Shown one piece after another: positions 1 to 64,000 of a stretch of DNA of 64,000 bases. Source of the stretch: Convolutriloba macropyga (lineage: Eukaryota). The stretch's first letter is position 1, and the number at the start of each line of letters is the position of its first letter. Made by a program: the position numbers and the translations under genes. The stretch lies in contig NC_134475.1 in the NCBI RefSeq assembly GCF_964194025.1, positions 15,066,001 to 15,130,000 on the forward strand. Direction: 5' to 3'. Below the pieces are notes generated by a model. That model searched no databases and had not been told where the DNA came from. It saw only the letters and a program-made list of their open reading frames with translations.

Positions 1-404
1 AATAATATGGGTGTTTGTAAAAAGTGCGAAAGCAAAAATCTTTAGTGAAGTATACGTGAAAAAATTATAGACAGAAACCTCAACTCAACTTACTAGAGTT
101 TATCAGATTGTTGATTAGTTTGTGTTGATCACATAATGTTGATCAGGCTGTTGATCAGACTGTTGATAAGGATATTCTTAATTACCGCAGGTGTTATGTC
201 TGTGAATTGATGAAAGACTTGAGTTGTTTTATTTCCACAAAATATAGGTCACTGTTTGCAATAAAAAAGATTTGCCCGCATTTTAAATCACAATTAGATA
301 GAAGTGGACTTCAAGAAAATATTTGAAAACAAAATGGTGGTCACAAATGTAATGATTGTTATGATTTTGTAGTAAATTTACTTAAAGCAAAAATTACAAG
401 GAAG

Positions 405-2620
405 CTCGGTAATGTGGATTCGCACTTAACATTCTGACCCTGTCCATCCACATTTTTGGCTTAATTGTCTATCAAATGAGAAAGAGAGGGGAAACTTTCA
501 AAAATACAATTAATGATAAAAAATTTGGCGAAAAAAATTTGCTTCCAACTCAAACACTCAAACCACTTTGTAATGTAAATAATGTCACATTAGAGGGTTA
601 ATGAGACGTGCCATTATTATTACTACGGGACAAAGAAAACATCAAAACCAATTAAAAACAAGAAACATTATTTACATCCAAAACTCAACGTCTTTTTTTG
701 AAAAAAAAAACTTTATAATACAGTCAAAAAAGAGTAAAAATAACATTAACTAAAAACATAACTTTCACTTTAAAAGAAATACTTTATGAAACTTGGTATC
801 ACGTAGCCGGAAAAAAAACCAAAATGCGAAAGTTCAAAAGAACGTTTATCTTTATTAGAAACAATTAATTATAAATAATGAAAACAGTTAGATATCAACA
901 GACATCTTTAATTTAATTCACCTTCAATCATCCCTCTATATGAAATCTTTAAGACCTGTAATCATCCAGATGATTATTCACGTCCACAAATACAAACCAC
1001 AAACACAGACAAAAAACTTTCTTATTAAACTCTGCGAAAAAACGGTGCCGAAGCATTTAAAACCCAAATCTGTTCCGTGAAAAAGAAGATATAATCAATT
1101 ACACATTTTTTGAACACCAAAAATGTGATACGTAATATCTGAATAATGAGACGATATAACAGAGACAGGAAAAAGACAAGATAAGGCAACAAGGCATATT
1201 AAAACAAAATTCGAAGACAATTAATTTTCAAGTCATAAAAAGTTAGCTGTCGACTGAATCATTAAAAACAATCATTCATTGCTCCCAGGAAAAACTTTGA
1301 GATATTTCAATAATCAGAATATGTCATAGATCTACAAAAAGAACGAGAATTACAGATAAAATTGAGATCTGAAACAAATTTTCGCAAAAAACAAGATAAA
1401 TTAGTAAGCAAGGCGCTAAAACTTTAGATTTGTTCAATTTTGTTTTTTTGACATCAATCAGCTGATATGCAACCCGTAATTAATGATACTAGGTGAAAAG
1501 CAGACAAAAAAAAGCACGAATGATCAAAATTAAAAACTACGCCTTTTGTTTCCTATTATTTAATATCAAAGTCACGGAAAAATTTAGAAATTATCTGAAA
1601 TCAGTTAAAGTTTTTTTGTTCATGAATGGGAAGCCTTTAAGACCTGCGGGCAACAAACGAAGACAAAACAAAAATTTCATTTCAATTTTGATAGGAGATG
1701 GTGTCGAAGCTGTTAAAACCATGATCCACCCACTGAAATACATGATATGTTCAATAAAGCATTTTTTTAAAAAAAAGCCAATAATGTAGTATCTGACCTC
1801 ACAATAATATAACAAGACAACACAAAGATGGGAAAATCTCAAAAGTTTTTCAGAAACTCGTAATATTAAAGCCAAAGACTGAAAACATCATCACTTACAC
1901 CAACACCAAACGTCAATAGATATTAGATTTTAACCTTATAAGGTCAGTGCAACCTTTCATTGCTGGCCTTAAAATACAAAATGACCGAAAAAGGATACAA
2001 AATTTCGAAACTCAATAATCCATTGTTCATTTTGTAATTAAGTGATCCTAAAAATTTGAAAGACCATAAGCTTTCAACTAAAAAACTAGATAAATTTCCT
2101 TGAAACTCCTTAGGAAGCCAATTGGAACAGTCACTGATATGCCTTGAATTGTTTTTCTGTTTTTAAAATAAAGTTGAAAAAATTGAAAAAAAAACACAGC
2201 GACTGATTACAATCCGAATTAGTATTAGACCGTCAAAAAACTATTAGACCAAAACTAGTTCTGCTATTGCGTTGAACTAAAACTAGCTCTTTGAAAATTC
2301 TGGATAATGATAATTTGACAAAAATTCATATAACCAAAAATAAATCAAGCATTTTGGAGAATTCTTAATTTAAGTTATCAAAACACTGGCAAAAATTTAA
2401 TTCAAGAAATAAAACAATTAAAAAAATGGTCAAAAATTCTGAAATTGTGAACAAACACAACGAAAATCAGTCAAAAGTTCACTGAACATCAAACATCGTT
2501 GACTCTGCAGAACATTCGAAATTCAAAACAATTTTAGTTAATTATTCTACGCTGGACGGGCTTTGTAATGAAACAAAAAAACCGTTTGAGTACATAGTTC
2601 CTCCCCTCAGTGAATTGTGT
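405..2620 (+). repeat. Long diverged dispersed repeat, copy A
   Basis: Collinear with 37460-40420 (e.g. TTACATCCAAAACTCAA, GATGGGAAAAT) and with an inverted copy ending at ~53968. Confidence 0.75.
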
Positions 2621-3005
2621 CCCCCCGTAACAATTAAAAAAATTTGGTTGATTTAATCAAATTTATGCTACTTTATCTTCCTACGATCATAATTGATATG
2701 CTCTTTCTTTCCCTGAATTTGGGCTTACAAATGCTCAAAAAAACTAAGACCTACTTTGCGTTGATCTAATAAAACAACACGATTTCTCAGTTGTTTCCTT
2801 GCCGCACTACTGTGGTGCAAGCTTTCAGTTTCAATTTTTTTGAGCGTCAAAAATTTTTTGTGATTTCAATTAAGTGAACGTTGCGACTGTTGCTTAAAAT
2901 CACTTTCACCAAACGATGAAATTAGACTTCAGGGCAGTAATACACTGACAGCCATATGATTATATTGTTTACGCATCAAGTATATTTATATAGTTAAAAA
3001 GCGTC

Positions 3006-3609
3006 CCCGGGTCGAGGTTTGCCCAAAAAATAATGTAAGATTAGCGGTGAATAGCGATGAAAATTTTTTTTCACCGCAAAGCGCCCGCATCTTTTAGCGT
3101 TCAATGCGGTGAATTTTTGCGAGTTTAAGCGGTGAAATTTTTTTTTCACCGCATTCTGCGGTTTTCTTACAAAAAAGAAACGGCCGTCCAGGGGTTCGAA
3201 CCTCTCACCTCGTTCATTTCAAAAACGTCTTAGTCCACTGCGCCATCTGTCACTTACTTTAAAGATATTTCTTGTGAATAAAAGATAAGCGTTGAAATTA
3301 GCGCGGTGAATATTTGTAAGATTTGCTATTTTAGCGGGGAAAATTTTTTTCACCGCATTCTGCTAGTAGGAGTGAAATTTTTTTTTCATCGCATTCTGCT
3401 GTTAGCGCTGAAAAATTTTTTTCACCGCATTCTGCTGGTAGCGGCGAAAAATTTTCTTTCAGCGCTTAAGCGATGAAATAAAATTTTTACGGCTCAAAAG
3501 TTTTTTTCACTGCATTCATCGCACTGAACGCAAATCTTACACTTTTACTCAAATTCATCGCAAATTTTACATCTTTTAACGATTTTTAGCGGTGACACCT
3601 CGACCCGGG
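3006..3609. mobile_element. MITE with CCC...GGG ends (CMC/EnSpm-like)
   Basis: 13-bp TIR CCCGGGTCGAGGT/ACCTCGACCCGGG, TSD TC, and many internal GCGGTGAA..TTCACCGC palindromic repeats. Confidence 0.88.
3171..3250 (-). ncRNA. tRNA-derived Pol III-like unit inside the MITE
   Basis: Minus strand has A box TGGCGCAGTGG, B box GGTTCGAACCC, then TTTTTT. No intact anticodon or acceptor arms. Confidence 0.6.
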
Positions 3610-5802
3610 TCCTGGAAAATTGACTTACAGATAAATTGAAGGTTTCAATCTTAGCCGGACGTCAAGTAACTTGAAGATTGAAAATTAAGTAGACTTTTAC
3701 CCCTCTAGATTTTTGTAATCATTGTTTTAAAAACGTTTATTCAGATTGGTTCAATAAAATTAGAAGTTCACTTTCTTGGCAATTAGACAACTCAGGAGCA
3801 AATCAAAAAGCATTTAAGAAAAAAATATTGAGTCTACTTTTCCCAATTGTATTTTTGTTTTTTTTTTCAAAATTATTGGCATTGATTAAGTCTATGAATA
3901 AACAAGACGGCTCGTGTGGGTCTGGGTCAAAAAACTTTCCAACAAACCTAACAAATGTTTCAACCCTTATTTGTGGTCAGAGAAAAGATAAGTGTAGCAC
4001 AATTTGAAAGATACAGACACGGAAAAATTATACAAACACTCGCACCACACATATTACATAAGCAAACGCCAATACACAAATACAAAAGCAACACCAAAAA
4101 CTGTTTAAAAACTATCTTTTCGGCAAGCGTTCAAAATTCATGGTTCGTCACTGTTCATTCAGGTCTTCTTTCAGGATTCTGTGACCTTTTTGAAGCAATT
4201 GTAATGGGAAACGTAATTTTTACATTAAATTAGAGATGTAACATTTTAGAGTTTTTCGAAATATTTTGTCAACTTTGTTATTTGAAAATACGCATTTGTC
4301 GTTACTTAAAGCTGCAATTTGCAGCAAATATAACAGAATTTTTCTAATTCTTCATGATTTCGGACAGCGTTTGCAATCTCCCTCCACTTGTCTCAAACAT
4401 TTAAGGGAATAAACTATCTAGGAGTAGTTCTCAGTTCTCTCTTTCTCTCCCTCTCCTTATCTCTCTCTCTCTCTCTCTATCTATCTCTCTCCAACTCTAA
4501 CAGACACACCAAACTCATTTTAAACACGAACACGCACACACATACCACATATACATACACCAACACAAGCGAGTGCAAGCACATATGAACAGCGACACCA
4601 AAAAACCTTAAAAATTTAAGTGTTTTTTTGGCGTCTGATGTGTTCTCAAGTATCATCTTCTTTTGTTTAAGTGCTGATTAATTTGCTGGAAAACTAGGTG
4701 TTGTTTTTTTGTGGAAAATGTATCGGTAATCGTAAAACTGCTAACGAAATTTGAAATGAACGTTTGGAAATTTTTCGAAATGTTTTGTATCTTTGTTGTT
4801 TAATGAGCACAATTTACCAACTCGCGTGATTAAAATCTCGTGGACGTGTTTTGAAATATATTCAATAAAACCAAATTTGAATTTTTTTAATTTAATACTT
4901 CAATTGGTAGCAAATGATAAGTATTTTTTATAGTTTATTCATAATTATGACAGTTTTTGCCTCTAACCGTGTCTACCATGTAGGGGAACGTTAAATTTTG
5001 TCCTTAAAAGCTCTCATTTACTATCGTTGGAGAACATTAGTTATCTGTATAACTAATTTGTCGGCGCTTTCATTGCTTTAAGTAAAAGTGCTTTTATAGA
5101 AGTTTTTAGTTTTTTTGATATTTCAAATTACAGAAACGCTCACATTCTGGAAAAGGTCAGTTCCAGGAGCATTTTCAGATTACGGATAAGTGGAAAGAAA
5201 TTTCTTGAACTTTTTAGAAAATTTTGAACATTTGTACCAAATGCTTCCAACTGGCGATCGATAAATTCTCTAAATCTCAAATTTGTCCGTGTTTCATTTT
5301 CTAGTTGAAATTGGTTCCAGCGATCTGCTCTGACAATATAAAGAATACAAATTGTAAAAATAAGAACAAATTTTCATCTTTTCTTTTCAAAAATGAATTT
5401 GGTTGATTTGATGTTCAATTCATGAAACTTGTTTTTTTGCGCCTTCCCGAAGCTTTAAAATAATGATATGGCTAATTTATTGAACTAAGAAAAATTGTTC
5501 GCAAAAATAACGCTAGAATTTTTCTTCTGCTTTTATGTTTTGAATTTCAAAGTTGGTTTTTACTGTTTTGAGAACTCTAAATTGCCCGAAGTCTTCTGTT
5601 TTCCAAAAAAAAATTTTTGTATTTAGAAATAAAGATTTGTATAATCGTTTTCAACCAGCAGAAAACATAGAGACCGATAAATTTCAAAAAAAAAACAAAA
5701 TGTTTCATTTTTTAAAAAAACACGAAAGTTTAAGTTCATTGGTTCACTGGAGGGCCATTTTCATCGCTAATATAACATCAATTTGGGTTAAGTGGCTGCT
5801 AG

Positions 5803-6012
5803 GTGCTTTTTAGATGGTGAACGAAGTAAAGTACAGGGTACTGCACAAGCTAACCGCAATTTGCTGGGGTTCTCTGGACATTTGAGCAAAGACGGGCTCC
5901 ATGTCGTGTTTGGAGCTCCTATGTTTGGAACACAAGCAGGATATGTTTTGATACAGTACAGAAAAGATCGGGAGACAGACAAGTTTAATGAATACATGAA
6001 AACCGCAGATAC
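5803..6012 (+). CDS. Integrin alpha subunit, first visible exon (FG-GAP blade ~3)
   Basis: Encodes LLGFSGHLSKDGLHVVFGAPMFGTQAGYV (GFS...GAP...G.V). Donor AC|GTTAGT is phase 2 and matches the next exon. The acceptor is ambiguous (5803 or 5814). Confidence 0.8.
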
Positions 6013-8676
6013 GTTAGTATACTAGACACTTCCTTTTCATCTGGCGGAATATATCCATCGTCGCATTAAAGCTATCCAAGCCCATATCTGTTCTGAAAAC
6101 CGCTAGTTTGTAAAAACAAAAAATAAAAAAAATCGTTTACAGGGATAAGAAATATAATCTGCTTTCATCCTGTGGCTTAGTAAGTTAAAAATTTTGATCT
6201 TCGTTCGTACAGAATAGTTGCTAAGTATAGTCAACCGCTCAAGAGGCAGTTCAACTTCGTTCATTAAGTTTTTGAAAAAAATCACAGTAACTCACATTGA
6301 AAATACTTACTGAGTGGAAATATGAGTTTACTGCTCATTAGTCTAAGATTATGGTCCTATTTAGTTACCTTCCATAGCAAAATATTTTTGTTGTAATAGG
6401 TCGAAATTTTTTGCCATATTTTTTTGATTCTTGAGAGTTCCTATGGCGACTAAAAATTATAATCTAACACATTTACTTAGAATATCAAAGAGTGTTCTAT
6501 TCAAAGAAGACTCCCCTATTTCAAGCAATAGGTTTAAGAGTGCATTGAACCCATGCGATGATGAAAATTACCAAACAATTGCCAGCTTCATCAAAAACTA
6601 TCAAATTTTAAAGCCCTGCAGAGGAATTTAAAACATTCGAAATTATTTGTTCTTTTCCTTGGTGTCTGTTTTCTTCACCCTTATTCTTGTAATCCCACTG
6701 TATTATAGCCTAAAAATTTGATCCTTTTTCATTTTACCGCGCAAAAAATCAACTCCAACATAGTTTCAGCCCCATTTTAGCATTACCATAATTGGAGAAA
6801 TTTAAGTCTCAATCAGTTCTAATTAATCTGATTAATGGAAATTAAAATGTGGATTAAATTACTGCTTGTGAATAGAACATTGCAACACCTCAATCATTTA
6901 TCATTTCACCCCCATTTGATCTGTAAAATAACGGCTCTAAATTGTCGTGAAAATAAGGCAAAAGACTCAATTGTAAAAAGCAAAGTTACAACCATTAGCG
7001 AACTAGTTGTCTCATCTAATCCCCAATAGGGCATTTAAAAGCCATTGAAAAGTGAATCGAGCTCTAGAACAGTTTTTGTTTTTATTATATTTTGAATCAA
7101 CTTGATGACTGCTGATTTTCAGAGAACGTTTTCTAAAAATAAATAAATATTGGCAGTAGATGAGGATGATTTTTATGTATGGAAATTTCTTTCGATAGAT
7201 GACAACAAGGAAGAAACTGACATTCAAATCTGTAGGGCCACTGTCAGTTTCTATTAATTTTGTATTTGAATTGATTCGGGTCTCTTCTGTTAATTTAGTA
7301 TTTCATCTTTGCTCAAGATTTTTAAGTTGACGCACTGCTTCCGGCCTCTCAGAGCTACGTCGAAGCTTCATATCTTAACTCGTTAGAGATTTGATCCCAG
7401 GCGTTAGTTTTTTGATGGGACCCCTAATTGGCAAAACAATTTGTCAATATTTGTACATAAAAGGTGCACAGCATTGCAGCTGACAAACATTTATATATGA
7501 AGTTCATTGAATTTTAGGTGTTAAACATCAGATTAAACTTTGTTCTGATTCGCACAATTATGCCTATTTCAAAATTGGGTTTTCGATTTCAGCTTAGATC
7601 TTTTCAATTGGAAAGTACCAGTTTTTCCGTCTGTCAGAATCAACCATTTTAACACTTTTCTGATTCCGATCAAATTTCAACAAAAAAGAGGTCAGACAGG
7701 GCACGTGTTCTTTTTCGATCAAAGGTATTGAGCAAAAATCCGTTGCTGTCATTACTCTTTGATTTCAAATAAAGGCAAGTTGTTTAATCCGGCACTCCTC
7801 AAGGGCAGTGGTTTTGCGTTATTTGGGTCCTTTAAATTTTAGCTCTGCTTATTGTTCAATTAATTGGTCGCCAAAATAGAGAAAAAAGTTTTTGTGTGAA
7901 ACTGATTTTGGGGTGAATCAATTGCACAGGGTTAATTGTCTGAGGGGCAAAGTTATATCGTTTTAAATAATGGGAGGTTAAATCAATCGGGGTGAAAAGA
8001 AGTAAAACGCTTTTTTTCTAATTCCTCAAAATAAGGTGCATACCAAATTTTCTACGTTAATTTTAAAGTATCCTAAAAGTATATTGATTTTTACTTGTTG
8101 TATATTTGTCTTTTTTCATGATTCGGCAAAGTGAACACTTTTTGCGAGTAAATTTACTCTATTTTGTGAATGTTCTCCGATTGCTCTTAGCAACGTATCA
8201 TTTCGACACAAATCACAGAAATCCCAATTTGCAAGTAACTGCACAAAAGACCTTCGCTACTTTTAAGGAGATCAACTGCAAAATCGATTGATCGACAAGA
8301 TAGACAAGTTAGTTATAATGTGAAACTTTGTTTTTCAATGTCAGATCTTAAGTAACTCTTTAAAGCAGTTCGAGAAATCAGTTGTATGCTATCTCAAACA
8401 TTTGTTGCTATTTTCCATAAAGTCCCGAAATATACGTTTTCGGGCGTGATGTTAAAAAAAGGTTGGACGATTGAAGTTTTAAGTGTTCAGTTCAAATATC
8501 GTGATAATAATTTTAGTATAAAAAATAAAGTTCGCTGTAGAAGCAGTTACAAGCCAATTATTAACAAATTATACGAGGTATTCGCTCACAAGTCCTCATA
8601 ACAGTGATAATATAGAATTTTGGAATATTCACAAATGTCCTTCTTGATGAGTGCAAACTCCAAAATTTGTTTCTAG

Positions 8677-9049
8677 GAAGCTCTTCTACCTGTGTGATCC
8701 TGACAAACTGAAAAAGTACAAAGGATACGACGAATCGGGAAGAGAAGATATTTTACTGAACTCATTTGCGTGCGACCAAGACATGACGCTAGGGTACTCG
8801 CTGACATCGCTGCAAATCGGACGTGGGAATGTCTACATAGCTACTGGTGGACCACGCGCTTTCGGATTGAAAGGGATGATCAAAATTTTTAAGTTCAATG
8901 GCAATGAACAATATGTAAAAGATTCCTTCACGTTCATTGATCCTGTCATTGGGGAGGAATTCAACTCCGGATTTGGGACATCAATTGTGGGGGCTGATTT
9001 GGACGGTGATGAAGTTGATGAACTCGTTGTGGGAGAACCCTACCGTAGC
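8677..9049 (+). CDS. Integrin alpha exon (FG-GAP blades ~4-5, Ca-binding loop)
   Basis: Phase-2 acceptor TTTCTAG|G. Encodes LGYSL...TGGPRA..KG.I.IF and GEEFNSGFGTSIVGADLDGDEVDELVVGEPY. Donor AGC|GTGAGT is phase 0. Confidence 0.92.
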
Positions 9050-10847
9050 GTGAGTAAAAATAGCAGCAAAGTGATCAAAAAGTTACTTTTGTTCAACTCT
9101 CGTTCCGATAACGACTGTTGCGTAATTTACCGATGAATAGCACGAAAATATGAAAAAATGGCAAAACTCTGTTTCAGAATTTGGGTATCTTTTCCGCCAG
9201 TCTTTTCTCGCCACTTTTGATAAATGAAGAGTGGCCAGAAAAAAGTGGAGCAAAAAGAAAGTTTGTTGCGGCGTAAGATATGCAAATGTTATAATCGCAA
9301 CGAATGTTGATTTAAAACTACCACACGATTGTTATCGCCCTCTCGAAGTTATCCAACAGCTGAGCAATGAACGAGAAAATGTAAGAAAACAGAAATTTCG
9401 GAAAAGACATTGATGATAACTGATCAGGAGGGAGGTCATCAGTCAAAAAAAATGTAATGAAAGAAAAAACAGTGACCCAAAAAAATTGTTTTGCCAACAG
9501 GTCATTGAGTGAATGCCTTTGGATACCAAAGAAATCAATTAAACTAAATATGTGAATGAACGGAGTGTCCATGACCAAAATGTTGCAGTGAACTTACAAT
9601 AAAAAACAATTTGCGCCAAATAAGTTTTGTGGCGCATTTCGATTTGTGGCTGAGTCTGAGTGAGTGTGCGTGTGTGTGAGTGAGCGTCTGTGTTTATGTG
9701 AGCGTGCGTACGTGCGTAACAAAACAAAAGAACTCACACAAAAAGAGAAAAATCAAAGTTTAAACAAAATTCCACAGAAACAGAAATTTATTGTTACTCA
9801 TAGTCCAAAAAGTCATTGTTTCTCTTCAAACAGAAACTGAGTGGAAACGGCATATCTTTGTTTACCAATTGCATATACGAAAAAACTAACAAAAAGCAAC
9901 AAACGCAGTGAAATCTTACATCTAATTTTCCTTCAATAGCCATTGCCAAAGAGTTGTGTACTGTAGTCCCCGAAGAACTATGATTGTGCATCATTAGATT
10001 ATTATTTCCAGCAGTTACTCCATACCATGAATCGAATTCTCACGAGAAAAGACAAAAATGCCGGGAAAATAACGAACTAGTGGAAACAGAGTAAGAAGAG
10101 TTTTTATTATTGAGAACTGAATTAATAAATCATCATTTATTTCCTCCAACTGTATCATCTCAGCAAAACAGAATTTCGAAAAACTCTTTTGCAGAAAGAT
10201 TTTGTGAGTGGCTTTCGGATGGTACAACTTATGACTTCCTCTGATGAATTTAAGGGTTGGGTGTCGCAAATTTCAGATTAAAAAGAACAGGCCAACATGT
10301 AGTTTAATCTCTCATTACATGAACTGGTTCAAACAAAAATAACTTTTGAAAAATCTTAAATGGTTTACCGCATAATGTATGCAAATAATCAAAACGCAAG
10401 TTTTATCCGACACTTTAGATTTTCACAGAATGAAAAAACACGGAAATGAAAGTATCAATCAGCAGGAGATCAAATTTTGAAGACAGTTTGCTTATTGAAA
10501 CAATCGAGAGAAGTTTGATTTCCTCCAATTAATTTCCATCTGTCAGCTATTGCTTATTCCACGCCTGATTTAATTGTTCTGGGTTTTTTTTACCTCTCTA
10601 AGTGTTCATTAGAAAAAATGCTATTTATTCTGATTAAAATTCCACGCTGAGCAAAAAGCTATTACCTCATAGTTTTCTTTAATTCAACTTCGTCAGGCGA
10701 TAATCTCCCATATTAAACAATTTTCCTCAAAAAGCTCAGCAAAAAAAAGGTTTAAATTAAAAACAAAAATTCAACTTAAAAGGACTAGCTCATTTTCTCT
10801 CTCCAACAGCTATTAACACATACATATACCCACAAAGTCAAAAACAC

Positions 10848-10951
10848 AGACGCACACACACACACACACGCACGGACAAAGCACATACGCTCAAACATTG
10901 TCTCTTTCAGTATTTCCTTTTCTTTTTCTCTTTTGGTCTTCGTCTCTCTCC

Positions 10952-11034
<83 letters not shown>

Positions 11035-11620
11035 GCGCTCTATCTCTCTTTTTCATCATTTTGTAGTCTTTATTTTTTACATTCTTTTGTTTTTCCTCAA
11101 TCACCACTTTCTTCTTTCTCCAGTTTGTTCAGTTTTTTCATTTGGAGTTGCTTCGTTTAGTGTTTTGTGGGTTTGCTGTGTGTTTTCTTTTTTAATCCCT
11201 GTTTCTACCAACTCGTTTATCTTTTTCCACTTTTGCTTTTATGTGACTATAAATTTCCACTTTTTTCTTTCTCTCTCTCTATCTCTCTCTCTCTCTCACA
11301 CACACACACATACACACTCATATGTCTCCCTCTTTCTGTCTTTTTTTGGTTCTTTCTTTCTTTCTCTTTCTCTCTCTCTCTCTCTCTCTGCCTATTTTGC
11401 TTTTCTCTGGGTTTCTGTCCATTGTACATTATCTCTGGTCTATATTTCAACCTTTCATTGGTCCTCATTTTTTCTCTTTTGCTTTTCCTTGCAGTTTTCT
11501 CTATATCCCACCTTTCGTTAGTTTTTTACCTTAATCAGGTTTCTTTCTTTCCGTGCCGTATTCATGTTTCCGGTGCCCTTTTCTTTACTTGTTTTTTTGC
11601 TTTGTTTTTTTAAAATCAGT
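10848..11620. repeat. (CA)n/(TC)n microsatellites and long pyrimidine-rich low-complexity tract
   Basis: (TC)n at ~10945-11030, with further TC/CA runs at 11270-11390. Confidence 0.95.
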
Positions 11621-14600
11621 TTGGGCTGTTTTGTCTCTTAATTGGAAGTTGTTTTGTTTCCCACGATTGCAATCAATGCTACAAAATAAAAATATCTAAA
11701 TAGACAGTAGGTTAAAATTGGTACTCGGTTTTTAACTTAAACTTTATATTGCTCTGTTTTCTTTTGTGAAACTTTGAACTAGAATAGAAACTTTTTTGGC
11801 TGAACTTTTCTGTTTTGTCTACTCGTCTGGTCATATCAGTGAAATGATTGCACGTACATCAGAGTATGTCGTTTTTTATACTTATGAAATGTAAAACACA
11901 CAGATAGCTTTTACGGACCTGCTCGTTGTCCATTTATCAACTCTCATTGGTTTAACAACACTTTCATAATTTTGCGATGAAATAACCTAATAGTTCCCGA
12001 TGACTACTGCAATCATCCGAGTTAGATAACAAACGTAAGGTAAAAATCACCCATCGGTGCAGCGTTTTTTACACCTATAGTTGGCCTTTGTAACATAGAT
12101 ATTGAGGTTTTTTATGCCCAGGGAGCAGTAAAGCCAAAAATTTAAAACTTGATTTTACACTATTTGGGCCTTTAATTAGGAAAAACAGTGCGCAAACGTT
12201 TTGTTTATACTCTTTTCTATTTTCCTCTTTATTGTTGCAGAAAAACTAAACGTGGAATTGAACAAACATGGAAAAAAGATGATTGTTTTATGAGAATTCG
12301 CTGTTTTGCTTATTTTTGTCATTTGATTATTGGACAGAACTTTGGAGACAGAACAAATACTCCGTCGTGTTGAATAGCCGCAGTGATTTGTATTTTCCCT
12401 TCATCAGATCCCATGATCTCCTAAATTGCTCAACTGCTTGAGTTAAGGACATAGAGTTTAACTGGAAACGTCCAGTTATCTCTGGCATGCGTCACAGGTA
12501 CTCAAAATATGTTATTGGAGTAATGTCATTTGATAACTCAGCGTCATTTGTCATTTACAATTCAATGTGCAGGAAAGTATCTGTCTCATGCCTTCCTTAA
12601 AACTTTACTTTCTTGCTACCTAAGTTCCGTTAAGTTGACATTCGCCAGCATGCCAAAAAATTTGACTGTTTATCACTTGCCTGACTAATCGAGTTATCAA
12701 TGTTGGCGTCTTTTTATCCCTGCAATCCAGTCCCTAAGTGATTGGAGTGGAGTTCTAGTGTGGAAACTGTTCCGTCCCTACATTTAACCTGTTCAAACAC
12801 GCACTAATAGGAGGTCCCTTAACGCCCGTAAACAACGACTCATCCAACCTGCGCTTAATAATAACTAGTAATCTTCTACTTTGCAAACAGTTAACCGGAT
12901 ATCAGCTTATAGTTAACGGCGACAAGCTCTAACACCGTAGGTGATGAGCTTTCACCCACCTGTATGCCCATAATAGCTAGTCGCATTGCTCTTATGAGCA
13001 CGTGACCACTTTGAACTCTTAATCTAAATGGCAGGCGCCAGCCGAGAAGCACTTTAAAACTGTTAGCTGAAATTTAATGGTTCGAGAAAACAACCCTATG
13101 CTACTATACTAATGTTTGTTCAGTTTGAAGGAATCCTCTATCGCTCGCAGAGTTATGGTTATTCAAGCCTTGAATTTTGGGCTCTATACAGATATCATCG
13201 AAATGAATCACTTTCGTTTTGAAGCATCCGGATTTTTTGGACATAAAAGCACTCACGCTTTTAAAATATCGCGGATGTTATGTTCCCAAAATTTTCTAAA
13301 TGCGTCTGAATTGAGTAAAAAAAGCGATACACCAAATTGGGTTGGAAACTTTGTTTTCTCAAAACTATCAATAATCTACATTGTGTGCGATTTTTTGTCT
13401 TGGTAATGTTTATTTCTCAAAAGGAATCAACCTAAAATCGGGATCGAGACTGAAAGTGGACAATAGGCAGTCAAAAAGAATGCTAGACTTGCTACTCCTG
13501 ACCCTGTTTTTGTCAGTTGACTTACTTCAATGTAAAAATGTATGTTTTAGCTACACATAGCTTTGCGACCTTTTATTTTGAAAATGATCGAAATTTTGCA
13601 ATAAAATACTACAAAGATTCTAATGAAATGGACAATTTCAGACCTTACCATACAGATTTTACTATCTTCAAAACTGCTTTTTTGGGGTCCGGGAGACAAA
13701 TATTTCTGAAGCATAATCTGTAAGTTTGACTTTTAGACCAAAATGGCTTTGAAAAAGGAAAATTGGAATTTACTTAGACATGCGTTGTTGACAGTATAAT
13801 CCGCAACTTCCTTCGTTCAGTCAAACGTAGTCTTCAAATAACACCATCTCCAATGCGGTGATATAGAAAAACGGAGAGCACCATTTTTAGGCGGTCAACA
13901 TACAGGCCGCAATTCAGTATCATATGCTTCTCGAATTCATATAACCCGAGAATTTAATACATCTTCTACTCTGACAAGCCCAAATACTTATTTAGGATCA
14001 TACTTTAGCTCGCTCGAACAATTTATGATCTGACCTCAGTTCGTCCAAACTTTGGCTCGACTTCAGTTCTCTTCAATTTTTCTGATCTGAATTTGGCTCG
14101 TCTCAGGCCCTGTCTTGCACCGTGTACTTATAAACACCCCCCCCCCACCGGCGCGTTTAATCATAAGCAATTTTGAAGAACTATGACCTCGAACTGGGAT
14201 ATGAGTTTGAAAGAGATTGATTTCAGAACGATCTAACAGACACATACAATTCTGGAGTGGTCTCAATATACAAGTACTCAAAAGCTGCCAACAAGTTTAG
14301 CCTGAAATATGTGCTCCAGTCGCCCAAACCTTCTCAGTCCAACATGTTTGGGTTCAAAGTGGCATGTCTGGGAGACATGGACGCTGATGGTAACTAATTT
14401 ATCATTGGATCTTCTTTTATTTCGGTACCTAGTTTTTTTGAACATATTAACCATCCCCCCCCCCCCCCCGCAAACACACACGCACACACACACGTGTTAT
14501 ATAGTTATACCTACCTATTACAGTTTGTAGCAGGGAGTCATGAAAGCGTTGGGGGCATATGATATCCAAAGCCTGATTGTATCTTCTTAGCATTAGAGAA

Positions 14601-16650
14601 ATTTTTGGTATTTGGAGCTAATGGACCCCCTTTCGCTTTAGCCTCCTCAATTACAGTCAAAAGCGGTTTTTATAGCCTGATAATTGTATATGATTACAAC
14701 ACTCTAAATAAATTAAATATAACTTGATGTTAACGGAGTTAATGTAAACTAATCGAAGGTAAGATAAACGTTGAGAGACAAGTTTGAGTAAAGGTAAATT
14801 TACAAATTTACCTTCACTTTTTTCAAAGTTTTCCAGTACAAAAAGGCAAATTCTTACTATCATTCTATCCTTTATTATTTGCTCTCAAACCAGAATTGTA
14901 CCAAATATATTTATGCTGCTGGTAACGCAATTTTTGCACTTCCAAGATTTCGAATTTTTGTCTGATAATTTGTATTTTTTGTCTGATAATTTGAATTTTT
15001 GTCTGATAAAATCGTGCATAGCACTTGCCTTTTTAGTATTATAGTTTGCGTTCTCCACGTGCCATCAGTTTTGCTGCGTTACTCACACATTAATATCAAA
15101 ATTATTTTTCAGTTTCATTCGTTCCAGCGTTCCCTACGTGATAGAAACTGATTTAGTTATTGACAAGGTCAGCCTCTCCTCTTTCGTTTGAGATCAATTC
15201 TTACCAATATTGCTAACCATGTTTTTAATAGCCGCACAGCGATAGCTGGGGCTATTATTGGCCTTCAATTGGTTTTTTACAATTCAAAGAATTTGAATTG
15301 TATTGGGGCGCTGTCTTTTTTTAAGATCTGTTCACACATTTTTATGATTTTTGAAGTCGAATTGGAGCAGTGATTTTGGTCACACCGAAACAGGAAATGG
15401 AATGAAAAAGCGAGTGGTTTTGCGGCGTGAAATTTTGTAGCTCAAATTTTAAAGTAGAGTGAGAAAACGGTGTTTGAACAAAAATTCGCTTTATCGGTAG
15501 TGGTTTTCAGTTCACATGCGGCAATTTCACTTTGATTTTTTAGTGTGTTTTTTTTTGTTTCTTGGATCCATTTTTTTTAAAATGGTTTCCCCAATCCATT
15601 CATAGTTCATTCTATACCTAGTTTTTTGTTTGAACCAAATTTCCATTTCTCGCTAAAGGGTTTTTGTTTTCATGCGGCATTTTTGTTTTTTTAATCTGAT
15701 TTTTTTAGAAATGTTTTTTCCAATTCACTCATAGTCAAATTAACCAAAATTTAACATATCAGCCTTAAAAAAAAGACGAATTTTTTTTGTTTGTTTTTTT
15801 TACTTTTTTTTAAGACTGCAGATCTACGAAGCTATTGCGGCTATTGTCTGGCAATCTGCCAGCTATGTTTTTCTGATGTTTTTTCAATCCCTCCTGACCG
15901 ATCTTTTTTCATTTTCCATGTTTCTTATGTCTATCGAGAGCGTTTCGAATGTTTTGTACAAACTGACTTGTGAAAAAAAAGCGTAGATATCTAACTCGAA
16001 AAGTTTGTTTTTTACTATTTAACCCGAGATACCATGAACCCATCTTTTTAGGTATAAATATTTTTAAAAAAAAACATTGTATGCTCAGCTGAATCTATTT
16101 TAACTGAGTATATTTTTTGTAAAAAAAAAATGAAGTGTTCACCTTCTGTGTAATTAAATAACTCTTTTCAGGTCGAGAGGATATCTTGGTTACTGCTCTA
16201 ACGGAAGAAACTTTTGACCGCGAAGGAATGAGTTCAAAGTCTTAATCAGTACTGGCGAGTTAAAACCTTTTTTTAAAACTTTTTCAAAAGAACTTTTTTA
16301 TTGGAGACTAATGCCCCCTTTTGTACAAACAACAACTTTACTTTAGACGAGAATTCAGAAAGGCTTATGATATGTTATAGTAAGCAGGAGGGCGTGATTT
16401 ATTTATCTGTTAGCATAACCGTGTGAGCATGGCCATTAATAAGTGTCCATTAATTCAACGCACCATTATTACTTTTACACTGTAGCATTTCGACACTCGT
16501 TATGTTTCTCAAGGCCTAATGACCTCGTCTTAATCCATTGACATCATGATAATTCGAAAAGCAGAAGTAAAATATTTATTGACTAAGAAAACAGTAATCG
16601 GGGCTATGTTTTCAAGTGATTCAAAGAGTAAATTTTCTGAATCAGTGCAG

Positions 16651-17049
16651 ATTAAGACTCGGAATTCAGGTTATAAATCTTCCGGAAAAGTTTATCTGTA
16701 TAGCGGGTTGCTTCTCAGTTCTATTTACTCAGACCCGTCGAGACAAAATGAGGAACCGAAACCTCTGCAAGAAATATCTTCGGAGCCCCTGCAAGAAAAC
16801 AGTCTGGACGGCAGTTTGTCATTGTTCGGTTTTAGCATCGGCACTTCTCGAGTTGACCTTGACCTAAACGGCTTTGCGGATTTAGTCGTGGGCGACCCGA
16901 GTGGAAACGCCCAAAATGCGCAAGTATTTTACGCTAATACGTACATACGATTTATTCACGCGGACACAATTCCGAAACGAGTTCTCTTTCAAACGTTTGG
17001 GGTTGATCCGGATTGTCCGTACAAAAATTACCAGTTTTGCCAGGAAATA
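16651..17049 (+). CDS. Integrin alpha exon (last propeller blade and start of thigh)
   Basis: Encodes GKVYLYSG...PLQEI...FGFSIGTSRVDLDLNGFADLVVGDP and a thigh C..C pair. Acceptor GTGCAG|ATT is phase 0 (alternative at 16670). Donor ATA|GTTTCC is weak. Confidence 0.85.
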
Positions 17050-19484
17050 GTTTCCTTCTAAATACTAAAATATGTCCAAAATTGGTTAAAATAAGTTATA
17101 TGCAGTCTTGTGGATCCATTTAACATGTACAATATATTTTTTTCTCGAAGCCGATTGTCCTGTTTTTGCACGTACTATTTTTCAATATTTGCAGAAGTAT
17201 TGTTAACGGGCAGAGCAAACTTCTGATATGTTGAATATTCGCTTTTTTGAAAAAATGTTTGTTTTTTAAAACAATTTTTAATCAAAACCCTCAAATCAAA
17301 CAGGTATAATTAAAAGTGATCAAAACAAATATATTGCTCATTAAAGAGCCTACGAGAGCTTTCATTAGTGAAACCGATTGACAGAACAACAAAAACTACT
17401 ACAAAACAGGCAGCTGAGCAAAATCAAAATTGAATGTAGGCAGAATCCGATATTTCACTCAGTTTTTTTTTTCAAAATAAATTCTAATCAAAATATTGGA
17501 AACAGTTTGGTATGATTGAATTCAATTTAATGTATTTAACTAATAGCCATTAGAGGGCCACTTAGACTTTTCCTTTGTGATACTAATTATAAACAATTAT
17601 AGATTGCGCCAAAGCCACAAATTTCGAAAATCAATTCCAGAAATTGCAGCGACTGAGAACTGTAATTAATTAGACAGAATGAAAAAAAGTACGAAAACAG
17701 GCAGAGTTCAAAACCACCCTCGGATTTCTCAAGAGAAGCTAAGTTATTTTAATTTTTTTTTAAAAAAAAATTGGATGTGTAAGAAAAAAACCAAATAAAT
17801 TTGATTAATAAGATTTGATAAATAAGATAATAAGTGGCAGAACAACCAATATTAAAAGAAGACAATTTTAAAATTCTTTTAAATAAGGCGCTTAATTAGA
17901 GATCCAATTAGAACTACCACTAATGATACTGAGTGGTAGAACACAAAAAAATACAATACAGGCAAAATACAATAAATCAGTAATTTTATCTTAAAAATAA
18001 TTAATTTCTTAGTTAAAAAATCTTAAGTTGTTTTTTGAAGGTCTTTAGAAGAATAAATCTCAAGCAAAGAAGATCAGAGCATAGCTTCATTACACATCTG
18101 GCTCTATTAGAAGTCGAGTTCCATGAACCTCAAGCGCCTATGAAACCATATTTCAGGACCTGCAAAAATGTTGGGGGACATGAAAGTCCGATATTGAGAC
18201 GAAGACTTTCGGAGAAAGGTAAGTGATCAAGTTAGTTTTAGGTAACTGATAGCTCAGTAGGCGTTAGTTAGTTAAGCGGATAAATTGAGGAATGTTCCCT
18301 GAAAAAGCCACCGCGGACTAAAAACAAACTGTATTCACAAGCCTTTGCCAATCCGATTCAGATCAGCGCCTGGTTGTCAATGGGACTATGTTTAAAATGG
18401 CTCCCGTGGCCATGGTTCACTAGCTTTTCACCGTGGAAATGTCACCAATGAGCAAACTTTAGTCTATTTGATTGGAAAGTCAAGAAGCCTAATTAAAATT
18501 GAGAGTAGTTGACAAATACTTCTGCTTAGTAGCAATTTTGGCGACTTGTCTAGACTCCAAATGAAGTCTTTTGTAAACCCAATCTTTTTAAAAACTCTTT
18601 TGAGTTTTTTGTTGACCCAAACCCACTTTAATGTTTTGTTAGTAGGCAGCAAAAGCGTATTTATCAGTTTTTTGTGTGCGGTAGCTTGCGATTTTTGCCA
18701 CCCTGTATAACTGAAAGGTGGTTGGTGGTAAATGGGAAAACCCTGTGGTTTCTGATTTTATCATTCATTTCCCTGCACCATTCTGCTCTTCGCATAATTG
18801 TTTTCTAGGGGGAAAATTATCTAGTAAGATATATTGAGTAAAGTGCAGACGACAACCTTAACTTTTATTCAGAGAAATATATATCACAGAGTAGTTTCAC
18901 ATCTGCGATAGCAGAGCTTCAAGATAAAATGTGGTTATACTTTTGCAGCCTGTGTAAATTAGAAGGCGTTTATTGTAGCACTATTAGACGAATTCTGATC
19001 TTTTGCTGGTTTTAGTTTCCATGCCACGAACCGTTTATGATTGTTTCGATATTTTGGAGACAACAAAAATTATATATCTTGATGCGACAGTCATATATGG
19101 TTATGATTGATTTTAATAATTATTTTCGCCTGTTCTTTTTCTCAGTTGAACAATTTTTGTATTGTTTGGGTTATGCTTATTTAATTTTTACTCATTTTTA
19201 GAACCCAAATTGAAACAGTTTTTATACATGCAATTAACCCAGTGCGAAAAAAATAAAGAATTGTTGATATTAAAATAGATTACGACTGAGGGAAAGTATG
19301 GATGTCGTATCCTGGTGGGAAGAGAGAAGATCTTGTTATGATGAGTTCCAAGTTTAAAAATTGGGAAATATCATAACTGTTTTCTTCAAATTGATAACTA
19401 TTTTCCTCGTGCTGAGTATTTCTCAAAATTATATCGTAAAACTTAAGCTAAATAAAATCAAGTAGGAAACATTTTTGAGGACAG

Positions 19485-20094
19485 AAAGTGAACTTTACCT
19501 TGGAAAATCGTGGAATCAACCGATCCGATCCGCTTTGGCCAAACAGACCTCCAAAACCAGAAAAGTGGGCGTTCAAAAACTCGTTCACAATTTACGTGCA
19601 TTTCTCCAAACAAGACGTTGACGATGAAAAGAACAAAGAAGTCCTTGTAGTTGATCCAATTTTTTCATTGTACACTTTTGGACCAGAAACGAATAGTCAA
19701 AACGCTTATTTTTTCGTTTGCGGTAATATTTCAAAGTTTTTCGGACTTAAAATGTTTATTTTTGCGCACACTGGAATGTTGCATAGGGGCGAAAAAATTG
19801 AGCTGAATAGAAATTATGAATCGGACACAGTGTTGGCTTCCCAAATATCCCAGCGCATTGACATATCAATAGGACCCTTAGCCGATGTGAACATGAAAGT
19901 GATTCCCAAATTTAAAACAGTGATTCTGGGCCAACTTGAAACGAATACTTCCATTGAAATTAGTGTTACAACAAAATCTGGCCAAAACGAAAGTTTTGTT
20001 GACGGTTTTCTGGCTGTGAACTTGGGAGAGTCGGCGATAACTTTGATCAATGCTATATCGCATCCGGTCAGTTTAGTGTCTTGCAGACAACAAA
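19485..20094 (+). CDS. Integrin alpha exon (thigh and start of calf-1)
   Basis: Long open frame in AT-rich DNA. Acceptor GACAG|AAA is phase 0. Contains ADVNM...VILG..., like the start of calf-1. Donor CAAA|GTAAGC is phase 1 and gives VSCRQQR|QIVEC, the calf-1 Cys pair. Confidence 0.75.
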
Positions 20095-22861
20095 GTAAGC
20101 AAATGGTTATTTATTAAATTCAGTCTATTGGGTCTATTAGGTTACTTAACGTAAGAAATAGGCTAAATTAAGGCCATGGGTGAACCAGTAGTGAATAACA
20201 TATAAATTCCGAGCCCCCTATCATTTCATCCCACTTTGTATAATTGGCACTATTAGCATTAAAGATTAGGGGTACCTAATGTTTGGGTAAAGAACTTCGG
20301 TATTGAGACAAAATAAAAGATTGGTAAGGTTTTGCGAAAGCGTTTTTGGGTGAAAAGTTTGCGGACTGAAATTGTGGAGGGGGGGATCTTTTCTAATCTC
20401 TCTCCCCTTTTGCAAAAGGCTGATCGATGAATAGAATTCAAGCGATCAATTTATAGATAATTCCAACAATTGCCCCCCTTTGGTACCTAGTAGAGAATCG
20501 CCCCCCTTCTGTGCTATATTTTACAACAATATTACTTGGCCTACAGTTTAGATAGCCAAATACCAGTTTACGCCCGATTGCAGATTGCTGTTCACGGCCA
20601 TGTCTCTCATGGGCTGTGGGGATGTAAAAGTCCGCCCACCGACTCGCCAATTGGAATTTTTTTTGCTTTGTTTTCCAATCCGGGGAAATTATATAGCGTA
20701 GTGCTTTTTATTTTACCCAGTTTAACATAATATGCACATTCGTGAAAAGTTATTAGTCGTCGTTGATTGGTTAATAAACCTCTCGCTTAATTTTTATTCA
20801 AGAATAGCTTCCCTTTTGCAAAAGAGGGGTAATTGTTGAAAAGATCCCTTTTGCGTTTGAAGTATGAACACAAATTAATGCCCTGTAGTTTAAAGAACTT
20901 TTCAATGCCCTGTAGAACTTTTCACCGTATACTCAAAGATATTGCCATCAAAAGTTACAAAAGTTAAAATATTTACAACAGTTCACAAATATTAGTATGG
21001 GAACTCTATCAGCAAAATTATTTTAATTTTTATATAACTTTGTTACTTCGTGCTCGTCAGTAAATTGTAGCATTCGAAACAATAAATAATTAATAAAGCG
21101 GAATAAGATAAAAACAATAACAAAGGCAAAATTAAGAAGTGTTTGAATAAATTAAGGTGTAAATTTGACGTTCACATTTGGATGTTAGTGACAAAATGCC
21201 GTCAGATTAAACCACAATTGCCAAAAATTACAAATCGTGGATAAATTTGATGAATATTTACACTTCAGAGTCAATTAAAACTAATCTTTCCTATTGTCCT
21301 TTCTGTCAACACTCGCTTATAAGCAAAATCTTAAAAAAGGATGCAGGTAATGATTACACTTTCGAGTAATTTTACTGGATTAAATTTTACGTTTAGCAAC
21401 GTAATGCAGTACGAAGAGTGGAGATCTCAAATAACCTTTATTTCCAAATGCAAACATTGCTAGTCGTTTTGATTGGTGCTGTGCAATAATAATAGTTTTT
21501 CTGCAGCCTTAACCAAAGATGAGATATGGAAAATTTTCCAGTTTCTGAATTTACTTTTGAACCCCCGATATGCTATTTTTTTGCTTTGAACCCTCGGTAA
21601 GATTTTATTTGCTTATAAAAATTTGGTTTTCCTTAAAAAATGAGTTTTTGAAAACCTTGAAAATTTATAGCTATTCAGCTGTATTTATTCACAAGTGCAA
21701 AAAATATAGAAATGTGGAATAATGAGACAAATACTTACAAATTAGAGTGAATTCGAGCTAGTTCTTTGTACTGTCGCCTCTGTCGACAAACGCCTATAAA
21801 TATAACTATAAAAGGCGGTTGCGGATTATGCTTACACTTTGGAGTAATTTTACTTGATCAAATTGTACGTTTAGCAAGGTAATGCAGTAAGAACAATGGA
21901 GAGCTCATATAATCTTATACATCATTTGAGTGACAGGTTGCCTTGAAGAAAAACAAAAAATCTATGAAACAAAATTGTACCGGAAACAACTTCAATTGTC
22001 TTTCAAGAAGTATAGGGGAATTGATGTGGACCGAAAACGTGATCACAATTATCCTGTAGTTAACATCAATATCTTGCAATTCAATTTTGGTCCCTTAGAT
22101 AACCTGCAAAAATAATCAAAAGCCTGCAATCATTTATGAATTTTTGAAATAATTGCAGCCATAATCATGCTGGAAGCCACGGAAAATCTGAACAATTTTA
22201 GTTGTGTTGCGAGTGCTTGATTAAAAGCCAAGCAGACCTAAAATCAAATCTTGATTTTAAAAACTTTTGAATTTTTTCATTATGATTTTTTTTCGGTTTT
22301 TTTTTTAAAATAGTACTGAATCTCATCAAGTAATGAAACACGGTGCTCATGTTAAAACTTTTTTTTCAGCATTTTTCTAATTGCATTTAACTGGCCCACA
22401 AGTTTGATTGAGTGCACTCTCATTCGTACCCGATTTAAAGAAATAATCTCTAAAGTTGAGTTATGTTCAGCTCTCCTTTTTACTTCTAACTGTAAACACT
22501 GCCTGTTATTTTAATTGGGGTTGCGCAACAAAATAATTTTTTCAGCTTTAACCAAAGATGAGAGATGGAAAAATTTCACAGTGTCTGGAATTGCTTTCGA
22601 ATTCCAGATCTGCAATTATTTTATTGCTTGTGAGAAAAAGTTTTTCCTTAAAAAAGAAAAGAAAAACCTTGATCAATTTCGTCTATTCAGCACTATTTTT
22701 TCACCATTGACAAAGATTAATGTTGGGTTATGGGTTTTCGCAGGCAAAACAATTGTGAAAAGAAATAGTATTACGCAGAAAAAGATTATGACTGTTAACA
22801 ACAAATTAGTTTTGTTTTAGAAAGTAGTTTTACGACTTAGAAAATTGCTGGGCCCATAACC

Positions 22862-23482
22862 TGTTGGGTTATGGGTTTTCGCAAGCGGAATAAAAGCGTT
22901 TTTAACTAAGTAGAAAAATTATTTTCTCAAAGTGAGAGAATGACAAGAATTATATTTTGCAGTAGAATTTATAGATTTACAGGAGAGATCTGATTATTAG
23001 ATCAAGATGGTGATTTGATTTTGGGGATGAGAAAAAGCTCAAAAATTAGCTCTATATATACCCATTATCAGTGCACGAAAGTCAAGATACAAAACTAATA
23101 TTAGCACCATGATTTACAGCGGGAGTCGCAAGGGTTATCCAATATGGTTTGCTTCTGCAAATTCCCCAGAAATCAGTCGCAGGGGGTAACATAGATGGTA
23201 TGCATTTACACTTTTTTAAGAAGTCGTTCACATTTCCGGTGGTATTGTAATCATTCGATACATACTAGGAAGATTTTACATCAAATAATCTCACTCTAAT
23301 ATTAGTTATATAGATTCACCAATTTGAACCAAATATTGATTCTAAGCACCATTTCTTGACGATTCATTTATATAAATTCTGTGATCAACATCAATTTGCC
23401 CTTGTCATTGTAATCTGGTAAGTTAAACTTTCTTTCTAATTCTCACTAAGTTCAAGCCTATAGTTTAATTGATATTCTAACA
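22862..23482 (-). repeat. 3' LTR of the copia element
   Basis: Copy of 27807-28427, preceded on the - strand by a degenerate PPT (GAGTGTGGG). Confidence 0.95.
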
Positions 23483-23499
23483 CCCACACTCAGACTTGA

Positions 23500-26400
23500 G
23501 TTGATTGCGTAGAGTCTGTGTACATCAAAACAGTTCTGAAAGTTTCTACCTTCGATACGGGTAAAGATTTCGTGAAGATGTCGGCTGCCATCTTGTCAGT
23601 AGGAACTTAATGAATTGAAATAGTCCTATCTTCCGTCTTGTCCCGAATAAAGTGAAATTTTGTCTCAATGTGTTTGCTCCTCTTGTGCATGACTGGGATT
23701 GGCTAAAGTTAATACAACTGTGGTTTTCCACTCAATTGCTATTGGATGTTTCTGTTGGATGCCGAAACCCTCCAGAAATTGTTTCAAATACAATGCTTCT
23801 TGAACTGCTTTTGCCTATGCCCTGATATTCTGCTTCTGATGACGAAAGAGCAACTGTGATCTGCTTCTTGACACCCCAGCTGAGTGCTGCTCCACGTCCG
23901 TTGAGCTTGAAGTAGTAGCCCGTCGTTGATTTTCTGTCGTTCACATCACTAGACCAGTCTGCATTACTTCCCCCACTAAATCATAACTAGCTTTTTTGTG
24001 AAAGTAATTTTTAAACCTTTTGAACTTTGAAGATATCGCAGAAGTCTTTTTCCGCACATCCAGTGTTGATTGGTAGGTGCATTCATGTGTCTGGACAGAA
24101 TGTTGACTGTGAATAGGATATCTGGCTTCGTCTGTTTGGCCAGATACAGAAGTGATCCAACCAAGTTTTTGTAGATCCTCTGGTCCACTTCTTGGTCTCC
24201 GTTCTTTGCTGTCTGAAGTTTCAAATTCAAATTAGCTGGAGTTCTTGAGGGTTTGTATTGATCCATTTGAAACCACTCAAGCATTGTTTCTATGGAGCGT
24301 TCTTGGTCAACTGTGACTTTGCTTCCTTCTTGTCTGATTAGTAGACCCAGAAACCTGTTCAATCTTCCTCTCTCTTCCATGTGAATTGTTGCTTCGAGAG
24401 CCTTTTTGACAGCGGAGATCACTGTCATGCTTCATGATGCCACTATGATGTCGTCAACCCAGACCAAGATGAAAGTGTGACCCTCTTTTGCTTCTCTTGC
24501 GAACAAGCAATGATCATTCCTGCTCCTGATGAACCCCTGTCTCAGTAGGAAGTTTTCCAGTTCCTTATACCAGTTGTTAGCTGCCTGTTTCAAACCATAA
24601 ATTGATTTATTCAGTCGGCATACTAACTACTAACTTTTCCCCATCTGATCCTTGTTTTACAAGCCCCTGTGGCTGTTCCAGATACACTTCTTCTTCTATT
24701 GGTGAGTGCAGGAAAGCCTTCTTGACATCAAACTGGTGCATCACATGGCTCTGCTTCGCTGAAAGTTGAAGAAGAATCCTGAATGTCTCTGGCTTACAGG
24801 TAGGCGCAAAAGTCTCAAAATAGTCCAGTCTTTCCACCTGTTTGAAGCCTTTCGCCACATAGGGTGCTTTGTATTTGTCCACTTGACCACTGGGTCCCAA
24901 TTCTGCTTTGTAGACCCCCCATCTGCCCGGTATGACATCCCTGTCTGTGGGTGGTCTCACTAGGTTCCAAGTCTCGTTGTCTTGGAGTGCCTTGACCTCG
25001 TCCTTCATTTCCCGGTGCCACTGGTCCCAATTATCACTTTGCTTGGCTTCGTAGACTGTTTTGGGTTCCACATAGTCACCCTCAGTCACAACAAGATGGG
25101 TCCTGACTTCTCCAAAAAATTGCTGAACATTCCTGGCTCGTGTCCCTCGTCTGGGCTCTGCCCTGTCCGCTTGCTCCAGTGCCTCTTCAAAGAAGCCAAC
25201 TGTCCTCCGTTTCACTGTTTTCCAGTGACTCCGAGTCTCTGAGACTCCCACTTATTGCAGTAGATTCTTCATCCAGTGCTGCTTCCTCAACATCTGAGGC
25301 ATCTCGTCTCAGTGTCGTTTATTGACTGTTAACGCTCTCTGCGTAACGCCACTCCTCCTTTATTGCAGTAGATTTGCCCTGCTCCTCTTTGCTCCCATCG
25401 TCTTGATGACCATCATCTGGATGCCAGATCCCCAGTTGCTGTGACCCCTCATCTAGTAGGTCGGGCGTCTTTGTGTTCTCTGGGATTGGGCCCACTTCGG
25501 ACTCCTTGATGATCACATCTCGAACTGCCACAACCTTGCGTGTGTTGGGTACGCACACCAGGTATATCCGTTGTCTCCTTCAGTGTAACCCACAAATTTT
25601 CCTTTTAGTGTCTTGGGTTCAAATTTGCTGACATCTCTGTCCCGCTTCCTCAGGAAGACTGTGCAACCAAAAATAGATAGCTTACTAATTGAAAGCTCAG
25701 GTTTTATACCTCGCATCAGCTCTGCAGGGCAATTTTTTTCTCCTTGTCTCACAACCAAGTTCCTGGTCCTTGTTGCATGGATAATTGCTGCTCCCCACAT
25801 CATCTTGGGAAGACCCGAGTCAATGAGCAAGCATCTTGCCATCTCCAGCAGTGTCCTGTTGTTGCACCTCTCAGCTAACCCATTCTGTTGTGGCGTCTCT
25901 GATATGGTATTCTCCTGTAGAATGCCTGCATCTAAACAGTACATCTTGAACTGCTCTTGGAGCAACTCCTTCGCATTGTCTTATCTCAGCTTCTTGGGTG
26001 TCCCCACACTAAAAACAAACTTCCTCAGGCTGGCCAGTGCTTCACTCTTTGCCTTAAGCAAGTCCACAAACACAAACTTCATGTTCTGGTCTGCAAACAC
26101 AAGACAGAACCGGAACCCTGACAGTGACTCTACTCTGAAAGCTCCCATCACGTCTGTGAATACTCTCTCCGGCTTCTCTTCTGCTTGGGTCTTTGCCACT
26201 CTTGGTAATGGAGTCTTTGTGATCATGCCAATGCGCACACATTACATACATCATCGAGTTCCCCCGCTGTCTTTGGTGCATTCCTGACCACATCCGCTTG
26301 ATTCAATTGACCCAATCGTCTGTGCCACTCCCTTGCACTGTCAAGTTTCACGCTGTTGGAACTCATCTTGAATTCTAAAACGCTGCAGCGTAAGTAAAAC

Positions 26401-27674
26401 AAATTAATTTCTTGTGTTAATTATACCCGAGTTCCCTTCTGTATTTTCATGCAGCTATTTCTTTTTTCGAAAGTGGAGCTATGTCCCCACTCCGTGCATC
26501 TTGAGACTGATAAGATGTTTGAAGAATAGTCGGGCACACACGAAATATTTTTGAGTTCGCATTGGAATTCATTTTTGTTTGAGGGTATGCTGATCCTCAC
26601 ACAGCCTCTGCCCACCACTCTGGAAGCCTCTCGGTTGGGATTTCTGACCTTTTATTTAATGGGCACAAACTCCAGGCACGCATCGTTGCTCGTCACTATA
26701 AGATCTGTACAACCACTGTCCACCAGCATGCATGCTGTCTTCCACTGGGTAAGAGCTGCCCAGTATTCCTCGTCTGGTGAAGCCAATGATTGACCCATTG
26801 CCACTGACTCATGTTTGCCTCCATCTTTTTGTCTCCTGCATGCCCTGTCTGGTTGACTTTTCTCCCCACACTTGCTGCATTGTGCTGTCTCCTACTTCCT
26901 GCAGTCCTGGGCAAAGTGTCCGGGATCTCACACACAAAGCAGTTTTCTTTCTTGGGTCCTTTCTTGAAGTCACGCTTCACTGCCAGTGCCACTGAACCCC
27001 TTTGTCTCTTGTGTCTCTTGGCTGTGCTCCCATGGGAGGTCTGCAGCGTTTTCCTCAAATCTGTGAAGTTCGTTGCCGAGTTAAAACTTTCCTGTATAAA
27101 AAAGACTTTCGTACCTCATTCGCAGACCGTTGAGTACCAAGGCGTTGAAGAGGGTCTCTGAGACTGCTTCTCCTGCTTCTTGTAGCCTTGTGAGCAACTC
27201 CTGTCCTCTGATGAAGAAGCTATCTAAATCCTCAGCATTCTCAAGCTTCAGTCGAGCAAGCTGTGCCACCAAATTCACCACTGTCGGCGTCTCCACACTC
27301 TGAAATCTCTCTTGCAAAAGCTTCCATGCCTTTGCTCCATCTCCGATACCGTCATTTCCCACCCAGTCTTGTCTCATCAGCATGAGGGGTGTTGCATCTA
27401 GAGTCAGTGCCAGATGGCACCACACATTGTTCCGTTTCTCCTTGATATCTGCAACTTATTTCTCATATGCATCCTTCAGCACCTCGTGGTTCTTCTTTTC
27501 ATCACTGCTCGCCTCATTGGCTAGTGGTGCAGGCTCATTGGGTTGCTCCTCTGTTGCAAGTAGTGATTTGTAGAGTCCCTTTGTCTGCATCATTGCCACA
27601 AATCTTGTGCTCCAGATTGGAAAGTCCTGTGCCTTTCCTGTGTAGGTTAGCAGCTTCACTGTCTGTTGATCCAT
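23500..27674 (-). pseudogene. Disrupted copia gag-pol
   Basis: ORF fragments: gag (GDGAKAWKLL), two decayed Zn knuckles, protease LVDSGCTD, integrase (ETPQQNGLAER), RT (HQFDVK, WVDDII) and RNase H (DRKSTTGYYF, VALSSSEAEY). Confidence 0.93.
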
Positions 27675-27792
27675 CGTAGTTTGAGCAGGCAAAACAGTAG
27701 TGAAAAGAAAAGGTACTACGCAGAAAAAGATTATGACTGTTAACAACAAATTAATTTTTTTTTAGAAAGTAGTTTTACGACTTCGAAAACTG

Positions 27793-27806
27793 CTGGGCCC
27801 ATAACC
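27793..27806 (-). promoter_or_regulatory. Primer-binding site (copia-type, tRNA-iMet half-molecule)
   Basis: GGTTATGGGCCCAG directly abuts the 5' LTR, the same motif as the Drosophila copia PBS. A second copy lies at 22848-22861. Confidence 0.9.
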
Positions 27807-28427
27807 TGTTGGGTTATGGGTTTTCGCAAGCGGAACAAAAGCGTTTTTAATTAAGTAGAGGAATAATTTTCTCAAGGTGAGAGAATGACAAGAATGATAT
27901 TTTACAGTAGAATTTAGAGATTTACAAGAGAGATCTGATTATTGGATCAAGATGGTGATTTGATTTTGGGGATGAAAAAAGGCTCAAAAGTCAGCTGTAT
28001 ATATACCCATTATCAGTGCGCAAAAGTCAAGATACAAAACTAATCATAGCACCATGATTTACAGCGGGAGTCGCAAGGGTTATCCAATATGGTTTGCTTC
28101 TGCAAATTTCCCAGAAATCAGTCGCAGGGGGTATCACAGATGGTATGCAATATAACTTTTCTAAGAAATCGTTCACATTTCCGGTGATATTATAATCATT
28201 CAATGCATGCTGGGAAGATTTTACATCAAATAATCTCACTCTAATATCAGTTATCTATATTCACCAGTTTGAACCGAATATTGATTCTAAGCACCATTTC
28301 TTGACGATTCATTTATATAAGTTCTGTGATCAACATCAATTTGCTCTTGTTATTGTAATCTGGTAAGTTAAACTTTCTTTCTAATTCTCATTAAGTTCAA
28401 GACTATAATTTGATCGATATTCTAACA
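27807..28427 (-). repeat. 5' LTR of the copia element
   Basis: TGTT...AACA termini. Direct repeat of 22862-23482 with about 47 mismatches by eye. Followed on the - strand by the PBS. Confidence 0.95.
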
Positions 28428-29635
28428 ATTAAGAAATGGGGAAAATATGACGGACAATTGCACTTTCCTTAAAAATGAAATGAAAAACCTTGAACAATTT
28501 TGTCTGTTCAGCTCTATTTTTTCACAAGTGGCAAAGATTAAGAAATGTGGAAAATATGACGGACACTTGAACTTTAGAGTGAATTTGAACTAATTCTTCC
28601 TACTGTTGCTTCTGTCCATACACGCTTTTGTAACCGGAAAAATTGTAACCGGGAGAACCCAATTGCTTTTCAAGAAATATAGCGGCTTGATTTGAACAGA
28701 AACTGTGATCACAACCATGGCTTAGTTAACATCAAGTTCTTGACATTCATATTTGACCCATTAAATAGTCTAAAATGTATAGTCATAAGCGTGCAAAGCA
28801 TGGCAATTTCTCGAAAGAAATATAGCGATAGTCATGCTGAATTCTATGACAACTCTGGCCAAATCTACCACAACCCATGCGGGTTGCGGAGAGATGTTCA
28901 TAAAACCAAGCACACGTAAAACCAAATCTTGATTATAAAAATGTTCCAAACTTTTTTTGCTATAAAATTACTGACTAATAATGAAAAACAGTGCTTAAAG
29001 AAATTCTTTTTTTCAGTTTTTTCTATTTTGTTTCACCAGTCGCACCAGTTTGATTTAGTGCCTTTTTGTTCTTACTCTATATACACCAGATCTCAAAAGT
29101 TGAGTTGAATTGCGATCATAATTTTATTTCTAACTGCAGACACTGCCTGTCTTTTTGATTGCCTGTGTGTGGCAATATCAACTTTATTTAGCTTAAACCA
29201 CAGTTGAGAGATAGAAGTTTTTTACAATGTCTGAAATCGCCTTTGAACCCTCGAACAGCCAATTTTTCGTGCTTATAAGAACCTGTTTTCTTTATAAAAT
29301 TGAATTTTAGAAAAATGTTGTATAAAACTTGAACGTTTCTGCATTTCACACCACAGATTTAAATATATATTATAAATATATAGCTTTGGTGTTTCCTTAT
29401 GAAATTTTGCTTGATTTATAAAAAAAAGTATTAAGCTCGACCAATAAAAAAATTCCTTGATTTTAACTACTATTAACCTCCACAGTGTACTTAAAATCAA
29501 TAGTTCCATAGTCTTTTCATAGAAGAGGTGGGGGCTGCTCGGGGTTATTACCAGGGAAAGGACTCCAAATTTGGGCTTTTTCGTGTCCGCATATCGCAAG
29601 CTTAGATAAATTCTCAAGTTTCTTGCATATTTCAG

Positions 29636-30009
29636 GGCAGATTGTTGAGTGCAAATTTACTGATGGTAAATACTTCTCTTCGGCCAAAATCACAATAAAC
29701 CTCTCGGTTGAAAAATTACGCAAAGGATTGAAGCGCCAGAATGATTTCACACTGGAGTACTCCCTCAATTGGGCTAACCGAAAACTGGTCGGCGAAGAGA
29801 CTTCTGCGACCAAAATTATTTTGGACTACGACGCAGATCTAGAGGTTTACGGCACAGCGCCTTCGGTACTGGAGAACACGCCTTTCAATGCAAACATCTC
29901 TCCGAAACTAACCTTTGTGATCAATTTGGAGAATATTGGTCCGTCAGAAATTGCAGAAACGGACGTGAAATTTTATGCTCCCTCCGATACTAAAAAATTT
30001 TCCGTCGAG
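29636..30009 (+). CDS. Integrin alpha exon (calf-1/calf-2)
   Basis: Acceptor TTTCAG|GG is phase 1. Motifs DADLEVYGTAPS and INLENIGPSEI are typical of calf-2. Donor GAG|GTAGGA is phase 0. Confidence 0.88.
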
Positions 30010-30239
30010 GTAGGAAAAATATTAGAGCTGTCCATTGTATAGTATTTTTTGCTTTAATTAGTCTGTGTGAGGAAACTAATGCGCTTTTTTCTACACTAAT
30101 AAGGGTTCGCATAGCCCAATAACAGGTGGGACTATTCCTCGCATTTGAAGCATAGCATCATAACTGTATAAATAAGTCATGTAGGGATTTTTATATTTAA
30201 CTGATGAAAAACTGCCAAATTTTACTTCACTGTGGTTAT

Positions 30240-30506
30240 CCTAGTCAACCTTAAGCGCCTATCTTAAGATCTTGTCATAATCTTGCAAGAATCTTGTACC
30301 AAATTGTTTAATATTGCAGGAGTATAATCACTGGCCGATACACATGCTGCGAAAATTTTTTGAATATATAATGGGAAAACGCTTGGCGCAATTTTTAAAC
30401 AAAAGTTCATTCCTGGGCATTGCCAGGCTATATTGAGCGATCGCTTTAGATTTGAGAGGAATGCATATGGAGGACTCACCCAATGCTAAAACACGTAGTT
30501 TGCCTT
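30240..30506. mobile_element. Older, truncated left end of a related CCTAGTC.. element
   Basis: CCTAGTCAACCTTAAGCGCCTATCTT...TCTTGCAAGAATCTTGTACCAAATTG resembles the start of the element at 30507. Confidence 0.6.
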
Positions 30507-30974
30507 CCCTAGTCGAGCTTACACGCATATCTTGTAAGATCTTGTAAGAATCTTGCAAGAGTCTTGTACCAAATTGTATAATCTTACAAGAGTCTTGCAA
30601 GATTCTTACAAGATCTTACAAGATAGGCGTTAAATAAAAGACTCTTATAAGATAGGCACGTAATCTTGTAAGAGTCTTACAAGATAGGCGATTTCTCTTG
30701 CAAGAATCTTACAAGATAGGCGTTTTCCCTTGTAAGATTCTTGCAAGATAGGTGTTTTCTCTTGCAAGAGTCTTACAAGATAGGCGTTTTTCCTACAAGA
30801 ATCTTACAAGATAGGCGTTTTCTCTTGTAAGATTCTTGCAAGATAGTCGTTTTTAATCGCCGGGGACCTAAAAAACATGGTTTTAAATAAAATATCAAAC
30901 TTCTGTCGGAAAATTATCTCAAGTCTGTTTAAAAAAACTGACTTTGTTGAGATTTTTCCAGTATGTTCTGGGTG

Positions 30975-31032
30975 TGTTCCCTCCTCCTTATCTCAACCGG
31001 GCTGGGGACCGGCTACGGCGGAGTTACAAACA
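30975..31032 (-). ncRNA. Twister ribozyme (P1-type), copy 1
   Basis: The minus strand reads U^AACUCCGCCGUAGCCGGUCCCCAGCCCGGUUGAGAUAAGGAGGAGGG. Pairings: P2 CUCC/GGAG, P4 CCGG/CCGG, pseudoknots GC/GC and CCC/GGG, with conserved UAA and GAGGG. Predicted cut between 31026 and 31025. Confidence 0.88.
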
Positions 31033-31300
31033 AACAACTATAGGAGATTTTGAGCAGAGCATTCGGTAAAAAAAACCGGGCTCAAGCTCCATCTCCAAAA
31101 ATAAAACAATTTAAAATAAAACATTTAAAATAAAACGAATTAAAATAAAACAAATTAAAATAAAACAAATTAAAATAAAACAAATTAATTAAAATAACAG
31201 CAGAAATTTAAACAATATAGCATACCATTGTCGGAAAATTATCTCAAGTCTGTTTGAAAAAACTGACTTTGTTGAGATTTTTCCAGTATGTTCTGGGTGG

Positions 31301-31358
31301 GTTCCCCTCCTCCTTATCTCAACCGGGCTGGGGACCGGCTACGGCGGAGTTACAAACA
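31301..31358 (-). ncRNA. Twister ribozyme (P1-type), copy 2
   Basis: Core identical to copy 1. Predicted cut between 31352 and 31351. Confidence 0.88.
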
Positions 31359-33739
31359 AATAACTATAGGAAATTTTGAGCAGAGCATTCGGTAAAAAAA
31401 ACCGGGCTCAAGCTCCATCTCCAAAAATAAAACAATTTAAAATAAAACATTTAAAATAAAACGAATTAAAATAAAACAAATTAAAATAAAACAAATTAAT
31501 TAAAATAACAGCAGAAATTTAAACAATATAGCATACCATTGTCGGAAAATTATCTCAAGTCTGTTTAAAAAAACTAACTTTGTTGAGATTTTTCCAGTAA
31601 GTTAGCTTACAAGAATATAAGTAAGCTTAATATAGTAAGTTAATATAAGTTTAGCTTAAAGAAGAAAATCCAGGCCTTAATTTTCTCGCCGGAAATTAAT
31701 TTTGCTCTCGGGCCTGAACAATAAGTTTCATATCAACTTCACCGTAAATAAGGTATTTGAATTACTCTACTCGAGAAATATTTTCAAATAATTGTTTCAG
31801 TGGTCTTCTCAAATATTAATAGCAACCATATTTGTTCACAGATCTTAACACTCGGGTGCAGAACTAAAAAATTCCATTGGAACCATAATTTTAACATAAT
31901 TTTGCCTTTTAATTCACAGCTTTTAGTTAAACAATCAAAACAAAGGTTTTAAGTACGTTTTTATTCCGTTTCTCTTAGTTGCTTAATTTTTTCGATGTGT
32001 TCAGAAAACGCCTATCTTGTAAGATCTTGCAAGACATCTTGCAAGATAGCCAAGTTTCACAAGAAGGCTTACACACGCTTATCTTGTAAGATCTTACAAG
32101 ATGTCTTACAAGATAAGCGTGCAGATGCAAGATCTTACAAGATAAGCGTGTGGTTGCAAGATCTTACAAGATAAGCGCTTTTTGCAAGATTCTTACAAGA
32201 TCTTACAAGATAGGCGTGTAAGCTCGACTAGGGTTATTTCAACCTTGTCATTGGGAGCCTTAAAAGCCGATATAGATTGAATAAAATCTTAAACTGACAT
32301 AAAATCTTAAACTGACGTAAAACCATTCAATCTAGTTACGGAGGGGGGGGGGGGGTTGTCAACACCACAAATTGCATATAGCCACCATATGACAATGCGA
32401 CAAGGGTTCGATTTTGACATGTCATGTGACGGATTTGAGGGCAAGCGAATGGCAAAATCTAGTTTATTGCGTGCATCTTGTAAGCCAGGATTTGTTAAAA
32501 GACCAGCATTTTAAATTATTGAACAAACACCTCCGCATTTCATACTTTTTACTGGACCCTACATAATAACTGTTCTCTATGGTTTAGTGTTATTTAGTAC
32601 CACAATCTGTGACCAATCAAATATAATGATTTTATTATATTCATAACGAACTAAAACATGCAAGAGTAATGAATGAGATCTTTTCCGTTTTGCCCCCCCC
32701 CCCCCCCACCCCCTCCCACGCGCCAGCTTAGTTGGTGCATATTCTTATTTGCACCCCCATTTTTACATAATGGTCTACTATGTAATGGCACGTGCTCTGT
32801 AACTATGGGGGTGCATAACTGTATAACATACAAGGTACAGACAGAAAAGATCCCATGAAGGAAATGGAAATTCTTTGTGATTGCGGTGTGTCAACATCCA
32901 ACGGGTGTTTATTAAGTAATCTATCGTTGTTGCAAAAATTAACTAAACATCCACAATTTAACGAGAGATCTTTCACGTGGAGATTTTGTGACACCTGCTG
33001 CTAATATAATAAAGTAAACAAAACAATTAATAACATAGCATCAACTTGAATTGACAACATAGCATTGAATTGACGTTCTCTGCAACTTGAAACAGTATTG
33101 TAATTAAAATCAAAGCATCTGAGTCCACACATCTCCAGAAAAAACACCAAAAATTAAACCTAAACAGACTCAAGTATATATAAAGACATAGACATTTTTG
33201 ACGAACTTGTGCGAAGTCTTTGAATGCGTTTTGCGTGTATACTTAGATGCCGGATAGCCGGATAACTTAGATGCCGGATAGCACAGAAGTTTTTATGTGT
33301 AGTTTTTTTTCCTTATTAGTATATGATAGTCTTGATGAACGATCTTGCTTTAGAGCGCATCAAATCATGGTCACTTATCACTAGAGCAAGGACGCCTAGT
33401 CTCAAAATAAACAAATTTTTTTAATTCTTCCATTTAAGCAAATTTTTTCTAATTCTTCTTCCATTTGTCTCGTCCACTTCTCCTCTTCCTTTTTCAATTT
33501 TAGTTTAAACAGCCGATATTTTGCGTAGAAATTGGTTGTTGGTTGTGCCCCTCTTTGGGTGAGATAAACACATATTCCCATTGGAAGTGTGCCCTCACAT
33601 TGAGTGACCATCCATATGAATAATACCCATGTGCAATTGGGTAGGTTAGTAATATGAATTGATTGAGCCTCTGTTGACCCTCACAATTGTGTCTTCATTT
33701 TTCTATTACATTACTGACTAAATCTCATAGCTGTGTTTC

Positions 33740-34150
33740 CGCCAAAAAGAACAGTGGTCGTCCCCTCCCATCATAAAGCACGCTGAGACAATTTGCACAA
33801 AACGACTATACAATAGTTACAAAAAAACTGATTCAAAAATTCTGTTATCAGAAAGCAGAGCTATGCATTGCAAGGTCTTACGAACTACCTCTGAAAAACC
33901 TCAAAAGAACTCGAAAACTAAGGTGCTAATTGAACGCTTACTTCTGCGCATAAAAATTACACTTTCTATCTGCAGCATTTGTAAGATCAAAACCACACCA
34001 TTCCACCACACCTGAAAAGACACTGGGTTGCATCCGGGATGTTATTGTTACGTCCAACGCAACTGGTTGTCCTGCTAACCAACTAGTTAAGAAAAGTCGC
34101 ACTAATCAAACCTTTTGTTCACGCACGGGTGGCAAAATTGCAGTAGAGCA
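33740..34150 (-). mobile_element. 3' remnant of an RLE-type (CRE-like) non-LTR retrotransposon
   Basis: Minus-strand translation with stops reads CSTAILPPVREQK...FLTSWLAGQPVALDVTITSRMQ...AADRK...PLVFE..GFSE, matching a restriction-like endonuclease region. Confidence 0.7.
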
Positions 34151-34275
34151 GTCCCTTTCCTTTGTGAACAAATAAAACAAAGCCTATTTTGTATCTGAAA
34201 GATGCCATCAAATTTGATTGTTATAAGATGAATGAAGACTTGAATTGAAATGAGCACAGTACAAAGCCATGAAAC

Positions 34276-34557
34276 NNNNNNNNNNNNNNNNNNNNNNNNN
34301 NNNNNNNNNNNNNNNNNNNNNNNNNNNNNNNNNNNNNNNNNNNNNNNNNNNNNNNNNNNNNNNNNNNNNNNNNNNNNNNNNNNNNNNNNNNNNNNNNNNN
34401 NNNNNNNNNNNNNNNNNNNNNNNNNNNNNNNNNNNNNNNNNNNNNNNNNNNNNNNNNNNNNNNNNNNNNNNNNNNNNNNNNNNNNNNNNNNNNNNNNNNN
34501 NNNNNNNNNNNNNNNNNNNNNNNNNNNNNNNNNNNNNNNNNNNNNNNNNNNNNNNNN
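34276..34557. other. Assembly gap (282 N)
   Basis: Run of N. Confidence 1.
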
Positions 34558-36965
34558 AAACCGGTTATTCACAGTTAGACGTTTGATTTTCAATTAGTGT
34601 AGGAAAGGCAACTTGATCATATACTTCTTGTTTTCTGATGCGTAAAATGTTTAACTTTCAGTTTGTGCTAGCTTTCTGTGATGATTTGAATAGTAGGCTT
34701 TCTTCGAACATACGGTTTTCTTTGAAAATGGGACCACCCCAATTCGATCTCTTGCACGGCTCAATCCTGAGCTTGTCCATTTTGTTTTTTGGGAGACTTG
34801 TTTGATGCCAAGAGTTGTATAGAAAAGCAGTGTCCAAAATCTTTTCAAAAATTTCACACTCAGGGTTGCGAAACTCGGACAAAATATCTTTTGATTATTT
34901 GAGAGGATTTTTATAATGCAAAGAACTCACGATTTTAGTGACGGCAATAGAATATGGACTAACTTTAATTTCACACAGAATATTGTCTAGATGATCAACA
35001 ATTCCTACCAATTTTAAATCTTGCGGAATCGAATCCGTTATCCATGCTGCTACAGATTTTAGAGCTTTAATTGCAGCAACAAAACCTGGAGCCCACGGCT
35101 CCTGTTTCTTCAAACCCTTCAGTTCACTGTCTTAAAATCTTTGGGTAACCAATTGGGTAATCATATTTTCCCCCTTAATTTCAAACCGTATTTCGCCCCT
35201 GTCACATCTGAAAAACTCATTGCTGCGAAAAATTCTGGCTGTGCTAATTTTTTTTTTGATTAGGTCTGTCAATTTTATTTCAGTTCGGTTAATGATTTGC
35301 CACATTGCTGGCGACAACAAAAGACTCGGGGGGTCTGCATTTTCAACTCTGATTAGTTACTGTGTTCTTTGTTGTGCCGGGAGTAACAAAATTTTGAAAA
35401 GGAGTCAACGATAGGCAATGGTGATTTTGCTGCTTCTGGGACCTTACTTTTTTGACGGATTTGAAGGGGTTTTTACAGTTGTTCTGTAAAACTCCTCGGC
35501 TACTTGAGTTTTCTAGCTTTGCAAAAAAAATCTTGGTTGCAAGTGTTATGCGTCAGCATCTGAGTTTGTTTTTTGAGCAATATATTTTCAACATGATGTC
35601 TCAAAAATTCTCCTACTGCAATCTGAAAGACTACTCGTTTATCTTTTAGAGCTGTAAAAGAAGCGCTAAAAGATCAGGAGTGGCAAAATCACGTAGTTGA
35701 CTCCTGCTAGAGAAGTTTATGGAAATTGCTTTGCGTGTAGCTAGGAATCAAAACGTTAATGACCAATGCAACCTGAACAAATATAAAAATTACGGTCTTT
35801 AGTGATTTCTGTTCGGCAGCAAAAACAACACAAGCAATATTTTGAGGCATCCATCTAGCGCAAACTTCAAAAAAATGGTTTTGCTTCTCGCTTATTATTG
35901 ACTGTTTTGGTATCAAGCTATGCCCAGCCAAGTCTTAATAGATTTTAAAGAATGTAAAAAGAAAAACTTATTTGCTGCAGGAAAAAAAGTTATACGGCTA
36001 AGAATCTCGTTAAAAGAATTAATCCCTCACAACTTTGTACGAAAAAAATGATGTTGTGAGATCTTGTATGAATCTTGCAAGATTTTTACAAGGTCTCACA
36101 AGACAGACTTTTTTCACTCAGATGGACTCAAGTCTTGCAATATTATTGCCAGAATCTTGCCAGAATGTGAGTCATGGCTAATGTTCCAATAAACCTTCCA
36201 ATGCAGTAAAATCGAAGCGGTGATCAACTTGGTGCTCTTCGGAGATAAATCACATTTATACTCGATTAAAAAATCCGGCCGGAATTTAAAACCTTGCAAA
36301 TTTTTGAATTCTTTAATCACCAGGGAGCTTACTTTTTTGATGCTCAAACACGATGTAAACAAACTAGTAAGATCAAATTAACAAAATTTGTTCATTATCT
36401 TTGAAAACTGTAACAAATTTTTTAAAGGCAGAGGAGCGCAACAATGCATCTGGTTTGCAACTTAACTAACCTGCAGCCAATAACAGGTTCATATTTTAAT
36501 AAGCGTTTTATATGTCTTATATTGGGGGTGCCAATTTTTGAGGTCCTTACCATCTTGGCGGAAATTTTTGTGGAGATTTTGCCGTATATTTTGAAAGATG
36601 GTAGATGTTTTGGGTCCTGAATTTTGCAAACTTTTGCTCTCCAAGTATAGTATATAATAATGAATGGCTCTCAAATACCTATTTTATTTAGTAATTATGT
36701 TAGTAATTATGTAATTTATTTAGTAATTATGAAACACAAATACGCGTACATGCTTGAAAATGCATCCAAAGTCGTCGAGTAGCCGAATGATGCTTTTGGA
36801 AAGCAGCTAACTTACATGATTAATTTTTTTGACTAGAAGGTGAGAGGGAGTATAGAAATTCTTCTGATATTTAGCTATTATAATAATGAATAATAAGGCG
36901 ATACTTATAATCAGGTGATTATAATAATACGATACCTAATCCAGAACTGTTTCCTTCTTTTTCAG

Positions 36966-37230
36966 GGTTGCAACGCGACTGCGATCATACTGGTGGATTC
37001 CGAATTGTGTTCTGAGAGTAAATGTTGTGAATATCTGTGCAAAATCAAACGGTTCTCTGCATATGCAGACCACAATCCCACTCTGAATGTACGCTTTTTG
37101 AACGAAGATAAGTGGAACGACATTGTGACTGAGAAAGAGCAGTTTTGGATAACAGCTGAGTTCAAAGTTACCAAAGAGGCCAATTACGAGACAGATGTTA
37201 AAAAACTTAAAATGCCCAAAAACTCCCAAG
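36966..37230 (+). CDS. Integrin alpha exon (calf-2)
   Basis: Polypyrimidine tract with TTCAG|GGT acceptor, phase 0. LCSESKCCEYLCKI matches the calf-2 Cys pattern. Donor CAAG|GTCAGT is phase 1. Confidence 0.85.
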
Positions 37231-37459
37231 GTCAGTTCAACAAAAAAGCATGCCGCAAAAATCATATTTTTTGTCCAAACGTCAGTTATGACTTTAGCAT
37301 TCAGTTTTACTGCAAACTTTGATTACCTTCAAAAGAAAAAAGAGATGAATCATGATCAATTTTGTTTTAAGCGGTCTAAAACTTCGGGTCTTCCACATTA
37401 TAATTACCGCACCCTTTAACAGGATTTTCCATTTAACGGTTTAGCAAACAAGGAGGCTC

Positions 37460-40420
37460 AGTAATGTGCGTTCGCACATAAGGTTCCGACCCCGCATATC
37501 CACAAGTCTGGCTTAATTGTCGACCAAATGAGGAAGAGATAGAAAACTACAAAATTCTCACATATTGGTGCATGAATAAAAAAATTGCCTCTTACTCAAA
37601 TCACGTATTAAAGTAAATAAAGCCGCATTAGTGATCCAATTCGACTTGTCATTATTAGGACTACGAGACAAGACAAACAAAACAGATCAAATAAAAACAA
37701 AAAAAATTACATCCAAAACTCAATGTCTATTCTTTGAAACAAAAACTAAATAATAACAGAGTCAAAATAGTATCAAATAAAGCCTAAACTAAACAACCTA
37801 CATTATTTTTAATGGGAAAATATAAGGGACAAGTCCCTGATGCGACCCGGTAACAAGCAGACAAAAAAGAACAAAAAGGACGAAGCTACAAAAAATCTTT
37901 TTGTCTTCTCGAAAACAAAAACTTCAATGAAAGCCATTAGATAACAACTGAAATCTTTAAATAGGTTTATTTTCAATGAAAATTTTCTGTTAAGCTTTGC
38001 AAGTAAATGGCGTCAAAGCCGTTAAAACCGTAATCTAATCCATAAAACTTCTAATATAGTCAACTGCGCCTCCTTTGAAAACCAATAGTGAGATGTTTGA
38101 CCGCTGAATACTGAGACTGGGTAAAAGTTTTTAAAAAAAAACAAGAAAAAGGTAGAATTTTAAAAAATGTATTTATCTTAAATTTGAGAACAATTAACTT
38201 CAATATATTTTTTATTCAATAATAATAAAAAAAAATTAGATAGAAACTAAAACCAATGAATAGAGTTCTTAATTTTCGTATTAAGATCTGCCATTAATCA
38301 GAATATGTCAAACGTCTACAAAAAGAAGGAGAAATAGACAGAAATCAAAAACTAAACAATTATTCAGCAAAAGAACAAGCATTGAAGGCTTAAAAACAAT
38401 AGATATTGCACTAAAAACCTTAGACATGTTAAATTTTGTGTTCAAAACCAATAATTTGATGTGCAAGTTGTTATTAAGCAGATAAGGTAACATGTAACAT
38501 GTAGACAAAAACAGCATGGTTTCTCTTCTTCTTGCATAGCAAGCCACTAAGGACTGCAATTATGCAGTTTTTTTCGACTTTTTAAAAGAACGACAAACAA
38601 ATACAAAAAATCAGAAAACTATTCCTTCTCTTGTGAAAATCCGTTATCGAGGCCGTTAAAACAAAAACCGATGCTCAAAAAAAATTCCATATGTTCAATT
38701 GTGTCTTTCTTCATCACCAACAATTTGATATCCAGCCTGTGCTTTCTGAGAATAGGTATCGTGTAGGCAAAAAACTGCAAAATGTGAATTTAAAAAGACG
38801 TCTGTATACTTTTTTGATTTCAAAGTTATGAAAAACTCCAGCAACCAGCTGAAACCAAAATATAGGTTCCCTTGTTTATCCATAGGAAGATGCTAAGACC
38901 TGCAATCTACCAGAATTTGTCATAATACCATAAAAAGAACGACAAATAGCGACTAAAAACAAAAGAATTCCATTAAATTCTATTAGATGACTTGTAGACG
39001 AGTTGAAACTATAATCAATTAAAGAAAAAACATTTATTTAATTGTGCTTTCCTTTTACATGCCCAGAGGAAGACAACTGAATAGCCAATAGAGTGACAAG
39101 AGCGAAAAAAGAACTTGAATGATGGGAAAATGTCCAAAATTGTAAACCTTCTACGGAAACCTGTCCTATCAAAGCAGAAAAACCATCACTTAAGACAAAA
39201 AACCACATCAAGTATTAAAATTTATTCTATTAGAAACTGGTTTTGACCTCTTTCTGCTGACCTTAAGCTAGAAAATGACCAAAGAAAAGAAGAATGTCGC
39301 AAAGCTCAATAACTCATTGTTCAATTTAAAAATATGGATTTTTTAAAGTCAAAACGACCATAGGCTTTCGACTGAAAAACGAAATATGATTCCTTGAAAC
39401 TTCCTAGTAAGCCAGTGTGACCTGTCATTAATTTTTTTTCGTTTCAACTTTTCATTTCTGTATTTAATTTATTATAGGGAAAATTGCAAAATTGTTTTAA
39501 AAAAGATCGACGGATTACAATCAGATTTTTTTGCTTTAGGAAACAACGATTAGAGCCATTGTCGTCAGTCTAATGGGAGTAATTTGTTATTCCCATATTA
39601 TTTAATATGGAATACTGGACTGAAAATCAATACATCAAACATGAATGATGCATTTTGCATAATTAAAGAGTTAAATTAGCGCATAACCGGCAAACTTTAA
39701 TGCAAGTACATTTTCAAAGAATACACAATTAAGACTAGCTTGTTTTGAAGTCAACAAAAATTGTGTACGCAGCATTTAGGTGTGTTAGTGTGGTAAACTT
39801 GAACAAAGTGGACTACAGAAAACTTTTTCGAGCCATTTTTGATCTAAAAAAGGCTGAAATTGGAAAGTCTAGCAAAAATTTTATCTGAAAAATTTGATCA
39901 AACTGTTGAAAAACATTTTTTTTTTAGAGGTAGAACGAACAAACCAATCGTTACAATTTTTAACAAATTTTTAACAAATTTGGCAAAAATTGCATAAAAA
40001 TTGGAAAGTGTGATCAGAAACAACTAAAATCAGGCAAATGTTCACCAAGTGAATATTTTTTCTTTTTGGAAATAACAAAATTCAAAAAACTTTTTGTTTA
40101 TATTTTCAGTATATTCAGTCACATGGTTATTAACAATTTTAACAATTTTTTAGAAAAAGAATTCACTATTCAATATTTCACAATATTTTTAAAATCAAAT
40201 ATTCAATAATTTACTATTCACAAATATTGAAACCATTTTAATTCTCTTTAAAAAAAATTATAATCAAAGGAATATTTTTAATTCCTCATATCACACTGGA
40301 CACGTTTTAAATTGATACCATTCGCAACACTCGATAAATATGACGATCGACGAAAATTGACTGAACAAAAAAAAGGTTTGAGTATTTAGTTCCCCCCCCC
40401 CCCACTAAAATGGGTCGGAA
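37460..40420 (+). repeat. Long diverged dispersed repeat, copy B
   Basis: Start GTAATGTGCGTTCGCACATAAGG matches 409 and the reverse complement of ~53940-53968. Confidence 0.7.
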
Positions 40421-43400
40421 CAACTATTCAGCTTTTTTTACAAACTTCAAAAAATTAATCTGTTCATCGTTTTAGCACAATACCAGCTTCGATTTTCAAC
40501 CTAATGTTTGATTACTTTTCTGAGAGAAAACTAGAAAAACTTTAATCACTGAACGAGAAAGATTAATTGACTTATTTTTGCCAAATATAGCACAAAAAGA
40601 TTCATAAAAAGGTATGATGAAATTCAAGGAAGATAGGCAAAACTAAAATCTCTTTTTTAAATGAGTATTTCCAGATATTTTCAATTTGCTGCACCTTCAT
40701 AATCATAACAGTTGTTCATCAAAATTCAGAATTAACGCTGCGTTCTTTTTTGCTGAAAAATTAGAAACAAAACATGATTTACGGAAATTTTTTTGTAATA
40801 GAACTTCGATTTCTGAACACATCACATTTCTTTTCTTTGAACCTTGATACCCAATGACAAAACTTGAAGAAAAATTAAACTAAACGCTTGATAAAATATC
40901 CACTTTATTCTAAGTATTTAAAGATTACAAAAAGTTTTAAAATTTGAGAAAATTTACTTTACAATCTGTTCACTTCTGCTATATGCGTTTAAGTTCATTT
41001 AAAAGAACTGATTTTGGTTCTAAAAATTCAGTAATACAGCAAATAAATAACTTAAAAAACAGGCCCCAATTTAGAAAAAAACGTTACATCTACAAACTAT
41101 ATGCCAGAACAGTTTTTTAACTTTTTTGAAGAGAAAATTGGTAGATGTGACAAAGGTCCACTATTTTGTCGGCCAGTTCCACATGCAGAGTGGCCATTTA
41201 GAACTAAAATAGTACAACAGAAAACTAGTGACTAATAAGTGGGGCAGAAAATCGTATGTATAATAATTTTGGAGGAAAATAAAAAAGCCGAAGAGAAATA
41301 CGCTTGTAAGAGCTTTACAAAGTTAAGGTCTCACACTAAAGAGCAGACACTGGATTTAAATATAGATTACGTTTGTGACCCTTCAAACACCAAAACCGAG
41401 TTTTTTATCTAAAAAAAGAGAAAAAGTCGGTTATCCCCATTGAGTTTGCTTTAAAAAAGATATATAAAACATTCTGAAGGCTGAAAAATTAGAAAAGCTA
41501 ACTGATGAGTTAATTTATTCTGACCGTAACATATATTCATGCAGAATAAATCTAATTTTTAGTCCAACGTTTTAGATTGTTTGATTTTCATTTTATTTTT
41601 GCCAGAAGAAATTGTAAAAATAACAAAATCGAAGTAGAGTTTTAGAAAAGTGAAAAGTTTCAATATTTTGTATCTTGTTTTTTTTCGAAAAGCAAAAGGA
41701 TTTAAATAAGTTTATTCGAGAATTTTTTAGATGTTTCTCGAACTTCTGTACAGAATCTTTCTTATCTCTACGGACATTATAATATCTTTTTGATTTCTAT
41801 GAAAATTTTGAGTGTGCTTTTTTGATTTCTACAAAAACTGGAAATTTTCAAATCATGAATTGTCTAAATCTAAGCAGACTGAGGGTGTAAAAAGTAGAGA
41901 AAAACGACAAAGTAGTACTGCGACTGCAAACGTACGCCACAACTTTCACACTTGGAAATTGGCTAATGTTTCTAAAAAAAATTGTTGTTTCAAGTGTTTT
42001 TCAGGAATTCCCCTGTTCTATGTTTAAGAAAGAGTTATTGATCTACCCAACGTTTTAAAAGAAGGCACAATTGGCATAAAAATCTATGGTATTTTTGAGT
42101 TTTCAAACAATAAGAAACTAACTTAGGCGAAATCTTATTTCACATCCTAACCAAAATGCAATATCATCCATCTATTGTACTTGATTCTTAGCTGGAACGT
42201 AACACAAAAAAAATTTGAATCAAGATTGTTAAATGAGTTTTCCTGTAAACGTTTGCCACTCTGAGTCTTCTATTTTCTCTGAAAGATATTCTATAAAGAA
42301 CAAATCTGTGATCTGAGACAATTCTTAAAAAAATGAAAAAAAATTTAAGGCATTTTTCCCAAGACAAGAGAAGATAAGAAGAAATTGATAAGACCTCATC
42401 ACCTTATCACAAAAAAAAACAGTTAGAAAGGTTTTCTACAATTTTTTTTTCATGCATCTTTCCCAAGATATTGGTTCTACATCTCTCCAACAAAAATTGA
42501 CAAAATATGGCAAACACGTCAAAAATTGTGTGGTATTGAGTTCCTAAAATTTTTTTGAAAGATTGTAATATTTTTGTTCGTTTCATAATTATCTGATTAT
42601 CTATACTGAAATTTAAAATGATAATGACAGCTAACTACGAAGATTGGAAATCATAGAAAATTCTTCGCAAGCATACTATGTCATAAATGGTTCTTGGTAC
42701 ACATAGTAAGTAATTCATGATTTGCTAGAATTTTTTGCAATTGATTTTAAAATTTTTTTAAATCAAAGATACTAAGATCATAAAAGATTCTTGGTAAACA
42801 TATCCTCAATAAGATTTTAAAAAATAAAAAAAACATTGAAAACATTAAAATCACTTGTCGGAACACTTTCTTTGGACTTAATCAACAATAATAGAATTGT
42901 CACTAAACATAATTGTGTACTTGTATCACTCAATAGCCAAAAACTAAATCTAAAGACAAAATTTTTTGTTTTCAAATTAACAGTTTTTTTGTGTTAGCTG
43001 TGGTCCTTGAGGAAGAGCTACTTGTTCGAGAGAGCTACTTAGATTTTCATTGGTGACGCAATTGCACATCCAACTGTAAGAAAATTCATATAGATTGAAT
43101 TTTGGATTAATATATGTTGGCAAACATAGAGATTATTTATGGTTCTTACAATACATACAAAACTCATACATGATTCTTTTGAACCACAAAAAAGATCATA
43201 TATGATTCTTACTAATCTTTGCATTCCCGGACTTGAGTCGCAGAGCTTTTCAGTGCTGAACCAGCACATTTCAAGAGTAAAAACTTAATTCATTTCTGAA
43301 ACATTGTATCTCCAGATTATTTTAAGTTTCTTTATGTGCAGTATTTCTTCATTATGATTATATTGAGGCCATAAAGTTTGCTCAGGCTAACTTATCCTGC

Positions 43401-43544
43401 ATAGTCTGAAAATTACTCATACCCAAAATTAAGTCTGAGCAGAGTAATTTCATACATTTGTAGCTTATAACTAGTAATTACTCTAGTAGTATACACACAA
43501 TTTATATTTAATGTAGTTTGTCATCAATTAAAACAAAGCCTATT

Positions 43545-43620
43545 TAGCTCAGGGGTTACGACTTGCTACGCACATTAAATGTTACAAGTACGCATGCGGA
43601 AGTTCGAATCGCATATAACG
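43545..43620 (+). repeat. Possible tRNA-derived SINE head
   Basis: A-box-like TAGCTCAGGGG and B-box-like AGTTCGAATCG at Pol III spacing. Confidence 0.35.
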
Positions 43621-44009
43621 CAAACCTTGTTGGCGGGAGTTGAGCTGAACATATTATTTTTCATGAAGTAAATTTTGCTCAAAAATCAGGCTGGCCAGTG
43701 TAAATAGTGACATGAACAGAGTACTGGCCATCCTAAAAAACAGAATGTCTTTAGACTGATTCGGCACTGATTTGCTCTGCCACCAACCTCCGGGCTATCA
43801 TACCAAGAAATTCGGTATGTCGTATATGAAACCGTATTTTGTTTTGTACGAATAACAAAATTGTTCATCCGGTTATCTGTTGTGACTATCTTGTGCCCCA
43901 TGTTGTGCTGCAAATGTCGCAGTTTTTTTCGAGAACTATTTAGACCCAGTTTTGCTGTTTCCTGTGGCACATTAAGATAATTGTTGAATATTCGAGTTTC
44001 CTTGACCCT

Positions 44010-44054
44010 CCACACACATATACAAACACAAACACACACACACACACACACACA
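44010..44054. repeat. (CA)n microsatellite
   Basis: Seen directly. Confidence 0.9.
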
Positions 44055-45769
44055 CAAATTAGCTTGTACAGAAAATGAGAAGAAATGGAATTCAATTCAG
44101 CTTAAATCAGTATATGCATTAGGTTTACTTTTTTCGTTTGACTGTAAAAAATTGACTCTCAAGATAATGATTACTGTTTTCATTTTTCTATTGAATAAAA
44201 ATCAACTTAGCCTGAAACTGGGGAAAAATAGGAGTAACAATAGATTCTATTCCTTATTAGGGAAGTTCATAATGAGCAGACAGAGAACCAAAACAACCAG
44301 TTACAGCTCAAAAAACAATTAGCCCTAGACTAAGTTCTGCAAAAAAACAGCGAGACGACAATTAAAACAGAGAAAATGTGAATTTGGTCAGCAAAAAATT
44401 GAAGGTGACGGGTACGATAAGTAGTTAAATTACCGTGAAACAAATCTACTGTGAATAAAAAGATAATTATATTGATAATTAACTTGGTTAACGTGTCTAT
44501 TTTTATCAAAACAACACATCAACAGTTTAAATAATCAATTTTTATCCGTCAATTTCTTTTTCCACAAATGAAATGTATGTTCCTATTCTTCCCACTTTGG
44601 TCAGGTAAGAATAAAAATTCGTGACTGAAGATGAAGATTAGAACCACCATATAGACGCTTTTGAAAAATAGATTGTCATTTGTAGATTGTCACTTTGAAA
44701 AATAGATTTTCATAGATTAGTATAGGCTTGCTCTAGAAATAGTTTCAGCGGATTAATTACTAGTTGGAGTAGTGTAGCGCTTTCTCGTTTAAGTTACTCC
44801 GATTATAAATTGCTTTTTGCTTTCGAGCAAATTTTGAATCCGTTTTTGTGAATGTGTGTGCCTTTTTCCTGAAACATTTTTACCGCTTTCTTCCAGAATG
44901 TTACTCACTCGATTCAGACATTTGACTTCTCAATTTGTTGCTTCTTGTTCGAGAAATATTCGTCCGATTGTTGTTGGTCATATTAAGTTATTAACTTTCT
45001 GCTATTTTATTCTTTTTTCTATTGCTACTGCTCAGGTTTTTGCGTATTTTGTTTCCCCTGAGAAAAAAAAAGTGAGAACGCAAATAAGAATTTATCGCTA
45101 TAGATTAATTCTGATCTGCGCTAGTCTGGAACAAAACAGACAAATAGATAAATCGTTCATATTTGGTGCTTTTTGACTTTCAAGTTCAAAACTGAACAAA
45201 TTTTGTTAGTGTTATTTAATCTCAATCGCAGTTTTATTTGGTTTTTGACATAAGTGATTTTCTTTACGAAACATTTCAACAACACAACCTTACCGAAACT
45301 TTAATATGGTAAATAAGTAATAAAAGGACGATAAAATAAAAAAGGACTAAATATGTTGCTCTCTTTTTTGTTTCGAAACGGCAAAAACCAGGCAACATCG
45401 ATGATATCCTTACTGAAAGGAGGTATTTCGGAATCGAATTAGGTATAATTTTAGGTTTTATAATAAAATAATAATTATAAAACCTGCTCATTGGACGTAA
45501 ATCTAGGAATGAATAACTAACACTTAAAACGAATTGAGGTTGGATTGAATTTGGTTTTGAGTTACTATTTTTGCAATACATCTTGCAATAACTAAGGTTT
45601 CCTAAATTCCAAATCACTTGCTTTTCTGTTTCGTAATATGCAATGGAATTAATTATTCTAAAGTAGTTGAGAAGTTGACTAACGCAAAGACCGTTTGAGT
45701 TTGAGTATATGTTTTGCATCATCGTCGATTTAAGTTTGGCATTAAGGATCTCATAAAACAAATTTTCCA

Positions 45770-46100
45770 GAGCCAGAATCTCCATTTAAATATGAAAGAT
45801 GGTCTCCATGTCTGGCATTCAGTAATCTTCGTCACAGCTTTGACTTTTAAGCGAACATTGAGGTCCGCACATAGTCGCAGGTCTCCATTCTTTTTTCCCT
45901 TTTGGATATGCAATTGCAACCACACCAAGCTGCAACCGTTTCCAGATGCCCTGCCTGACTAATTGACCGAAGTTTCTCCCCAAACACTGTCTTATAGATA
46001 AAGGTGTATCATTTTGCCTACCAAAACATTGGTTGCACCTGTGCATTAGTTTCACATGGGCTTTGTATGTTTTGACTGCAGTCAATCCCTCCTCACATAC
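45770..46100 (-). mobile_element. Ty3/Gypsy pol (RT N-terminal) remnant
   Basis: KKNGDLRLCADLNV followed by a frameshifted EDY.MP-like motif. Decayed sequence may extend to ~46740. Confidence 0.65.
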
Positions 46101-47036
46101 TGCGTTTTTGAGTTCTTAGGGTAATATATTTCTGCCAAGTAGCCCAAAGTCTTTGCCACAGAGTGCAACTGCTATTGTTGTTCCCTAATCTTACTTCCGT
46201 TCTACTCAACATCAATAAAAAAATAAAATCATCACTTGATTACTATCATGGCCCCAGGACGTTTGATATGCCAATTCTAATGAGACATTAGAATCCTTGT
46301 CCAAAAGTAACTATCCCGATACTGACAGCGCATGCATCGACTTTATTTCCTATTTTACGGTCATTGATTGTATTTCACTCTTATGCTGATGACAGTTTAA
46401 CAATCTTTTCCAATGAACAAAACATTCTCACCTTCGCTTGGGACGATAATCGTCCAGAGGACTTGCCCTCATTCTCGGAGTATTTTTCACGTTGATCAAA
46501 CTAACTGATTTAGGCTTGAGTTTTCATCAATGCACATTTTCGCAAAGTTCTCCACTTTTTCAGAGGTGTTAATTTTTTGTTCAAAAATTGACACAGTTGC
46601 TGTACCTCAACATCTTTTGTACGGGTTGTCTTTGCCCATGTCTGATGCCAACTAATGACCTGCGACTGGTATTTTCACACGAGAGTTTTAATTGATCAAC
46701 TTCTGCTCGAAAGGGTTGCAGTTTTACGTTTTTTAGAACTCATGATGATTTATCTCCTGCGCGCAATAGACAATGATGTGAGTATCCCTAGTCTATGCCC
46801 AAAATTACGCAAAAAAACTATGAACGTCTAATAGGTGGTCGAGTTTAACTATAAATACGAGGTTCAGCTTTCTCAATTCGAGCTTAAGTCTTTTCAAGGG
46901 TCGAGATTGGTTTTTTCACAGTAATTTTACGGTCGAGCATAGTCTTCTCATAATACGAGACCAAAACTTGAGATAGTTTAATCAGATGTTACTTGTGATG
47001 GTCTGGGACCTCAAACTGGGTTGTTGTGATTTTCAG

Positions 47037-47284
47037 GTAGTATCAAACTTGTGACGATAATTAACAAAGTCAAGCGCGATTTCCCCTGGTGGATTGTCAT
47101 CGTCAGTCTTGTCTGCTCTATAGCTCTTCTGGCTGTCATAATCCTAATACTGGTCCAGAGTGGATTCCTCGTCAAACAGAACCCCAACTTAATCCGGATC
47201 GATCAAATTGAGGAAGACGAAGTAATTGATGACGAAGTTGAGATGACCTTGAACAAACACAACAGCATTGAAGAATTCGATTAA
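47037..47284 (+). CDS. Integrin alpha terminal exon (TM helix and cytoplasmic tail)
   Basis: Acceptor TTTTCAG|GT is phase 1. TM PWWIVIVSLVCSIALLAVIILIL is followed by QSGFLVK (GFFKR-equivalent), an acidic tail and TAA. Confidence 0.92.
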
Positions 47285-47526
47285 ACTGCCAATGAAATGA
47301 AATTTTGCATTCTGTTATCGTTAGTCCCACAAAGTTGCAAAGGTAGTGAGTTTCAAACATGCATATACAGGCGCTTTCTTGGGCCCAGGTTTTGCGGAGA
47401 TATAAAAAATTCGCGGTGAATCGCGGTCAAAATAAACATTTTTAAGCTCTGAGTTTGGGTAAAGTTCTTTAAGCTTTGCGGTTTTTTGATGTTCACTTAC
47501 TTCACAGGAAATTATAAAAAATCTCC

Positions 47527-47597
47527 TCCGTCACCAGTGATTGCACCTCTGACCTCGTGGGTAGCAGCCACAGCTTAATCCACAGAGCCACCAGCAA
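47527..47597 (-). repeat. Diverged copy of the tRNA-like unit, downstream of the integrin stop codon
   Basis: TGGCTCTGTGGATTAAG...ACGAGGTCAGAGGTGCAATCACTGGTGACGG aligns with 3181-3250. GCGGTGAA motifs lie nearby (47410-47430). Confidence 0.5.
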
Positions 47598-49558
47598 AAT
47601 TTTTACCGAATTTTGTATTTCTTTTTAATAGCTGCCCCAGTTTCTCAGCCGGCTATTATGGCGCTCCTATTTTTACGCCTCGAAGAGGAAAATTGGAGAA
47701 GTCCTTTTTTTAAATCAAATTTATTGGAGTGAATTTTTAAGCTGAACAAATTGAAGAGTGGAACGAAAGAGGGTTTTTTTGTTCATATCGCTGTTTTTTA
47801 GAGAGCGAGAAATTGAGGTGTGAAAAAAAAATTCTGTAAGTGAGCGAAATTTTTTGTTCACGTGCGGCATTTTAAAGCAGAATTGTTTTCATTTTTTGGT
47901 TAATAGGCTTGGTTATGATTTCGCTTTAATTTTAGGCTGGTCGTGGTAGTAGTTTTAAGGTTTCTGGAAAATCATAAATAATTTATGCTAATTCGAAAGT
48001 TTTTCATGTATTTTGCTGATTTTTCGCCTAATTTTTGCGATTTTTGACGATTGTTTTGTTTTACTGACTCATATGGGTACCAAAAAACCCTATTAATTGA
48101 GCAATTTTTAGATAACAAGTGGTGACAGTTTTGTGGATATGAAGCATTTTCTTGTTGAAAAATATGACTAAAAACGGCGAAAACTGAAGCTATCTTTCTT
48201 AATTTTTTTTCAGGTTTCCGTTTTTCTGTTTTTTAGACAAGTTTCTTAGCTTATTAAGAGTTGACTATTGTTTTGCGAGCAAATGGATACCCTATAGGCT
48301 GAAGTGAATTTTTTTTCGTTTTTATGTGCTTTTGTAATATTAAAAAAATTATTAACTTGTCTGGTTTTTCAGTCCACGTTGTTTATAAGAGCTTATTTTT
48401 TGCATGATTTCGCTTCAAGTAATTCTAGAAAATTCTCATAAGTGGTTTTAGTAGGTACTAGTTGTTTTGATGAAGTAATTGTGGCAGAGACAGTTGTTTC
48501 TGTATCTCAATTTATGAAAAAATTCTATCTGTTTTTTTATCATACTCTAGCAGATTTGATTTTCTTGTTTTTTTTTACTTTTTCGTCTTATCGTTTTATT
48601 TCAAGATAATCATAATTAGTGGAGGCACATTTATTCTGATCAGTAGTTGGATGGCGTTTAATTGTATTTCCACTTCGAGACGTTTCCGGAATTCTTCTTG
48701 CTATATTTTTTTTACTTCGTCGAATAAAAACTTTTCGCCTTAACTTAGTTCACAGCTTGTTAAACATGTAAAACTTTTTGACCTCTCTATGTTGGTTTCA
48801 TTGTTTTCTCATTCTGTTAAAATTGTTTTTAGACTGCAGTTGCTCAGAAAAGCAATTCCAAACTAACACCGTCAGTATCAAAAAACGAAATCAGAAAAAG
48901 AAAGGGTTTAAACCCATAAAGCCCAATTTTGTATGCCGGTTTTCCAAAATTTGTTCTTAGTTAACATCTGTAGGGCGTTTTTATGTTTTTATTGATACTA
49001 GCTTCTGTGTGGTCTCACTACGAAACAGTAGTTTGTTCAGCTCCAAAATGTCATCAAAATAGTTTGCACCTTAAAATTGTTTTTCTACAAAAGTCAGTTT
49101 TTTTTCAACGTTCTCTCTTCTTTCAACCCCAATCGTGGTTATGGTAATCAATGGTGGCTATTTTCCGGCAATCTGCCGGGTATGTTTACTTTTGAATCAA
49201 AGTTACTCCACTTTTTTGGAGTAAATACGTCTAACGTTAGTAACACTAACAATTTTTAGCAGCCAAATTTTTACGTTCATGTTTAACCGGCAAAAATAAA
49301 CATTTTTAACTGCAACTAACCGAAAGCCTTGAAAATAAAAAATAATGCTCTGCATTTGATTGTTTGATCGAATTGAAGGGACAATCTTGCACAGTATTGC
49401 AAATCATCAAATCATGGTAAACTTTTTTGGTCAATACACGACATTAAGAGATCTGCTATGATTTTATAGCTTTACAGATTTGTGGTTTCTAGAGGCGAAA
49501 AATTCTTGGACGGTTTTTAGCGTCATCATATCGACCCCAGTTGATTTTCATGTCAATA

Positions 49559-49748
49559 TAGTCGAACTGGGACGGTTATGTGGTAAGAATCTTATGAGAA
49601 CAACGGTTATCTGATAAGAATCTTGCAAGAATTACGGTTATCTGGTAAGACTCTTGTAAGAGCCCTTACAAGATGATGCATAATCATACAAGAGTCTTGC
49701 AAGAGTCTTACAAGATCCTAGCAGATAACCGTCCCAGTTTGACTAGGG
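49559..49748. mobile_element. Short MITE related to 30507-32233
   Basis: TIR TAGTCGAACTGGGACGGTTAT / ATAACCGTCCCAGTTTGACTAGGG and internal TCTTGCAAGA repeats. The left CCC is missing. Confidence 0.8.
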
Positions 49749-52299
49749 TTTGCGCGTTTTGAATTGGCCTGCAGTTTATGGGACTAACTGTAGCGTGCTA
49801 CATAACAATGAAATAATTAAAGGTTTCACAAATCAGTGAACAGTTGACATGTCACGAGTTCAAACTGCAAACGCAGATTTAGAAAAACGCATGTGAATTG
49901 GACGTACGTGGAAAAGTGTTGGCATTCAAATGAACTAATGGATGCTCAATTGTGTTTGCCAATCCCTCGATAATTTCAATAATTGGATGGACTTTATACA
50001 CAAAACAGTCGATACAAGCATTATAGCGTGTACCATAAAGTTGAAATAGGCGAACGTTTCAAAGACCAATAAACAAATTTCATGGGCTACAGTTCAGATT
50101 TCAAAAATGTTCATAAAATTAGATCAAGTGTAGCTTAAGAAAAAAAAGTCTTGACATTGAAATAATCGCATTAAAGCCCATTTGCATGCTTTTTAGGGTT
50201 TTGAACGTTTGACTACTTCAACTTTAAAGCAAACTATAACATACAATTCGCTAATAGATACATATAACCTACTTGGTCCTATGCTTGTCCACTTTTGTTG
50301 TCTCTAAAGCAAATCAACTTTGTAATCAATGTGCTTAAATCAACATTTGACCCCAGCAGTCTCTCTAAACGGTTAAAAACGTTTGCTTCTTGAGGGTTAA
50401 ATCGTAACAACGCATGCAAAGGTTTTAAAGCTAATGATAAGAACTTAAAGTTCAGTTGCTAAATAAGAATATGACGTTATTGAGGGCAAAATGTAGTTGT
50501 CATCGACTTTTGCTTGGAAGTTTGAAATGTTAGTCGGCATCAAAGTCTCCTGAAGAGCCAACTAGACATTTATTTAGCATATTTTGTGATTTTTGATATA
50601 AATTAGATTTCAATTATGAAACTGAATTACCAAAACCAAGTGGGCAATCATAAAAAACCAAAAAATGTTAGCAAATTCGATAGAATCTTTTTGTAATTTT
50701 GTTGAGTAGCTTTTGCTTTCTTAAACATTTAATTGCTTTTCTGTAATTTAAATTTTATTTAATTGTCTTTAGAGTTAATCTATTCACGTTTTATTCAGAC
50801 AGTTGAACAAAAAATTTGTTTTGCACAGTGAAGTTAACCTAACCACAATCTTGACTTATTAGTGTTATTATGAGTTATTTCGAATACAAATTGCGAAATG
50901 AAACATTTTTATGGTCATTCAATATTATAAACTTAGATTTTTTTTAACTGTCAACTAGTGCTTTCAATTATGGCAACAAAGATACTAAGTTACCCAAAAA
51001 ATAATAATTTGCAGCCAACCCAAGTCATAACAGATTGGGTTGAAATTTGTTGCTCTTTTATTCTGAAAACTTTTCGAATTATGATCAATAATTGAACTGG
51101 GTTTAACGGCTGATATCATATGTTAAAACAAAGAAATTTGTGCACACCAAATTAACCTATCCCCCAAAACCTATTAATACTAACAATTGGTCGTATCGTG
51201 ACAGAAAAAATTTTTGTTCCCACCCACATGGGGGGTAATGTACACTCAAATGAGTTTTTTGTTCAGTCAATTTTCGCCGATCGACATATTCATCATAGAG
51301 AGTTGCTGGTGGTATCGTTAGAAAGCCCGTCAAGCGTAGAATATGGCAATAAAAAGATTTTTTTTCCCTTTTTCATAGGTAGTTATCCAGGTTAAAAGTT
51401 TGTTAATAATAGACGGAAATCTTTTCTTGTTATCCATATTTTCCGTATTTTTTGACCAAATTTTTGTCAATATTACTAAAGTTGTTAAAAATGTTAATAA
51501 CAATGTTACAAGTTTCACTTTTCAGTATATATGCGACTTGCCGATTGGTTTTATCCGAGTCTTTTGGTTAAAATTTCTGATGATTTTTTTGAAACACAGA
51601 CCTTTTGAATCAAAAATGTCTCCTAGTACGCTTTTTGTCCCACTTTGAATGAATATGCCCGAAGTAGAGACTTAACATCCGCTTTAGCAATTTGGAAAAC
51701 TGCAAAAAGGGCTGGTTGAACTATTGTTGGACGTTTTTGTTTGGGACGCAAAAATATTGGGGCTAGGTTAGGACCCTTCTTGGATTATTACAATCAATTT
51801 TTTTTTGGATGATGTTTGGGCGTGGTCTTTTTCAAATAATTTTTGCAGTGTTGTTTTGCTTTCATTTGACATGCTTTTAAAGCTTCAAGACTTCGGCGTT
51901 TTAATCAAAGATCCAATTGGGTTCTGTGCAGGCTACTTGTGAACCTGTGAAATGCTTGCAGTTATTAACTAAAGCCTCTTAGGACTTCGATTTATTTGTT
52001 TCAAAAAAAAATCAATGAAGCTTTGAAGTTTGCCCATTTTTTATCTTATTCCCGTGCATATGTTGCTTACTTTCAACATAAACTGGGCAACAATCAATAA
52101 ATCATTCTAAGTGAATTAAAAAACTGTTTATAGTTTGTTTTTTTAACTAATAATTTCTTGGCATTCTTACAATGAATGTTCAAATTTTGTAAATTTTGCA
52201 TATTTGCCAAAATTTGAGGTTGTTTTTTTTGCCTTTTTGAATTATCACATTAAAGATAGCTCCAATAGGCAAAAAAAGAATGCGCAAAAGAAAAATTTT

Positions 52300-53968
52300 A
52301 ATAGATATCAGTAAATAGCTTACAGTTTTGACGGCTGCGAAACCGTTCTTTCGCAAAATTTAATAGACTTTATTTAATTTTGCTTCTAATTGACATCCTA
52401 TTTGCGTCGTGCGGCATATTCTTAACAACTAAAGACTTAATTGCTTCTTTTGATGTTTAAACGTATAGATTCTTTGACTTCAGTTTATAGCTAACTCTTT
52501 TGATGACCTCAAGTTGAATTTTTAGAGAAAAAATATTTGGTAGTTTTTAATTTTTGTTCTCATTGTCGTCAACAATTTTCTTTCTTTCATTGTTGAAAAA
52601 GCTCATCATCTGTTGTTGCTGCGAACAACATTTAGCACTGTTGTTGATGTTTTGTACCTGTTATGTTCTGTGGTTATATTTGCTCTGACTTATTAAGAGC
52701 TTGGAAATGTTCTTTCGCAAATTCTTGAGTTTTCGGTCCTGGTCAACATTCGTGGTGTTGCCTTTTTTGCAAACAATTTTTTCAAAAAAACGCCCTTTAA
52801 AATCAAAAGAATCCGAAGCAAAAAATTCAACTCATTTTTTGTCAATTTCAATGGTTTTCAATGTCTTGTATTTTTATTGGCTTCAACAACACCGTGACAT
52901 TGATGAAATGTTTATGAAATTTTAATACAAATTAATATCCTCCGTATTCGTCGTTCTCCTGCCGTTTTATGATTTGGTCTCTCTGATAACAAAAAACACA
53001 ATTGGCCTCTTGTGCAGTTCAAAATTACTCTGTTTTTGTTTTATGTTGAAACCTTATGTATTGTTCGAAATTTCGAAAACGACTCCTGGGGTTTTTGAGC
53101 TTAACTGTCAATTTTGTAGCTCAATCCCTGTAAGGGCTGGTTGCATCTACTATCTGGTGAACACTGATTCAATCATTTTTGCTGATTTTTTGCAACTAAT
53201 GGTTTCTTGGTGTTGCTACTACGTATTTTCATAGGAAAAGCGTAATTTTTAGATGTTTGCCAACTTTTGAGTTTTCTTGTTTCTTTACCACATTGTCACA
53301 CTAAAGTGGCCTAATTGGCGTTGAAAAAGTGCAATTGAAAATATTTATTTCTTTATATGATAAGCTTATGGTTCTAAATTTTGGGATGCCGCTTTCTTGT
53401 TACATTTGATTGCTTTTTTGTTCTTGCCGTTCGTTTTGTAGTCGACTGTCATATTGACAGGTCTCACATGGTAAAAAATGACAGGTCTCAATTGCTTCAT
53501 TTGAGGTTTAAACTAACGTTTCTAATGAACCGAGATGAAACGTATTGGTTTTAATCAATTTGAACTTGGTTTTGTCGAAAGTAGAAACATTTTTTTGAAC
53601 TTTGCTCTTTCTGCTCTTCTTTGTCGATCTGCTACTAAGTACCATCATTGAAACGCCTCCTACTTTTTTGAGGGAAGTGCCGGTTAGTTTGTTTAATTTC
53701 GTTTTTATCTTATTCCATTTTTTTGGTCATTGCTGTTTCTTAAAATGCAGACATCGGTTTTCGATCGCAATTAATATGTTTGTTGTTATTCGGTTATTTC
53801 ATTGTCTTGTCCAGTACTATCATAAATAGCAATCATCCTCCCCATATTCCACGTTTAATGTTTTCATTTATTTGTCTGTTAAACGATATTTAATTTTTTG
53901 GATTGTTTTCTGTCTCCTCTTCATTTGGTAGTTGAGCAGTGTCGGAATATTATGTGCGAACATTACCA
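52300..53968 (-). repeat. Long diverged dispersed repeat, inverted copy C
   Basis: The reverse complement starts GGTAATGTTCGCACATAATATTCCGAC, matching copies A and B. The left boundary is approximate. Confidence 0.6.
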
Positions 53969-56849
53969 AGCCTCATTGTTAAATTTTGAAAATTAAAACT
54001 GACATGATAATTGGCCAGAGCAAAACTGCTTTTAAGTTAGGGAAATAAAAGTTTTTGTTGCGTAGACTTTACACTGAAAAATTATAGCTGCGAAGACAAA
54101 AAAATAGACTCGATATTCTAACGACCCGAGCGCATCAACTTTTTTTACTTAATTGTCAACCAAATGAAGAGACAATAAAAAATTAGTTGTTTGAGTTCAA
54201 AGATTTCGTTACACACCCAATAAAGTAATTTAATTACATAATTCCATGTGTCATTGGAGAGCTCGCAAAATTTACCGTTAATAAGACTACGAGAAGAAAA
54301 ACAAACAACAAAACAAGCAAAAACACAAAACATTTTTACGGCAAAAACTTAATAGATAAGTTTAAAAGCACCTGGTTACAACGCCAAATTACAATCAGAC
54401 AAAACCAGAACTACATAAATTTACTTTTTCTTTATTATAAAGCAAATGCTACCTTGCTTAAATGAGACTAGAAAACAAGTCGACAAAGAGAAAAAAACAT
54501 GAGGCGAACTCAAAAATAAATTAATAATTTCTATTCCAAGTAACTTCAAAGGTCCTAAAAGAGCAGTATCTTCCACAACAAAATTCTGGATAAATTTTCT
54601 AAAAGGTCACTAGAAAATCAGTATGGCCTGATTTTGGAAAGATCAAGCGATCGAAACGGACTAAAGGTGAAGAATAAATGAAAATATTTTAAAAAATTTG
54701 AGAATAAACAAACTATTCAGGTAATTAAAATCACTAGATATTATCTGGATACTATTTTTTATTTCAATTGTTATTTACAATATATCAGTTATTATTATAC
54801 TGAAAGGTTAAATAGGTTCACCTTAGCTTCTTTTGAATATCATTGGGTTTGTTATTAAGCGAATTTGCCTAAAGGAGACAAAGAGAACAAATGTTGACCA
54901 CTCACAAATTGTTCATGAAGACGCACATTGTGCAACAAACAACAAAACAGTCACGACATAATATCATTAAACACGTCAAAGTTCGATTTAAATGATTAAG
55001 ATGGAAGATTTCAATGATGACAATAATTTACAAGTTGTCAAAAAGAACATCAAAAAATGATATTTAAACAAATATATTTGAAAGCAACTATCAGGAACAT
55101 TAGGACATTTTGTTTTATACTGACTGCATTGAACAGGCTAGTCCAATGCTCAATCAGGAATTCATCAGAACTTTCAGCATTCCTAAGTGTCGAAGCCGTT
55201 AAAACGAGAAATTTTTCTCTGAAATTTCCATCTATGATTAATTGATCTCCAGCTATAAGCCAATGGGATCTGTCGATTTTAGGATAATAAAATAAGAAGT
55301 CAAAAAGAAACCACGATTTGAAAACTGATCTGAATTTTTTTAAGATAAATTATGAAAAATCGTGGCATCGATGTCATAAATTCAGTAGTTAGAAGAAAAA
55401 ACCGCTAACCAACTTAATTTTTGTTGCAGGAAAAAAATGGTCCTGTCATGATTGAGCCTTACAGGTACACAAAAAAAAGAAAACTTATTTTTGAAATCTT
55501 AACAGCCATTAGCTGTCCACTCAAAGCGCTACATAGGCTTAGTTCAAGCTTATAAGGAAGTGAGTCTGTTTCAATTTTAGTCAACGAGACTGCCATAGGA
55601 CTACAAAAATTTCAAAACCTCAAGAAGAAAATCAAATTTCACTAACTTCAACAACCAAATCTCACAGTCGAAGCCAAAAAGTCTTGAGCGATTCCTTCAA
55701 ATCCAATATTTGTTCAATGGGTATCATTTGAGTTTATATGGGGTTTGTCCTTAACGGCGCCTTGATATGAAAAGTGACTTTAAGTCTCTAAGTCTTTAAG
55801 TGACTAGAAATTTTTTTTAAAAAAAACAAAAAATAAAGGTTTTTAAAAAACAGCTCTCAATTAGAATTCAATTTTTTTTATAGTGAAATTCACTCTGAGA
55901 TCATAAAGAGCCTCTTTATTGCCTTTTGTCTTTTTTGGAACACAAAATTGTTTGATTTTGAAGCGTAAAATGTTATTTTGAATATATGTTTTAATAGAAA
56001 AAATCTCACAATGGACGAAAATTTCCATAAAATTGAACAAAAACATGCCAAATATCACGTGTCCACGCAGAGCATTAAACCTCGAAAGCTCCTCGAAAAG
56101 AGCGAAAATCAGAAAACAATTTTCTATTCTACTCTGGACGAGATTTTTAAAGATGCCACTCAAATTTCTCTACGATGAGTATATCGATCTGCCAAAATTG
56201 ACTGAACAAAAAAACGCATTTGAGTATGTAATTCCTCCCAAACCCCCCCCCCCCCACCACAAGTGGGGTCAGAACAATTATAACACTTAAATGGAGTTTT
56301 CTAAACATAAAAAGTCCAAAAATTGTCAAACTGTTGAACTTTTCTGCGTGTTTTTTTTTTCATTGTCGATAATATTATATATTGGAAATTATGTTAGTTT
56401 AGTCTTATGAAACATTTTGTTTTCTCAACATACTAAAAGATTGTCCAATTTAATGCCAAACCAATCATCAGGAAACATTTTAAAACGGTTTATTGCTCTC
56501 GATTTTATTTCCTTTCAGATAATCGTCTGCTCAAAAATTGAAAGTTAAACGCCCTGCTTTTTAAAATTCCTCATTTAATTTCATTCGATTTTCATTACGT
56601 AAAAGTAAACAACTTTAATTTTTCAATATACAAAAAACACCTGGACAAAATTCAAAATTTTTGAAGCTCATATATAGCTCATGACACTATATACCATTTA
56701 TAGAGAAAACCGTCACTTGGTTGGTGTTCATGAAAAACCAACGTCAAAATTGCATCTCATATGAAACAAAACGTTTTCATGTTTTCTACTTTGAGCCAAA
56801 TTCATTTCTAGTTTAATCACATAAAATTTCGAAAAAAAATTATTTAATT

Positions 56850-57800
56850 ATGTTTCGATTAAAAGAACTTTTGCTCTCATTATCCATAATAGCTGTGACA
56901 GATCAGACCTACACTCGCGTTGGTTATTTTACCCCCATGGCAAATATAAGAATGGCACACAAATTCTTTATCACCCAACTAAGTCAAATTCCAATGACAC
57001 GATGTATTCAGAGATGTATGCAGCATTACCAATGTTTAACCTTTGCTTACGGGTACAGAACATGTCTGCTTTATTCTTCGGATCCACGGACTGAATTAGA
57101 AGAACCGTCTTTAATGAGAAAGTTCAAAATTCATCTTAACTTTTTCACGTTTCACAGAACTGATCAACGTTTGTGCTACGTGAATAAAATACCTGTTAAC
57201 TCGGGTCACGATATTCAAAAATGCGCGATTGGGGGCAAAATTCAGGCCTCAAAATGCTCAGAATGGGGTGACTGGCAAAGTATTTACGGCGGGGCGAAAG
57301 ATGAAAGATTTGTGGGTAAAATCAACATTACAAAGTCACTGGAACGGTTTTTAAATTGTACTCGACCTCTGAATAACGGCGTGCAATGCGTCGGTAAACG
57401 CTATGAGAGAAAAGAAAAATTTGTGCATTTGATTCGAAAAGCAGTTCTCGAAAAAAAGGCCAACGAATTTTGTCGGTCAAATGGTCTAGAATTGTTCACT
57501 GGTTTGTACATGATTCCTGAAGGGTCTTGGCCAGGGGGTGACCATAATTACTGGACGGGTTTTATAAAGTTATACGGGAAAATTATGGATAGGGATGCAA
57601 AGCAGTGGGTGACTTACGATTGCCCAGATATGTGGGGTCATAACCAGCCAGATGCTGTTTTCGGACCAGAGCCGTACGTTTATGTTACCGACGGAAGGTT
57701 AACTGATAGAGCGGGAATGTTGATAGCTTATGTGGCCTGTGATCGATGGGAATGGGTTCAACATTTTGACTGTGACAAACCATATTTTTCTCTAATTTAG
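56850..57800 (+). CDS. Secreted PAN/apple + TSP1-like + C-type lectin-like protein (316 aa, single coding exon)
   Basis: Signal peptide (LLLSLSIIAVT); CIQRCMQHYQCLTFAY..RTCLLYS (PAN); CSEWGDW...R..NC.RP.NNG.QC.G (TSP1-like); ANEFC...YWTG...WGHNQPD....EPYV...VAC (CTLD-like). Confidence 0.85.
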   Translation: MFRLKELLLSLSIIAVTDQTYTRVGYFTPMANIRMAHKFFITQLSQIPMTRCIQRCMQHYQCLTFAYGYRTCLLYSSDPRTELEEPSLMRKFKIHLNFFTFHRTDQRLCYVNKIPVNSGHDIQKCAIGGKIQASKCSEWGDWQSIYGGAKDERFVGKINITKSLERFLNCTRPLNNGVQCVGKRYERKEKFVHLIRKAVLEKKANEFCRSNGLELFTGLYMIPEGSWPGGDHNYWTGFIKLYGKIMDRDAKQWVTYDCPDMWGHNQPDAVFGPEPYVYVTDGRLTDRAGMLIAYVACDRWEWVQHFDCDKPYFSLI

Positions 57801-58810
57801 TTGCAGAAAACAGCTAAAAATAACTTCATTATTTTAATTTAAAGTATCTTATCACATGTTATTTTTTGACCATCGAAGCATTACCAATTGATTTTCATCA
57901 GTAGATTGAGTTTTGATTTCAAATATTTATAAATTAGAGTTCTTGACATCTGAAGTATTTGTTTTTTGTAAGTTGCTTAAAGCAGCAGAACTCAAAAATG
58001 GTCCGTTTGTTCAAAAAGAACGGACTCTATAATCACGTCAAATTCGTTTTGTACAACATTTTACAAAATTAAAATTTTGTCAACTTCAAGAAGCAAATTT
58101 TCTGTCTTAAGAATTTGTTTTAGATGATATTTTGTCCATTATAAATATTTTTATTCATTGCGAATAGTTTTTTTCATATTACTGGCTTATCAACCAAAGA
58201 TTTGTCAATTAAAGTGTTCGAAGCCCTTGTCAACACTATATTAATGCAAGCAAATCCAAAATAATACAAAAATCCAAAGGTCTTGTCTTCAAGCAAATCC
58301 AAAAACCAACGCTGCTACATAAATTGAGACAAAAATCAGTGAGAGTGGTTACAAGAAAAGAGCAGGAATAACAAGATAGGTCCTGAAACAATTCAAAGAA
58401 TTTTTATCGACAGAACCAAAATATTGGTCTCAGAATTGTTCTGGAAAGGAACTTGAAAAATATTTGATAAACAATTCAGATGAAAAAACTCGAGAAACAG
58501 CAAACCACCAAATGTGAAAAAAATCCGGTCTCAGAAATCAAAAATCTGTTCAAATGCCACTATCTCACTCCATTTTAGAATTTCACGCCTCAAACCACAC
58601 GCTTTTTGGCTCAGTTTCCTGTTTTGGCGTGATCAAAATTACCAGTCCAATTTGATCTCAAAAAACGCGCGAAAAGTGTGTGAACAGATCTTATAATCAA
58701 TGTAGACAGTAATTAATCATTGCATTCTTTTCGCACTAAATGACCTAGACGTCAAATTTAAGATGAAATAAAAAAGACTCGCATCCACGCTATTGTTCGT
58801 TTTCAAGCTA

Positions 58811-59406
58811 TAGTGAACGGCAAAAGTAATTTAGCACTCCCTAGTATTACGAAGTAAAAATTCAATTTTTGAGGCATTATTAACTCGACTTAAAACTCTT
58901 TTTGGAAGCCATTTTTGCACCCTTGCACCCCAGTACTAGTCGTCTCTCTTTTCTATGAAATTCAGATAACATGCAGCGTTCCCTTATCTGATATCTCAAT
59001 GTATTCTTGATGAACTCTATCCAAGTTTCACAGTTTAAAAAAGTTGTCACAAGATGTGAAATATTTCAGATTTGTTTAACTCTGACTAAGTTTGCACTTG
59101 TATTTTTAAACATCAGAGAAAGAAACGATGCGAATAAATTGTGATATTGTGAAAATCTATTCTTATGGTGAAACTTGGATGGAGGCCATAAAGTTTTCAT
59201 TGAGATAACTGGTAAGTGAACGGTGCATTTTATCTGATTTTTTTTAGGTAAGCGAGAGTATTCGTGTCACTATGTAAGCGAGAGGAATATCCTATGGGTG
59301 TAAAATTGTTTCTGATAAGCAATTATAAGTTGGGGTAATATTGCCTCAAAAACTGAATTTTTACTCGTAGAACTAGGGGGGTGCTAACTTATTTTGCCGA
59401 TCAGTA
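58811..59406. mobile_element. Foldback MITE with long imperfect TIRs (possibly Tc1/mariner-derived)
   Basis: CGGCAAAAGTAATTTAGCACTCCCTAG... is mirrored by ...CTAGGGGGGTGCTAACTTATTTTGCCG. Inner arms also mirror (TCAGATAACATGCAGCGTTC / GAACGGTGCATTTTATCTGA). Confidence 0.8.
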
Positions 59407-59799
59407 AATTTCTAACCCTCTAATTTCATTCGATGGTACTGGCGCTTGTACCGTAGCTAAACTCAATATTTGCATGAAAACTGAAAACTTTGAAAAAAAA
59501 ACGTTCTTCTTAGAAACTGCTAGAAAATTTTTTCTCTCTCTCTCTCTTATTTCATATATAAAGCTTCCATTTAAAAAAATATCCACAAAATACTTCGTTA
59601 TTATCAAGAGTTCGCGTTTTAATTATCTCGAGATAAACTCTTAGGCCGTTCAAGAGCACGTAAAATTTTAATTCATAAATTTCCCACAAATGTTGGACAT
59701 CAGGTTGGAAATACTCCAGATTGTCGTTAACTTGGAATTCAAAAGTCGCTAAAAGACAACAGAATGAACTGCAATAAATTCGGAAAGCTGGCAATCAAA

Positions 59800-62370
59800 G
59801 CAAAACCGTAGTTGCTCCAGAAACTAAGATTCAAGATTCAAAATATTCAAAAAATCAAACATCAACCAGGCGGAAAACGTTTTTTAGTCAAGAATTCGAG
59901 CAAAGCAAAAAACAGTGGGGACAGCATAGAAGCGAGACAATATGCAGCCATTGAAACCAATCGGAAGGCTCAAATGAACGGAATCACAGAACAGAGCTGC
60001 TCAATATCAACTAAACGAGATCCACCGATAACAAAAAAGATGTGGAGAAAGGTACAGCAGTTTCAGACAACCCTAAGTACACTTTTATATCCCAATAAAT
60101 TGGCCGAATGCTTACACTGTCAATGCGTCAACATAAAACGTCAACGACCGCAACTAAATCTGAGACAATTTCAAACCAGGATCAATCTGTGAAAGAGGAA
60201 GTTGTAAACGTACAAATGAGATCCCCTCAAAAATTATCAATCTCTTGAGGCAACATTTCAAAGTATTATTGACGTAAAAAGAAATTCTATCTTCGGGCGC
60301 CCTCATGAAAAGCGCAGAATCAGAGCTTCGGATTTCCCTACGACAAAGAGAACACACTCGAGAAAAACCCACCAACAGAGATGAAATTAATTTTCAATAA
60401 CGAAAAGACTTCCGATAAATCATGGGTGACAAAAGAAAATAAGCAGTTAGTTGCTGAGAAACATCGTTACTTCAATGTGTACACATTGACAAAAAAAGCT
60501 TATTCATTTGTGTCTTTTATAAAATATCGCAAACTTGTAAAGAGGCAGCTAAAAGAAGCACAAAATAAATTTTCCAAGGATTTTTTCGAGAAATTTTAAA
60601 CCTCAAAAGAGAAATGGAAATTCATCAAGAAAAAAATTGGAAAGAAAAATAACGCTTCTAACATCACTGAAATTGATGAAAATGAAAGACAAAAGGAATC
60701 ACAAAAAAGTCGATCTGTAGCGCTTTTAACAGAGTATTCAGGTAAATGGGGGGCGTCTACAGAGGGAAGGTTGTTCCATTGAACGTCGAAAAGACAGAGC
60801 AAAAACTCAAAAGTTTAACTTTAGGCAATTTACTTTGAGGGATATCTATAAAGTTATTGATAATCTAGCCAACAACAAAGCACTAGGGCCGGATACATCA
60901 ATACTAAGGGATTGAAATCTGGAAAGTATGCTATTAGAACACATCTCTAGACTATATCTAACAATTGTATTCAAGAGAAAAGGTTTTCAACAGTTCTGAG
61001 GGACGAACAAATCACACCAATTTTCAAAAAAGGAGATGTTTCTTTCTAAACTAATTATCGTCCAATTTCCGTAGCACTAATTTTTGCTAAAGTTTTTCAA
61101 AGTCTTTTACTTAATCAAGTAGTAGAATATCTCGAAATAGATGCAATCTTGAACAGAAAACAATTCGATTTCCAATCCAGAAAGTTTTCGACTGATGCTG
61201 TGCTTTATTTTAATGAAAAACTACGACACAGTTGTAGTGTTTTTGGATCTTGCAAAAACTTTCATTTCCATTTCACATGAGATCTTTCTCATGAGAGCTG
61301 AAAAATTCAATCTATCTCAATCAACAATTTTACTTATCAAATTTTTATCACAAACCGAAAAGAATGCGTAAAATTTGGTGTTGACTTACAAGAGAAAATA
61401 ACTATTAATCATAGTGTTCCACAATGAATTGTAATAGAACCTCTTTTTTTTCTAATATATGTCAACGATTTTTCTGAAAAACTGAAAGGTGAAACAAATT
61501 TTGTTCAATTTGCAGATGACACTTGTGGTATATGCATTTTGAAAAATAAAGAAAACATTCCACTAAAATTTTGAAAAATTTAGAACAAACAGACAATGAC
61601 CTGAGAGAATCGACCCAATTTAAATGCCAATAAAACAGAGATGTTTTTCTTGACAAATCAAACTAATTCGGATCCAGAGTTTACTTTTACAGGAAAAGTT
61701 ATCAAACCAGCTCATGTGTCGTTATCGTGGAAAAGAACTTGATTCAAACCTATTCTTTGCAATTTACCTGAACATTTTTTTAAGAATAATAGCTCATGCA
61801 ATTCGTTCTTTGTATCTTGAAAGAAATCAAATTCCTTTAAAAGTAAGAGTTGATGTTTTCAAGTCAGTTGTTCTCCCTCATCTTTTTTTCAGTGGAGTAT
61901 TTATTCAAACTTTTGCAGCAAAAAACGTACACCTATAAATAGGCAAATTATCTGAATAGAAAAGTGTGTTATTTTCAACAAAATATTGATCACTCCACTG
62001 ATCTTCTCGTCAACCATCGTATCTTTCCAGCCAAATTGTTTATCACGAAAATTAGGTTAGTGAAGCTACAAATATATATAAGACAACGGGAAACATCTAA
62101 AAATTTTGAAATGCTTACTAGTCGCCAAAACGTTTGACAGAACAAGAGAACAAATCCAATTATTATTAAAAAGAGAGGGACATCGACGTGGAGTAACAAA
62201 TCTTTGATCTTGAATACCGTTCAAAAATTGAACAAAATGCCCTCTTCGTTAAGAACTTTTAACAGTAAAACTTGCTTTATAAAGATTTTAACTGGATTTT
62301 TGCTCGATCAGCACATGAAAGTACCCGTTAATAAACAAATAGGAGTCTTCTAATCCTATTTTTACCTATG
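59800..62370 (+). mobile_element. Decayed LINE (CR1/L2/Jockey-like) reverse transcriptase region
   Basis: Fragments SWVTKE, ITPIFKKGD, NYRPISV, VFLDLAK, VPQ, FLIYVND and QFADDT (61504-61521), with many stops. The 5' boundary is uncertain. Confidence 0.88.
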
Positions 62371-63211
62371 AGAACGAATACCCGGAATTGTATGATTATT
62401 TTTTTAAATACCAATACTGATTAATTTATTCAACATTTGAATGCATGTAAATATCTAACCTTAGGGTTATAATATGAATAACTTACATGTTTAAAAAAAG
62501 AAGAGCTTTCAAAAACATTGCAAAAGTTGAAGTGAAGACAGGTTCTGGAAGACCAAATTTGTATAACAACCTTTTTGCAACAAAAACTGGAAATCAGTTC
62601 CAAGTCTTTACTAGATAACCCACACGGCTCTTTTTTGTTTACATTGGCTCTAGGACAAATGGTGTTTATTTCACAGGTATGAACCCAACTTCCACGAAGT
62701 GGAGTCAGCACTTCGTCCATAATAAACTCATTTATCCAAATCTAAATCAGGTTATGGTTTGGACAGACTGATAGGCCGACGAAGCATATTTGGCGATTGT
62801 TTTGTTTTTGTTCCAAGCCTATTCAGATAACAGAGTTAAACGTACTGATAGAAATTTAAACGGGCCGTATTGAAACATAGCGTTAAGAGAACAGTCCATT
62901 TTATCTTCTGGCACAAATTTCGCCATGCAAACACGTTTAAACTATTGTTTTTTCAATAACATAGGTCATTATAACCAATCTTTTCTTGACTCTTGTTCCT
63001 CTGACCACATTATCCTTATGGTTGCTCAAAAGGGCAGTTTGCTATTAAGTACCGGTGTCGTAAAGATTGCTATCAATTGATAAAGCTGTTGTCCCTACAA
63101 AAATTGTTGATGTTAATAATGTTGTAGTTTTTCCTCAAAGGTTTGTAAACATAGAATGAAATGTTTTTCTCGCATTTTCCCTCAGTTCAGATTACTTTAC
63201 TGTTACTTTAG

Positions 63212-63331
63212 GCCAAGTTACTTTACTGTCTCGATGAATGTATTTTATTTTTGCTGCGTGGTATATTTCATATGAAATATGCCACGCAGTCGAAATAAAA
63301 TGCATTTATCAAGACAGTAAATTAACTAGGC
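63212..63331. repeat. 120-bp loop-less palindrome
   Basis: 60-bp arms centred at 63271/63272, 51/60 complementary. Confidence 0.92.
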
Positions 63332-63870
63332 AAATCTAAACAAAGGGACAATTCTGGTTGCCCAATTGATAAGTATCGAGATCAAGAATCTGAACCGTCA
63401 TTTTAGTCGAGATTTTACTACATAAAAATTATACATCTGGCAAAGGTTTAAAATTTGACACCCAATACAAAAAGGAATTTGCGTTTGCAAATAATGTTCC
63501 GAACCCAATCATTTACATATTTGACTTAATTATCAGCCAAATGAGAAAGAAAATACAATAAGATAAAAATACCCGCACCGTTTGATAACAATTGGTTAGG
63601 AATAGAAAAAATTGCTCTAAACGCAAACAACCTAAACAATTAAACAATGCCATATTAGAGATCTGATAACACCTGCCATTAACAAAAATACGATAAACAA
63701 CAAATAAAAAAAACAACAAAAAATAATATTTACGGTCAAACTTAATATCTGTTTAAAAAATACTAGAATCAAAAATAGCATCAGATAAAACCCAAAAAAA
63801 AACGAATCAACTTGCTTTTCCCTTCTACGCAGACGAGACGTGCTCTTAATTAGATCCTGTGATAAGTCCA

Positions 63871-63894
63871 CAACAACAACAACAACGACAACAA

Positions 63895-63935
<41 letters not shown>
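63871..63935. repeat. (ACA)n microsatellite
   Basis: Seen directly. Confidence 0.95.
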
Positions 63936-63936
<1 letters not shown>

Positions 63937-64000
63937 AAGAATTCTTATCAACCATGAGATTTCAGCAAAAACTGATAGTTCGTTTTGCAAAGAAAAATTT

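Follow-up and report, generated by a model that had tools for sequence, protein, structure and literature searches.

The tandem ribozyme array at 30882-31603 of the window (the whole 64,000-nucleotide stretch of a Convolutriloba macropyga contig, NC_134475.1, analysed here) is probably an internal tandem duplication of a twister cassette of ~220 nt together with an AT-rich minisatellite spacer; the carrier is a short, non-autonomous DNA transposon of the cut-and-paste kind, whose inverted ends measure 52 nt and whose target-site duplication measures 2 bp. As cargo inside a DNA transposon, the array would therefore have spread as DNA, and not via a circular RNA that was copied back. An earlier note on this DNA had read the array as a retrozyme, spread through a reverse-transcribed circle; its position inside an element with inverted repeats and a 2-bp duplication speaks against that mode of spread.

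Twister motifs and repeat unit

The array and its parts are as follows, in window coordinates.

30882-31603, minus strand: tandem array of 2.2 units, delimited by direct-repeat families
30908-30959, minus strand: tail hairpin (GGAAAA...UUUUCC) downstream of twister B, z = -4.9; more copies at ~31233-31284 and ~31544-31595
30975-31030, minus strand: twister-P1 motif B (RF03160, 38.4 bits, E 1.2e-6, full model length), predicted cut U31026^A31025
31026-31351, minus strand: predicted 326-nt monomer, deduced from the two U^A sites, if both twisters cut
31043-31097, minus strand: leader hairpin (GGAGAU...AUCUCC) upstream of twister B, -24.3 kcal/mol, z = -4.7; equivalent for twister A at 31369-31423
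31098-31188, with a second block at 31424-31499: AT-rich minisatellite that spaces the cassettes, with a 15-nt repeat (6.1 and 5.1 copies according to Tandem Repeats Finder)
31301-31356, minus strand: twister-P1 motif A (RF03160, 37.5 bits, E 2.1e-6, full model length), predicted cut U31352^A31351

Alignment to the Rfam model supports the presence of genuine P3-less twister-P1 motifs in tandem, one per unit. Both matches come from a permissive Rfam scan of 30800-31700 (E ~1e-4 when scaled to the whole window), and at gathering thresholds the 64-kb window gave no match, the gathering score of RF03160 being 67.2 bits; the proposed assignment to twister-P1 thus holds as two full-length permissive matches (37.5 and 38.4 bits) but not at the gathering level. 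In both motifs 68 of the 68 model positions are aligned with the optional P3 deleted, and this deletion is the main cause of the shortfall of ~29 bits against the gathering score; relative to the canonical P3-less twisters of this genome the motifs score ~15 bits lower. The best of these canonical P3-less twisters (53.9 bits) and the P3-bearing twisters of the genome (63 bits) also fall under the cut-off.

Present in the motifs are L1 (UAA...GAGGG), a U^A site opposite GAGGG, a 4-bp P2 (CUCC/GGAG), P4, and the letters of both pseudoknots, with CCC and GC of L4 able to pair with GGG (T1) and GC (T2). L4 reads GUCCCCAGC in place of the highly conserved GUCCCAAGC, a single A>C change. The RF03160 alignment confirms what the earlier note had said of P4, the pseudoknots and L4, and the minus strand reads exactly as it had given it; the P2 that it called covaried is instead the usual animal P2, invariant within this genome and identical, like the letters of L1 and L2, to that of active Schistosoma twisters (PMC8501958). 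The P4-P2 junction exceeds the consensus by 4 nt, the insertion being aligned at low posterior probability. P1 is weak, two of its pairs being non-standard when read in the Rfam register; in the minimum-free-energy fold P2 and P4 are reproduced, and P1 (GUUUGUU/AACACAC) forms two nucleotides further out. Given the L4 change, the longer junction, the weak P1 and the low score, cleavage activity is not assured.

The head-to-tail ribozyme repeat described earlier is real, with direct-repeat spacings of 326/325 and 311 nt and an identity of 91-99% between units; its limits had been put at 30904-31599, which is the right location but slightly narrower than the actual extent. On the minus strand the order is a partial unit (positions 60-326, short form), a full 326-nt unit and a further partial unit (positions 1-145). 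The unit lengths of 326 and 311 nt differ because of exactly one extra copy of the 15-nt minisatellite (6.1 against 5.1 copies). No reading frame lies downstream of the twister in the array. As had been predicted, minus-strand cuts at 31352/31351 and 31026/31025 would release a 326-nt RNA, whose computed fold (-73 kcal/mol, z = -2.67) leaves the ~100-nt AU-rich spacer unpaired and does not appear strongly self-paired; the cassette alone folds with z = -3.8. An integrin-alpha-like host gene occupies the plus strand; the twisters of the array run antisense to it, and their transcription would therefore need an antisense or element-borne promoter.

The carrier transposon

30505-30506, second copy 32234-32235: TT target-site duplication, 2 bp, read directly from the sequence
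30507-32233: complete non-autonomous DNA transposon, 1,727 bp, enclosing the twister array; sister-copy homology ends exactly at 30505-30507 and 32233
30507-30558, plus strand: left terminal inverted repeat (CCCTAGTCGAGC...), 52 nt, 98% complementary to 32182-32233
30559-30881: subterminal arm composed of 32-bp repeats of the TCTTGCAAGA type, some direct and some inverted
31604-32181: other transposon arm, a unique part followed by subterminal repeats (32008-32181)
32182-32233, minus strand: right terminal inverted repeat (...GCTCGACTAGGG), its terminal motif also found in other cassette-bearing families

This element has the features of a non-autonomous cut-and-paste (TIR) DNA transposon, namely inverted repeats, a target-site duplication, and multiple copies with the same ends and different flanks. 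A 2-bp duplication borders all eight of the eight complete elements (TT, TA, CA, AG, TA, AA, CT and TC). The 32-bp subterminal repeat has 6.8 copies of period 32 at 30638-30853 in a tandem-repeat search, and the arm that holds it (30559-30881) forms many inverted pairs with the opposite arm at 32008-32217. A genome-wide count gave 113 instances of the terminus pattern and 0 of the control; elements with paired termini span 140-2,819 bp. No autonomous transposase-bearing partner was found, and among the termini listed none were paired more than 3 kb apart. The termini read CCCNNGNCGAG, with a start of CCCNNG and not CACTA. The same transposon group also has twister-less members, one at 3006-3609 of the window and others, of 140 bp, consisting of the inverted repeats only.

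Sister copies with 98-99% identity to the 1,727-bp element have exact ends and differing flanks, and carry one to three twisters as a result of internal deletions and duplications. The copy at locus L061, 99% identical, is this same element reduced to one twister by an internal deletion of 690 bp, the copy at L006 holds three twisters, and in L010 the first twister is truncated; in the region of the other arm (31604-32181), 31784-32233 is 99% identical to L061 and 92.5-98.7% identical to L010 and L006. Near-identical copies that share both ends and vary in unit number show that the element and its array have spread as DNA, and that the differences in unit number between copies arose through internal deletions, duplications and minisatellite slippage.

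A LINE-style origin, with a fixed 3' end and variable 5' ends, was considered and rejected: the apparently variable 5' ends of sister copies are runs of N at assembly gaps, internal deletions into the arm, or a simple CT-rich repeat that copies share. The copies examined bear no sign of retrotransposition in the form of a truncation or tail signature. Assignment to Helentron/HINE elements, to which 174-bp satellites had pointed, was likewise dropped, the flanks being variable 2-bp duplications and not a T/T insertion, as was assignment to ISL2EU as such, whose duplication is AT-specific where the one here is a variable 2 bp.

Distribution in the genome

An exact 30-mer of the twister occurs 501 times in the 1.18-Gb genome (control, 0), which puts the P3-less twister cassette in DNA transposons at no fewer than hundreds of copies. 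We sampled 28 loci, selected by this exact 30-mer. About 23 of the 28 (~80%) have one twister only, in a stretch that corresponds to unit positions ~246-326 and 1-145. The terminus ...[GC][TC]TCGNCNNGGG lies downstream in 21 of the 28 loci, or 23 when the variant terminus of L064 and L070 is included, against an expectation of ~0.02 per locus. The cassette is always on the same strand and 380-940 nt from this conserved terminus (...TCGNCNNGGG), in families whose arms are otherwise unalignable. Reading frames beside the twisters at L037, L043 and L055 are of low complexity and gave no credible family.

Tandem arrays occur at several loci, with 2 to at least 6.6 units of 226-326 nt. The array at L046 has 6.6 units of 236 nt and six twister matches, followed by the same kind of arm. 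Disabling changes are found in some array members, such as GAC for GCC at L046 and scattered point mutations. The earlier note had expected dispersed multimers with permuted ends, of the kind left by rolling reverse transcription of a circle, and had taken the mid-unit ends of the window's array as a sign of it. Copies are indeed dispersed and some are multimers, but the arrays examined are in phase with the single cassette, and the mid-unit ends are the fixed borders of that ~220-nt, mostly single-copy cassette.

Sequencing depth in DNA runs is highest at the twister bins. The four runs used are DNA-like, with an even depth of 15-55 in unique flanks and contigs of up to 87 kb; their total letters come close to the genome size. 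A search confined to RNA-Seq runs listed none.

Conservation of the cassette

The conserved cassette of ~220 nt consists of the leader hairpin, the P3-less twister, a small hairpin and the tail hairpin. Comparison of the copies shows that the block around the twister is its best conserved part and that the flanking hairpins hold their pairing through compensatory changes. In the interval -20 to +70 relative to the cut site identity is 96-99%, and at the tail end it is 70-80%; across subfamilies with unalignable arms, the ~110-nt twister block stays at 96-99% and leader and tail go down to 70-85%. At L086, a cassette 99% identical to that of the window is attached to a different arm. Part of the conservation around the twister could stem from the copies being young and from elements exchanging sequence.

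The leader hairpin is retained in most subfamilies with differing inner stems. For the tail hairpin, 86.7% of cells in 32 copies are paired against 23-43% with slid partners, a result of compensatory changes; pair 27-43, for example, is CG in 16 copies and UA in 15. These hairpin tests used per-sequence folds and a hand-specified hairpin, and consensus folding of the cassette alignment recovered just the invariant P2 and P4, with no covariation. Counts of G.U against A.C in the tail hairpin reveal no strand bias (11 against 11), so selection could act on the DNA rather than the RNA.

Origin and role of the array

Several observations would also suit a twister-based non-LTR retrozyme, in which monomers are circularised and a LINE reverse transcriptase rolls out tandem insertions, one of them having landed in a DNA transposon. 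The units of 226-326 nt have one ribozyme each, low GC and no reading frame, and are found at many loci in arrays of up to at least 6.6 units, outward features that match those of animal hammerhead retrozymes (PMC7229834); twister-bearing RTE-type LINEs exist in this genome, and several families repeatedly amplify just this cassette in tandem. We nevertheless regard such an origin as very improbable. Each examined array keeps the phase of the single-copy cassette, and its place and strand are constant within elements that have conserved inverted termini and 2-bp duplications. The sequence upstream of the cut site is conserved, and the copies therefore do not start at the processed end. The arrays themselves have no flanking duplications or LINE-like tails, the apparent 5' truncations are the N gaps, simple repeats or deletions described above, and the 326-nt monomer does not look rod-like.

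It is equally hard to credit the cassette with being a small mobile element of its own (SINE-like, or travelling in the form of DNA or uncleaved RNA) that inserts into these transposons time and again. A 99%-identical cassette on a completely different arm at L086, L022, L025 and L026, and sharp cassette borders at about position 246 and at 138-145, could be taken that way, but orientation and relative position are alike in all families, the cassette lacks flanking duplications, and RNA polymerase III would terminate at the stretches of 7-8 T that both leader and tail contain. The start of the arm in the window moreover holds a remnant (aaaaacgac) of the arm repeat of the family with that other arm, which fits recombination or template switching between related elements.

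There is somewhat more to be said for dead cargo, that is, for a 5' fragment of an RTE-type LINE captured once by a DNA transposon and hitch-hiking since, with inactive or irrelevant twisters, an array produced by satellite-like slippage, and no role for RNA. The Rfam score below threshold, the L4 A>C change and the weak P1 are in keeping with it, as are the disabling changes in some array members (GAC for GCC at L046), the members of the transposon group without a twister (3006-3609 of the window and the 140-bp elements), and hairpins without a G.U strand bias; many copies are young (98-99% identity), and their conservation may be a matter of recency. We consider it unlikely all the same, in view of a ~110-nt twister block that is conserved at 96-99% despite unalignable arms and 70-85% in leader and tail, of double changes that preserve pairing in both hairpins, and of sister cassette families with canonical L4 (up to 53.9 bits) that have the same leader end.

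Under the preferred reading, of a duplicated cassette inside a DNA transposon, the cassette would be under selection as part of the transposon group, and the twister strand, when transcribed, would cut at U^A. With one cassette, the transcript of the transposon would be severed at a point between the inverted arms. With two or more, RNAs of unit length (326 nt in the present case) would come free as well; they would bear 5'-OH and 2',3'-cyclic phosphate ends, and RtcB could close them into circles. The RNA output may thus be retrozyme-like, unlike the mode of spread. Because no autonomous transposase-bearing element was found, we can only infer the role of the cassette in the transposon. A bolder proposal, which we put forward tentatively and with some doubt, is that hairpin, twister and hairpin make up a selected RNA-processing module of a eukaryotic cut-and-paste transposon group, single cassettes cutting the transcript between the inverted arms and tandem ones releasing RNAs of 226-326 nt that are circularised. 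Cutting by such a module might free a downstream message in autonomous elements or prevent a long hairpin RNA.

Comparison with known systems

RTE-type LINEs carry a 5' twister, for example Perere-3 of Schistosoma mansoni (Liu et al. 2021, PMC8501958; de la Pena et al. 2020, PMC7761336). The present genome has such RTE-type LINE twisters as well (L031, L051), with an APE and RT reading frame that begins ~25 nt after a 92-nt twister. They share with the window's cassette the ribozyme class, P2 (CUCC/GGAG) and the letters of L1 and L2. A LINE copy, however, starts at the cut site, with the target site upstream and the APE/RT frame following, whereas the cassette has a conserved leader before the cut site, 3 nt in place of P3, no reading frame, and a DNA transposon as its carrier. 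An RTE-type LINE twister of this same genome was probably the source of the cassette.

Animal non-LTR retrozymes are tandem repeats of 150-450 bp with type I hammerheads that give rise to small circular RNAs (Cervera and de la Pena 2020, PMC7229834). Common to both are short AT-rich non-coding tandem units with one small ribozyme each, dimers to multimers at many loci, and a predicted unit-length RNA with 5'-OH and cyclic-phosphate ends. The present elements differ in having a twister instead of a hammerhead, copies that are mostly single, a monomer that does not appear highly self-paired, and arrays that, where examined, are all internal to DNA transposons with inverted ends and 2-bp duplications.

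In IStrons, a group I intron is fused to a bacterial insertion sequence (PMC4227781), so that there too a catalytic RNA is built into a DNA transposon. The IStron ribozyme is bacterial and self-splicing, with an understood benefit (harmless insertion); that of the window is eukaryotic, a twister, and of a self-cleaving class. Target-site duplications are reported to measure 2-4 bp in CMC elements and 2 bp in ISL2EU (PMC4482050). Short duplications are thus common to PHIS (ISL2EU), CMC and the elements described here, but ISL2EU duplicates AT within AATT, whereas window-type elements duplicate TT, TA, CA, AG, AA, CT and TC.

Comparable carriers are MITE-like transposons with internal tandem repeats, of the bivalve 'pearl'/DTC84 type and with CACTA-type subterminal repeats. 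These are likewise short and non-autonomous, with inverted ends, short subterminal repeats, and internal arrays (a 174-bp satellite, microsatellites) that are longer or shorter from one copy to the next; we know of no self-cleaving ribozyme in such MITE-like or satellite-bearing DNA transposons. Complex subterminal repeats are typical of CACTA-like elements, and Helentron-type elements insert between T and T without duplication.

Implications

To our knowledge, the only experimentally supported role of eukaryotic twisters is the 5' processing of RTE-type LINE transcripts, and tandem ribozyme repeats that make circular RNA are known to us only with hammerheads. Full-text searches of a library of papers turned up no description of eukaryotic cut-and-paste transposons in which a self-cleaving ribozyme is a regular component. 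One genome here holds both a LINE-type twister and, separately, a twister cassette of DNA transposons. An inactive cassette would be a clear instance of LINE-derived cargo hitch-hiking on MITE-like elements. An active one would offer another natural setting, unlike the first, for studying what twisters do, and would show how a ribozyme, together with the circular RNA it yields, can be spread without reverse transcription. Should the cassette prove to be a selected RNA-processing module, it would be a source of ribozyme-made circular RNA that is spread by DNA transposition.

Tandem twister units in the window

Direct-repeat analysis of window 30882-31603 resolved, on the minus strand, 2.2 units arranged head-to-tail, with unit spacings of 326/325 and 311 nt and between-unit identity of 91-99%; the units differ in length by 15 nt, exactly one repeat of their internal 15-nt minisatellite (6.1 vs 5.1 copies). 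The earlier note had described tandem twisters here and proposed a check against Rfam. Its observation is borne out: although Rfam gives no match in the window at curated thresholds, a permissive scan of 30800-31700 finds a full-length twister-P1 (RF03160) match in each full unit, as follows.

31356-31301, minus strand, twister-P1, 37.5 bits, E 2.1e-6
31030-30975, minus strand, twister-P1, 38.4 bits, E 1.2e-6

Both matches lack the optional P3 and contain L1 (UAA/GAGGG), P2 (CUCC/GGAG), P4 and the letters required by both pseudoknots. Deviations comprise an A>C change in L4, a P4-P2 junction longer by 4 nt and a weak P1; a thermodynamic fold of the cassette (the segment formed by leader hairpin, twister, small hairpin and tail hairpin) recovers P2 and P4 with P1 displaced (GUUUGUU/AACACAC). 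P2, previously read as covaried, is instead the normal animal P2, identical to that of the Schistosoma twisters tabulated in PMC8501958 and invariant within this genome. From the motif positions, cuts are predicted at U31352^A31351 and U31026^A31025, and hence a 326-nt monomer.

The array resides in an inverted-end DNA transposon

Arms of 32-bp TCTTGCAAGA-type repeats flank the array on both sides, and the outermost 52 nt of the element (30507-30558 vs 32182-32233) are inverted repeats, 98% complementary. With the 326-nt unit as query, the species' own genome (1.18 Gb) yielded 116 matches among 1,604 candidates; at about ten fetched loci, 98-99% homology continues through the arm and ends exactly at 30505-30507, the flanks beyond being unrelated. 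The 20-nt terminus occurs 113 times genome-wide at no more than one mismatch (control, 0), and paired termini delimit elements of 140 to 2,819 bp, with none longer than 3 kb among those listed. A 2-bp direct duplication, variable in its letters, accompanies all complete elements (8/8).

Elements of this transposon group and their 2-bp duplications (L numbers denote other loci of the same genome)
Window element: TT
L061: 99% identical to the window element apart from an internal 690-bp deletion, one twister left; CA
L010: sister copy of the window element, first twister truncated; TA
L006: sister copy of the window element, with three twisters
L063, element 225-1962: AG
L068, element 334-2156: TA
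L069, element 566-2081: AA
L075, element 499-2236: CT
Window 3006-3609: twister-less element of the same group, 604 bp, ends CCCGGGTCGAGG ... CCTCGACCCGGG; TC

Many elements with a twister have their left half filled by a 174-bp satellite in about seven copies (for example L062:3-1305 and L080:185-1381), and a T-rich microsatellite, (TTGTT)n, lies immediately upstream of the leader hairpin. In the arms of L006, L061, L046 and L068, matches below threshold to microRNA precursor families of plants and animals (MIR6019, MIR444, mir-297) were rejected as artefacts, caused by the long hairpin potential of the palindromic subterminal repeats there.

The surroundings of the transposon include the following features.

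8651-9133 and 16534-17058, plus strand, exon-like open frames with FG-GAP repeats
24610-25251, minus strand, Copia-type reverse transcriptase (RVT_2, E 5e-26), within a GC-richer block at 24-28 kb
29512-30039, plus strand, exon-like frame resembling the Ig-like domains of integrin alpha, called with very high confidence
56817-57797, plus strand, 327-aa open frame with weak PAN-domain matches under the Pfam cut-off

Together the plus-strand frames with FG-GAP and Ig-like similarity indicate an integrin-alpha-like gene. Since the transposon begins 467 bp downstream of the frame at 29512-30039, it probably occupies an intron; the window twisters are antisense to the host transcript, so host read-through would not yield the ribozyme strand at this locus.

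Mode of spread

The earlier note had proposed that the array spreads as a retrozyme, its RNA circles being reverse transcribed. Target-primed reverse transcription, expected to leave a fixed 3' end and variable 5' ends, was considered and dropped because the sequences upstream explain the apparent 5' variation in the window's family: a common CT-rich simple repeat in L004, L006 and L007; the other arm, entered at differing points, in L061, L010, L015 and the window; and, directly upstream of the arrays of L002, L005 and L008, runs of N, next to which the assembled unit numbers may be underestimates. Almost every copy has conserved sequence ahead of the cut site and therefore does not start at a processed 5' end, and the flanks of the cassette and of the arrays themselves showed neither duplications nor LINE-like tails. 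Given these observations and the placement of the array inside an inverted-end DNA transposon, spread as a retrozyme is unsupported, with no sign of retrotransposition: the array is a DNA-level tandem duplication within a non-autonomous transposon and has spread together with it.

The cassette in other element families

An exact twister 30-mer, TAACTCCGCCGTAGCCGGTCCCCAGCCCGG, occurs 501 times in the genome (control, 0); the first 30 places, which collapse to 28 distinct loci, were examined. A single twister is present at about 23 of the 28, and 5/28 carry two or three, 225 to 504 nt apart; the single twister lies in a segment of ~220 nt made up of the leader hairpin (unit positions ~246-326) followed by the twister, small hairpin and tail hairpin (positions 1-145). 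Downstream arms are built of family-specific 21-43-bp repeats that are unalignable from family to family, but arms of all families share the terminal motif ...[GC][TC]TCGNCNNGGG, 380-940 nt past the cut site, which is present in 21 of the 28 loci (23 including the variant terminus of L064 and L070) against a chance expectation of ~0.02 per locus. The opposite element end, where the locus includes it, has the sequence CCCGGGCCGAGG or one like it, with 2-bp duplications in the flanks.

A related element, L046:2-1562, holds 6.6 units of 236 nt (90% matches) in an array that runs off the locus start, with six twister-P1 matches of 35-52 bits, several units reading GAC in place of the pseudoknot letters GCC; 31-nt TCTTGCAAGA-type repeats resembling the window's follow. 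At L086:1390-1610 the cassette is 99% identical to window 30882-31110 but is attached to a different arm of (ACGACGAAAA)n repeats, so elements have swapped cassettes, with recombination or template switching as the probable route. The window's own arm starts with a remnant of the (ACGACGAAAA)n repeat, which suggests chimeras between transposon families.

Conservation and pairing of the cassette

We compared 15 cassettes, picked by whole-unit similarity rather than by twister, with the window copy.

Identity to the window copy across 15 cassettes
16 nt preceding the cut site: 99%
Twister core: 96%
22 nt that follow the twister core: 97%
Leader hairpin: 92%
Tail hairpin: 80%
End of tail: 70%

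A broader alignment, in which sample selection fixed the first 30 nt, is almost invariant from -20 to about +70, with divergent leader and tail. Summed contig depth over four DNA-like runs, which is not a copy number, peaks on two twister bins (~1e5), against ~1e4 in the tail, ~1e3 in the spacer and 15-55 in unique flanks.

In most subfamilies the leader and the tail each fold into a hairpin, with inner stems that differ. In a tail alignment of 32 sequences, 86.7% of cells are paired vs 23-43% with slid partners, and 26 cells are changed on both sides, a value reached in 0/500 shuffles, the copies being related and the events not independent; one pair is CG in 16 copies, UA in 15 and unpaired in none. 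With 11 G.U and 11 A.C mismatches, neither kind is in excess, so the pairing could be relevant to DNA and not to RNA alone.

Relation to LINE twisters and known systems

The cassette is distinct from the LINE 5' twister of the same genome. In RTE-like LINEs on other contigs (L031-L036, L042, L047, L051), a frame encoding APE endonuclease and reverse-transcriptase domains is preceded, at a distance of ~25 nt, by a twister of 92 nt that has P3 and scores up to 63 bits. This arrangement is that of Perere-3 of Schistosoma (PMC8501958), and a remark in PMC7761336 is consistent with it. LINE copies differ from one another upstream of the cut site; in several, the first twister letters are partly duplicated, a short stretch just upstream. 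Common P2, L1 and L2 letters, with P3 substituted by 3 nt, lead us to infer an origin of the cassette within the lineage of LINE twisters.

The array may resemble animal retrozymes (PMC7229834) in its predicted RNA output; it differs in ribozyme class and in mode of spread, and by the latter falls outside the retrozymes. It is carried by a MITE-like DNA transposon, and the variable letters of the 2-bp duplications set this apart from ISL2EU, in which they are AT-specific; CMC elements are reported with 2-4 bp (PMC4482050). Our full-text literature searches found no paper tying twister to retrozymes as their built-in ribozyme, or to eukaryotic inverted-end DNA transposons, and in a paper of November 2026 by the retrozyme laboratory, hammerheads are still the only ribozymes described for retrozymes.

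By established twister chemistry, a twister-strand transcript would be cleaved at U^A to give 2',3'-cyclic phosphate and 5'-OH ends; at least two cassettes would release unit-length RNA, which an RtcB-type ligase might close into a circle. We infer that the cassette has been retained for some service to these transposons: speculatively, cleavage may release a message lying downstream in autonomous elements, as has been shown in LINEs, or may part the two inverted arms within a read-through transcript.
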